From assembly GCA_964390845.1 (NCBI GenBank), contig CAYMIL010000001.1, positions 254,345 through 290,715 on the forward strand: a DNA stretch of 36,371 nucleotides. The letters are read 5' to 3'. Source of the stretch: an uncultured Candidatus Saccharibacteria bacterium. Lineage in GTDB: Bacteria; Patescibacteriota; Minisyncoccia; Phycocordibacterales; CALRHW01. The stretch's first letter is position 1. Each line of letters opens with the position of its first letter. The position numbers and the translations under genes were made by a program. This document shows positions 1 to 36,371 of this stretch, piece by piece. The notes under the pieces are model-generated. The model had not been told where the DNA came from and made no database searches. It saw only the letters and a program-made list of their open reading frames with translations.

Positions 1-1111
1 GGAAGGTAGAGGCTGTTGATGATGTTGCGGTGAAGTATGAGGCGACGACTTGGCCCAATACTGAAAGTGGTGCATACGGAGAAGATGTCCCAATACCAAC
101 ATTCCCTTGGAAATAATTTTGACCTCCAGATGACCAGATTCCATAACCAGAAGAGTTGTTTTGCTGCGCAAAGATAGCATATCCACTTGAAGAATTGTTT
201 TGACCCAATATTCCATACGTAGATCCGAAAGAACTTATTCCAGCACCAGAAGACGTGTCTACGACACTCGCGCTATTTCCCGAACCATCTGAAACATGAA
301 GGCCTCTTTGGTCATCAATATCGGCTATTTCAATCAAATATTCACCTTCAGCAACCGTAAGTTTTGACGATGCAGAAAGCGTGCCGACCGTGGTCGTACC
401 CATAAAATAATTGGTTGCGTTTGTAGATGTTGCATAAAAATTATTTGCAACAACATTTCCAGCAACAGCAAACTTTGCATACGGCGTAGAGGTACCCACA
501 CCAACATTTCCGTTACTCAACAGCGCAAGCACTGACGCCGAACTCTGGCCAATAAATTCGGCAATTTTTCCGGCACCGCTTTGCACAATAGACAAGAAGG
601 TACTTGATGTTGATGTGGCATTTTGTGCGTCAGCTCGCAAGAACTGCTCGCTTGAAAGGCCGTCTATAGTATCCGCAACAAATGCCGCTGGCACCGCCCC
701 AAGTTTCTTTCGGGGTGTCATTTCACCATCCCACGACGGCGAACCGCTTGAACCTCCAATCTCAACACCAAGATACAGTGTTTGGTTGAAATCAACACCA
801 GTAAGTGGCGTAGAACTTCCAAGTAACACGCTAAAGAGGCCGCTCGTCACGGTAACCCTGTCGCCCGCCGCCGTACTTCTGTCTTCGGTCCACACCGGAG
901 AACCACCAGTTTCTGTTGTATACAACTTGAAACGCATGTGGTACACACCGTCAGTCACGGCGACATTACTTGAATCTGTGAGTTTTCCCTGATAGTTGAT
1001 CTGTGGGTTAAACGCCGCGCGCGCAACTGTGGTTACACCACATACACCCACAACAAACACAGCTACCATAAGAGCCCACACTATTCTTTTTTTATTGATA
1101 AAGAAACTCAT
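1..1111 (-). CDS. Large secreted Gly/Ser/Thr/Asn-rich repeat surface protein, N-terminal 370 codons (3' end runs off the window)
   Basis: Absent from the supplied track because there is no in-window stop. Hand translation from ATG 1111-1109 gives MSFFINKKKNMWALMVAVFVVGVCGVTTVARAAFNPQINYQGKLTDSSNVAVTDGVYHMRFKLYTTETGG... and stays open to nt 2. It has an N-terminal signal/anchor helix. The motif GNVG[VI]GTS[TS]PY occurs twice (SNGNVGVGTSTPYAKF, FQGNVGIGTSSPYAPL). It starts 8 nt after the stop of 1120..2658. Confidence 0.6.
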   Translation of the reverse strand, partial: MSFFINKKRIVWALMVAVFVVGVCGVTTVARAAFNPQINYQGKLTDSSNVAVTDGVYHMRFKLYTTETGGSPVWTEDRSTAAGDRVTVTSGLFSVLLGSSTPLTGVDFNQTLYLGVEIGGSSGSPSWDGEMTPRKKLGAVPAAFVADTIDGLSSEQFLRADAQNATSTSSTFLSIVQSGAGKIAEFIGQSSASVLALLSNGNVGVGTSTPYAKFAVAGNVVANNFYATSTNATNYFMGTTTVGTLSASSKLTVAEGEYLIEIADIDDQRGLHVSDGSGNSASVVDTSSGAGISSFGSTYGILGQNNSSSGYAIFAQQNNSSGYGIWSSGGQNYFQGNVGIGTSSPYAPLSVLGQVVASYFTATSSTASTF

Positions 1112-1119
1112 ATACGATC

Positions 1120-2658
1120 TTAATTTCGAATGCGTTTAATATCGCGAACGAAATGTATGATCAGAAGAACAAGAAGAACAAAGATCAAACCGACAATCCC
1201 ATACTTCATAACAGTGAACATATCTGCGTCTGCGCTGAGCGCAGGCATCACCGACACAATAGCTCCTGCTAGTTTTTTAAGACCTTGGTTTTTGTGATCG
1301 ATAATCGCAATACCAAACTCAAATGTTCCCGATCGACCCAACGGAGCTATTACCGCCTCATACGCCGTCTTGTCTTTGTTTACCCGAAGCAAAAAAGAAA
1401 ATGTTTTTGTCGAGTCCTCAGCGTCACGGAGCGTAATCGTAATTGTTTTGAGCACCTCTGGCACTTTGTCATATTCAAGAGCAATTCTCAGTTGTCGATC
1501 ACCTTGAATGTTGACCATAGCACCATCCACATTCAGCCGTTTACCATTTTGGAAGAAGTCGATATCAAGTAAGGTCAACTTCTGAATAAGTGGGTGTACC
1601 AGTGACGAAGCGAGTTCAGCGATACCACCATAAAGGTCTTCTTGCTCAACCGGCTCCCCTGGCTTGTGGAGCTTTTCACGCGTTACAGCACCAGATGAAT
1701 AGTTGCCATATGCATCCTTCACAAACACTCCGTAGTAGTAATATCTTCCGTATTCAACATCCGTGTCCACAAACTTTTCTGCAGTTCCTTCATACACTAC
1801 ATGCCCGTCCCATATGTCCTGCGGGTAGAATGCTTCCGATTTGACGATGCGCACTGAGTCAAAGTCAATCGATGGATTGTTCCATGTGAGGACAATTGTA
1901 TTCTCGTTGCCTACAGCGTGGAGGTTTGTAACGTTTGTAGGCGGAATGAGATCTGGTAGTGATACTGTCGTAAACTGCTGATGTTCAAGAACAAGTATGC
2001 GCCCCTGCGCGTCGGTAAGTGCAATATGGAAGTAATACGTCGTACCTGGATTTAAGTGCTCAAGTGAAACAGTGTGTGCTTTTTTCAATACCCCTGAGGC
2101 AACACTACCGATTTCATAATCTGGGGTCGTGCCCCACATTACGACTGAGTATGTGTAGAGATTAGTCTGAAAACTAATCTGCGCCTCGGCGAGTCCCGCT
2201 TCAACAGAAAGTCCGATAAGCTCAAGACCAACCGTACCGCCACCAACTGTTTCTGATGGTGGATTTTCTGGAGGAATCGGAAGCGTTGTCGCTGTCGCTG
2301 TTGCTGACTGAGCGGATATATTGAACGCGCCGTCAAACGCCGTCACTGTATAACTATAGAGTGTGTTCGGCGCGAGACCTGTGTCTGAATAGAAAGCGCT
2401 TGATGATGTGGCAATGAACACTGAATCTCGAAATACCTGATATCCCGTAACCGCCGCATTGTCTGTAGACGGTGTCCACGTCACATCTATCTGTGATGTC
2501 GAGACAGCTGTTGCTGCAAGACCCGTTGGTACGGAAGGAGCATCCGTATCTGTCAGAATAATATTCTGATGAACTTCGAATGTATCCTCAACAGCGTATC
2601 CCGCGTGGGCCGCCACAAAAATACACGATGCGATAAGGATAAATGAAAGATATTTCAT
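1120..2658 (-). CDS. Fibronectin type III repeat surface protein with signal peptide and C-terminal TM anchor
   Basis: 512-aa ORF. Signal peptide MKYLSFILIASCIFVAAHAGYA. FN3-like module PSVPTGLAATAVSTSQIDVTWTPSTDNAAVTGYQVFRD...YSYTVTAFD, plus two further FN3-like W/Y-pattern modules. C-terminal helix and basic tail: YGIVGLIFVLLVLLIIHFVRDIKRIRN. Confidence 0.7.
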   Translation of the reverse strand: MKYLSFILIASCIFVAAHAGYAVEDTFEVHQNIILTDTDAPSVPTGLAATAVSTSQIDVTWTPSTDNAAVTGYQVFRDSVFIATSSSAFYSDTGLAPNTLYSYTVTAFDGAFNISAQSATATATTLPIPPENPPSETVGGGTVGLELIGLSVEAGLAEAQISFQTNLYTYSVVMWGTTPDYEIGSVASGVLKKAHTVSLEHLNPGTTYYFHIALTDAQGRILVLEHQQFTTVSLPDLIPPTNVTNLHAVGNENTIVLTWNNPSIDFDSVRIVKSEAFYPQDIWDGHVVYEGTAEKFVDTDVEYGRYYYYGVFVKDAYGNYSSGAVTREKLHKPGEPVEQEDLYGGIAELASSLVHPLIQKLTLLDIDFFQNGKRLNVDGAMVNIQGDRQLRIALEYDKVPEVLKTITITLRDAEDSTKTFSFLLRVNKDKTAYEAVIAPLGRSGTFEFGIAIIDHKNQGLKKLAGAIVSVMPALSADADMFTVMKYGIVGLIFVLLVLLIIHFVRDIKRIRN

Positions 2659-2667
2659 GAAGTGCCG

Positions 2668-3444
2668 CTAGAGCGCTATGGCTGTTACTGTTGTCGTTGC
2701 CGTATAGTCTCCTGCTGACTGAACATGTGAAGAACCTGAAACTACCCGAAACTTAAGCACTGTCGCGGTACCCGCAGGGTGATTTGCTGACATACTCTGG
2801 CTCACGGTCTTGTTTGTTGTAGAAAGACCATCCCAACATTTGTCTGGTGTGTCAGATCCCCCAACCTGATCACACAAAAACCCGTCGTCGAGATACCTCT
2901 GCACAATGTCTGCGCCCTCTGGGCTAAATCCAAACTCTGCGTCTGTCGAAGCAACAGAAAACGTAAGGTCGGGACTTGCGCCCGCTGGGGTGTAATCACT
3001 AATTGACCCTCCACCACCCTCTCTCTGCATTGCAGGAGAAGAACTCGCTTTTACAAGAAGCTCGTATCCCGCAGAACTGTCGGTAGTAACCGTCACAATA
3101 GTTGAACCATCTGATGTGCCACCACTCAATCCTCCGATAGACGGACTCATCGTTACATCTCCAGATACAGACACTGCAACATACACTTCCTGCATCTGTT
3201 GATACCCCGCCTTGAGCTTGTATGACGCGCTTGAAGAATTACCTGTTGCGACTTCACCGAGCGTGTCCTCTATTGAATAACTCGTTGATGTGCCAAGCTC
3301 TCCACCAAAATTCACGCTATCGCTCTGGATCGAATAACTTGCACTATCCATAGATGCATCAGATATGTGGGCAGATACAAGAAGTGCTCCACATACAATC
3401 ACACATACACCGAGTACACGATATGTTCTACGAGCGTGGGTCAT
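2668..3444 (-). CDS. Secreted beta-rich surface protein, WxL-like (Trp-less) paralogue 2
   Basis: 258-aa ORF with a signal peptide. Threefold S-x-S-Y-x-[IL] motif near the N-terminus (SASYSIQ, STSYSIE, SASYKLK). Internal strand SAGYELLVKASSSPAMQREGGGGSISDYTP. C-terminal alternating strand AGDYTATTTVTAIAL. Paralogous to 4432..5121. Confidence 0.55.
   Translation of the reverse strand: MTHARRTYRVLGVCVIVCGALLVSAHISDASMDSASYSIQSDSVNFGGELGTSTSYSIEDTLGEVATGNSSSASYKLKAGYQQMQEVYVAVSVSGDVTMSPSIGGLSGGTSDGSTIVTVTTDSSAGYELLVKASSSPAMQREGGGGSISDYTPAGASPDLTFSVASTDAEFGFSPEGADIVQRYLDDGFLCDQVGGSDTPDKCWDGLSTTNKTVSQSMSANHPAGTATVLKFRVVSGSSHVQSAGDYTATTTVTAIAL
3011..3048. repeat. 38-nt block identical to 4793..4830 (copy 1)
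   Basis: The sequence ccaccaccctctctctgcattgcaggagaagaactcgc is present at both sites. It encodes ASSSPAMQREGGG in both paralogues, and the flanking codons differ at synonymous sites. Confidence 0.9.
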
Positions 3445-3450
3445 GAAGTC

Positions 3451-4422
3451 TTACTTTCTCTTAATCTCAAACCGAGTGACAATATATCTAAGTACAAGAA
3501 GAAGCCCCGCGATTCCAACAATCACTACAGCAACAAGTTTTACTGGAATGACCCAGAACGTTACCTGTCGTGTATCAATGATGTCGTTATATCCTCTATT
3601 AATAGAGGCTGTCGCTGTGTAGCGTCCGAGTAAAAAGCCTGGATTCCACTCAACTTCTCGAGTGCGAAATGTTCCTGGCATTGCAAACCACGGACTTACA
3701 TCGACAGCACCAACTTCTTTACCAAACATATTGGTAACACGAATCTCTCCATACGGATTTACGTGTACGCTTCCTGTGTTGTGATACACAAGATGAAATG
3801 GAATTGGTGCGGTATCAAACGCACTTTGATTTCGCGCCGTCGTAAATTCCGTCAACGCACCCTCTGCGTGCACAGGACCTTTTACCCGAATAAAGAACAA
3901 TGTACCTATTCGAGCAACAATTGCATTTGATGCTGGTGCGCCGCTAGACGCAGACTTTGAGACCGTACTTGAAAGCACAGAACCATACAATCCCCCTGGT
4001 TCTGCATCAGCGGGTACAAAGACTGTAACTGGCACCACCGCTCGCTGACCCTGCTTAAGCTCAAAACTTTTCTGTGAGACAGAAAGGTAGTCTCTAAGCG
4101 AATATGGGCCACGGGCATCTCCCAACAATGTAACGGGTGATTCAGGATTATCTGATCCAACAAAATCTTCTATATCGAGATTAAAGATTCTGTCATCACC
4201 CATTCTGTTGGTAACCATGAGGTTTACCACTTTTGTTTCGCCCGGATTCATTTCGAGCTCAACTTTGCCTGGACCGACAACGAAATCGCCAAATACCTCA
4301 TCTGGATTTGGAATTGTTTCGATCGTATACGCAGACACGAATGAACAAGGAACTGCGAGACCTGCAACCATAACCATCGCCACGGTGATACCGAATATTA
4401 AGTTGTTTCGTGTAGCCGACAT
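3451..4422 (-). CDS. Membrane-anchored cell-surface protein with DUF916/DUF3324-like architecture
   Basis: 323-aa ORF. Signal peptide, then GPGKVELEMNPGETKVVNLMVTNRMGDDRIFNLDIEDF (an Ig-like strand pattern typical of the N-terminal domain of that family). A second beta domain ends in GRYTATASI. C-terminal TM helix and basic tail: VKLVAVVIVGIAGLLLVLRYIVTRFEIKRK. Confidence 0.5.
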   Translation of the reverse strand: MSATRNNLIFGITVAMVMVAGLAVPCSFVSAYTIETIPNPDEVFGDFVVGPGKVELEMNPGETKVVNLMVTNRMGDDRIFNLDIEDFVGSDNPESPVTLLGDARGPYSLRDYLSVSQKSFELKQGQRAVVPVTVFVPADAEPGGLYGSVLSSTVSKSASSGAPASNAIVARIGTLFFIRVKGPVHAEGALTEFTTARNQSAFDTAPIPFHLVYHNTGSVHVNPYGEIRVTNMFGKEVGAVDVSPWFAMPGTFRTREVEWNPGFLLGRYTATASINRGYNDIIDTRQVTFWVIPVKLVAVVIVGIAGLLLVLRYIVTRFEIKRK

Positions 4423-4431
4423 TTCAGTAAA

Positions 4432-5121
4432 TTAATTTGTTGTCGCTGTTAATGTCGTCGTCGCGGTATATGTTCCAGAAGCCTTACCAGAACCGCTATT
4501 TAGGAAGGTTCTAAAGACCATTGTAGACGTAGCACCCGATGCCGCCGTTGCGCCCGTCGTGACGATTGTTGAGGTTGCCGTTGTAGAGAGACCCATCCAA
4601 CATGATGCTGAGGAGCTTGTGTCAACACCGCCCGACCAGTTGCATGTTGAAAAACCATCGTCCTTAAACTTTTGAGCAAGCTCACCTGTTGTACTCGCAG
4701 ATACCGTGAATCCAAATTCAGCTCCCGAAGGTACTGAAAATGTGTAGTCAGGAATACCTGCTGTTGCTGGTGTGTAATCATTTATTGAATCACCACCACC
4801 CTCTCTCTGCATTGCAGGAGAAGAACTCGCCTGTACTGTCATCGTAAACCCAAGATTGTTGTTCGTTGCGACGCGGACACTTGTTGTCCCGTATGCAGAA
4901 CCTCCAGTCGTACCGGCGATAGAACCGTTCATTGTCACGTCACTTGCAGGTGCCGCGAATGAAATCTCCGCTGTGATTGTTTGATGAATCTCGAACTGAT
5001 CTTCCGCTGATGCCGAGCGTCCGAGAGTAGGCTCGACAGCCGCAAAACCAACCGAGAGGATAAGTGTCAAAAAGACACTCGTCGCAATCGCTCGTCTTGC
5101 ATCTGTAATTTTCATAATCAT
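4432..5121 (-). CDS. Secreted beta-rich surface protein, WxL-like (Trp-less) paralogue 1
   Basis: The track ORF 4432..5142 begins at a TTG. ATGs at 5121 and 5115 (MIMKITDARRAIATSVFLTLILSVGFAAV...) are more plausible starts, and 5115 is the alternative. Internal strand LGFTMTVQASSSPAMQREGGGDSINDYTP. C-terminal strand SGTYTATTTLTATTN. Confidence 0.55.
   Translation of the reverse strand: MIMKITDARRAIATSVFLTLILSVGFAAVEPTLGRSASAEDQFEIHQTITAEISFAAPASDVTMNGSIAGTTGGSAYGTTSVRVATNNNLGFTMTVQASSSPAMQREGGGDSINDYTPATAGIPDYTFSVPSGAEFGFTVSASTTGELAQKFKDDGFSTCNWSGGVDTSSSASCWMGLSTTATSTIVTTGATAASGATSTMVFRTFLNSGSGKASGTYTATTTLTATTN
4793..4830. repeat. 38-nt block identical to 3011..3048 (copy 2)
   Basis: Same 38-mer, read directly from the sequence. 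Confidence 0.9.
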
Positions 5122-5178
5122 ACCTTTGTAATTAATTAACAAAACTCACCTTGATAAATAATTGTTCGACCTTTCAGG

Positions 5179-5233
5179 CCAGTGCGCCTGTCCTCGAAGC
5201 TCCCCACGGAAGCGCCGAGGACAAGTGCACTGG
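5179..5233 (-). other. Long GC-rich imperfect inverted repeat (RNA hairpin or protein-binding site) between the regulator gene and the surface operon
   Basis: The arms ccagtgcgcctgtcctcg (5179-5196) and cgaggacaagtgcactgg (5216-5233) pair over 18 positions, with one A.C mismatch and one G.U wobble. The 19-nt spacer can itself pair (gcttcc/ggGagc). No U-tract follows on the minus strand. Confidence 0.6.
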
Positions 5234-5238
5234 AGTTA

Positions 5239-6144
5239 TTAATCGCCCGGAGCACGTGACACACCATCATCGACAGGCACGAGTACGTACACATAATCGC
5301 CACCATCCTGTGTATGCTTAAAGACAGGCTGAATAACTCCTGATGTTCCTGTTTCGTCTGGTATCACTCGCGTCTCATCCGAAAACGCATTTTTAATCTT
5401 TTGCTTTGTTTTTTCGTCGGTAGCTTGGTCGCCAGAACTTGGGACAACCGCAATGCCAAAATTATTTTTTTCTCCGGTAACGACAGTGTCGAGATGTGTT
5501 GTGTCACGCACAACGAGAGTTTGTGATGTATTTGTGTTGAAGATTCGAGAAAGAGTTTTGTACGTACCGAGTGCTGTTGTGTTTAGAAATCGTGCGAACA
5601 TTCCAAGTGTACGATCTGTGAAGTATGCAGTCTTTCCCATTGGAGATGTTGCGGAAGATTCTTCAACAAGCGCAACGTATCGAGTAACATCAGAGGCAAC
5701 GTGCGCGACGAGATTTCGATTAAACGTAATCGTGTTTTCTGCAAATTCAGCAACACGGATCTGTGTTGTTGGATTGTAGGTCATCATGGCAACAAAGACG
5801 ATACATGCAATAGCGGGCACGATAGCAATGTACGAAATCGCACGACGCACCCTTTCGTCAAACACGGACGGCAGAGAGATTGACGCCTGCACGACCACTG
5901 GCTCATGTTTTGATGTTGATGGAGAACCTGGAAAATAAATAATTCCCCGAGGTTTTTCTGAACTACTTTTTTGATGCTGGAGAAGTGACTCTTCGCTTAC
6001 AAACCAGCTCCTTCCAACAAGTCTGCAGTCGAGTTTTTCTTTTCGGCAGAGTTGTCCGATATAATCCGAATTATAGCCACTAATTTGTGAAGCTCGTCTA
6101 GCCGAGATATATTTTTTTCCTTCAAAATAGAGCTCACTGTTCAT
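5239..6144 (-). CDS. Membrane-tethered protein: N-terminal HTH-like domain, one TM helix, ~175-aa extracytoplasmic domain
   Basis: The track ORF is 5239..6150. A TATAAT at 6153-6158 lies only 2 nt from ATG 6150 but 8 nt from ATG 6144, so 6144 is preferred. N-terminus KYISARRASQISGYNSDYIGQLCRKEKLDCRLVGRSWFVSEESL looks like a MerR/excisionase-type HTH. TM segment AISYIAIVPAIACIVFVAMMTY. Confidence 0.6.
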   Translation of the reverse strand: MNSELYFEGKKYISARRASQISGYNSDYIGQLCRKEKLDCRLVGRSWFVSEESLLQHQKSSSEKPRGIIYFPGSPSTSKHEPVVVQASISLPSVFDERVRRAISYIAIVPAIACIVFVAMMTYNPTTQIRVAEFAENTITFNRNLVAHVASDVTRYVALVEESSATSPMGKTAYFTDRTLGMFARFLNTTALGTYKTLSRIFNTNTSQTLVVRDTTHLDTVVTGEKNNFGIAVVPSSGDQATDEKTKQKIKNAFSDETRVIPDETGTSGVIQPVFKHTQDGGDYVYVLVPVDDGVSRAPGD

Positions 6145-6211
6145 TTGCATTAATTATATCTTTTCAAGCACGACAAATGAACGTTTTTTTGGGGATAACA
6201 ACACGATTTTT

Positions 6212-6232
6212 TGTAGCAAAAATATTGCTACA
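6212..6232. promoter_or_regulatory. Perfect palindrome TGTAGCAA-n5-TTGCTACA in the divergent intergenic region
   Basis: 8-bp arms at 6212-6219 and 6225-6232, read from the sequence. Candidate operator. Confidence 0.4.
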
Positions 6233-6403
6233 TTTTTTATTCAAAATACATGGTCGCTCTTAAAAAATACCTGCAGATACTCTTTTTTCTAAACCTGCCA
6301 AAAGTAGTTTTTACATTCGGATCAATGCACGCTCAAACACAACAAGACCTGCGCTATGCGTACACTACCTAATCGATACAAAAGTTATCAACACTTTTAA
6401 ACA

Positions 6404-6432
6404 TTGATAAAGCATACAAACTTTACTACAAT
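6404..6432 (+). promoter_or_regulatory. Sigma-70-type promoter for 6472..6714
   Basis: TTGATA (6404-6409), 17-nt spacer, TACAAT (6427-6432). The -35 lies in the right arm of the inverted repeat TTATCAA(6385-6391)/TTGATAA(6404-6410). A tandem GTTTAGTAA x2 (6442-6450, 6452-6460) lies between the -10 and the ATG. Confidence 0.6.
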
Positions 6433-6471
6433 TTAAATAACGTTTAGTAATGTTTAGTAAACTTAAATCCA

Positions 6472-6714
6472 ATGAGTGATTCGTTCCTAACAATCAAACA
6501 AGTAGCCAAAATTTTGGGAGTAACACCTCTCACTCTACGTAATTGGGACAAGAATGGAAAGTTTGAAGCGGGCAGACACCCTATCAACAACTACCGTGTA
6601 TACCGACGATCAGATGTTGAGGCGTTTATAGAAAAAATGGGCGCAAAAAACTCGACAACACGAAAGATGAAAAATCAAGTGAAAAAACTTGATGTACTAC
6701 ACCTCGAAGACTAG
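6472..6714 (+). CDS. Small MerR/excisionase-type helix-turn-helix DNA-binding protein
   Basis: 80-aa ORF and the only credible plus-strand gene. LTIKQVAKILGVTPLTLRNWDKNGKFEAGRHPINNYRVYRRSDVEAF matches the MerR-family N-terminal HTH pattern (TLRxW...G...R....R.Y). Confidence 0.7.
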   Translation: MSDSFLTIKQVAKILGVTPLTLRNWDKNGKFEAGRHPINNYRVYRRSDVEAFIEKMGAKNSTTRKMKNQVKKLDVLHLED

Positions 6715-8165
6715 GAGCGCTTGAGTATACTGAGCAACAACTCTTTAAGCATTGATGGATTAGCAGAACCCTTCGTTGCCTTCATTCCCTGACCAACAAG
6801 AAACTGCAATGCCGACTCTTTTCCGTTTGCATAATCAGCAACTACTGAAGGATTGTCCGAAACAATTTTTTCTATAACCACCTTCAATTCATCTGCATTA
6901 TTTTTTTGAATAAGATTTCTTTCCTGTATGATCGTAAGAACATCTCCCCCTTCTTCATACACAACCTTGAGTGCGTCCTTTGCACCGCGTGAAGACAATT
7001 CATTTTTTCCAACAAGTCCGATAAGTGTTGCAAACTGTTGCGCGGGAATCTTTGATGCTGGGTTTTCAAGAACAGTATCAATATCAACCCCTGAGGTCTT
7101 TACCAAACCAACAAAGTCAGAGGATAGATAGTTAGACACAAGCTTCACAAGCTTTTCATCCTTCCCCACAAACGAAGCAACTGTTTCAAAATATGAACCG
7201 AGTCCGCGTACCTTTGTATACATGTCGGCGTCCTCTGCTTTCATAGCATAGTCTTTTACAAAGCGCTCTCGCTTAACCCACGGAAGTTCTGGCAATGACG
7301 CCTTCAGTGCGTCGGGAGCAAACTCTGAGACATGTGAGATATACAATTTTGGAAGATCAGGGTCTGGAAAATATCGATAGTCATGTGATTCTTCTTTGAG
7401 TCGCTGAGAAAATGTTTTTTGCGCGCCCTCATCCCATCCGCGAGTTTCTTGAACAACCTTCTCCCCTGCCTCAAGAAGTTCGATGTGTCGACGCATTTCA
7501 AATTCGATTGCTTTTTCTACAGCTTTAAATGAATTGAGATTCTTTACCTCAACTTTAGTACCAAACACACCTGGAGTCTTACTTACAGAAATATTTGCTT
7601 CAACACGCATTTCTCCTTTTTCCATGTTTGCATCTCCCGCGCCAAGGTACTGAAGGAGCAACTGCAATTCTTTCGCAAAACGACCCGCATCTGCTGGGTT
7701 ATGGATCACGGGCTCTGTCACGAGCTCCATAAGAGGCACACCTGCGCGGTTGAAATCAACGAGGCTGTAATCGCCCTCATCATGACTCGACTTTGCGGTA
7801 TCTTCTTCAAGATGAATACGCGTAAGCGCAACACCGGCAAGATTCCCACCTTTTACAAGAGGATATTTGTACTGACTAATCTGATACCCCTTAGGAATGT
7901 CTGGGTAAAAATAGTTTTTTCTATCAAACTCAGTAAAATCTGCGAGATCTCCCCCGACAGCAAGCCCCATTCGAAGTACGTGCGCAATAGCTTCTTTGTT
8001 GATAACAGGAAGTGTGCCAGGGTGGCCCATGCACACAGGACATACGTTTACGTTTGGACGCTTCTCTTCGGGGTCATTCTTTGAGTCACAGAACATCTTT
8101 GTTCTGGTCTTGAGCTCCGCGTGGACTTCAAGGCCCACAGTAAGGGTGTAGTCTGATTCGGCCAT
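6711..8165 (-). CDS. gatB: Asp-tRNA(Asn)/Glu-tRNA(Gln) amidotransferase subunit B
   Basis: 484 aa. N-terminus YTLTVGLEVHAELKTRTKMFC...NVCPVCMGHPGTLPV and a C-terminal YqeY-like tail are typical of GatB. Confidence 0.9.
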   Translation of the reverse strand: MAESDYTLTVGLEVHAELKTRTKMFCDSKNDPEEKRPNVNVCPVCMGHPGTLPVINKEAIAHVLRMGLAVGGDLADFTEFDRKNYFYPDIPKGYQISQYKYPLVKGGNLAGVALTRIHLEEDTAKSSHDEGDYSLVDFNRAGVPLMELVTEPVIHNPADAGRFAKELQLLLQYLGAGDANMEKGEMRVEANISVSKTPGVFGTKVEVKNLNSFKAVEKAIEFEMRRHIELLEAGEKVVQETRGWDEGAQKTFSQRLKEESHDYRYFPDPDLPKLYISHVSEFAPDALKASLPELPWVKRERFVKDYAMKAEDADMYTKVRGLGSYFETVASFVGKDEKLVKLVSNYLSSDFVGLVKTSGVDIDTVLENPASKIPAQQFATLIGLVGKNELSSRGAKDALKVVYEEGGDVLTIIQERNLIQKNNADELKVVIEKIVSDNPSVVADYANGKESALQFLVGQGMKATKGSANPSMLKELLLSILKRS

Positions 8166-8175
8166 AGCAATATCC

Positions 8176-9141
8176 TTATCTTAGCATGCTCACAAGCTCA
8201 TCAGAGAGCTTTTTAACAGATGCATCATCGAGGACCGACACTGAGAGCACGTCTTTATTACGTGCCGTAAGCTTCTTGATTTGAGTGGCAAGAGTGCTCG
8301 CATCAACAGTATCTGTCTTTGTTATTAAAACTATTTCACGCTTTGAGGCGAGTTCTTCACTATACTGTTTGAGCTCAGCTCGAATGGTGTCGTATACCGC
8401 TAGCACATCCCCTTGGTCGGCTGCGATGCAATGGAGGATAATATTGGTGCGCTTGATATGTCGAAGGAACTTGTGTCCAAGCCCCTTTCCTTGAGAAGCA
8501 CCCTCGATAAGTCCAGGAATGTCGGCAATAATGTAGCCATACATATCTCCAAGGTTTGGTTCGAGTGTCGTAAATTCATAGCTCCCCACCTGTGCCTTTG
8601 CATTTGTGAGAGCGTTGAGCAAACTTGATTTACCTGCATTAGGCAACCCCACAAGACCAATGTCGGCAACAAGTTCGAGTTCTATAAAAAAATCTGCCTC
8701 TTCTCCCTCTCTTCCCTCAGTAGACTGCTGAGGACGTACGTTTGTTGAAGCCTTAAAATGCTCATTACCAAGACCGCCACGACCTCCTTCCAAAATCTTA
8801 ACCATCTCCCCATCATGCAAGAGCTGAACCTTTCGGCCATTTGAAAGATTTGTGACAATACTACCTATCGGCAAATCAACGATGAGATCTTCACCGTTTT
8901 TGCCGTGCATACTGTTGCGCATACCTCCGCCAGCATTTTCCGCAACAAGTTCTTTGACATGCTTATATTTTCTAAAAATAGCGAGATCTCGGACAGCACG
9001 AACAAAGACACTACCGCCTCGACCGCCGTTACCACCAGCAGCTCCAGCCTTATCTTTGCCCTTTTCGTGGCGCCAACGCACGACACCCTTGCCGCCGTCG
9101 CCCGCCTTTATATGGAGATTGATTTCATCAATAAATGCCAT
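8176..9141 (-). CDS. obg: GTPase Obg/CgtA (short form without C-terminal extension)
   Basis: 321 aa. Gly-rich Obg fold FIDEINLHIKAGDGGKGVVRWRHEKGK...GGNGGRGGSV. G1 motif GLPNAGKSSLLN. DIPGLIEGA. Confidence 0.9.
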   Translation of the reverse strand: MAFIDEINLHIKAGDGGKGVVRWRHEKGKDKAGAAGGNGGRGGSVFVRAVRDLAIFRKYKHVKELVAENAGGGMRNSMHGKNGEDLIVDLPIGSIVTNLSNGRKVQLLHDGEMVKILEGGRGGLGNEHFKASTNVRPQQSTEGREGEEADFFIELELVADIGLVGLPNAGKSSLLNALTNAKAQVGSYEFTTLEPNLGDMYGYIIADIPGLIEGASQGKGLGHKFLRHIKRTNIILHCIAADQGDVLAVYDTIRAELKQYSEELASKREIVLITKTDTVDASTLATQIKKLTARNKDVLSVSVLDDASVKKLSDELVSMLR

Positions 9142-9150
9142 GAGGGTTTC

Positions 9151-9178
9151 ATAGTACCCTATTTTGCCTAGTTTTCAA
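9151..9178 (-). promoter_or_regulatory. Promoter for obg with leaderless geometry
   Basis: Minus strand: TTGAAA (9178-9173), 16-nt spacer, TACTAT (9156-9151), then 9 nt to ATG 9141. It lies inside the 3' end of the MYG1 gene. Confidence 0.45.
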
Positions 9179-10064
9179 GGGCAATTCGAGCGAGGGCGAG
9201 TGCACCCTCTTTTGAAGACGCCGTGGCAAGAAAACATTTGTTGTGGCAGAAACGTGCGTCTGGCACACCCGTAACCCGCGCCAAATCCTCACCGCGCTTA
9301 CCAGCCCACGCCTGAGGTAAACTTTTTCTGTTTTTAAAGACCTCTCCTTCCGCGCGCACACACTTAAGGCGCCATGAATCACTCACGTCGTCTTGGTACA
9401 CAACATACAGAGGCTCTGGGTGACGCATCAGCACATCGTTCCACGGGTACTTTGCACTAAGCACAACGAGGCGCTTGTCTTCCGCACGCTCATAATCTGC
9501 CTCAACAAGATGTTCTGCTTCCTGCGCGTGAGTTGCAACAAGAATTTCTCGTGTAATGATTTTCTGTGCATATTCGACAAGCTCAAGAAACGCACTGTCG
9601 TTTATACCTACAGAATCTTCTTTCCATGTCGCTCGGAATACTGAAATAAGGTCTTGTAACGTATACGGAAGCACATCATCAACAAGCGAGTCGTAGATGT
9701 TAACGCCGTTATCGTTGGCATCAATCGGCATAATCAGTCTTGTGTCGATACGTGCGGCGACGTCATCATTTCCAGAAAGCTGAACGCCGAATGCTTTCCA
9801 CACAAGACCCACGGAAGCAAACGGGATTCCATTTGCTCGAGCGCCCGCACCACCTTCTTGGTGGTGGTCAAAACGACGAGTCTGCTCGTCATACACACCC
9901 CCAACATCAAGCACCACATCCGCACGAGCTATTTCCTCTTCATCTCGAGTGCGAACAATATCTATTTTTTTTCCTTCACCGAGAGCCAGTATGACAATGG
10001 CCGTAGCAAACACATCGTCTGTATGAAAATCCCCATTATGTGTGACAATGCGTAGAGTATTCAT
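9168..10064 (-). CDS. MYG1/UPF0160-family metal-dependent hydrolase
   Basis: 298 aa. N-terminus IVTHNGDFHTDDVFA and DVGGVYD...RFDHHQ are characteristic of the family. Confidence 0.75.
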   Translation of the reverse strand: MNTLRIVTHNGDFHTDDVFATAIVILALGEGKKIDIVRTRDEEEIARADVVLDVGGVYDEQTRRFDHHQEGGAGARANGIPFASVGLVWKAFGVQLSGNDDVAARIDTRLIMPIDANDNGVNIYDSLVDDVLPYTLQDLISVFRATWKEDSVGINDSAFLELVEYAQKIITREILVATHAQEAEHLVEADYERAEDKRLVVLSAKYPWNDVLMRHPEPLYVVYQDDVSDSWRLKCVRAEGEVFKNRKSLPQAWAGKRGEDLARVTGVPDARFCHNKCFLATASSKEGALALARIALEN

Positions 10065-10084
10065 GATGCGAACACGATATCACG

Positions 10085-12811
10085 CTACAGTGTCGAGCGC
10101 AAATGTTTTTTTCCCAAAAACCCCCTCATCAAACGCACGAGATACTTTCGTGCTTCTTCTACGACAACAATAGACAACGCCACTGCAATTACCACAGCCC
10201 ATTCGGCAAGCGTAAGCGGACTTGTGTGAAGCACTTTCTGCAAAAATGGCGTGTACACTGCGAGTAGTTGTAAGACAACCACCAATACAGTCGCCCCAAC
10301 AAGATAAAGATTTGAGAAAATACCTGCACCAAAAATAGATTTCGACTCGGAACGACAATTCCATGCATTACACCACTGAAAGACAGCGAGTGTCGTCAGT
10401 GCCATTGTCCACCCTTTCACAATATCCGCCTCGTGGACTGCATTGAAAACAACGAGAGCGCCCACCATCATCACCGCACCCATAATAATCATGCGCACAA
10501 TACCGTGGGTATCTATAAAAAACGCGCGCTTCACCTTTTTGGTATGACCAAGCAAACCTTCACGTGGCTCCATTGCCATTGCCACCACAAGGAATCCATC
10601 GGTCACAAGATTGAGCCACAAAATCTGGCTTGGCAATAACGGCAGCGGTAACGACAACAAAAGCGCCCCAACAACCACAAGTAGCTCACCAATACCTGTA
10701 GAAAAGAGATACAAAAGCACTTTGCGAATCGTTGCGTAAATGTTTCTTCCTTCTTCAATCGCGGCGACGATACTGTTGAAATTGTCATCGAGCAACACAA
10801 TATCTGCCGCCTCTTTGGTAACTTCTGTACCAATATTACCCATCGCAATACCAAGATCAGCGGCAACAAGGGAAAGCGCGTCATTCACTCCATCGCCTGT
10901 CATTGCCACAATATCGCCCCGCAGACGATACGCTTCAATAATGTTGAGCTTGTGTTCCGGCGTCACACGCGCAAACACAGACACACCACCAAGATGCGAC
11001 GAGAGTTCCCGTACTGTCATAGACTCTATTTCCGCACCCGTGAGTACTTTGTCTCCCTCTCGGAAAATACCCGCCTCTCGAGCAAGTGCTTCCGCGGTAG
11101 CCTTGTGGTCGCCCGTAATCATCACGACCGTTACGCCGTTGTCTTGGGCAATACGCACAGAATCAGCGACGGCTGGCCGTAGCACATCCCTCATACCAAA
11201 TAAGCCAACGAGTGTCAGTGGTGGTAATGTATCTACAGAAATAGCGTGTCCGGCATCTTGATGCATCGAAAACGCGAGCACACGCAAACCTTGCCAAGAG
11301 AGATTATGTACATACGACTCAAAAAGTTCTTTATCTTTCGCCGTAATCTTTCGAGCTTTGCCTTTATCCCACACAAAGTGCGCGCGAGAAATAACCGCCT
11401 CAGGAGCGCCTACCACTGTCAGAAATGACGCACCCTTAACATCATGTATCGTCGTGTGAAATTTTGTCACCGCATCAAATGGAATATCGAGAACAAGTGG
11501 TTCTTCTCGCTCCAAATCGTCCTTATCAAAACCAACCTTTTCTCCAAACACAAGCAGTGCGGCTTCTGTGGGGTCACCAGACACCTTCCACACACCTTCT
11601 TTTTCTAAAAAAGAAACACGCGCATCGGCACAGAACGTTGCAATTTTTCCAGCAAACAACAATTCTGGGTGGTTTGCAGGATCAACAACAACGTCTCCAA
11701 GCAACACATCCCCCGTTGCGTCATACCCGCTCCCTGACACGGTAAACATAGAACCCGACACAAACACACGCTCAACCATAAGCTCATTTTTTGTAATCGT
11801 TCCTGTTTTATCCACTGCCACAATACGCGCCTGCCCAAGAGCCTCAACAGCCTGAAGTTTTTTTACAAGAGCATTGCGCTTTGCCATACGATATACACCC
11901 GTAGCGAGGACAAGTGTAATCACAATCGGCAACCCCTCAGGAATGAGAGAAACCGCCACCGCAACTGACGTAAAAAACATGTCGCGAGGAGAGTTGCCAG
12001 CAGAAAGCCCGATCGCAAATACAATCACACTCGCCACAAGCACAGTGATACTAAGCACTCGCGACAGCTTTTCAATATCCTTTTTGAGAGGTGCCTCAGA
12101 ATCCACAGATACAATCTTTTGAGAAATACCTCCAATCACCGTAGTAATACCCGTCGCCACCACCACCGCCCGCGCCGCACCTGTCGCAAGAAATGTGCCC
12201 TTAAAAACCATGTTGTGACGATCTGCAACATGAGTCTCAATTTTCTCAATCGTGTCTGTATCTTTTATAACCGACCCCGACTCCCCTGTAAGCGCAGATT
12301 CATCGACCTTGCAATTCTTTACCTCGATCAATCGCGCGTCGGCAGAAACTTTATTTCCCTCACGAAGCACAATCACATCCCCCGGTACAAGCTCCGTATC
12401 CGGTACCACAACCTCTCGCCCATCACGCAAGACAACAGCATCAGTTGTTGCAAAATGTTTTAGTGCAGAAAGTGTGTTCTGCGCTTTACCCTCCTGCAAA
12501 AAACCTATCACCGCGTTTGCAACAAGTACACACAAAATAATATATGCATCCATCCGCTCACCAAGAAACATCACAATAACGCTTGCAATGAGCAAAATAT
12601 AGATAAGCGGACTCTTAAACTGTCGCGCAAACAACACAAAAGGACCATCGACAGGTGCGTCTGGTAACTTGTTGGCACCATACATATTCACACGCACTAC
12701 AGCTTCTTTCTGAGATAACCCATGCTCACTTGTATGCAGATCGGCAAGCGTCTGAGTCACAGAACGTGTATGCCATGCCTGCGTATGTTGTTGTACAACA
12801 GAATCCTTCAT
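10085..12811 (-). CDS. Cation-transporting P-type ATPase (P2-type, Ca2+/Mg2+-like)
   Basis: 908 aa. Phosphorylation site VDKTGTITKN. TGES actuator motif (LTGESGSV). MITGDHKATA. Hinge TGDGVNDALSL. About 10 TM segments. Confidence 0.9.
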   Translation of the reverse strand: MKDSVVQQHTQAWHTRSVTQTLADLHTSEHGLSQKEAVVRVNMYGANKLPDAPVDGPFVLFARQFKSPLIYILLIASVIVMFLGERMDAYIILCVLVANAVIGFLQEGKAQNTLSALKHFATTDAVVLRDGREVVVPDTELVPGDVIVLREGNKVSADARLIEVKNCKVDESALTGESGSVIKDTDTIEKIETHVADRHNMVFKGTFLATGAARAVVVATGITTVIGGISQKIVSVDSEAPLKKDIEKLSRVLSITVLVASVIVFAIGLSAGNSPRDMFFTSVAVAVSLIPEGLPIVITLVLATGVYRMAKRNALVKKLQAVEALGQARIVAVDKTGTITKNELMVERVFVSGSMFTVSGSGYDATGDVLLGDVVVDPANHPELLFAGKIATFCADARVSFLEKEGVWKVSGDPTEAALLVFGEKVGFDKDDLEREEPLVLDIPFDAVTKFHTTIHDVKGASFLTVVGAPEAVISRAHFVWDKGKARKITAKDKELFESYVHNLSWQGLRVLAFSMHQDAGHAISVDTLPPLTLVGLFGMRDVLRPAVADSVRIAQDNGVTVVMITGDHKATAEALAREAGIFREGDKVLTGAEIESMTVRELSSHLGGVSVFARVTPEHKLNIIEAYRLRGDIVAMTGDGVNDALSLVAADLGIAMGNIGTEVTKEAADIVLLDDNFNSIVAAIEEGRNIYATIRKVLLYLFSTGIGELLVVVGALLLSLPLPLLPSQILWLNLVTDGFLVVAMAMEPREGLLGHTKKVKRAFFIDTHGIVRMIIMGAVMMVGALVVFNAVHEADIVKGWTMALTTLAVFQWCNAWNCRSESKSIFGAGIFSNLYLVGATVLVVVLQLLAVYTPFLQKVLHTSPLTLAEWAVVIAVALSIVVVEEARKYLVRLMRGFLGKKHLRSTL

Positions 12812-12819
12812 TGATGCAT

Positions 12820-13881
12820 CTACATTGCCCCTTCCTTCACTCGCTTCACCAGTGTTGGGTACACATCAAGAAGAGAGACAAGCAAACTAAGTGATACAGG
12901 GCCGGCAATAAAACCAATTGGACCAAACAATGCAATACCACCCAAGACTGAGAGCAAAATAACAAATGAATGAATCTTGAGGCCTCGCTTTACCAACAGT
13001 GGAGAAAGGACGTTATCGATAAGACCCACTGCGCAGATACCCCACGCCGCAAGACCGAGCGCTTGCACACCACTACCTGTTACATACAAATAGATGATTG
13101 CCGGAGCAATCACGAGCCCTGTGCCGAGTGTTGGTACAAGTGATGCAATAGCCGCACACGAGCCCCAGAGAACGGGGTTTGGAATACCAAACACAAAAAA
13201 ACCAAGACCCGTGAGTATACCCTGCACAAGCGCCACGGCAAGTTGGCCGCGAACAACGGAATTGACGGTATCCGCGAGACGCTTAAGAATGACGCTGTCG
13301 TGCCCATCAAACAGCGGACTAATCGCCCGGACCGATCCCACAAACCGACCTCCATCTTTAAAGAAATAGAAGAGTGCAAGCACCATCAGGAAAAAACCAA
13401 ACACACCACGCACAATACTAGAAAAAAATCCTGCCATGTGCTGAGAAAACCACACAAGAACCTTACCCACATACTGCTCTACATCAAAACGAGCGTGAAG
13501 ATCGACAGGAAACTGGGGCACAACTTTGTGTATCATACGCTCTGCGCCATACAGTGCCTCAGCAAGCATGCCAACCCCCCTACTCTCTCCCGATGCAATA
13601 CTTTGATACAGCGACGTAGATTCCTGAAACAACAATGTTCCGAACAAAGCAAGAGGACCGAGAATAAAGAGAAGTACGATGCATACACACAAAAACGCGG
13701 CGAGCGCTTCCCTTCCACCGCAAACGCGACGGATGCGAGTATAAACCGGCTGGAAGGACACTGCCAATACCGCCGCAAGAAACACAACCGACACATACGG
13801 AAGAAACACAAAAAAGTTTAATACGACCGCAAGACTAATGAGGGTTATAAAAAAACCCAATTGCACAGTATGTACGTTCAT
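12820..13881 (-). CDS. AI-2E family transporter (PerM/YhhT-like permease)
   Basis: The track ORF extends to 13968, but that would overlap the upstream gene by 70 nt. ATG 13881 (MNVHTVQLGFFITLISL...) follows TATACT (13893-13888) by 6 nt. It is a polytopic membrane protein with the family-typical C-terminal half (VPTLGTGLVIAP..., GLIDNVLSPLLV). Confidence 0.75.
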   Translation of the reverse strand: MNVHTVQLGFFITLISLAVVLNFFVFLPYVSVVFLAAVLAVSFQPVYTRIRRVCGGREALAAFLCVCIVLLFILGPLALFGTLLFQESTSLYQSIASGESRGVGMLAEALYGAERMIHKVVPQFPVDLHARFDVEQYVGKVLVWFSQHMAGFFSSIVRGVFGFFLMVLALFYFFKDGGRFVGSVRAISPLFDGHDSVILKRLADTVNSVVRGQLAVALVQGILTGLGFFVFGIPNPVLWGSCAAIASLVPTLGTGLVIAPAIIYLYVTGSGVQALGLAAWGICAVGLIDNVLSPLLVKRGLKIHSFVILLSVLGGIALFGPIGFIAGPVSLSLLVSLLDVYPTLVKRVKEGAM

Positions 13882-13898
13882 GTATCTAGTATACCCTA

Positions 13899-14432
13899 TT
13901 AAGACACCTGAGCCGATACTCGACGATATGCAACATAAACGACAACAAGAAGTGCGAATACCGTACATGCCATCATTGGAATCGTTATGTAACCAAACTC
14001 AAGTACAAACACCTTTGAACACGAACCTCCTTGTGATGTACATGGAGTAAGTGACCTGCCTCCGAGCTGAGTATAGGAATGATACAACGCAATAAGACCA
14101 CCCACGAGCGAGAGAGCGCACATGTACGGCATAATCACTGTCTGTCTCCACCATATTCCAAGCCCCAACAACAATGCTTGAGGATACAGAAGGATACGCA
14201 TAATCCAACACAATACACATGGCGCATAACCCACCAACTCTGAATACAAGAGGCTCCCCACGACACCACCCATCGACAATATCCACGAGAGCACAAGTGC
14301 CCGCTTGCCGACCCACATGACCACACGATCAGAAAACGTGCTTCGAAATACCAGTGCGCAGATAAAAAGCACCAAAAGAATATTAGCTACGAGTGTAAGC
14401 CAAGAAAAAAGTGGTGTTACAAAATATGCCAT
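13899..14432 (-). CDS. Disulfide bond formation protein, BdbC/DsbB-type
   Basis: Start moved to ATG 14432 (MAYFVTPLF), 1 nt after the upstream stop. GYAPCVLCWIMRILLYPQALL matches the BdbC motif C-x-L-C-W-Y-Q-R-I-x-M-Y-P. The second Cys pair is TPCTSQGGSC. Four TM helices. Confidence 0.75.
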   Translation of the reverse strand: MAYFVTPLFSWLTLVANILLVLFICALVFRSTFSDRVVMWVGKRALVLSWILSMGGVVGSLLYSELVGYAPCVLCWIMRILLYPQALLLGLGIWWRQTVIMPYMCALSLVGGLIALYHSYTQLGGRSLTPCTSQGGSCSKVFVLEFGYITIPMMACTVFALLVVVYVAYRRVSAQVS

Positions 14433-14433
14433 G

Positions 14434-14805
14434 TTATGGGAGCTGACACTGTGTAGTACTTGCGAGATCTTCAAGAGACAGCGTCCCTACTTTTCTCTCT
14501 GCGTTAACAAAATCCCAGGTAGGATAACTCTGAACCCCCTTATCTGTACATGTCTGAAGTTGTCCCTGCCCATCTGGTGTTGAACATTCAACATATGGAA
14601 GGAACTGCACAGATCGTCCAAACATTGCTTTCTGTTCTCGACAATGCGGACACCAAAACGCTCCATAAAATACCGCGCCCTTGTCTTTAAGACATGTCGC
14701 AAACTGGTCGAGTCTACCTGGTTTGTCTGGCATCATTGCAAGAAATACCGCACCCGCAATTAGAACAAGTACTACAACAATTGTGATGATTGGTCCTTTT
14801 TTCAT
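14434..14805 (-). CDS. Membrane-anchored thioredoxin-fold protein (CxxC: WCPHC)
   Basis: 123 aa with an N-terminal anchor helix. VFYGAFWCPHCREQKAMFG resembles the Trx-like domain fused to bacterial VKOR homologues. Confidence 0.7.
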   Translation of the reverse strand: MKKGPIITIVVVLVLIAGAVFLAMMPDKPGRLDQFATCLKDKGAVFYGAFWCPHCREQKAMFGRSVQFLPYVECSTPDGQGQLQTCTDKGVQSYPTWDFVNAERKVGTLSLEDLASTTQCQLP

Positions 14806-14812
14806 ACGCAGA

Positions 14813-15457
14813 TTATATCACACCCTTCTTTTGTGTTCGTAGGCGGTACACTATATAGGCAACAAGACCACCCACAAGCACTACCCAGACAATCTTTTCA
14901 AAACGCGAGATTAAGTCTGCGTAGGCCACATACAATGTTCCCACCTGCCAACCCACGACACCGAGGATAAGCGCTCTGATGTATGTACCAAGAAAAGAAT
15001 ACAGAACATATTTTTTACTATCAAAACGGACGAGGCCAAAAAATGCAGAAATAGCGACGCTCGGCACGATTGGTAATGTGCGCAGGATAAAGAGCGCAAG
15101 TTCGTCGTTAGTACTCACTTCAAACTTTTTCTGAAGACGCTCGACATCTGCCCACGAAAGCCCGAGCCATTTCCCCCACCGCACAAGAACCGGTTTTCCA
15201 AATCCATATGCGATTCCATAGACAAACAATGAACCAACGGTCACACCACAGGCCGCAGGTAGAGCAACCACCATACAGAGAACCCACAACGTGTGCCATG
15301 AAAGCGGGCCACCGAGAAATACGAAACCAGAGAGTGTGATCACAAGCGCCGAAGGAATTGGCGCAACAACCTCTTCAATAAATGATGCAAGAAAGACACC
15401 CCATGCCCCCAACGGGATCAAAGCGGTCTGAATAAATTGGAGCAGTGTGGCAATCAT
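14813..15457 (-). CDS. DedA/SNARE-associated family membrane protein
   Basis: 214 aa, polytopic. FIEEVVAPIPSALVITLSGF and RTLPIVPSVAISAFFG are typical DedA motifs. Its start abuts the secA stop. Confidence 0.75.
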   Translation of the reverse strand: MIATLLQFIQTALIPLGAWGVFLASFIEEVVAPIPSALVITLSGFVFLGGPLSWHTLWVLCMVVALPAACGVTVGSLFVYGIAYGFGKPVLVRWGKWLGLSWADVERLQKKFEVSTNDELALFILRTLPIVPSVAISAFFGLVRFDSKKYVLYSFLGTYIRALILGVVGWQVGTLYVAYADLISRFEKIVWVVLVGGLVAYIVYRLRTQKKGVI

Positions 15458-17980
15458 TTATTTACCGTGACACTTCTTGTATTTTTTTCCACTACCACAG
15501 GGACAGAGGTCGTTTCTACCTGCAGGAGTACCATCAGCGTTAAGCATCTCTTGCGCTTGAGTAGTAGATGATGGGCGCACAGTACCTGTATCCGCACTCA
15601 CCTGATCACCATCTCCAGAAGCAATGGCTGTCGCGCTCGCGTGAACTTCCCGGAGGTTTTGAGGAGTATCAAAATGCATATTTACCGCAACATTCGGCAA
15701 CAATTTTATAATCTCATCTTCTGTTGCCTGCTCCATTTCTTTAAAGAGTCTCAAACCCTCTTTCTTGTATTCAACCAATGGATCACGTTGACCGTACGCG
15801 CGAAGGTTTACACTTGAACGCATATAATCCATCATTTCCAAATGTTCTACCCAGAACATGTCGATCGCTTGTAATATGAGACGGCGAACAGCGCGTGCAA
15901 ACGATTCATCAGAAATGTGTGCCATCTTTTGCACAAAAATAGCTCGTGTGTCTTCGTCTTCTATTGTTTGAGCGAGTGAAGAAAGATACTCTGTCAGCTC
16001 TTCTGTGGTGCTAAACAAAATCTTTCGGCGACGCTCGTAGACAGTCTTTCGCTGGAAGTTGAGAACATCATCGTATTGGAGCACATGCTTTCGGGCGTCA
16101 AAGTTGAAGCCCTCAATTTTTGTCTGAGCTGTTTCAAGAGATCGTGTGATAAGACCGTTTTCTATCGGCTCGTCTTCGGCAATGCCAAAACGACCCATGA
16201 GGCGCTTGATCGTATCTGATGCAAAAATACGCATCAATGAATCTTCAAGAGAAACAAAAAACTGTGTTTCGCCGGGATCACCCTGACGGCCAGAGCGACC
16301 ACGAAGCTGGTTGTCGATACGACGAGCGTCGTGCCGTTCTGTACCGAGCACAAACAAACCACCAAGTGCTTTGACCGCCTCATACTCCTCAGGTGTTGCT
16401 GGATTGCCTCCAAGCTTAATGTCGACACCACGACCAGCCATGTTGGTTGCGATGGTTACGCCACCACGTTTTCCAGCCTGAGAAATAATCTCTCCCTCCT
16501 TTTCGTGGTTCTTTGCGTTGAGCAACTGATGTGGAACACCTTCACGCTCAAGGTACTTTGCAAGAAGCTCATTTTTTTCAATTGAGACAGTACCCACAAG
16601 GACAGGACGACCCGTACTATGTATTTCTTTAACCTTACGCGCGACAGCCTTAAACTTACCTGCTTCTGTTTGGAAAATTAAATCGTTTTGATCTTTTCGC
16701 TGTGGAGGCTTGTGCGTAGGTACAGCAACGATGGTGAGTCCATATACTTTGTAAAACTCTTCAGAGGATGTCATCGCTGTACCAGTCATGCCTGAAAGTT
16801 TTTTGTAGAGACGGAAATAATTTTGAAATGTAACCGATGCAAACGTGCGTGATTCTTTTTGAATCACCACACCCTCCTTTGCTTCAATCGCCTGATGAAG
16901 ACCTTCCGACCATCTACGACCTGGCTGGAGTCTGCCCGTAAACTCATCAACGATGATTACGTCGCCATCTTTCACGACGTACTCAGAATCACGCGCAAAA
17001 AGCGCCTGTGCGCGCACGGCAGTTTCTAGGTGATGAACATACTTAATGCCCTTGTCTGTGTAGATGTTGTCGATACCAAGTAGTTTTTCAGCAAAACTAA
17101 TACCTTCATCTGTAAGTGGAGCGGCTCGAAGTTTTTCGTCTACAGTATAATGCTTGTCCTTGACCATCTTTGCCGCAATACCCGCAAATGTCTTGTACAA
17201 ATCTTCTGAGTCGCTTGTTGGTGAAGAAATAATAAGTGGTGTGCGTGCCTCATCGATTAAAATCGAATCGATTTCGTCGACAATTGCAAAGTGGTGCTCT
17301 CGTTGACGCAAACGAAGAACATCGTACTCAATGTTGTCACGTAGATAATCGAAACCAAATTCATTGTTGGTGCCGTATGTAATATCGGCAGCGTATGCTT
17401 CGCGACGTGTTACTGGTCGCAAAAATTCGTGCACAACTTTAAACGAACCAACCGCGTCGCGTTCTGCATCAAGCTCAGTGTGGCGCGGATCATAAACATA
17501 TGACGCCTCGTGATTGATAACACCAACAGACAAACCAAGCAGTGAGTAGATTTGTCCCATCCACACGCCGTCGCGACGAGAAAGATAATCATTCACCGTA
17601 ACAACATGCACACCTTTTCCTTCAAGTGCATTCAAATATGCTGGCAATGTTGCCACCAATGTTTTCCCTTCTCCAGTGCGCATTTCAGACACACCACCTT
17701 GGTGCATAATAATGCCACCAATCATTTGTACATCAAAATGCCGTTGTTTAAGTGTGCGCTTTGCCGCCTCACGCACAAGGGCAAACGCTTCTGGAAGCAG
17801 ACTATCGAGCGTCTCACCCTCTGTGAGACGCTTCTTAAATTCTGCGGTTTTCTCTGAAAGTTGCGCGTCACCGAGCACCTCATAGGAAGGCTCGAGAGCA
17901 TTAATCTTTTCGACAGTTGGAAGAAACCGCTTCACTGCGCGGTCATTTGACGAACCAAATATTGAATCAATTAAAAACAT
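15458..17980 (-). CDS. secA: Preprotein translocase ATPase SecA
   Basis: 840 aa. Walker A MRTGEGKTLVATLP. DEIDSILIDEARTPLIIS. TNMAGRGVDIKLGG. C-terminal zinc motif CPCGSGKKYKKCHG. Confidence 0.95.
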   Translation of the reverse strand: MFLIDSIFGSSNDRAVKRFLPTVEKINALEPSYEVLGDAQLSEKTAEFKKRLTEGETLDSLLPEAFALVREAAKRTLKQRHFDVQMIGGIIMHQGGVSEMRTGEGKTLVATLPAYLNALEGKGVHVVTVNDYLSRRDGVWMGQIYSLLGLSVGVINHEASYVYDPRHTELDAERDAVGSFKVVHEFLRPVTRREAYAADITYGTNNEFGFDYLRDNIEYDVLRLRQREHHFAIVDEIDSILIDEARTPLIISSPTSDSEDLYKTFAGIAAKMVKDKHYTVDEKLRAAPLTDEGISFAEKLLGIDNIYTDKGIKYVHHLETAVRAQALFARDSEYVVKDGDVIIVDEFTGRLQPGRRWSEGLHQAIEAKEGVVIQKESRTFASVTFQNYFRLYKKLSGMTGTAMTSSEEFYKVYGLTIVAVPTHKPPQRKDQNDLIFQTEAGKFKAVARKVKEIHSTGRPVLVGTVSIEKNELLAKYLEREGVPHQLLNAKNHEKEGEIISQAGKRGGVTIATNMAGRGVDIKLGGNPATPEEYEAVKALGGLFVLGTERHDARRIDNQLRGRSGRQGDPGETQFFVSLEDSLMRIFASDTIKRLMGRFGIAEDEPIENGLITRSLETAQTKIEGFNFDARKHVLQYDDVLNFQRKTVYERRRKILFSTTEELTEYLSSLAQTIEDEDTRAIFVQKMAHISDESFARAVRRLILQAIDMFWVEHLEMMDYMRSSVNLRAYGQRDPLVEYKKEGLRLFKEMEQATEDEIIKLLPNVAVNMHFDTPQNLREVHASATAIASGDGDQVSADTGTVRPSSTTQAQEMLNADGTPAGRNDLCPCGSGKKYKKCHGK

Positions 17981-17990
17981 ATGTGGGCGT

Positions 17991-17999
17991 ATTGTACCA
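17991..17999 (-). promoter_or_regulatory. Extended -10 element (TGgTACAAT) 10 nt upstream of the secA ATG
   Basis: The reverse complement of 17991-17999 is TGGTACAAT, followed by a 10-nt spacer to ATG 17980. Confidence 0.45.
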
Positions 18000-18015
18000 C
18001 ATCGTCAGACCAAAA

Positions 18016-18051
18016 GAAAAACGAGGACTCATTTCTGAGTACTCGTTTTTC
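18016..18051 (-). terminator. Rho-independent terminator after the small basic ORF
   Basis: Minus strand: GAAAAACGAG-T-ACTCA GAAA TGAGT-C-CTCGTTTTTC, followed by TTTTG. Confidence 0.7.
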
Positions 18052-18067
18052 TGACCTGACAGAAAGA

Positions 18068-18160
18068 CTATCGTCGGCGCTTTGAAGACTTTCGCTTTGT
18101 TGTCTTCTTTGCCTTTTTTGTTGTCTTCTTTTTTGCAGGAGATTTTTTCTTCTTTGCCAT
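18068..18160 (-). CDS. Unannotated 30-aa highly basic small protein
   Basis: Below the track's size cut-off. Hand translation: MAKKKKSPAKKKTTKKAKKTTKRKSSKRRR*, with 18 K/R in 30 residues. Candidate promoter TTGTAC (18200-18195), 18-nt spacer, TTAAAT (18176-18171), then 10 nt to the ATG. A terminator hairpin lies 16 nt past the stop. Confidence 0.45.
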   Translation of the reverse strand: MAKKKKSPAKKKTTKKAKKTTKRKSSKRRR

Positions 18161-18268
18161 GATATTCGGTATTTAAAATTTGTAACGATGTTCCGTACAA
18201 CGACCATTTTTATGACGGAACGCTCACGTATCTAATTATGAGGCAGATAATTTTCAAACACAATAAAT

Positions 18269-19324
18269 TTATGCGCGCACATGTGGATAACTATGCTCAC
18301 CAATCATCACAACTTCTGGAACAAGATCGATGTGTGTATTTTTTTTCACACACAATTGCATCGCGTGCGCGAGTGACATAATATCTTTTGCTGTTGCATT
18401 GCCATAATTTACCAACACGAGTGACTGACGTTCGTGCACACCTGCATCACCGACACGCACACCTTTGTATCCGCACACAACATCAAGCAGCCAGGCTGCA
18501 GAAATTTTTTTCTTACCCTCTGGCGCATCATGCGCAACAACAGTAGGAAATGTGGCACGAACACGCTCGTATTCATCAAAAGACACAACTGGATTTTTAA
18601 AAAAAGAACCAGCAGTGCCACAAACAGAAAGATCTGGAAGTTTGTTGCGGCGAATATCCACAACTGCACGGCGCACATCTGCGATAGTTGGTGTCACAAT
18701 GCCTCGCACACCACACCATGCACGCACGTCTGCATATGAGCTATCTGGTGCAACATCCCGACGCAACACGCAGGCAACACGCAGTACAATATACTGTGCA
18801 CCCTCTGGTTTTTTAAAGAGACTCATTCGATAGGACAGCTGGCATTCATCTGCAGAAAGTCGGCGCTCTGTGCATGTGCGCGTATCAAGCACATCAACCC
18901 ACGCAAGAACATCTTTGATTTCTCGACCATACGCGCCGATATTTTGCACAGGCGCCGCGCCAACAGTCCCCGGAATCGCAGATAGATTTTCAAATCCAGA
19001 CAAACCACGCTCAACAGACTGCTCTACAACAGTATCCCAGTGCTCTCCCGCAGACATCACACACTCTACAACACCTTCTCCACGCTCATTCCAAGAAACA
19101 CCACGAAGCTTGCAACAAATCACGACGCCATTAAACCCACTGTCAGCAACAAGAATATTTGAACCTTCACCAAGCACCATCCACGGAATACGTTCTTCAC
19201 GAGCGAGATTGATAGCAGATATGATATCTTCGGTCGAAGTTGCGACAACAAAATATCGGCATGGTCCGCCGATCTTAAATGTTGTATGGGAAGAGAGTAA
19301 AACGTCGCGCTGTATGTGCATGAT
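18269..19324 (-). CDS. murB: UDP-N-acetylenolpyruvoylglucosamine reductase
   Basis: The track ORF starts at TTG 19366. The first ATG is at 19324 (MHIQRDVLLSSHTTFKIGGP...), and the TTG start remains possible. SHTTFKIGGP, GEGSNILV and the C-terminal GSFFKNP...AAWLLD are MurB hallmarks. Confidence 0.85.
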   Translation of the reverse strand: MMHIQRDVLLSSHTTFKIGGPCRYFVVATSTEDIISAINLAREERIPWMVLGEGSNILVADSGFNGVVICCKLRGVSWNERGEGVVECVMSAGEHWDTVVEQSVERGLSGFENLSAIPGTVGAAPVQNIGAYGREIKDVLAWVDVLDTRTCTERRLSADECQLSYRMSLFKKPEGAQYIVLRVACVLRRDVAPDSSYADVRAWCGVRGIVTPTIADVRRAVVDIRRNKLPDLSVCGTAGSFFKNPVVSFDEYERVRATFPTVVAHDAPEGKKKISAAWLLDVVCGYKGVRVGDAGVHERQSLVLVNYGNATAKDIMSLAHAMQLCVKKNTHIDLVPEVVMIGEHSYPHVRA

Positions 19325-19457
19325 ACAGCGGTTGCGTCGAATCGCGGTCGGCGGTGCAAACTCCAAAACAAATGTCTATGTATATGTGAGCGCTGTCGCC
19401 GACCACGGCTCAACACAACCGCTCTCTTATTATAGCCCTGTCTATAAAAACGCAAAA

Positions 19458-19474
19458 CCCCGCACGAGGCGGGG
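19458..19474 (-). terminator. Rho-independent terminator after the O-antigen-ligase-like gene
   Basis: Minus strand: CCCCGC-ctcgt-GCGGGG, followed by TTTTGCGTTTTTA. A perfect TATAAT (reverse complement of 19429-19434) lies just downstream and is a candidate murB promoter. Confidence 0.6.
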
Positions 19475-19562
19475 CCTTACGCAGACATTCGTTGTTTTGG
19501 CGAAAGCACATGCTTACGCTCACAATCGGAACATTAGCAGATTAGAAAGAAAAAGTCAAGCG

Positions 19563-21770
19563 CTATTTTTTTGTTGGATTCCTTCCTGCGCGAATTTCAC
19601 TAATAAGATAGTCGCCCTGCGCTGTATACTTTGCCGGATCGAGCTTCACAAAATCCTGAATTGCCCCAATAGACGCCTCACGCTGACCTGCCTCAAGGTA
19701 CCCCGCAGCAAGTGAGAGTCGCAATTGTGGATTTTGCGGATCAGCACTGACCCGATTCTTGAGAATCTCAATGACTCGAGGATACTGCTTTGCAAACATA
19801 TACGCATTAAGAATTCTGTTGTCCGTTGTCATTACTTGTTCACTGATCCCATCTTTTAGACTGTCAGCAAGTTGCATATTATTAATTGCAATAGCAACTA
19901 TAAAATACTTCACCCGAGCTTCTTCAAACGATGGCGCAAGATCAAACGCTTTTTTTGCAATCTCAAGCGCGGACTTCATGTCGCCTTTTGCAAGATAAGC
20001 ACTCACCATCTCAAAATATATTGTCTGTTTGTTTGGACTCAGCTCAAGTGCTTTATTGAAATTGCTCATCGCTTCATCAAACGCACCGTACCGAGCAAGA
20101 ACGCTCCCCAAGAACAAATGATGTCGCGCATCGGGTGTCTGGTTTTCTGCGACCTGCTTTTTCATCTCAGAAGCAGCAAGATTGAATATTTTTTCTCGAA
20201 GTTCGATAGGTACCGTGGCGTCATCAGCGATACGTTGCGCAAAAAACACAAGTTGTTCGCGTGTTTCAGCAATACCCACGGTGTTATATGACAACGCCTT
20301 CTGGTATGCATCAAAACTTCTCTGAGCATCATACTGTCCACTTGGAAGCGGCGTCAGCGCGTCTATCAACGACATGTTTGCTTGAGCCGGACGGATAACA
20401 CCCGCGTACATAACCACACACATTACAACAAGCACAATCGGCGCAATAATTGTCTGCACCGTTGTCTCTCGAGGTTTGTATGACGCAAGAAACACACGAG
20501 CAGTGGCTGGTGTTTGTATTGCATAGACATATGCAAGCACAGAAACCAAAATCATATAGCTCGTAAGATTGTCAAACACAAACAGGTTTTGAAAAAAATG
20601 AGCGGCGAGCAAGCCTGTAAGAATTCCCCTATCCGCCACAGACAACTTTCCTGTCGTGCGCCAGATCATGTAGAGTGCCGCAATATACAAACTCAAGTAC
20701 GAGAGAAGTCCGAGTGCACCACCCGCTATAAGCCAGTCGAGTACTACGTTGTGCGTACGGTCAAACCACTGCTCCTGACCATACATGCCAGGGTCATAAT
20801 GCTCATTAAATACATAATTAAAATTCTCTTGACCCCAGCCAAGAATCGGATGCTCAGTAAAACCCTTTACTGCCATTGCCCACACATAGTATCGACCCTG
20901 ACTCTGCAAAAACTGCTTATTGAGAGAAATCTCTGAGAGGCGCTTGAGTGTGTCCTGTGATTGCACGAACGATGTTGTGCGTATCGAATAAAAACCAACA
21001 ACCGCAAGTGCAACGAGGACAAGGCCAGAAATTGCGACCATGCGAATCTTTTTGTGCTGACGCTCACCTATTGCAACAACAAGAGAGGCCACACCCAAAC
21101 CGCCGATAAGACCAAGTATCGCTCCTCGAGTCTGTGTGAAATACAGTATGTACATCTGCACAAAGAGTGCGATGGCATACATAACACGTTGTGCGTTTTT
21201 TTGTGAACGCACCAAAAAGAAAAGCGCTACAAAAATATGGAGTAAGAGATAGGCCGCAAAGTATGCCGCGTTGCCAAATGTTCCATCAATACGCGTTGAG
21301 CTCTGGTAAATCTCACTGCCTCCGTACAACTGCGGAAGAGCTCGAAACACACATAGTGCAATACTCACAGCAAGAGACGATTTGAAAAAGCTGTTCCACA
21401 TCTTCTCTGTCGTAAACATTGTTCCAAGCACCAAAAAATATGCAAAGAGATGAAACAGCAGGAAGAGACCCTCCATGCGTTCAAAATTGCTCCAGAAGCT
21501 TTTGTATACGTTTGCTCCAAAAAAGTCCGCGAGTGTCATCACAGCAATAAACCCAGCGAAGGCATACAACATGTATGACAATTTTGGACGATACCGCGCA
21601 TCAAGAAGCATCAAAACAATCCATGCGCTGAAAATAATTTCAACCACAATTCTGAAGAAAAAAGCCTTCCCTGTGATAAATGGAAAGAAGAAATCATTGA
21701 GAATAACAAAGGGTGCTAATAGGGTTGAAAACAAGCCCGCAATAATCAGTCTTCGGAGAAACGTGGTCAT
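19563..21770 (-). CDS. O-antigen ligase (Wzy_C)-like polytopic membrane protein with C-terminal TPR repeats
   Basis: 735 aa. About 12 TM helices with a large loop (TQTRGAILGL...). The C-terminal ~270 aa show repeated A-x-x-x-Y/F-x-x-A-L-x-x-x-P TPR-like periodicity. Confidence 0.7.
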   Translation of the reverse strand: MTTFLRRLIIAGLFSTLLAPFVILNDFFFPFITGKAFFFRIVVEIIFSAWIVLMLLDARYRPKLSYMLYAFAGFIAVMTLADFFGANVYKSFWSNFERMEGLFLLFHLFAYFLVLGTMFTTEKMWNSFFKSSLAVSIALCVFRALPQLYGGSEIYQSSTRIDGTFGNAAYFAAYLLLHIFVALFFLVRSQKNAQRVMYAIALFVQMYILYFTQTRGAILGLIGGLGVASLVVAIGERQHKKIRMVAISGLVLVALAVVGFYSIRTTSFVQSQDTLKRLSEISLNKQFLQSQGRYYVWAMAVKGFTEHPILGWGQENFNYVFNEHYDPGMYGQEQWFDRTHNVVLDWLIAGGALGLLSYLSLYIAALYMIWRTTGKLSVADRGILTGLLAAHFFQNLFVFDNLTSYMILVSVLAYVYAIQTPATARVFLASYKPRETTVQTIIAPIVLVVMCVVMYAGVIRPAQANMSLIDALTPLPSGQYDAQRSFDAYQKALSYNTVGIAETREQLVFFAQRIADDATVPIELREKIFNLAASEMKKQVAENQTPDARHHLFLGSVLARYGAFDEAMSNFNKALELSPNKQTIYFEMVSAYLAKGDMKSALEIAKKAFDLAPSFEEARVKYFIVAIAINNMQLADSLKDGISEQVMTTDNRILNAYMFAKQYPRVIEILKNRVSADPQNPQLRLSLAAGYLEAGQREASIGAIQDFVKLDPAKYTAQGDYLISEIRAGRNPTKK

Positions 21771-21799
21771 AATGATAGGGATTATCGGATATGCCTACC

Positions 21800-21828
21800 A
21801 CTATAACGCAGAGAGGGGGTATTTTCAA
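21800..21828 (-). promoter_or_regulatory. Sigma-70-type promoter for 19563..21770
   Basis: Minus strand: TTGAAA (21828-21823), 17-nt spacer, TATAGT (21805-21800). A 29-nt leader without any SD-like purine run follows, up to ATG 21770. Confidence 0.55.
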
Positions 21829-21841
21829 CGCAGAAGAAACG

Positions 21842-22456
21842 TTACTTTTTCCTCAATACAAAGAAATGGTGGTATTGGTTTTCAAAAGGCACGAAGTCTT
21901 TCTCTAGTACAAAATGCTTAGCAAGAATACCCTTAATCTTTGAAAGTGGATATCCCCTTTTACCTATCTCCCAATAGTGTTCTCCATTAAATATATGCTG
22001 TATCGGGAATGGCACCTTTATTGCAAACACAAACTCGCGCATAAACGGTACCTTAAAAGAAATCTTTATTGGTGGACCAAAATGCGGAAGACTGATAAGT
22101 ACATACCGTTTTGCCACACGAGCCATCTCAAGTACATTTTTTTCAAACAGTTCAAAGGGCATGTGCTCCAACACTTCAAATGCACACACAACATCAAAAC
22201 TCTCATCCGGCACAGGCATTGCGTCAACCGAACCAAGAATATCTGGCTTCAGATCTTCTGCGACATCAAGATTTGTATACGCTATATCGGTATTATGTTG
22301 AATATATTGCTTCACAACACCATCACCAGTGCCGACCTCGAGAACAGACCGCGGATTGGTTTGCACAATTTCCCTAATTTGATAATAATAGCTCGCCCAC
22401 CTGTCTGGGTAGCAATATTTTTCAAATGCATAATGCGCTTTATCAACCTGTTTCAT
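21842..22456 (-). CDS. Class I SAM-dependent methyltransferase
   Basis: 204 aa. Motif I VLEVGTGDG. Acidic loop NLDV. Post-I/II VVCAFEVLEHM. Confidence 0.75.
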   Translation of the reverse strand: MKQVDKAHYAFEKYCYPDRWASYYYQIREIVQTNPRSVLEVGTGDGVVKQYIQHNTDIAYTNLDVAEDLKPDILGSVDAMPVPDESFDVVCAFEVLEHMPFELFEKNVLEMARVAKRYVLISLPHFGPPIKISFKVPFMREFVFAIKVPFPIQHIFNGEHYWEIGKRGYPLSKIKGILAKHFVLEKDFVPFENQYHHFFVLRKK

Positions 22457-22466
22457 ATATTCGCTA

Positions 22467-23510
22467 TCAACGTAATAGTTTAATAAGCTTGTCTATTAGT
22501 GTATCAAGAGAATGCTCTTTAATCACAAAATTCCTGAGATCTGCGCCAATGGTACTCCACTGGTCTCGTTGGGTAGACACCCGCTCTAAAACACGAGCAA
22601 CATCCTGCGCATCCTGCGGACGAACAACAAGACCATGTGGCGCTAATGCGCTCGCAAAACCTTCGTTGGGACTCATGACCAACATTCCACAAGACATTGC
22701 CTCAAGCACCGCCTTATCAAAACTTCCTGTCTCACACATACTCAAAAATATATCGTACGCCACCAAACGTTCGGGCAATACATAATTGGAAAGGCTTCCC
22801 ACAAACGTAACGTGTGACTCCAGCCCATGCTCAGCGACAAGCGCTCTCAACGCTCGGCCATACACTACATCATCGTGCCCTATCGTACCCCCAATAATGT
22901 CGAGGTGCACAGAAACACCTTTCTGTATCAAAACACCAATTGCCTCTATCATAGAATCCAGATGTTTTATGGGTGAGATTCTGCCCACTGTTACCACGCG
23001 AAGTGTGTCACGGGCCGACCCATGAGCTTCTGCTGGCACAAATGTGCGCGTATCAATACCATGTCCCACAACACGTACTTTTGGAGAAGCAATTCTGAAC
23101 GCTCCAGATGACGATGTGCACACAACATGCACGATTCGTTCAGCGATTCTTAATGACCATGACACCATCCTGTGGACATACCACAATACAATCCTTTTCT
23201 TAAGCATACGCCACAACAGACCTCCAAGTAACACATAGATATGATTCATGTGCACAAACACCGCATCATACCGTGCTCGGTATTTCCAAATATATGTATA
23301 AAAGTTTTTTATATAGGCCACACGAGAAAGTCCAAGCTCTTTGCCAAGCGACAGCACCTCTACGTTGCTTGGCAATGTATAGTTTCCTTTATACAGACAA
23401 ATTACCGTGACGCGTTCGCATCGTGTTGCATATTCTTCAATCCATCGATGAAAAAACCCGAGAATTGGATCATCTCTATCAACTTTTTGTGTAACAATTA
23501 ATATGTTCAT
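22467..23510 (-). CDS. Glycosyltransferase, GT4-like (GT-B fold)
   Basis: Start set to ATG 23510 (MNILIVTQKVD), which overlaps the upstream stop as ATGA. C-terminal half: RISPIKHLD...FLSMCETGSFDKAVLEAMSCGMLV (E-x7-E-type motif). Confidence 0.7.
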   Translation of the reverse strand: MNILIVTQKVDRDDPILGFFHRWIEEYATRCERVTVICLYKGNYTLPSNVEVLSLGKELGLSRVAYIKNFYTYIWKYRARYDAVFVHMNHIYVLLGGLLWRMLKKRIVLWYVHRMVSWSLRIAERIVHVVCTSSSGAFRIASPKVRVVGHGIDTRTFVPAEAHGSARDTLRVVTVGRISPIKHLDSMIEAIGVLIQKGVSVHLDIIGGTIGHDDVVYGRALRALVAEHGLESHVTFVGSLSNYVLPERLVAYDIFLSMCETGSFDKAVLEAMSCGMLVMSPNEGFASALAPHGLVVRPQDAQDVARVLERVSTQRDQWSTIGADLRNFVIKEHSLDTLIDKLIKLLR

Positions 23511-24649
23511 TGTGTAGCTGTTACTACCGCAGACCAACATTCTCCCAGTGTTTGTATATATGCATCCTTACTGAGAATTTTTTGAGACAGTGTCTGGCGC
23601 ATATGCGCTACCATCTCTTCTCGTATTTCTGGACGCTCAAAAAGTGTCATGATTGCATGAGCACATGCCGATGTGTCACCGTGCGCGCACACATATGCAT
23701 CCTTTTCATGCGTAAGTTCGTACGCAATTCCAACCGGCACCGTCACCACAGGCGTACCCGCAAGCCCTGCTTCCACAAGCGCCATACCATATCCCTCAAC
23801 ATGCGACGTCTGCAAAAACACATCCGACACTTTTACTATCGACACTGGTTGTGCATGCCATCCGAGAAACACGACGCGCGACACAAGACCCCGTTTCTGC
23901 ACGAGACGCTTCAATGCACCCTCCTCCTTACCAGAACCAACAACCACAAGACCGGCATCGGGATAGGTTGCGCACACAAGCGAGAGTACCTCTATCGCCT
24001 GCTTCACATTTTTCTCTGGCATCAAACGTGCCACACAGACAATCACATGACTCCATCCTAGTTGCTTTCTAAACTCACGATCTGGAGGTGCACCACGAAC
24101 CACCTCGGTATCTATATACACTGGAAGGACGTGAATCTTCTCACCAGACACACGGAACTTTTTTTCTACAGTATCTTTGAGAAACTCACATACAACGCGG
24201 ACGCAACGCGCATGAGCAAACACAAAGTGCGCAATAACAGAACGCATCAGAGATAATAGGGATTTTCTTTGAAAAAATGTTGGATCAGTATGCACCTGCA
24301 CCTCGAGAGGTAATCCTGTACTCCTGTGCACCAAAAGTCCCGCAAGCCCACACTCGAATGGGTCTTGAACAGTGACGAGTGCAGGAAGTGCATGCTTTCT
24401 TTCGCGCGCGATGCGACGTGCAATGCGAAATGCATCGTAGACATACAACCATCGAGAAAGAGAGTACGTCGGGTATACCCACACGTTGGGTGCAATGCGC
24501 ACACGATCTTTCCCATAGGAACGAAGCGCGCACACTACAATGTGTATCTCCTCGGCAGCAAAACCATACGTCGCTATTCGGCGCGCGACAGCGCTTCCTT
24601 CTTCAAGCAACTTTCGGTCTGTTCCTATGCTAATAACAAGTGGTTTCAT
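23507..24649 (-). CDS. Glycosyltransferase, GT4-like
   Basis: 380 aa. ARLMPEKNV...FLQTSHVEGYGMALVEAGLAGTPVV is the GT4 E-x7-E region. It has an ATGA overlap with both neighbouring genes. Confidence 0.7.
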   Translation of the reverse strand: MKPLVISIGTDRKLLEEGSAVARRIATYGFAAEEIHIVVCALRSYGKDRVRIAPNVWVYPTYSLSRWLYVYDAFRIARRIARERKHALPALVTVQDPFECGLAGLLVHRSTGLPLEVQVHTDPTFFQRKSLLSLMRSVIAHFVFAHARCVRVVCEFLKDTVEKKFRVSGEKIHVLPVYIDTEVVRGAPPDREFRKQLGWSHVIVCVARLMPEKNVKQAIEVLSLVCATYPDAGLVVVGSGKEEGALKRLVQKRGLVSRVVFLGWHAQPVSIVKVSDVFLQTSHVEGYGMALVEAGLAGTPVVTVPVGIAYELTHEKDAYVCAHGDTSACAHAIMTLFERPEIREEMVAHMRQTLSQKILSKDAYIQTLGECWSAVVTATQ

Positions 24650-25671
24650 AGAGATGATGCGTGTGGCATATGTAGTTTTATAAACTCATGAGCAATATCG
24701 TCCCACGTATGCACAAAAGAAAATTGCTGTAACGCATGGAGCTGTTTCTCATATACCTCAGGAGAAGAAAGTGCAAGAATTTTTTCTGTGATATCTGACA
24801 CACTGCACGGATCTACATACAATGCTGTATCGCCAATTCTATCCGTAAGTCCATTTTCTTTCGTGAGAACAAAAGGCTTGTTGCAACGAATTGCATCGAG
24901 AATCATATTGGGGCTTATATCTCCAAACGACACGAGAATGACGGCATACGACTCCTGAATTTTTTTCAAAAAGTTCTCGTGGGGTACATTGGAAAAATCT
25001 ACATCAATACTCGGGTCAACTGCGCGCGCCATCTCAATAGCCTGCTTCAACATATCATGATTTTTTAAAAACAACCTTCGTGCAGTTGCAACAAAAACCT
25101 TCCGCTCATTTTGAACAGGACGATACTCTATCTTGGGGCCATAAAAATTCTCAATAATAGAGACCTTCCTCATATCCAAACGATATGGTGCACGGAAAAT
25201 ATCTCTCTGCCACGCAGTACTAAACACGATTGCATCGACCATCGAAAACATCTGACGTGTCAGAAAGAAAATGATGCGCTCCTTAAGCGAAAAACGCGAC
25301 ATGTGAGCAGGTATATAAAACTCCCGCAAGAGCACTGGCTCACGCATACGTTCTACATATTGCTCCCAGATAAAATCTCCTCCCACTCGCACAATTATTT
25401 TTTTACCCAAAAGTCGGCACGCCCACGCAGATGGAACACCTACAGAAAATGTATCGAGTGCAATCGTCATATCGACACCACGAAGAGTGACAAGGGTTCT
25501 GAAAAAAAAGAGTACGTGCCGAAAAAAAACTGGAATCTTGCGCTCTACCCCGTATGTCAGCACGGAGACACTGTCGCCTCGACGTCTAAATGCCTGCTCT
25601 AGACCAACAGCATACTGAGCTGGACCACCAAGATGTGGCGGGTAAATCCCCGTACATATGAGAATCTTCAT
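24646..25671 (-). CDS. Glycosyltransferase-like protein (GT-B fold, divergent)
   Basis: 341 aa. N-terminus MKILICTGIYPPHLGGPAQY is typical of GT4/GT1 N-domains. The C-domain is divergent. Confidence 0.55.
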   Translation of the reverse strand: MKILICTGIYPPHLGGPAQYAVGLEQAFRRRGDSVSVLTYGVERKIPVFFRHVLFFFRTLVTLRGVDMTIALDTFSVGVPSAWACRLLGKKIIVRVGGDFIWEQYVERMREPVLLREFYIPAHMSRFSLKERIIFFLTRQMFSMVDAIVFSTAWQRDIFRAPYRLDMRKVSIIENFYGPKIEYRPVQNERKVFVATARRLFLKNHDMLKQAIEMARAVDPSIDVDFSNVPHENFLKKIQESYAVILVSFGDISPNMILDAIRCNKPFVLTKENGLTDRIGDTALYVDPCSVSDITEKILALSSPEVYEKQLHALQQFSFVHTWDDIAHEFIKLHMPHASSL

Positions 25672-25684
25672 ACCGTATACCCTA

Positions 25685-26857
25685 TCACGAAAAGACCTTT
25701 TGGTGCATAGCCTTAGCTACCCCCTCCCAGTCGTAGTGTTCCGCAACAAGACGTTTTGCGTTGCGCGTAATCGCCGCACGTAGCTCATCACTGTCTATAA
25801 TCTTATTGACGCTCACGGCAATACTTTCTGGATCATTGACCTTGCAAAAAACACCTGTCACTCGATCCGTGAGAAAATCAGGAATACCACCAACAGGTGT
25901 GGCGATGACAGGAATACCTGCGGCCATTGCTTCAATAAATGAATTGCCCATACCCTCAGACAATGACGGACGAATAAATATATCTGAAATTTTCAAGAAA
26001 CGAGGAACGTCTTTGTACTCGACAGAGCCAATAAAGTGTACCCTCTCTGCCACACCAAGCCCCTGCGCGAGTTCTTTGAGCTCGCGCTCCCGTGGTCCAG
26101 GACCAATAACCAGAAACCGAACGTGGTTTGGCAACAATGTTAGCGCGCGTATAACATCGGCAATTCCATTTTTTTCAACAAGCCGAGATACTGTGACTAA
26201 AAAAATGTCCCCGGGCTGTTTATGAAACTCCCACCGCAACGTACCAAGCTCTTGTTCGCTGTACTCACGAGCAAACGCTTCAACATCAACACCGTTTGGA
26301 ATCACCTCAACCACGCCCGTATACCCCATCTGCCGCGCAAAGTGTGCGAGATATCGCGAAATCGCCTGCACTTTTGATGCTGTCTTAAAAATACGACGGT
26401 ATAGCGGATACACCGCGCGAATTCTCCAGCGCTTTGTAATGTGTGCGACGGTATCACCTTCTTGCAGTGTCAATAACATCGGCAACGAGGTGAACAGACG
26501 CAGTAGCAAGGCAGGAAATCCCATGTACGACATCATCGCCCAGACAGCATGATATGGCCGAGCTCGATGCAATACAATACCTTTATACAATGCCATGAGC
26601 GGAAATAATACTTTATTAAGGTACATTGGAAACGAGACCAGATCCTCCATCGTTGGATTGTTCATGGAAAAACCGATACGATGCACTGTTACATTGCCCA
26701 CCTTCTCCACGCGAGGAAGACTCCTGTCGTAGCGCAGTGTGACCATATCAAATTCAATATCGCCAGGCGATATTCTATCGGTAATTTCTTTTATGGCAAT
26801 TTCAGCACCACCGATAAACGGGTGGTACGAGAGTGAATATATGAGTATTCTTTTCAT
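25685..26857 (-). CDS. Glycosyltransferase, GT4 family
   Basis: 390 aa. YHPFIGGAEIAIKEI. SRLVEKNGI. IRPSLSEGMGNSFIEAMAAGIPVIATPVGGIPD. Confidence 0.8.
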   Translation of the reverse strand: MKRILIYSLSYHPFIGGAEIAIKEITDRISPGDIEFDMVTLRYDRSLPRVEKVGNVTVHRIGFSMNNPTMEDLVSFPMYLNKVLFPLMALYKGIVLHRARPYHAVWAMMSYMGFPALLLRLFTSLPMLLTLQEGDTVAHITKRWRIRAVYPLYRRIFKTASKVQAISRYLAHFARQMGYTGVVEVIPNGVDVEAFAREYSEQELGTLRWEFHKQPGDIFLVTVSRLVEKNGIADVIRALTLLPNHVRFLVIGPGPRERELKELAQGLGVAERVHFIGSVEYKDVPRFLKISDIFIRPSLSEGMGNSFIEAMAAGIPVIATPVGGIPDFLTDRVTGVFCKVNDPESIAVSVNKIIDSDELRAAITRNAKRLVAEHYDWEGVAKAMHQKVFS

Positions 26858-26865
26858 GAGCAGTC

Positions 26866-28569
26866 TTACTGTGATATATCGAGTACTTTTCTAAGGACAT
26901 CTTCCGGAACTTCTTTAGGTTGCGCAGGCGCGCGCTCCTCTTTTTTCTCAGGAGCTATCTTTTCGGGTGCTGGCTCTACTGGTTTTTGTATAACCGATGC
27001 GAGCGCTTGTTTGAGACTCGAAATGTTTTCTGGTGTTGGCACTTTTTTATCAACGGGCTTTTTCTCTTTCTTTTTCAAATGTTCAAGCGATACTGTCTGT
27101 GGTGGCGCAGGCTCTTTTATCTCAATTTTCCCATCAGGAGCAACGTGAAGATGTTTGAACGGATTCTCCTGCTGAGGCATCTCTGGTGTCGGCGGAGCTT
27201 TTTCTCGCCTCTGCTCCGAGTGACGAGCTTGCTCAGGAGAACGAGGTTGCTGTTTTGTAGACTGCTTCTGCGGTGATGCGGAAATAGGCTCGTGCCATTT
27301 AAAGATATCGTCCTCCACTTCTTTGCGTGGACGCGCAAAGACACGTCGAGAATGTTCAATAATCTGCTCACGAAACAGCTGTTCAGGTTTTGCGATTGGC
27401 GGCAAACCTGTCGCCGAAAATGGTGGTGAGGTAACACCGTCGATCATGAGCTTCAGATAAATCTGATACATGCCGAGATTGACCAGATCCTCTGCAGTAA
27501 ACACCGGCATAAACTCTTTCTCAAACACTTCTGCATCATAGGCACCAACACGGAAAACAATCATTGTGCCGACGTTACCAAAGACAGCGGCTCGCACCTC
27601 CTCCGACATTTGTTCGATGTATTGGTGGGCGACCGTCAAATTGAGCTTGTACTTTCGAGCCTCAGAAAGAATATCAGCAAACGACTCGTTGGCAAAGTTT
27701 TGAAATTCATCCACAAAAAGATAAAACTGTGGGAGTTTGTTGAGCTCAGCCTCAGAAGCATCGGCGCGTGACATCGCCGCAAGGTAGATTTTTGTAATGA
27801 GCATACTTCCCAGAAGGTTTGCATTTGCCTCACCTACTCGCCCCTTGGAGAGATTGACGATGATAATCTTGCGCTCGTCCATTGCCTTGCGGATATCAAA
27901 TGTCGATTTTGGCTGGCCGATAATGTTGCGCACGAGAGGATTCGACACAAACTGACCAATTTTGTTTTGAATAGCCGCACCCGCCTCTTGCATATAACGC
28001 TCTCCGTACTTATTAAACTCATCAATCCAAAAGGCTTTCACAGATGGATCAGACACATTGTCGACTACTTTATTTCTATACTCTTTGTCGGCAAGCATTC
28101 TGTTGACACCGAGGAGTGTTGAGTCTGGATACTCAAGCAGAGCAAGGAGGATATTGTTGAGAATATACTCCATACGAGCCGACCATGCATCGACCCAAAT
28201 CTTTTTAAACGCACTCATGAGGCCGTTGGCAACAAGATGGCGCTTGTTGGGACCAACGTCCTCCATCACGTTAAATGATATTGGGAAATCTGTATCAAAC
28301 GGAGCGAAGTAGATAACGTCTTGTATGCGGTGTTCTGGCACATACTCAAGAAGCAAATCAGCGGTCTTGCCGTGTGGGTCGATAAATGCCATACCTTCCC
28401 CATTCTTAATATCTTGCACCGCCATGTTTTCAAGCAAGGTAGATTTTCCCATGCCTGTTTTTCCAATGACGTACACATGACGCGAGCGGTCTTTCGCTTT
28501 TATACCAAAGGAGACTTTCTGATTTCGGGAATCGGTTTGCCCAAAATATGTGATTGCGTTCGGGTTCAT
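26866..28569 (-). CDS. TraD/VirD4-like (coupling-protein-type) P-loop ATPase, soluble, with a ~150-aa disordered K/P/E-rich tail
   Basis: The track starts at GTG 28587; the first ATG is 28569 (MNPNAITYFG). Walker A IGKTGMGKSTL. Walker B FYLFVDEFQNF. LTVAHQYIEQM. No TM helix. An extended -10 TGaTATACT lies 18 nt upstream of ATG 28569. Confidence 0.65.
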   Translation of the reverse strand: MNPNAITYFGQTDSRNQKVSFGIKAKDRSRHVYVIGKTGMGKSTLLENMAVQDIKNGEGMAFIDPHGKTADLLLEYVPEHRIQDVIYFAPFDTDFPISFNVMEDVGPNKRHLVANGLMSAFKKIWVDAWSARMEYILNNILLALLEYPDSTLLGVNRMLADKEYRNKVVDNVSDPSVKAFWIDEFNKYGERYMQEAGAAIQNKIGQFVSNPLVRNIIGQPKSTFDIRKAMDERKIIIVNLSKGRVGEANANLLGSMLITKIYLAAMSRADASEAELNKLPQFYLFVDEFQNFANESFADILSEARKYKLNLTVAHQYIEQMSEEVRAAVFGNVGTMIVFRVGAYDAEVFEKEFMPVFTAEDLVNLGMYQIYLKLMIDGVTSPPFSATGLPPIAKPEQLFREQIIEHSRRVFARPRKEVEDDIFKWHEPISASPQKQSTKQQPRSPEQARHSEQRREKAPPTPEMPQQENPFKHLHVAPDGKIEIKEPAPPQTVSLEHLKKKEKKPVDKKVPTPENISSLKQALASVIQKPVEPAPEKIAPEKKEERAPAQPKEVPEDVLRKVLDISQ

Positions 28570-28614
28570 ACGCGTAGAACTAGACACAGTATATCACACA
28601 GACGAAGTCCGCAT

Positions 28615-29859
28615 CTATTCTGCCTTCAGTGCACCAATAGTATATTTGTTACTTGGACTCCAGATCATCCACGAATCAACACCCGCATCATAGCTCGCCT
28701 GAATCTGAGCTTGTATTTCGGGTATATCATAATTACCACCATAATCAAAATCCTGAATCCATGTGCGGAGTTTGTGCGCAGAGCCACCTGTATACCAAGA
28801 CGGAAGTGGTGGTAGTGGAGGCGTTGACGTACTCACCGCTTCTTGTACTCCGATGCGCGCATCAAGCGCATTCGCACGCTCTACAGCGCGCTCCATCGAC
28901 ATGTGCACAATCTCATAAATATGATTGTTTGGATTTGCCCACCCATTGAAATTTTTCGGATAGTGAGATGGGTACACCATTGGAGCAATGTAATCAAAAT
29001 ACGGCAATGCCCGCTCAAGCACCTGGCCAATGTTGAGGTCATCTGTATTAGTGGTTGTCATACCAAACAAATCTGCAGAAGTAACGAGGCCTGTGTCTTT
29101 GAGTTTGTCATGAAGGTATGCAAAAAACTCTTCAAGTGCCTGTGGTTTTGTTTTGCCAATAGAATGAGCATAAAGCACATCATCCATATTTCCATCCGAA
29201 GGAAATCTGATATAGTCAAAATTAACCTCATCAAAGCCGACGTTGTATGCCTCATGCGCAATCGCCACGACATAGTCCCAATATTCACGCGCACCCACTT
29301 CAATAAAACTCAAACCTTTAAAGTCTTTCCATACCGTACCAGTCGACTTGCTCTGCACGCCCCAGTCTGGACGCTTCTTTACCATAAATGGATCCTGAAA
29401 AACTGTTACGCGGCCTATCACATATATACCCTTATCGTGGAGTGTTTGAATAAACTCACGCATATCAGATGTCCCACACTGATCTGAAATCGCGGCAGTG
29501 AGTTGTGGGTCTGTTACATCAAACGAAAGTTTCCCCGTGTAATCTTTTATATCAATAACAATTGCATTTACTTCTGTATCGTCTGCAATCTTCACGAGTT
29601 TTTCTCGAAATGATTTTGTACCGACAACACACTGACTCATATAAATTGCTTTGAGAGGATCTGGTGTTGGCAAATGCACCACGGGTGGCAACGCGGATAC
29701 ATCTGCCACATCTGCGCGTGCGGCAATAGGTGCCGCCGTATTTACATCCACATCATACTTTGTCGCAAAAAAACGTGGCGATGCGACAGACACGACAACC
29801 AAAAGACTACAGACTATTGCAATGCCGCCATACTTTTGTATCTCTGGAGTTACCGCCAT
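28615..29859 (-). CDS. Membrane-anchored putative glycoside hydrolase (TIM-barrel, DUF4015-like)
   Basis: 414 aa with an N-terminal anchor. IVIDIKDYTGKLSFD, GRVTVFQDP and DEVNFDYIRFPSDG resemble the putative glycosyl hydrolase domain family I know as DUF4015. Confidence 0.5.
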   Translation of the reverse strand: MAVTPEIQKYGGIAIVCSLLVVVSVASPRFFATKYDVDVNTAAPIAARADVADVSALPPVVHLPTPDPLKAIYMSQCVVGTKSFREKLVKIADDTEVNAIVIDIKDYTGKLSFDVTDPQLTAAISDQCGTSDMREFIQTLHDKGIYVIGRVTVFQDPFMVKKRPDWGVQSKSTGTVWKDFKGLSFIEVGAREYWDYVVAIAHEAYNVGFDEVNFDYIRFPSDGNMDDVLYAHSIGKTKPQALEEFFAYLHDKLKDTGLVTSADLFGMTTTNTDDLNIGQVLERALPYFDYIAPMVYPSHYPKNFNGWANPNNHIYEIVHMSMERAVERANALDARIGVQEAVSTSTPPLPPLPSWYTGGSAHKLRTWIQDFDYGGNYDIPEIQAQIQASYDAGVDSWMIWSPSNKYTIGALKAE

Positions 29860-29862
29860 GTC

Positions 29863-30246
29863 CTAAGAAAGCTCTTGTTTGTTTTCCTCATTACTAGCCT
29901 CAACCGGCGCTTCAACAACCGCCTCACTCACAACGGGCTCTACCACTTCTTCAACCTCTTCTTGTGCAGGTGTATCCGCAACGGGCTCTTCAGCAACAGG
30001 CTCACTTTCCTCTACTGGCAACACAGACGGAGAACTTTCTACAAACGCCTCTGATGAGCGAGGTTTTTTTGTGCCAACACGTCGATGAATACGCTTGTGA
30101 CGCGCCATAAGAAATGACAGCGTAGAAATAGTGAGTCCGGATAGTACATAAATAATTTCTTCATACGGACTCGGGAATCCTCCGAATACAGCAATGAATG
30201 CAATCCAGATACCGAGTATGAGAATGAGTTGGTTCTTCGAAATCAT
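29863..30246 (-). CDS. Small two-TM membrane protein with an acidic E/V/P-rich C-terminal tail
   Basis: The track ORF runs to 30261, which would overlap the murC stop. ATG 30246 (MISKNQLILILGIWIAFIAVFGG) avoids the overlap. Tail: EESEPVAEEPVADTPAQEEVEEVVEPVVSEAVVEAPVEA. Confidence 0.5.
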   Translation of the reverse strand: MISKNQLILILGIWIAFIAVFGGFPSPYEEIIYVLSGLTISTLSFLMARHKRIHRRVGTKKPRSSEAFVESSPSVLPVEESEPVAEEPVADTPAQEEVEEVVEPVVSEAVVEAPVEASNEENKQELS

Positions 30247-30253
30247 GGACACA

Positions 30254-31528
30254 TTATACATATAAACGGAGTTTGTTAATATCCCCAGCGCCCATTGTAA
30301 TCACCACATGAGAAGAATCGAGCGCAGTCAATGTATCCACGCACGAAGCAATGTCTTCGGGAGCAGATACGGTCCCAGCATGAGCGGCTTGTATTTTATC
30401 GGCAAGTATCTGAGATGAGATTGTCGGGTCTGCAGGCTCACGAGCAGCGTAAATTGGCGCAATAATAACTTCGTCTGCCGCACCAAATGCCTGTGCAAAG
30501 TGTTCAAGGTGTTCTTTGGTTCTGCTATAGAGATGAGGTTGGAATACTACCGTAATGTGCTTGTCTGGGAAGAGTTCTCGCGCTCCACGAAGTGTTGCTT
30601 CAACTTCTGTTGGATGATGTCCGTAATCGTCGTAGACAAGCGCACCACCGCGAGTTGTGCCCTTATACTCAAAACGTCTCCATGTGCCGTTGAATGAGCG
30701 GAGAGATGCGCGCGCGACCTCGTCTGGAATACCGAGTATGCGCGCTACCGCAAGGGCCGCGCGCGCATTACTTCTGTTGTGCTCGCCAGGGACTCGAAGT
30801 CCGTCGGGTGCACCCTCTGTCATGTAATCACGCACACCCGCAACAACACCACCGAGCGCCGGTGCGGTACACTCTGCTGTACTGTCACACACAACAAAAC
30901 CCTGAGCGGGGACGCGTCGTGCAAGATCATTGAACGCTGACTGTATATCCGCAATATCTTTGTAATAGTCGAGGTGATCGTCATCAATATTTGTAACAAC
31001 AAGTATGTGCGGATAAAGCTGTAAAAACGATCGGCGATACTCGCATGCTTCAACAATAAAATACTTACTCTTCCCTGGCACAAAGTTGCTCTGTTGTTCT
31101 GAAAGCAAACTACCCACAATCACCGTTGGATCAAGGCCGGCATCGATACAGATTTTCGCAAGCATTGCTGTCGTTGTTGTTTTTCCATGCGTACCAGAAA
31201 TTGCAATTGTATATTTGTCCTGAGAAATTTTTCCGAGCATTTCTGGATACGATAACACCGGCACACCCAAAGTGCGCGCATGCTCGAGAAGGTGTGGCGC
31301 AAGTGTTGTCCATGCGATACTGTAGACAATCACATCAACGCCAGAAGGAATCACCGAAGGGTCGGTGCCGAGCGTTGTGTCGATACCCACAGCACGCAAC
31401 GCAGAAACCATTGGGAATTCTTCTAAGTCATTGCCAGTCACACGATTTCCTTCGTGGGCCAACATGCGCGCAAGTGCAGAGATGCCTATTCCGCCAATAC
31501 CGATACAGTGGATGTGTTGCATGGACAT
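30254..31528 (-). CDS. murC: UDP-N-acetylmuramate--L-alanine ligase
   Basis: 424 aa. IHCIGIGGIGISALARML. ISGTHGKTTTTAM. NIDDDHLDYY. The Mur ligase C-domain is present. Confidence 0.9.
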   Translation of the reverse strand: MSMQHIHCIGIGGIGISALARMLAHEGNRVTGNDLEEFPMVSALRAVGIDTTLGTDPSVIPSGVDVIVYSIAWTTLAPHLLEHARTLGVPVLSYPEMLGKISQDKYTIAISGTHGKTTTTAMLAKICIDAGLDPTVIVGSLLSEQQSNFVPGKSKYFIVEACEYRRSFLQLYPHILVVTNIDDDHLDYYKDIADIQSAFNDLARRVPAQGFVVCDSTAECTAPALGGVVAGVRDYMTEGAPDGLRVPGEHNRSNARAALAVARILGIPDEVARASLRSFNGTWRRFEYKGTTRGGALVYDDYGHHPTEVEATLRGARELFPDKHITVVFQPHLYSRTKEHLEHFAQAFGAADEVIIAPIYAAREPADPTISSQILADKIQAAHAGTVSAPEDIASCVDTLTALDSSHVVITMGAGDINKLRLYV

Positions 31529-31529
31529 A

Positions 31530-32903
31530 CTATACCACCTTCAGCCTCTTTACTGCCTTAGTAAATTGATCTCCCCTATCAAACTCGTTTTGAAACATAC
31601 CGAAGGATGCAAAACCAGGGCAAAACAAAATGGTGTCGCCAGGCCGAGCAAAAAAGAACGCTCGCGCAAGGGCCTCATCTACCCCACCAGCTTCAACCAC
31701 ATGAACATCCTCCAAGCTGTTGAGAAGCGGCTTTATCTTCTCAGACCCCGTTGTATTTTTCCCAGACAGCAATACAACGGTTGTAGCAAATTCTGGTATA
31801 CGCCTAACGACTGGTTCCATATCGAGATTTTTATCTGCACCACCCATGATGAGGACAATATTTTTCTCTCCACCCTGCTCACCACCAAGTGCAGTAAGTG
31901 CCGCGAGAAGTGAATCTGGCGTGGTAGACGTGGTGTCGTTATATATAGAAATTCCATTCACGGTTCGCACAAGCTCAAGCCGACCCTCGACACCTTCAAA
32001 AGAAGCGACCGCTTCTTCTACAACTTTTTCATCAATATCAAAGACGCTCGTCGCGGCGACAGCAAGGGCAATATTACGACGATTGTGCTCGCCCTTCAGC
32101 ACCGTCTGCCACGAACGCGGAATATCAAGCGGTACGACGCAATGACTCTTCAAATCTGGGTATCGTCGCTGAATATGCTGGAGTAAGTCTTTTGGAGCAA
32201 TAAGAAAATCCCTACCTGTTTGAGCAGAGAAAATGTTTGCCTTGTCCGCCCAATACGCATCGCGATCGTTGTTGTAGTAATTGAGATGATCGTCGAGAAA
32301 ATTTGTAAACACTGATACGTGCGGGCTTATATGAGCTTCACCAAAACCTTGCAACTGCCACGATGACAGCTCAAGCACTACAATATCTCCAGCTTTTACT
32401 TTCTTTAACAGCGGCAGTGTCGCCATGCCACGAATATTTCCCCCAAGCCATACCGCCCGCTTCCAAGACATCTCTCGACGCGCTGTCGTCAGTACGTGGT
32501 GAATAAGCATTGTTGTTGTTGTCTTACCACGCGTACCTGTAACCCCAACAATAGTTATGTCTGGAGCGCACTTAGCGAAAAGTGATTCGTCCATTTCAAC
32601 AGGAATACCCTGCGCACGCGCCTCTGCAATAAACATCGAATCTCGTGGCACGCCTGCGGCCTTAAGAATCATATCTCTGTCGCGAAAATCTTCGAGTCGA
32701 TGCTCTCCGAGTACATACGTGATACCTTTATACTTCTTGAGCTTTGCGAGAGTGGGTGCAAGCTCTTCCTTACTCTTCATATCGGTTACAATGAGCTTCG
32801 CGCCACACTCTGCCAAAAACGCAACATCAGCAAGACCTCGACCGAGCAGTCCGAGTCCCATCACTGTAATTCGTTTTCCTTTAAAAAAATCTTTGTACGT
32901 CAT
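31530..32903 (-). CDS. murD: UDP-N-acetylmuramoylalanine--D-glutamate ligase
   Basis: Start moved to ATG 32903 (MTYKDFFKGKRITVMGLGLLGRG), because the track start 32948 would overlap the pilin gene. VGVTGTRGKTTTT. TNFLDDHLNYY. Confidence 0.85.
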   Translation of the reverse strand: MTYKDFFKGKRITVMGLGLLGRGLADVAFLAECGAKLIVTDMKSKEELAPTLAKLKKYKGITYVLGEHRLEDFRDRDMILKAAGVPRDSMFIAEARAQGIPVEMDESLFAKCAPDITIVGVTGTRGKTTTTMLIHHVLTTARREMSWKRAVWLGGNIRGMATLPLLKKVKAGDIVVLELSSWQLQGFGEAHISPHVSVFTNFLDDHLNYYNNDRDAYWADKANIFSAQTGRDFLIAPKDLLQHIQRRYPDLKSHCVVPLDIPRSWQTVLKGEHNRRNIALAVAATSVFDIDEKVVEEAVASFEGVEGRLELVRTVNGISIYNDTTSTTPDSLLAALTALGGEQGGEKNIVLIMGGADKNLDMEPVVRRIPEFATTVVLLSGKNTTGSEKIKPLLNSLEDVHVVEAGGVDEALARAFFFARPGDTILFCPGFASFGMFQNEFDRGDQFTKAVKRLKVV

Positions 32904-32916
32904 TGATACCGCGTCG

Positions 32917-33357
32917 TTAATTACCGCATGATGATTCATTGAGATCACCGTCTGTTGAGGTTATTTTCGCCCAAAAACCCACATCCGATGAACTAAAACA
33001 CCTATAATCTCCTTCCCCAACTTTTAGATACACAACATACGAGGAAGAACCGTCATAACACCTAAAAAAAGTCCCCGTATCTGGAAAAGGAGTACCTCCT
33101 CCATACGTATCAGACATCGACTCAAGCCCACGCCGTATCTGAGTATCGTCTTGGCACATTCTTCCATAGGAGAAGTTGTCGTTGTAGTACTGTTCCAAAA
33201 GCGGACGGATAGTGGAAAAACTTTGCCTGATCGACACTTCTCGGGCGCGTGTCCGCGTATCAGAAAGCATGGCAAGCACGACAGAAGTCACAATCGCAAT
33301 GATGGCGATTACCACAAGAAGCTCTATAAGAGTAAAACCTCGACGAGACCCGCGCAT
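32917..33357 (-). CDS. Type IV pilin-like protein (prepilin N-terminal cleavage/methylation motif)
   Basis: ATG 33357 gives MRGSRRG|FTLIELLVVIAIIAIVTSVVLAML, a class III signal peptide followed by a G/FTLIE motif. Four Cys in the globular part. TATACT (33369-33364) lies 6 nt upstream of the ATG. Confidence 0.8.
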   Translation of the reverse strand: MRGSRRGFTLIELLVVIAIIAIVTSVVLAMLSDTRTRAREVSIRQSFSTIRPLLEQYYNDNFSYGRMCQDDTQIRRGLESMSDTYGGGTPFPDTGTFFRCYDGSSSYVVYLKVGEGDYRCFSSSDVGFWAKITSTDGDLNESSCGN

Positions 33358-33387
33358 ACAGACAGTATAGCGCAAAAGACGCCTCTA

Positions 33388-34809
33388 CTATATCACTTCA
33401 ACGAGAAGCATATTTGTCTTCACGTTTTTTGTATTAAAGGGTGCGCCTGCGGCAATAACCACCGTATCACCTTTCTCGGCAAAGCCGTGTTTCAAACAAA
33501 AAGCACGAATTGTTTTAAAAGCATCAGTAAGTGTCGTACATCGGTCAATTTCCACGGGACAACATCCGAAACTTAAATTAAGTTTACTACACACGCGCGC
33601 CTGAGGAGAGAGCGCCATAATAAGCTGTGCTGGTTTGTATCGAGACACCATGCGCGCAGTGAATCCTGTTTCGGTAAGTGCAAAAATAAGTTTTGCACCA
33701 ACCGCATGCGCGGTGTCGACCGTTGCGGCGGTTACAGAGTTGACAACATCCATACCTCGCGTATGCGTACTACCAACATCGCATCGCTCAGAAAGACCAC
33801 GCTCTACCTCAAGAGCAACACGAGTCATCACCTCAACCGCTTCTACAGGATACGCGCCGAGCGTTGTTTCCTCAGACAACATCACTGCATCAGTACCATC
33901 AAGAATTGCGTTTGCGATATCAGACACTTCTGCGCGTGTCGGTGTCGGTGATTCAATCATCGAATCGAGCATCTGTGTTGCGGTGATTACTGGCTTTCCT
34001 ACGTTGTTACATTTCTCGATAATCATCTTCTGAATCATCGGCACCTGTTCTGCAGGAACCTCGATTGCCAAATCTCCACGCGCCACCATAATGCCATCTG
34101 CAAGCGCGATAATGTCATCGATATGCTCAACCGCTTCAGGCGTTTCAATCTTTGCGATGATACCCGCGTCGAGCTTTGCACGCTTCATCATATCTCGCAA
34201 TTCTGCGACATCTTCTGGGCGGCGAACAAATGAAAGCGCAACAAAATCCACTTTATGTTTTACCGCAAATGCGAAATCCGCCCGATCTTTATCAGTGATG
34301 GAGCTAATCTTCAAATATGCGCCAGGAAAATTTGCGCCGCGACGACCGCGTATCTCACCGCCAACAACAACACGACACACAACTTCTTTTTTCTTAATAT
34401 CAACAACCTCAAGGCGCTTACGACCGTCATCAAGGAGCACGGCGCCACCAACGCGTACTTCCTTGGGTAATGTTGGATAATTGATGAATACACGCTCTAC
34501 GTTCCCAACGCACGGCTGTGTTGTAAGTGTAAAGAGTTCGCCCTCCTTCAAGACAATAGATTCCGTTTCAAAATCTCCAATACGAATTTTTGGACCACAC
34601 AAATCTTGGAGTATACCGATACTTCGGCCGAGCTTGTCCATAAGTGCTCGCGCTGTGCGAATACGACGTCCATGCTCTACATGATCACCATGAGAAAAGT
34701 TGAGTCGTATGACATCAACACCAGCTTCAACAAGCCTCTCCATCATCTCGGCAGACTCTGTTGCTGGACCAATCGTTGCTACAATTTTTGTCTTTTTTCG
34801 TATATCCAT
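33388..34809 (-). CDS. pyk: Pyruvate kinase
   Basis: The track ORF extends to 34938 across the tRNA gene. The real start is ATG 34809 (MDIRKKTKIVATIGPATES). NFSHG. MVARGDLAIEVP. ATQMLDSM. Confidence 0.9.
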   Translation of the reverse strand: MDIRKKTKIVATIGPATESAEMMERLVEAGVDVIRLNFSHGDHVEHGRRIRTARALMDKLGRSIGILQDLCGPKIRIGDFETESIVLKEGELFTLTTQPCVGNVERVFINYPTLPKEVRVGGAVLLDDGRKRLEVVDIKKKEVVCRVVVGGEIRGRRGANFPGAYLKISSITDKDRADFAFAVKHKVDFVALSFVRRPEDVAELRDMMKRAKLDAGIIAKIETPEAVEHIDDIIALADGIMVARGDLAIEVPAEQVPMIQKMIIEKCNNVGKPVITATQMLDSMIESPTPTRAEVSDIANAILDGTDAVMLSEETTLGAYPVEAVEVMTRVALEVERGLSERCDVGSTHTRGMDVVNSVTAATVDTAHAVGAKLIFALTETGFTARMVSRYKPAQLIMALSPQARVCSKLNLSFGCCPVEIDRCTTLTDAFKTIRAFCLKHGFAEKGDTVVIAAGAPFNTKNVKTNMLLVEVI

Positions 34810-34853
34810 AGAAATAAAATGGCGCCATAAAGGCGCAACACTACCCACATACC

Positions 34854-34929
34854 TGGTGCGCGCACTAGGAGTCGAACCTAGGACCTTTCGAGTATCAGTC
34901 GAATGCTCTACCAGCTGAGCTATGCGCGC
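34854..34929 (-). tRNA. tRNA-Ile (anticodon GAU), CCA encoded
   Basis: The reverse complement folds by hand as GCGCGCA-TA-GCTC-AGCTGGTA-GAGC-A-TTCGA-CTGATAC-TCGAA-AGGTC-CTAGG-TTCGACT-CCTAG-TGCGCGC-ACCA. It is 76 nt and all four stems are fully paired. Confidence 0.9.
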
Positions 34930-34996
34930 ATACGGCACGGACCCACGCCCATGCGATGTTCATAAAATCTAGCAAAAAACCGCCATAAAAACAACT

Positions 34997-35025
34997 CAAC
35001 CACCCGCTCTCCGAGCCGGTGGTTG
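34997..35025 (-). terminator. Rho-independent terminator after the GH23 gene
   Basis: Minus strand: CAACCACC-G-GCTC-GGA-GAGC-G-GGTGGTTG, followed by AGTTGTTTTTATGGCGGTTTTTT. Confidence 0.65.
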
Positions 35026-35088
35026 TTATACATCCTCAAGAACTTCACAAGCGGTCCCCGCTTGCAACGAACCGAACATTTCTGTCAT

Positions 35089-35529
35089 TTACGAAAGCTT
35101 CTCCAGAATCTTCTTGACCTGAGCCCAGTACGCATTGGTGCTTGAACGCTTGTATCCGTGTGGACCTCCATTCCAGATACGCGCACAATCCTCATACGTC
35201 GGCTCCCGCCCCAAACGCTCCTTCGTTGCGTACATCTGCATGTACTTCTTGCAGATTTCAATTGACAGTGCGCGGTTGCCCAGACACTGCTTGGCGGTAT
35301 ACGCAGAGCCGAAGCGCTTGTTAACGTCGTCAACACAGGGCTGACGAATCTGAAGCGGACCATAGGCGTGGGCAGGCAAGTGCTTGTCGCCAACAGCCTT
35401 GTCGTCGCCGTGAGACTCATGTTCGATGAGTGCCGCGATGAGACGGTCCATGTCTACCGGTGTGGGCTCCGCCAGAGCGTGAGCGACACACATGAGACAG
35501 AGGCAAACCACAATCGTGGTGAGCTTCAT
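35089..35529 (-). CDS. Secreted lysozyme-like protein (GH23: goose-type lysozyme / SLT lytic transglycosylase superfamily)
   Basis: Start at ATG 35529, preceded by GAGGAA and a 6-nt spacer. Signal peptide MKLTTIVVCLCLMCVAHALA|EP. LIEHESHGDDKAVGD...AYGPLQIRQ resembles the RESHAG...GLMQ(V/I) catalytic region. Four Cys in the mature part. Confidence 0.55.
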   Translation of the reverse strand: MKLTTIVVCLCLMCVAHALAEPTPVDMDRLIAALIEHESHGDDKAVGDKHLPAHAYGPLQIRQPCVDDVNKRFGSAYTAKQCLGNRALSIEICKKYMQMYATKERLGREPTYEDCARIWNGGPHGYKRSSTNAYWAQVKKILEKLS

Positions 35530-35596
35530 GACAGTTTCCTCAAAGATCACCTGAGTGCAGAAACGCGTTGTTTCTTGTCGCATCAGGACTGAGGAA

Positions 35597-35625
35597 ATAA
35601 TAGCATATTAAAAACATACTGTCAA
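35597..35625 (-). promoter_or_regulatory. Consensus sigma-70 promoter for the GH23 gene
   Basis: Minus strand: TTGACA (35625-35620), 17-nt spacer, TATTAT (35602-35597). Confidence 0.7.
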
Positions 35626-35654
35626 TGTATACTCTACCACCAAGAAAAGAAAGA

Positions 35655-35683
35655 GGGCGCTGCGGCAAGATGCCGCAGCGCCC
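35655..35683 (-). terminator. Strong rho-independent terminator after 35704..36018
   Basis: Perfect 13-bp stem GGGCGCTGCGGCA / TGCCGCAGCGCCC with a 3-nt loop, followed on the minus strand by TCTTTCTTTTCTT. Confidence 0.8.
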
Positions 35684-35703
35684 AGTATGTCTCCCCACCC
35701 AGT

Positions 35704-36018
35704 TCACGCAGAACGGTTCCACCCGTCCGTGCCCAGCTCGACACGCGTCAGCGGGTCGTTCTGAATGTTGGCACGGGCCGCGGCGAGATCCTGATCGCTG
35801 ACACGATCGAGGTCTCCGCTTGCGAGCAAGCGGTCCACCGCGACCGCCGCCTCAGCGTTGCTGACCTCCGCCCGAGCACTGGCGTCCGCGCGAGCCTGCG
35901 CGCGCATGGCGGTGGGACTCGCATTCCACCGACGCTCAGGGAGCTTGCTCCCCTTGTGCTGGGAACGAGACACCGGACGACGCGACGGAATGTTTCCGAA
36001 ACCAGAGTTCTGAACCAT
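35704..36018 (-). CDS. Hypothetical 104-aa Ala/Arg-rich protein in a very GC-rich segment
   Basis: The ORF shows clear GC3-biased codon periodicity (GAC CTC GAT CGT GTC AGC GAT CAG GAT CTC GCC GCG GCC CGT...). AGGA lies 11 nt upstream. It has its own promoter and terminator. No signal peptide and no motif I recognise. Confidence 0.45.
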   Translation of the reverse strand: MVQNSGFGNIPSRRPVSRSQHKGSKLPERRWNASPTAMRAQARADASARAEVSNAEAAVAVDRLLASGDLDRVSDQDLAAARANIQNDPLTRVELGTDGWNRSA

Positions 36019-36094
36019 ACCCTGTTTTTTCCTTTCAACTCAGGGTGAAGAAGAAAATGAACATCGTGTACAAGACCTTCCTGCACACAAATAC

Positions 36095-36123
36095 AGTATA
36101 TCATAAAATATATACATTGTCAA
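36095..36123 (-). promoter_or_regulatory. Consensus sigma-70 promoter for 35704..36018
   Basis: Minus strand: TTGACA (36123-36118), 17-nt spacer, TATACT (36100-36095). Confidence 0.7.
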
Positions 36124-36129
36124 TATACA

Positions 36130-36160
36130 GAAAACCACCAGCGTTATGCTGGTGGTTTTC
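36130..36160 (-). terminator. Hairpin ~150 nt downstream of the 16S 3' end (terminator-like, A-tract/T-tract symmetric)
   Basis: GAAAACCACCAGC-ataac-GCTGGTGGTTTTC on the minus strand: a 13-bp stem whose ends are an A-run and a T-run. Confidence 0.6.
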
Positions 36161-36307
36161 AGATACTATTCTTTATTTTGTTCCGTTCAGAGCAGTCTTT
36201 CCTGCTGTCATGCTTCTTTTAGGATATCAAGCAACGATCCTTTCCGAACTCGATCGAGATTCAGAAATCGACTGTCAGTCTGCATGCAAAAGCACACAGA
36301 CGGGTTT

Positions 36308-36371
36308 CAATTGAAATACTCCACGAGCAGCTTCCGCTACCCGTGCCTTGTTACGACTTACTCCCTGTCAT
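36308..36371 (-). rRNA. rrs: 16S rRNA gene, extreme 3' end only (gene continues beyond the window)
   Basis: The reverse complement reads ATGACAGGGAGTAAGTCGTAACAAGGCACGGGTAGCGGAAGCTGCTCGTGGAGTATTTCAA. It contains the universal AAGTCGTAACAAGG (1492R primer site). Helix 45 is fully paired (CACGGGUAGC/GCUGCUCGUG) and has the conserved GGAA tetraloop. The 3' boundary is approximate. Confidence 0.75.

Follow-up and report, generated by a model that had tools for sequence, protein, structure and literature searches.

A gene cluster of a CPR bacterium that most likely encodes a thin surface fibre of small pilin-like proteins and a membrane-anchored chaperone

The closest described system to the locus analysed here is the Pam pilus of Candidatus Mycosynbacter amalyticus, a CPR bacterium of the Saccharimonadia, whose pam operons have a tail-fibre-like protein as a central neighbour (10.64898/2026.03.03.709456). 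A second relevant system is the WxL proteins and their partner WxLIP. WxLIP completes the WxL beta-sandwich by a donated strand, which is mechanistically a chaperone-subunit complementation (PMC10599100, PMC9772566, PDB 9i1y, 9i25), while WxL proteins presumably attach to peptidoglycan without covalent bonds, and polymerisation is not known for them (PMC10599100, PMC9772566). Here we analysed five genes (A to E) at one end of a 36,371-nucleotide stretch of DNA, called the window below. An earlier note, made from the letters alone, had described them as a locus of WxL type in a CPR-like genome. The genomic context is indeed CPR (Paceibacteria, an ultrasmall bacterium), and the most likely product of the cluster is a thin surface fibre of small pilin-like proteins, put together by a membrane-anchored chaperone. 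With moderate confidence, we regard the region, known here from its genes and from monomer models, as a Paceibacteria version of the CPR-type (Pam-like) pilus. Likeness to Pam was judged from the preprint description (10.64898/2026.03.03.709456) and the NCBIfam model NF058579.

Organisation and recurrence of the locus

The five ORFs share one strand (Table 1) and are separated by 9, 6, 9 and 8 nt at the A-B, B-C, C-D and D-E junctions, respectively. A hydrophobic signal or anchor segment was found at the N-terminus of all five products, and B and D carry a second, C-terminal transmembrane (TM) segment. The earlier note had reported both the tight packing and the N-terminal helices, and had proposed to look for the same gene order in other Patescibacteria. 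The order U303-[A]-B-C-D-E, in which U303 is a sixth, upstream gene and A is optional, was found in essentially all of 80 related loci, taken from different species of Paceibacteria, the median gaps being 2-12 nt. A C-type pilin gene is always present and is followed immediately 3' by D in 75 loci; gene A is found in 51 of ~76 related loci, and E lies downstream of D in at least 43. Relatives are encoded in 296 GTDB species genomes, and clustering of the family at 50% identity gives 1,816 clusters.

Table 1. Positions of genes and elements in the window.
Feature	Positions	Strand	Description
U303	5239..6150	minus	sixth gene, conserved with the cluster; HTH_17 and one TM segment (residues 101-128)
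Hairpin	5179..5233	minus	24-bp stem, directly after the U303 stop codon
Intergenic motif	5155..5174	minus	AAAGGTCGAA-N-ATTATTA, just 3' of the hairpin, ~30 nt upstream of the gene A start
Gene A	4432..5121	minus	229 aa, 'upstream' type; small secreted pilin-like subunit, paralogue of C
N-terminal strand of mature A	4957..5007	minus	AEDQFEIHQTITAEISF, residues 39-55; candidate donor strand
Gene B	3451..4422	minus	323 aa, membrane-anchored two-domain chaperone-like protein
G1-like strand of B	3883..3924	minus	AIVARIGTLFFIRV, residues 167-180, after a variable low-confidence loop
C-terminal TM helix of B	3472..3543	minus	residues 294-317 (AF2), then basic tail; hydrophobic segment 284-320
Gene C	2668..3444	minus	258 aa, 'downstream' PamT-like type; small secreted pilin-like subunit
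N-terminal region of mature C	3175..3345	minus	residues 34-90, three 19-residue repeats S-x-S-Y-x-[IL] (Y37, Y56, Y75)
Gene D	1120..2658	minus	512 aa, proposed membrane tether; signal peptide, N-terminal strand, FN3 domains, extra domain
N-terminal strand of mature D	2551..2592	minus	VEDTFEVHQNIILT, residues 23-36, directly after the predicted signal-peptidase site
Gene E, 5' part	1..1111	minus	370 codons; secreted tail-fibre-like repeat protein

U303 lies directly 5' of the cluster in 62 related loci. It combines an N-terminal cytoplasmic HTH_17 DNA-binding domain, matched by Pfam in 16 of 23 orthologues (best E=1.1e-9), with a conserved extracytoplasmic C-terminal motif, and is a candidate membrane-bound regulator of the operon. 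The 119-nt intergenic RNA between U303 and A contains a hairpin and folds with a minimum free energy of -47.6 kcal/mol (z=-5.4), a value that none of 200 shuffles reached. Of 49 related loci, 25 have a hairpin with z<-3 at the equivalent position, differing in sequence. The hairpin may be a terminator or an mRNA-stability element between the regulator gene and the pilin genes. Next to it, the motif AAAGGTCGAA-N-ATTATTA is a candidate promoter or operator: GGTCGA occurs upstream in 25 of 68 loci where its background density would predict ~2.6, and 20 of these 25 also have the hairpin.

B is a WxLIP homologue with a chaperone-like fold

B consists of a signal peptide, two beta-sandwich domains, the TM helix and a basic tail (AF2 pLDDT 89.6), as had been read from its sequence. 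All 65 members of the B family match Pfam WxLIP_PGBD at E<0.01 (best 3.7e-9), the window's own B scoring 19.2 bits, under the gathering cut-off of 27.3. Alignment of B to eight Firmicute WxLIPs with hhalign gave a probability of 96.1% (E=3.4e-9) over 298 columns, i.e. the full length, and the B-family profile matched 'EfmWxLIP1' (9i25_C/9i1y) in the PDB at E=1e-7. In Foldseek, the best match of the B model was likewise the crystal structure of the E. faecium WxLIP (9i1y/9i25_C, E=3e-12), followed by RbmA and by the chaperone-usher chaperones CfaA, CsuC, Caf1M, FimC and DraB (E=1e-9 to 1e-6), with TM-scores for these chaperones of up to 0.54 on the target. These results show that B is homologous to the Firmicute WxLIP (DUF916) and that its fold is PapD/CfaA/CsuC-like. 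The DUF916/DUF3324 partner proposed earlier is therefore retained for its DUF916/WxLIP part, whereas no sequence-level match to DUF3324 was obtained with Pfam. B also resembles RbmA, the fold that the preprint assigns to the tether PamR (10.64898/2026.03.03.709456), so that the roles of B and D could be split differently.

The hairpin of WxLIP inserts into WxL (PMC10599100), and the G1-like strand of B probably lies at the corresponding position. Residues R171, L175 and F177 of B are invariant across the family, and AF2 pLDDT dips over residues 151-170. This strand is our candidate for completing the fold of a subunit. Moreover, B and C are fused into a single ORF in 4 of the 80 species loci and in 15 of the best 150 representative clusters, in the order chaperone, TM segment, short loop, signal-peptide-like TM segment with its A-x-A cleavage site kept, and pilin. 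Such natural chaperone-pilin fusions support a physical interaction of B and C.

The homology of B, whose best structural match is WxLIP, would also suit a complex of WxL type that does not polymerise, the earlier note's idea put as a mechanism. B would then permanently hold A and C at the surface or wall by completing their folds, without any fibre, and D and E would be independent surface adhesins that are merely co-expressed. Real Csc/WxL loci have a comparable layout, with two small secreted paralogues around a TM-anchored two-domain protein and large surface proteins adjoining them, and the B-C fusions are as compatible with a stable complex as with a transient one. On the other side, besides the missing DUF3324 match, no LPXTG motif is present in any cluster product, and the window proteins scanned included no sortase. 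As detailed below, the properties of A, C and D make this reading rather unlikely.

Pilin-like subunits, proposed tether and tail-fibre-like protein

A and C are 42% identical over 198 aa (E=2e-38), in agreement with their presumed paralogy, and share the motifs ASSSPAMQREGGG.SI.DYTP and, C-terminally, G.YTATTT.TA, which had also been pointed out. They are not 'Trp-less', as the earlier note had it: A has two Trp and C has one. In A, the signal peptide is followed by an amphipathic strand and a beta-sandwich domain with the Cys pair C160/C174; the corresponding domain of C spans residues ~88-258, and its Cys pair C191/C203 and W204 are invariant across the family.

None of the 62 members of the A/C family matched Pfam WxL at E<0.1, and hhalign against real WxL proteins gave probabilities of 2.2% (full length) and 0.5% (domain only). 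The W-x-L motif is absent from both A and C, and the solved WxL chain 9i25_A was not among the 50 best Foldseek matches of the pilin model. On the Pfam, hhalign, motif and listed Foldseek results, A and C were rejected as WxL proteins. The earlier reading as a WxL locus thus stands for B and fails for A and C, which show no detectable relationship to WxL.

By contrast with WxL, the alternative that the earlier note had named as refuting it, donor-strand pilins, is favoured both by PamT similarity and by Foldseek matches. NCBIfam 'CPR-type pilus protein PamT' was matched by 61 of the 62 family members (best E=3e-14). C itself matched this model (NF058579) at E=8.3e-11, with 41.8 bits, far under the equivalog cut-off of 240, and in the N-terminal half of the profile only. 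The match is retained in long proteins in which the matched region is internal, indicating that it is not driven by the signal peptide. Gene A alone matched neither PamT nor any other NCBIfam or Pfam model. This PamT similarity is left unexplained by a static complex of WxL type.

The AF2 monomer of C contains a confident beta-sandwich (pLDDT>90 over residues 88-258). Its Foldseek matches in the PDB are weak throughout, none at E<=0.001, but among the best-ranked ones donor-strand subunits predominate, with a few unrelated chains in between: the TasA fibre, the PapG pilin domain (prob 0.94), CfaB (0.96), PapE, FimG and CsuA/B. The single best match is the TasA fibre 8aur_A (E=0.017, prob 0.60). 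Since TasA too assembles through donor-strand complementation, A and C could in principle form TasA/camelysin-like or other self-assembling beta-sandwich fibres without a chaperone, B being an unrelated Ig-like surface protein. We consider this very unlikely: the match is poor (TM 0.24-0.26), none of the 62 family members matched Pfam Peptidase_M73/TasA or SCPU, the locus showed no gene resembling SipW or TapA, and the B-pilin fusions in many genomes argue for a direct partnership. Pfam PapD_N, PapD_C and Fimbrial gave no match either.

Ahead of the beta-sandwich, residues 34-90 of C, the last repeat of which leads into a conserved LKAGYQQMQEVY strand, lie within the PamT HMM match and are strongly conserved, yet have pLDDT<50 in the monomer model, as would be expected of a segment that folds only within a complex. 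The mature N-terminus of A is formed by a strand with the family consensus A[IV]EDQFT[IV].Q.[IV]T.EISF. Its EDQF.[IV] signature also opens mature D (consensus A[AV]EDQF.[IV]...[IV][TV]); the strict motif was found in 41% of D proteins, in 37% of upstream pilins and in only 0.5% of other ORFs. The two strands covary, their identity within a genome being 0.41 versus 0.30 +/- 0.02 after permutation (0 of 5000 permutations as high). A static assembly would leave these conserved strands and their covariation unexplained.

D has FN3 domains (Pfam fn3, E=1.4e-13) and a C-terminal TM segment (residues 478-510), confirming the TM-anchored FN3 protein noted downstream, and is equivalent to PamR by architecture. 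Longer proteins with a C-terminal pilin domain make up 33 of the 150 representative clusters, and Laminin_G_3, DUF2341, Gly_rich_2 or FN3 domains, N-terminal or inserted, were found by Pfam in 7 of the 10 long relatives scanned. This is the layout of two-domain tip adhesins, although small and large forms with the domain always C-terminal are also known for WxL proteins (PMC9772566).

E had been seen as a very large repeat protein, and direct repeats were indeed found. A scaffold N-gap forms the window edge and interrupts E; provided that one reading frame runs through this gap, E would reach ~1,600 codons on the longer contig. Its C-terminal region there carries a Peptidase_S74 intramolecular-chaperone domain (E=1.9e-12), which points to a trimeric fibre. 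This domain, a weak PHROG tail-fibre match of E and the matches of the D FN3 domains to phage tail PHROGs could suggest a prophage or tail-fibre remnant, the cluster being a degenerate phage receptor-binding module. Such an origin is extremely improbable: no other phage genes are nearby, the flanking genes are housekeeping (GatB, Obg, SecA, Mur ligases and MurJ), PHROGs were matched by none of A, B and C, 80 species carry the genes in this order at a chromosomal locus, and the pilin model found no meaningful match in a viral structure library.

Proposed assembly and comparison with known systems

In the Pam-like pilus that we favour, a monoderm cell would build a Sec-dependent surface fibre on its cytoplasmic membrane, without an usher and through complementation of strands. 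All products, each with a signal peptide, are exported by Sec. Membrane-anchored B would then donate a beta-strand to the incomplete beta-sandwich of newly exported A and C and so hold them, as suggested by its homology to WxLIP, whose complex with the WxL domain is solved, by its chaperone-usher-like fold and by the B-C fusions. Subunits would join head to tail, the conserved N-terminal strand of one displacing the chaperone strand in the next. D would cap the proximal end and anchor the fibre through its C-terminal TM helix, a role supported by the A-D covariation and by its mature N-terminus, which copies the strand of pilin A. The large, tail-fibre-like and presumably trimeric E is probably an adhesive or host-contact element made with the fibre, and U303 probably regulates the operon. 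An epibiotic CPR bacterium would probably use the whole to attach to, or make contact with, a host cell or a surface.

TasA fibres of Bacillus subtilis (PDB 8aur) resemble the proposed fibre in being made by a monoderm from secreted beta-sandwich subunits joined by donor strands. TasA is the top but weak Foldseek match, with no sequence-family match; it employs SipW and TapA and has neither a two-domain membrane chaperone nor an FN3 tether.

Chaperone-usher pili (classical, alternate and archaic: Pap/Fim, CFA/I, Csu, Caf1) share with this cluster the fold of B (CfaA, CsuC, Caf1M, FimC), most of the weak matches of the pilin model, which are subunits of these pili, and two-domain, adhesin-type relatives in which a lectin domain precedes the C-terminal pilin domain. 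Here, however, there is neither usher nor outer membrane, B is membrane-anchored whereas their chaperones are periplasmic, their chaperone and fimbrial Pfam families are not matched, the subunit domain, at ~170 aa, is larger, and the N-terminal region of C comprises 55 residues and bears repeats.

Several features separate the locus from Pam. C matches PamT below the equivalog level, and its N-terminus contains an S-x-x-Y repeat in three copies; PamT, by its description, has no linker strand. The locus lacks two-domain pilins (the PamA/PamB-type major pilins and PamE) and encodes one chaperone instead of two; D is 512 aa long with about three FN3 domains and an extra domain, whereas PamR is 32.8 kDa. 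No ATP synthase was found near the locus, in contrast to the pam neighbourhood, and an HTH-TM gene is conserved upstream. The host belongs to the Paceibacteria, a lineage unmentioned in the preprint main text (10.64898/2026.03.03.709456). Both systems are CPR-restricted, with Sec signal peptides on all components, paired cysteines in the subunits, and no usher, sortase or ATPase. C resembles single-domain PamT (HMM E=8e-11; 258 aa versus 241 model positions). The chaperones are PapD-like in fold, with two Ig-like domains, and have a C-terminal TM helix, present in PamC and PamD as in B (10.64898/2026.03.03.709456). PamR and the proposed tether D each have an extra N-terminal strand besides FnIII domains and a C-terminal TM helix, and a tail-fibre-like gene adjoins both operons.

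WxL/Csc clusters differ in their W-x-L motif, LPXTG protein, sortase and DUF3324 domain, in partner proteins that A and C did not resemble in any test run, and in having no tether with a pilin-like N-terminal strand. They share with this cluster two small paralogous secreted proteins, large surface proteins and a partner domain that is always C-terminal in large forms; the WxLIP of Lactobacillales (DUF916-DUF3324-TM) and B have a signal peptide, two beta-sandwich domains, a TM helix and a basic tail in common. The relationship of B to the WxLIP of lactic acid bacteria links two surface systems that had previously been described separately.

Organisation and conservation of the operon

The minus-strand gene block between positions 1 and 5121 comprises five ORFs (see table), the last of them represented by its 5' part only; they are separated, as the earlier note had claimed, by 9, 6, 9 and 8 nt in the order A-B-C-D-E. 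All five products carry the N-terminal hydrophobic signal or anchor segment that had been ascribed to them, with a further TM segment at the C-terminal end of both B and D. The source organism is known from metagenome assemblies only, and the window opens at a scaffold N-gap that interrupts gene E. On L001, a longer public contig of this region (ENA ERZ28656156 scaffold_59), this gap lies at L001:13445-13546. Read through it, E would comprise ~1,600 codons, the length and frame across the gap being uncertain, and the L001 continuation encodes a Peptidase_S74 'chaperone of endosialidase' domain at the C-terminus of E (Pfam, E=1.9e-12). The description of E as a repeat protein held: direct repeats of 129-153 nt encode a recurring '…VGIGTTSPYA.LSV.GQVVASYFTATSSTASTF…' unit and, because they flank the N-gap, are probably the cause of the assembly break. 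The N-terminus of E was also considered as a donor strand and rejected. Its conserved FN.QINYQGKLT... segment continues as a conserved block of ~130 residues, which suggests a folded domain and not a short strand.

Coordinates of the studied genes, of fusion ORFs in related loci and of other features of the window
Feature	Location	Strand	Description
Gene A	4432..5121	-	complete ORF, 229 aa
Gene B	3451..4422	-	complete ORF, 323 aa
Gene C	2668..3444	-	complete ORF, 258 aa
Gene D	1120..2658	-	complete ORF
Gene E	1..1111	-	partial, 5' part only
U303	5239..6150	-	303 aa; adjoins the operon on its upstream side in 62 related loci
Composite intergenic element	5155..5233	-	between U303 and A; hairpin, then motif
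B-C fusion ORF	L030:8137-9723		
B-C fusion ORF	L058:8053-9720		
B-C fusion ORF	L063:2064-3650		
B-C fusion ORF	L073:8137-9723		
TrwB/VirD4/TraG-like coupling ATPase	26866..28587	-	
Type IV pilin-like gene	32917..33375	-	N_methyl motif, E=2.9e-9
Pyruvate kinase	33388..34938		GTG ORF
tRNA-Ile (GAT)	34854..34929	-	

A scan of GTDB species genomes found relatives encoded in 296 of them, and the family comprises 1,816 clusters at 50% identity (E<=1e-3). Eighty loci were fetched, from genomes with Paceibacteria-type names (Zambryski-, Kaiser-, Taylor-, Lloyd- and Nomurabacteria, Parcubacteria, Paceibacterota), and annotated with HMMs built in this analysis. The order U303-[A-type subunit]-chaperone-C-type subunit-D-E recurs in essentially every locus uncut by a contig end, with median intergenic gaps of 2-12 nt, so that the gene order is conserved and U303, the gene upstream of A, is a sixth member of the module. 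The C-type subunit, the chaperone (B) and D are present in nearly every uncut locus, the A-type subunit in 51 of about 76, and E lies downstream of D in at least 43. In four species the chaperone and the C-type subunit form one ORF (529-556 aa; see table), and such B-C fusions account for 15 of the 150 best representative clusters (of 1,816). They are laid out as chaperone, TM helix, short cytoplasmic loop, a second TM helix that is the subunit's signal peptide and still has its A-x-A site, and subunit. These fusions constitute classical gene-fusion evidence for a direct partnership, and their back-to-back TM topology places both ectodomains outside the cell.

In U303, an N-terminal HTH_17 DNA-binding domain (best E=1e-9; found in 16 of 23 orthologues) is followed by one TM segment, at residues 101-128, and by an extracytoplasmic motif that is conserved at the C-terminus, …SFSDEV.V.PD..GTSGVITPVFK….DYLYVLVPV. 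These features suggest a one-component regulator that spans the membrane and controls the fibre genes. The spacer between U303 and A contains a hairpin with a 24-bp stem (the 119-nt intergenic RNA folds with z=-5.4) and, after it, a AAAGGTCGAA-N-ATTATTA motif that is conserved. Of 49 loci, 25 have a hairpin at this position, the stem structure being kept while the sequence varies; 25 of 68 loci have the AAAGGTCGAA motif, where about 2.6 would be expected, and hairpin and motif occur together in 20. This element is a candidate terminator, stabiliser or operator. When positions 1-6800 were scanned for sigma-70 promoters and terminators, sites were no commoner than in shuffled sequence.

Elsewhere in the window, a type IV pilin-like gene and a TrwB/VirD4/TraG-like coupling ATPase gene are found among Mur ligases, a GT4 glycosyltransferase block and a Wzy_C+TPR protein. 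Because of these two genes, it appears that the operon is not the only surface or transfer system of this genome, and that parts of at least two more are encoded. The tRNA-Ile overlaps the listed 5' end of the pyruvate kinase ORF, the true start of which must therefore be further downstream; the Pfam match of this ORF begins at residue 48.

The paralogous proteins A and C

The paralogy of A and C was confirmed (42% identity over 198 residues, E=2e-38), and the internal and C-terminal motifs that the earlier note had quoted are present in both. Its reading of the pair as Trp-less WxL-type proteins did not stand. A has two Trp and C has one, W204, which is invariant across the family; these residues lie in a CW.GL context, the motif scan found no W-x-L motif, and the dual Trp-x-Leu motif on adjacent strands was not found in A or C. 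The Pfam WxL model matched no window protein and none of 62 A/C family members at E<0.1. We also aligned the A/C family by hhalign with WxL proteins from Enterococcus, Lactococcus, Lactiplantibacillus, Lactobacillus, Levilactobacillus and Vagococcus plasmids, and obtained 2.2% against five real full-length WxL proteins and 0.5% in the domain-only comparison with ten WxL domains. A PDB search with the family profile returned no WxL chain and nothing meaningful, and the WxL chain 9i25_A, present in the Foldseek library, was outside the 50 best matches of the C model, the 50th of which has E=0.29; a weak similarity of C to this chain may lie beyond that rank. A WxL identity of A and C was rejected on the Pfam, hhalign and motif results and, because no WxL domain was detected in either protein, the locus does not qualify as a WxL cluster. 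WxL gene clusters frequently, not universally, include an LPXTG protein or a sortase. None of the products A-E has an LPXTG motif and no sortase was detected among the window proteins scanned. The Firmicute WxL locus used as reference (L002, Enterococcus raffinosus megaplasmid NZ_CP081847.1, 150695-161078) comprises, as a single block, three small WxL genes and a WxLIP (WxL-interacting protein) gene, together with genes for a pectate-lyase-like adhesin, an LPXTG protein and a class A sortase. The small WxL proteins have a short N-terminal strand (…SNGVVEF…) that a Pro-rich linker parts from the domain, which resembles an N-terminal donor-strand layout.

A 2026 preprint has determined the filament structure of Ca. 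Mycosynbacter amalyticus, a parasitic CPR bacterium, and defined its pam operon, in which PamA and PamB are two-domain pilins linked by donor-strand exchange and PamT is a single-domain tip pilin (10.64898/2026.03.03.709456). C matches the NCBIfam model NF058579 'CPR-type pilus protein PamT' with E=8.3e-11 and 41.8 bits, against an equivalog cut-off of 240 bits, residues 11-138 aligning to profile positions 5-131 of 241, that is, to the N-terminal half only. The same model is matched by 61 of 62 A/C family members, all with scores far under this cut-off, and the matches therefore denote homology and not equivalog membership. The match is kept in long relatives in which the region is internal, hence it is no signal-peptide artefact. 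A and C look like PamT-type pilins. PHROG and NCBIfam scans of A, B and U303 gave nothing useful, the PamT match of C being the sole useful one. Longer proteins with a C-terminal pilin domain make up 33 of the 150 best representative clusters, and seven of ten scanned with Pfam have an N-terminal or inserted Laminin_G_3, DUF2341, Gly_rich_2 or FN3 domain. Their layout is that of the two-domain tip adhesins of chaperone-usher pili, of PamA/B and of 'large WxL' proteins.

The AF2 monomer model of C shows a confident beta-sandwich (residues 88-258, pLDDT>90), preceded by residues 29-85, which are strongly conserved yet have pLDDT <50. Such behaviour would be expected if this segment needs a partner in order to fold. 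The N-terminal segment contains three exact 19-residue repeats (Y37, Y56, Y75), the last of which leads into a near-invariant LKAGYQQMQEVY strand. In the Foldseek comparison of this model, the best-ranked matches are mostly donor-strand subunits (TasA fibre, PapG pilin domain, CfaB, PapE, FimG, CsuA/B, FimA); all are weak and none reaches E<=0.001. TasA-like fibres, although represented among these matches, are unlikely, since no Peptidase_M73 (TasA/camelysin) Pfam match was found among the 62 A/C family members and the Foldseek match to 8aur is weak. An origin of the genes as a phage remnant is unlikely too, the pilin model being without a meaningful Foldseek match among viral structures.

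A loop, ASSSPAMQREGGG.SI.DYTP, is near-identical in A and C of the window genome and variable between genomes; both paralogues have the same version in four of seven parsable loci and not in the rest. This sharing could reflect gene conversion or a common partner surface. Concerted evolution of the PAMQREGGG loop common to A and C was considered and dropped, the pattern being mixed and the parsable loci only seven.

Protein B and the putative tether D

The earlier note had taken B for the DUF916/DUF3324 partner of WxL proteins. The DUF916 part of this proposal was borne out at the level of the Pfam family, hhalign and Foldseek, but DUF3324 found no Pfam match in any of the 65 aligned B family members. 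Pfam WxLIP_PGBD (DUF916) matches window B at E=1.3e-3 and 19.2 bits, under the gathering cut-off of 27.3, and all 65 aligned relatives at E<0.01 (best 3.7e-9). A PDB search with the B family profile retrieved the chains 9i25_C and 9i1y_A ('EfmWxLIP1') at E=1e-7. Using WxLIPs from real WxL loci fetched from Firmicute plasmids, hhalign runs gave probabilities of 94.5-96.1%, the comparison of the CPR B family with eight Firmicute WxLIPs reaching 96.1% (E=3.4e-9, 298 columns); two cross-controls gave 2.4% and 0.6%. The alignment takes in the signal peptide, both domains and the TM helix. In the AF2 model (pLDDT 89.6), a signal peptide precedes the two beta-sandwich domains of B, and residues 294-317 form a TM helix. 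Its best Foldseek matches are E. faecium WxLIP structures (E=3e-12), and the alignment with 9i1y covers ~270 columns, as compared with the 298 hhalign columns that include the second domain and TM helix. After WxLIP, Foldseek ranks RbmA and then the chaperone-usher chaperones CfaA, CsuC, Caf1M, FimC, DraB and FaeE. B is thus a true WxLIP homologue with a pilus-chaperone fold. The likeness to chaperone-usher pili is at the fold level only (Foldseek): B has no Pfam match to PapD_N or PapD_C, and no usher gene was found among the window proteins scanned. According to AlphaFold2 modelling, a WxLIP hairpin completes the WxL fold in the WxLIP-WxL complex (PMC10599100), and a solved complex is available as PDB 9i25. 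In B, residues 167-180, which follow a low-confidence loop and include the invariant R171, L175 and F177, are a candidate G1-like strand.

D contains FN3 domains (Pfam) and a C-terminal TM segment, in agreement with its description as a TM-anchored FN3 protein. Its mature N-terminus is a conserved amphipathic strand, A[AV]EDQF.[IV]...[IV][TV], the signature of which is common to the N-terminal strand of A-type pilins, A[IV]EDQFT[IV].Q.[IV]T.EISF. In its strict form the motif is present in 41% of D proteins and 37% of A-type pilins, as compared with 0.5% of other ORFs. A/D strand likeness is 0.41 within a genome and 0.30 +/- 0.02 between genomes, and 0 of 5000 permutations gave a value as high, a significance inflated by shared ancestry. 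In one related locus (L008), EDQFTVKQ is present in both strands. This likeness is expected if D docks in the groove of the pilin donor strand, ending and tethering the chain, as proposed for PamR.

Proposed fibre and comparison with known systems

On balance, these genes probably encode a Pam-like fibre built by B-assisted strand exchange, with D as tether and E as adhesive. B would complete the fold of A and C subunits with its G1-like strand 167-180, and the subunits would then polymerise by N-terminal strand exchange, as suggested indirectly by the conserved disordered N-terminus, the fusions and the strand covariation. D would cap and tether the fibre, and E may be its adhesive element. 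The main rival, a static WxL-like surface complex that does not polymerise, seems to us rather improbable.

The new part of our results is the bridge that they provide, the chaperone of a CPR system being demonstrably a WxLIP homologue. This homology joins two literatures without mutual citation: we found no paper linking WxL and donor strands in the literature searched, and Paceibacteria, WxL and DUF916 all go unmentioned in the main text of the Pam preprint. The homology also suggests a common mechanistic principle of surface display in bacteria without an outer membrane, and opens a new way of testing what Firmicute WxL clusters do. We tentatively raise the possibility that CPR Pam-type pili and Firmicute WxL/Csc clusters are two branches of one ancient, usher-less monoderm chaperone/strand-complementation system, homology being established for the chaperones and not for the subunits. 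In such a system, a membrane-anchored two-domain chaperone (WxLIP, PamC/D or B) would donate a strand to a secreted subunit, and the Paceibacteria locus would be the sequence bridge, because its chaperone matches WxLIP and its subunit PamT. If this is true, WxL proteins could be re-read as pilin-like strand-exchanging subunits, and a fibre system that is widespread in Paceibacteria, with 1,816 clusters and at least 296 GTDB species, would have been overlooked. CPR/Patescibacteria are thought to live attached to other cells, and Paceibacteria are their largest and least cultivated class. To our knowledge, the mode of contact is known only for a few cultivated Saccharibacteria. A compact, highly conserved module widespread in Paceibacteria thus offers concrete candidates for studies of host attachment.

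In the Pam system, PamC and PamD are PapD-like chaperones with a C-terminal TM helix, the tether PamR combines two FnIII domains with an additional strand at its N-terminus and a TM helix at its C-terminus, and the neighbourhood of the operon includes a tail-fibre-like protein and ATP synthase genes (10.64898/2026.03.03.709456). B likewise has two beta-sandwich domains of PapD/FimC-like fold and a C-terminal TM helix, a comparison made by description and not by sequence. D has the FnIII domains, TM helix and N-terminal strand of PamR, matching it by architecture only, and neither B nor D has an NCBIfam match to PamC, PamD or PamR. The tail-fibre-like neighbour has its counterpart in gene E with its Peptidase_S74 domain. 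In contrast to the pam operon, the locus is without two-domain PamA/PamB pilins (NTD, linker strand, truncated Ig CTD), having single-domain subunits of 229 and 258 aa only, and without a second chaperone; ATP synthase genes were absent both from the scanned window genes and from the 20.8 kb of L001 that were read. With scores that stay under the PamT equivalog threshold, the locus is best regarded as a compact and new version of the recently described CPR Pam-type pilus, from a different class.

Follow-up and report, generated by a model that had tools for sequence, protein, structure and literature searches.

The 36,371-nt stretch of DNA analyzed here (the window) ends inside a 16S rRNA gene. 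The gap between the 3′ end of that gene and tRNA-Ile(GAT), which adjoins a pyruvate kinase gene, holds two minus-strand ORFs: a putative lysozyme gene (146 aa) and an ORF of 104 codons (ORF104), each forming its own transcription unit. A sequence-only reading had taken the pair for a joint insert, horizontally acquired, in which a secreted GH23 lysozyme-like enzyme travels with a possible immunity, inhibitor or regulatory partner. Did the two genes arrive together, and recently, or do they merely share a spacer? The explanation that we consider probable is that the spacer holds two independent single-gene units of different age, an old lysozyme unit and a lineage-specific ORF104 unit. The features on which the argument rests are collected in Table 1.

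Table 1. Features of the spacer between the 16S rRNA gene and tRNA-Ile(GAT) and of its flanks, in window coordinates.
Feature	Coordinates	Strand	Basis or remark
3′ end of 16S rRNA gene (body beyond window end)	36309..36371	-	Rfam model positions 1471-1533; full gene is L001 7773-9275
16S trailer, part of which can pair with the 16S 5′ leader (presumed processing stem)	36161..36308	-	common to L004
Intrinsic terminator closing the 16S transcription unit	36130..36160	-	13-bp stem; L004 homology stops here (window 36156)
Promoter P1, TTGACA-17-TATACT, TG-extended -10	36095..36123	-	11/12 match
ORF104, orphan ORF, 104 aa, 66% G+C, coding status uncertain	35704..36018	-	ORF calling
Intrinsic terminator T1 of the ORF104 unit, then UCUUUCUUUU	35655..35683	-	13-bp stem, 11 G-C pairs
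Promoter P2, TTGACA-17-TATTAT, TG-extended -10	35597..35625	-	11/12 match; same type 5′ of homologues
Lysozyme 5′ leader, ~60 nt, SD-like GAGGAA at 35541..35536	35530..35590	-	sequence; transcription start inferred from -10 position
i-type-lysozyme-like muramidase, predicted secreted, 146 aa	35089..35529	-	profile and model comparison; E38 catalytic Glu, D48 invariant
Two hairpins 3′ of the lysozyme gene; the second (stem 34997-35025) with U tract is terminator T2	34985..35066	-	fold z = -3.3; inverted repeat
tRNA-Ile(GAT), downstream boundary of the variable spacer	34854..34929	-	L004 homology resumes at 34933
Pyruvate kinase, syntenic anchor gene, without SD	33388..34809	-	neighbour annotation

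The genome is of the Parcubacteria/Paceibacteria type with unlinked rRNA genes. Its 16S gene is a stand-alone unit with its own promoter (TTGACT-16-TATAAT, of the same class as P1 and P2) and its own terminator, and no 23S gene follows. Both the unlinking of rRNA genes and the loss of the anti-Shine-Dalgarno (anti-SD) sequence are known in Parcubacteria (bioRxiv 10.1101/705046; Tsurumaki et al., 2022, PMC9297842). By blastn, the 16S trailer is conserved in the closest available relative, L004 (L001 9146-9428 matches L004 1093-1375 at 87%), and L001 7723-7749, just 5′ of the 16S gene, matches the L004 trailer in reverse orientation.

The twin near-consensus promoters with exact 17-nt spacing and the separate terminators that had been reported for the two genes were both recovered. 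P1 and P2, both of the sigma-70 type, are the two best promoter matches in the last 10 kb of the window and the only TTGACA-N16-18-TAnnnT matches in all of it, although 1.35 such matches are expected, so the count alone is not above chance. They are taken as real because they lie 60-70 nt 5′ of their ORFs and because the promoter type is kept 5′ of lysozyme homologues. A promoter regular expression finds it in 43 distinct leaders, and a promoter matching at least 11/12 positions stands at 30 of 80 homologue loci (about 7.8 in shuffles). A terminator hairpin of -10 kcal/mol or stronger is found at 36 of the same 80 loci. In the window, a simple terminator scan 3′ of the lysozyme gene came up empty; folding shows two hairpins, the second followed by UUGUUUUUAU. 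The lysozyme unit would thus run from P2 through a leader with an SD-like motif and the lysozyme gene to T2, and the other unit from P1 through ORF104 to T1, its product being either a small cytoplasmic protein or an RNA. The ORF104 unit is very likely transcribed, and autonomous expression appears, from these promoter and terminator sequences, to be a trait of the lysozyme family.

The lysozyme ORF is read here from its MKLTT start, its longest version extending to 35583. The assignment of its product to a lysozyme-like enzyme stands at the level of the superfamily; within it, GH23 is not the closest fit. The protein passes the Pfam SLT model (PF01464) marginally, with 22.7 bits against a cut-off of 21.3 and over residues 27-103 only, and falls below threshold for Destabilase (PF05497; 22.9 bits against 26.2). 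Across the family, 45 of 49 members match SLT and 31 of 49 match Destabilase at E <= 0.01. A search of the PDB with the family profile returned only i-type lysozymes (8bbu at E 1e-18, then 2dqa, 3ab6 and 4pj2; E 1e-18 to 2.5e-7) and no GH23 chain, and the window sequence by itself matches a solved i-type lysozyme at E 2.8e-13. Structure comparison points the same way. The AlphaFold model (pLDDT 92) superimposes on leech destabilase in Foldseek with a TM score of 0.82-0.84, 33% identity, E 9e-8 and an rmsd of 2.4 Å. The best GH23 enzymes follow behind six i-type chains, with E 7e-3 to 0.1, TM 0.5-0.6 and 14-23% identity. The GH23 group (goose-type lysozymes and lytic transglycosylases such as Slt70 and MltE) does share with the window protein the lysozyme-like fold superfamily and an N-terminal half that matches the SLT model, including a helix ending in an E-S motif (helix 27-39 of our model ends at S39; E38 is invariant and S39 nearly so), but this structural similarity is much weaker than that to i-type enzymes. 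Judged by profile and by predicted structure, the protein belongs to the lysozyme superfamily, with i-type lysozymes as its nearest solved relatives. We take the latter (PF05497) to be the i-type members of CAZy GH22. The family itself is an uncharacterized one, present in bacteria and phages and closest to the i-type lysozymes of invertebrates.

The best structural matches, namely leech destabilase (8bbu/8bbw) and the enzymes of Tapes japonica (2dqa) and Meretrix lusoria (3ab6), give TM 0.76-0.84 at 26-35% identity. Like the window protein, whose secretion is predicted, they are small, single-domain secreted enzymes, and both groups have the catalytic Glu and a C-terminal A-R-I-x-N-G-G-P motif. 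They differ in that i-type lysozymes are animal proteins on a disulfide-rich scaffold, whereas the window family is bacterial and phage-borne and lacks such a scaffold: the window protein has four Cys after its signal peptide, none of them invariant in the family. Invariant positions are E38, D48, A55-Y56-G57, Q60 and R117-x-W119-N-G-G-P123. In destabilase, Glu34 and Asp46 form the catalytic pair, and Ser51 and His112 are the proposed isopeptidase residues (PMC10126035). Glu34 corresponds to the invariant E38. At Asp46, by contrast, the window protein has P52 and the family varies, with the invariant D48 lying four residues earlier in the same hairpin, and Ser51 and His112 align with invariant Ala55 and Trp119. 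Since the proposed isopeptidase residues are replaced, cleavage of the glycan strands of peptidoglycan is the expected activity. The family links animal i-type lysozymes with a large pool of bacterial and phage genes and bears on the origin of invertebrate lysozymes.

The signal peptide claimed for the enzyme was also seen by us: by eye, it covers about residues 1-20/22, and all family members have a hydrophobic N-terminus. A lipoprotein was considered and rejected upon inspection, there being no lipobox ahead of any Cys in the signal region. After export, presumably by the Sec pathway, the product would be a single-domain protein of about 14 kDa with predicted muramidase activity. We lean slightly towards an extracellular role, whether directed at a host or prey or in scavenging, in view of the signal peptide, the single-domain architecture and a promoter that equals that of the rRNA in strength. 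Ultra-small Patescibacteria live attached to other microbes, and to our knowledge it is largely unknown how they breach or feed on their partners. A small, predicted exported muramidase at a conserved locus, with a promoter of rRNA strength, offers a tangible candidate for remodelling or attacking walls, and one that is simple to test.

Given the phage-borne members of the family, the gene might encode an endolysin left by a prophage that had integrated at the tRNA gene and has since decayed. Relatives are common in uncultured viral contigs (87 stretches encode one, at 33-58% identity), the window protein weakly matches phrog_600, and the family is present in the Cellulophaga phages phi38:1, phi40:1 and Calle_1-3, annotated as destabilase-like lysozyme (in Calle_1, 'lysozyme (Destabilise-like protein)') and 34-35% identical over 96% of the length (E 8e-17 to 4e-16). 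Those distantly related copies sit inside a block of phage genes, whereas the window gene is a stand-alone cassette beside rRNA, with no phage genes, integrase or att-like repeats nearby. The gene is also placed 5′ of the tRNA, on the 16S side, at a site conserved across the clade; its product has the signal peptide seen by eye; and the cellular copies form a clade largely apart from the viral ones. A prophage origin is therefore highly improbable.

The distribution of the lysozyme gene in relatives bears most directly on whether the two genes came together. Among 76 non-redundant cellular loci with a homologue, about 29 have it next to 16S or tRNA-Ile (15 of the 52 loci whose upstream flank is long enough and 20 of the 61 whose downstream flank is). 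The order 16S, lysozyme, tRNA-Ile(GAT), pyruvate kinase recurs, for instance in L011, L084, L123, L126 and L152, and these syntenic homologues typically have the same promoter type, leader and terminator; ORF104 is absent there. In the one close relative available for comparison of the site, L004 (pyruvate kinase 72% identical), the alignment runs to window position 36156 and resumes at 34933, with 563 unrelated bases between. The lysozyme gene is likewise missing from the spacer of L005, L010, L076 and L009, and spacers without the gene hold no pseudogene remnant of it. On a neighbour-joining tree of pyruvate kinase, presence and absence are interleaved, which by manual count would take about 4 losses or at least 6 gains on this poorly resolved tree. 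In the lysozyme tree, a 16S-adjacent context is common to a copy and its nearest neighbour in 17 of 27 cases (a value attained in 0 of 2000 permutations), and context takes 12 Fitch parsimony steps where 24 are expected. Of the relatives that carry the lysozyme, L130 is the closest by pyruvate kinase (63%), and its lysozyme is also the most similar among the syntenic ones (65%); the nearest lysozyme overall, P0002, is 75% identical. The recurrent gene order, the shared promoter type and a GC3 that tracks the host (see below) suggest that the lysozyme gene has probably long occupied the slot, passing down by vertical descent and disappearing from several lineages, the nearest relative included. 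In the literature that could be searched, there is no mention of a conserved protein gene in the gap between 16S and tRNA-Ile.

The 16S-adjacent copies are not monophyletic and neither neighbour-joining tree is well resolved, which leaves room for recurrent insertion or replacement in place. One such process would use the 16S 3′ end and tRNA-Ile as homology arms through which self-sufficient cassettes, lysozyme alleles and small orphan ORFs among them, are exchanged by recombination with DNA of other Parcubacteria, making the present lysozyme allele a recent substitute for an older one. The variable segment borders on the 16S unit at one end and comes to within 4 nt of the tRNA at the other, and the would-be arms are well conserved: tRNA-Ile is 96-99% identical between L001 and the distant lineages L010 and L076, and helix 45 is identical in 23 of the 24 16S tails examined. 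The cargo of the spacer differs by lineage, some spacers carrying extra consensus promoters and G+C-rich ORFs (L084 7503-7955, L118, L140), and several hosts show large GC3 offsets. Distances are partly discordant as well. The pyruvate kinases of L084 and L011 are 69% identical and their lysozymes 54%, and the rank correlation of lysozyme with pyruvate-kinase distances is not significant (Spearman 0.23, p 0.24). Conversely, no donor allele was found, the nearest lysozyme being the one at 75% identity, and both the tracking of host GC3 and the phylogenetic clustering of context fit long residence. We thus regard swapping of cassettes in place as unlikely, and long residence of the lysozyme remains the preferred reading.

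Composition had been one of the arguments for foreign origin, and it was only partly borne out. The earlier hand counts (201/300, 89/180, 171/300 and 22/60) are exact, and the 67% G+C stretch tops every other 300-nt window (mean 46.1%, sd 3.6, maximum 58%). The lysozyme gene, which had been placed inside the background range, stands at its very top with 55.3% G+C (maximum 55.1%), and its GC3 is an outlier: 0.67, with 0.72 for ORF104, against 0.33-0.47 in the 29 other long ORFs of the window. The deviant codon usage proposed for the lysozyme gene holds for third positions, where C/(C+T) and G/(G+A) of both genes exceed those of all 27 native genes scored. By synonymous-codon likelihood, the lysozyme gene is no outlier (z = -1.2, against z = -4.1 for ORF104). 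The 1224-nt segment as a whole (54% G+C against 46%) is an outlier in tetranucleotide correlation (z = -3.9), whereas its dinucleotide signature is nearer to that of the window than that of any native chunk. Genes from high-G+C organisms have third positions with a G+C of roughly 0.85 or more. No codon-position class of the G+C-rich block has so high a G+C, and an origin of the block in such an organism was rejected. Across the family, lysozyme GC3 follows that of the host (r 0.80, slope 0.84) with a general offset of +0.09. In the source genome, the offset is +0.22, the 99th percentile of native-gene offsets and about 1.6 sd above the family norm. Phage copies show an offset too (+0.06), and it may therefore be intrinsic to the lysozyme family, which also weakens the GC3 argument for swapping. 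Next to an rRNA gene, strong promoters and deviant G+C do not by themselves speak for recent transfer.

A single recent island of two genes from a G+C-richer donor, with ORF104 as immunity protein, inhibitor or regulator of the muramidase, would nevertheless account for these outliers in G+C, GC3 and tetranucleotides, for the absence of the entire 1224-nt segment from L004, and for the fact that the units of the insert are the only SD-bearing, leadered ones in the window. Several results are at odds with it. The units have separate promoters with a strong terminator between them, they differ from each other in G+C (55% against 66%) and in codon likelihood, and the dinucleotide signature is not deviant. 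No integrase or transposase gene is found among the neighbours, and a search for flanking direct repeats (att sites or target duplications) gave only matches of 10-12 nt, at chance level. Above all, in many distant relatives synteny extends to the lysozyme but not to ORF104, which was found nowhere else, so the pair does not form one freshly imported island; we consider that account quite improbable. Of the proposal of horizontally acquired cargo, what stands is the deviant G+C and GC3 and the absence from L004, and what speaks against it is the synteny in relatives and the lack of mobility evidence. The joint insert was thereby split into a probably old lysozyme unit and the ORF104 unit, which is lineage-specific and adds about 490 bases after the 16S terminator and before the lysozyme promoter.

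ORF104 had been described as lacking any recognizable motif, and it indeed matches nothing in Pfam, PHROGs, PADLOC or NCBIfam. A word search of 5.8 billion proteins gave no homologue, and full HMMER against 1.84 billion representatives returned only Ala/Arg-rich low-complexity matches. It was found neither in phages (tblastn), plasmids (blastn) and viral contigs, nor in L004, the 248 gathered loci and the ORFs of other spacers; a comparison with the 81-aa G+C-rich ORF in the L004 spacer likewise found no relationship. The predicted protein has a basic, disordered N-terminal half and an acidic, helical C-terminal half, with no signal peptide or membrane segment upon inspection, and its single-sequence structure model is weak (pLDDT 67). 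A role in immunity or inhibition is unlikely because ORF104 lacks an export signal while the enzyme is predicted to be exported, and because it has no family match, models of defence systems included. A periplasmic lysozyme inhibitor of the PliI/PliC/MliC type is unlikely on similar grounds (no export signal, no match to an inhibitor domain and a predicted helical fold); PliI is a beta-sheet protein.

ORF104 may not be coding at all. The unit from P1 to T1 would then yield a non-coding RNA, structured and about 440 nt long, or be a remnant without function, a reading to which we give slightly less than an even chance. At 66% G+C, such open frames are expected by chance (estimated from base composition at roughly 8% per frame for 104 codons), and a second frame in the region is open for 118 codons. 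The absence of homologues at any sensitivity fits this reading, as does the only SD-like motif of ORF104, which is weak and poorly placed. The G+C profile by codon position (0.70/0.56/0.72) is flat, but its order of third > first > second is that expected for a coding frame. Similarly, the transcript folds at z = -4.0 relative to shuffles, but this comes largely from the terminator and a 5′ hairpin. ORF104 also fits its transcript well: some 70 nt separate the inferred transcription start from the ATG, and 20 nt the stop codon from the terminator. The unit has no Rfam match even at a permissive E-value, and no relatives from which covariation could be read.

The lysozyme leader raises a separate matter. 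The canonical SD that the sequence-only reading assigned to this gene, and denied to native ones, is present as GAGGAA 6 nt before the ATG; an SD occurs in 1 of 19 window ORFs and in 0 of the other called genes, against a background of 13.6%. The tail of the 16S rRNA after helix 45 is GGAGUAUUUCAAUU, with no CCUCC anti-SD, as in a subgroup of Parcubacteria. The window leader folds no more stably than shuffles, and for the leader motif of other lineages, GGTTCCTC...AGAAAGG, RNAalifold predicts no pairs. The searchable literature does not mention an SD kept by a gene in the gap between 16S and tRNA-Ile, nor the leaderless gene starts of this group.

One further idea is that the spacer is a dedicated cassette slot of anti-SD-less Parcubacteria, in which the lysozyme is kept and orphan units, ORF104 among them, come in or are exchanged, all with full sigma-70 promoters and SD leaders of a kind given up elsewhere in the genome, where genes are leaderless. 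This is unlikely as it stands. If true, it would mean either that an SD-like element works without the canonical anti-SD or that cassettes are continually exchanged through the conserved arms; the former case would imply a second way to initiate or regulate translation, in use at only a small number of genes with very high expression. In 23 of 26 loci, the lysozyme gene has retained a leader containing an SD core, although the 16S rRNA of the clade has no anti-SD and SD motifs are missing from its housekeeping genes. With the other genes looking leaderless, this makes it a clean natural test case for the role of SD-like sequences once their usual pairing partner has been lost.

The lysozyme gene, coding for 146 aa, and ORF104, a GC-rich orphan ORF of 104 aa, occupy the spacer between the 16S rRNA 3′ end and tRNA-Ile(GAT) as two units, P1–ORF104–T1 and P2–leader–lysozyme–T2. 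No 23S gene lies downstream of the 16S gene in the window, and thus the rRNA genes are unlinked. The region is 100% identical in four other contigs from three samples, so that population variation is absent.

Features of the spacer and its flanks (window positions; L001 is a longer contig from this organism)
Feature	Position	Strand	Remark
16S rRNA 3′ end	36371..36309	minus	full gene at L001 7773-9275
16S trailer	terminator 36160..36130	minus	terminator at its end
Promoter P1	36123..36095	minus	TTGACA-17-TATACT
ORF104	36018..35704	minus	
Terminator T1	35683..35655	minus	13-bp stem
Promoter P2	35625..35597	minus	TTGACA-17-TATTAT
Lysozyme leader	GAGGAA 35541..35536	minus	about 60 nt
Lysozyme gene	35529..35089	minus	
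Two hairpins 3′ of lysozyme	stem 34997-35025	minus	second is the terminator
tRNA-Ile(GAT)	34929..34854	minus	
Pyruvate kinase	34809..33388	minus	

In L004, the closest available relative (pyruvate kinase 72% identical), the alignment extends across 16S and 150 nt of its trailer to window position 36156 and resumes at 34933, which is 4 nt short of the tRNA. L004 has 563 unrelated bases between the equivalents of these positions, in which neither a consensus promoter nor a lysozyme was found; the segment between the 16S trailer and the tRNA is variable at this depth. The order 16S, lysozyme, tRNA-Ile(GAT), pyruvate kinase is found in the same slot in distant relatives (L011, L084, L123, L126, L152 and others). 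Non-redundant cellular loci with a lysozyme homologue number 76; a same-strand 16S 3′ end lies within 2.6 kb in 15 of the 52 with enough upstream flank, tRNA-Ile(GAT) lies within 1.3 kb in 20 of the 61 with enough downstream flank, and one or both adjoin the gene in 29 of the 76. The gap from 16S to lysozyme is usually 220–430 nt and reaches 780 nt in the window because the ORF104 unit lies inside it. On the pyruvate kinase tree, presence and absence of the lysozyme are interleaved, which by our count takes about four losses or at least six gains; on the lysozyme tree, 16S-adjacent copies are clustered far beyond chance, yet are not monophyletic. We read the lysozyme as an old resident of the slot, with losses in L004 and other lineages; an in-place replacement of its allele at a more recent date is less likely. 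The G+C at third codon positions (GC3) of the gene exceeds that of its host by 0.22, which is high but not unique, the same offset occurring in L113 and L119. Across the family, GC3 of the lysozyme rises with that of the host (r 0.80, slope 0.84), and the gene carries an offset of +0.09 that phage copies share. Taylorbacteria-type genomes carry the gene elsewhere, between H+-pyrophosphatase and NusA, where it matches the local composition. The two-gene horizontally acquired insert proposed by the sequence-only reading thus splits into a conserved rRNA-linked lysozyme cassette and a young orphan unit.

That orphan unit, built around ORF104, is well formed: a promoter is followed by a leader of 70 nt that contains a hairpin and by an ORF whose stop lies 20 nt before a strong terminator. 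Protein, phage, plasmid, viral-contig and fetched-locus searches returned no relative of ORF104 at any sensitivity, and it has neither a protein family match nor an Rfam match. The order of G+C across codon positions favours the ORF104 frame; against coding, an open frame this long may well arise in DNA of 66% G+C, and a second frame is open. The single-sequence structural model is weak; in it the N-terminal half is basic and disordered, the C-terminal half acidic and helical. An immunity or inhibitor role had been suggested for the putative product, but a protein that lacks an export signal cannot protect the cell from an exported enzyme as known lysozyme inhibitors do.

The observations behind the insert proposal (twin promoters, terminators, SD motif and hand base counts) were all correct on recheck, and the G+C is indeed deviant, the 67% block exceeding every other 300-nt window (maximum 58%). 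At 55%, the lysozyme gene lies at the upper limit of the background. Deviant codon usage holds in part: GC3 is an outlier (lysozyme 0.67, ORF104 0.72, against 0.33–0.47 in other long ORFs), with pyrimidine-ending and purine-ending codons shifted alike, but the synonymous-codon likelihood of the lysozyme under native usage is not flagged (z = -1.2). For ORF104 this likelihood gives z = -4.1. By dinucleotide signature the whole insert is nearer the window average than any native chunk and is therefore not deviant.

Unrelated small units, some with consensus promoters or raised G+C, stand in the spacers of L084, L118 and L140, and the slot seems to accumulate such cargo. In spacers running from 16S through tRNA-Ile to pyruvate kinase, unrelated extra cargo was noted at L084 6513-8300, L118 611-2863, L140 47-1102, L126 3917-6001 and L004 1537-1782. 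Additional TTGACA-17-TGnTAnnnT promoters number three in L118 and two in L140; a G+C-rich ORF at L084 7503-7955 has 59% against 35–40% in native genes of the locus, and an 81-aa ORF in the L004 spacer has 57% in a 40% G+C background. Large insertions also occur in 16S genes of relatives (L004 527-1092, about 570 extra bases; L084 3693-4206, a group I intron by Rfam; L123 557-4847 and L128 439-5569, with 16S matches spread over more than 4 kb; L076 3621-5543). The 16S gene of the window organism is 1503 nt long and has no insertion.

Strong expression signals recur across the lysozyme family. In 30 of 80 loci the top-scoring promoter in the 160 nt upstream reaches 11–12 of 12 (shuffles about 7.8), nearly always as TTGACA, 17–18 nt, TGnTATAAT; a promoter regex yielded 43 distinct leaders of 30–122 nt, and 36 of the 80 have a terminator hairpin at least as stable as -10 kcal/mol. 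The 16S promoter of the window genome, TTGACT-16-TATAAT, is of the same class. Given this recurrence, the twin strong promoters would be marks of high, independent expression and not of foreignness. A subgroup of homologues (L085, L087, L089, L091, L097, L098, L103, L105, L106, L133, L153) shares a conserved leader motif of CGGTTCCTC, 6–12 nt, AGAAAGG, 8–12 nt and ATG, for which RNAalifold gave no common structure. This leader motif is absent from the window's own lysozyme transcript; from the -10 to the inferred start the window has TTCCTC.

Pfam matches to the enzyme are marginal: SLT on the N-terminal half (22.7 bits, cut-off 21.3) and Destabilase on the C-terminal half (22.9 bits, cut-off 26.2), the two profiles matching 45 and 31 of 49 homologues. 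The family profile matches only i-type lysozymes in the PDB, led by leech destabilase (8bbu, E 1e-18) and followed by 2dqa, 3ab6 and 4pj2. The AlphaFold model (pLDDT 92) superposes on destabilase with TM 0.82–0.84 at 33% identity, whereas GH23 lytic transglycosylases are far weaker structural matches, and the GH23 label is accordingly adjusted to i-type-like lysozyme, "GH23-like" applying at superfamily level only. Catalytic Glu34 of destabilase aligns with E38, invariant in the family; the Asp46 column is not conserved, with an invariant D48 nearby. Ser51 and His112, proposed for the isopeptidase activity of destabilase (PMC10126035), are replaced by invariant Ala55 and Trp119. In every member a hydrophobic region comes after a short charged start, in the window protein MKLTTIVVCLCLMCVAHALA and then EP. 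By homologue lengths and SD spacing, the shorter MKLTT start fits better than the 164-aa gene call. We read the lysozyme as a predicted exported single-domain muramidase, a biochemical role that is well supported. More than 250 protein clusters match it, with named sources almost all Parcubacteria, Patescibacteria or Taylorbacteria, and 87 stretches of uncultured viral contigs encode relatives; among isolated phages the family occurs in Cellulophaga phages only, annotated as destabilase-like lysozyme. The lysozymes of five IMG/VR contigs (L169, L170, L171, L174, L224) nest within the cellular Patescibacteria clade; these contigs may come from phages of Patescibacteria or be cellular sequence wrongly classed as viral.

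The lysozyme also differs from native genes in translation signals. Each of the roughly 21 distinct lineages compared (window 36309-36371; L001 9227-9300; L004, L005, L010, L011, L076, L084, L115-L156) has GGA(A/G)UAUUUCAA as its 16S tail beyond helix 45, with no anti-SD (CCUCC) within about 40 nt; in three of them CCUCC is present only 45–53 nt beyond the GTCGTAACAAGG anchor. These tails match the anti-SD loss known for a Parcubacteria subgroup (PMC9297842). Consistent with this loss, native genes of the window and L001 lack SD motifs, and pyruvate kinase has one in 0 of 22 or, in a second count, 1 of 23 cases. Of 15 independently called genes, 5 have a TATAAT-like box that ends 5–8 nt ahead of the start codon, an arrangement seen at 1.9% of all ATGs (p 6e-6), which suggests that native mRNAs may be leaderless; our literature search turned up no study that connects leaderless initiation to Patescibacteria. 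Examples of such boxes precede the starts at 33357, 31522, 30246 and 14805 and the L001 genes 1781-1981 and 1985-3109. By contrast with pyruvate kinase, the lysozyme has an SD core before a candidate start in 23 of 26 loci adjoining 16S or tRNA-Ile (Fisher p 1e-9), keeping a long leader, sometimes with a perfect AAGGAGG, in lineages without a 16S anti-SD. SD-bearing leaders include those of the window, L084, L095, L096, L101, L108, L129, L136, L139, L143, L152 and L156.

Beyond tRNA-Ile, a hairpin (GCGCC-UUUAU-GGCGC) and U tract occupy 34809-34836, the hairpin ending 12 nt before the pyruvate kinase ATG. The U tract of this terminator abuts the start codon, and a promoter scan reported no promoter-like site between them, so pyruvate kinase may be expressed by read-through or from a start signal that escaped recognition. 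L004 shows the same arrangement. Farther along, window 25089-33375 corresponds to L001 12227-20495 and carries a gene set usual for Patescibacteria. MurD and a second Mur ligase in this set bring peptidoglycan synthesis genes next to the lysozyme locus; the other products are a pilin-like N-methyl protein, DUF4015, a TrwB/TraG-like coupling ATPase and a GT4 glycosyltransferase.
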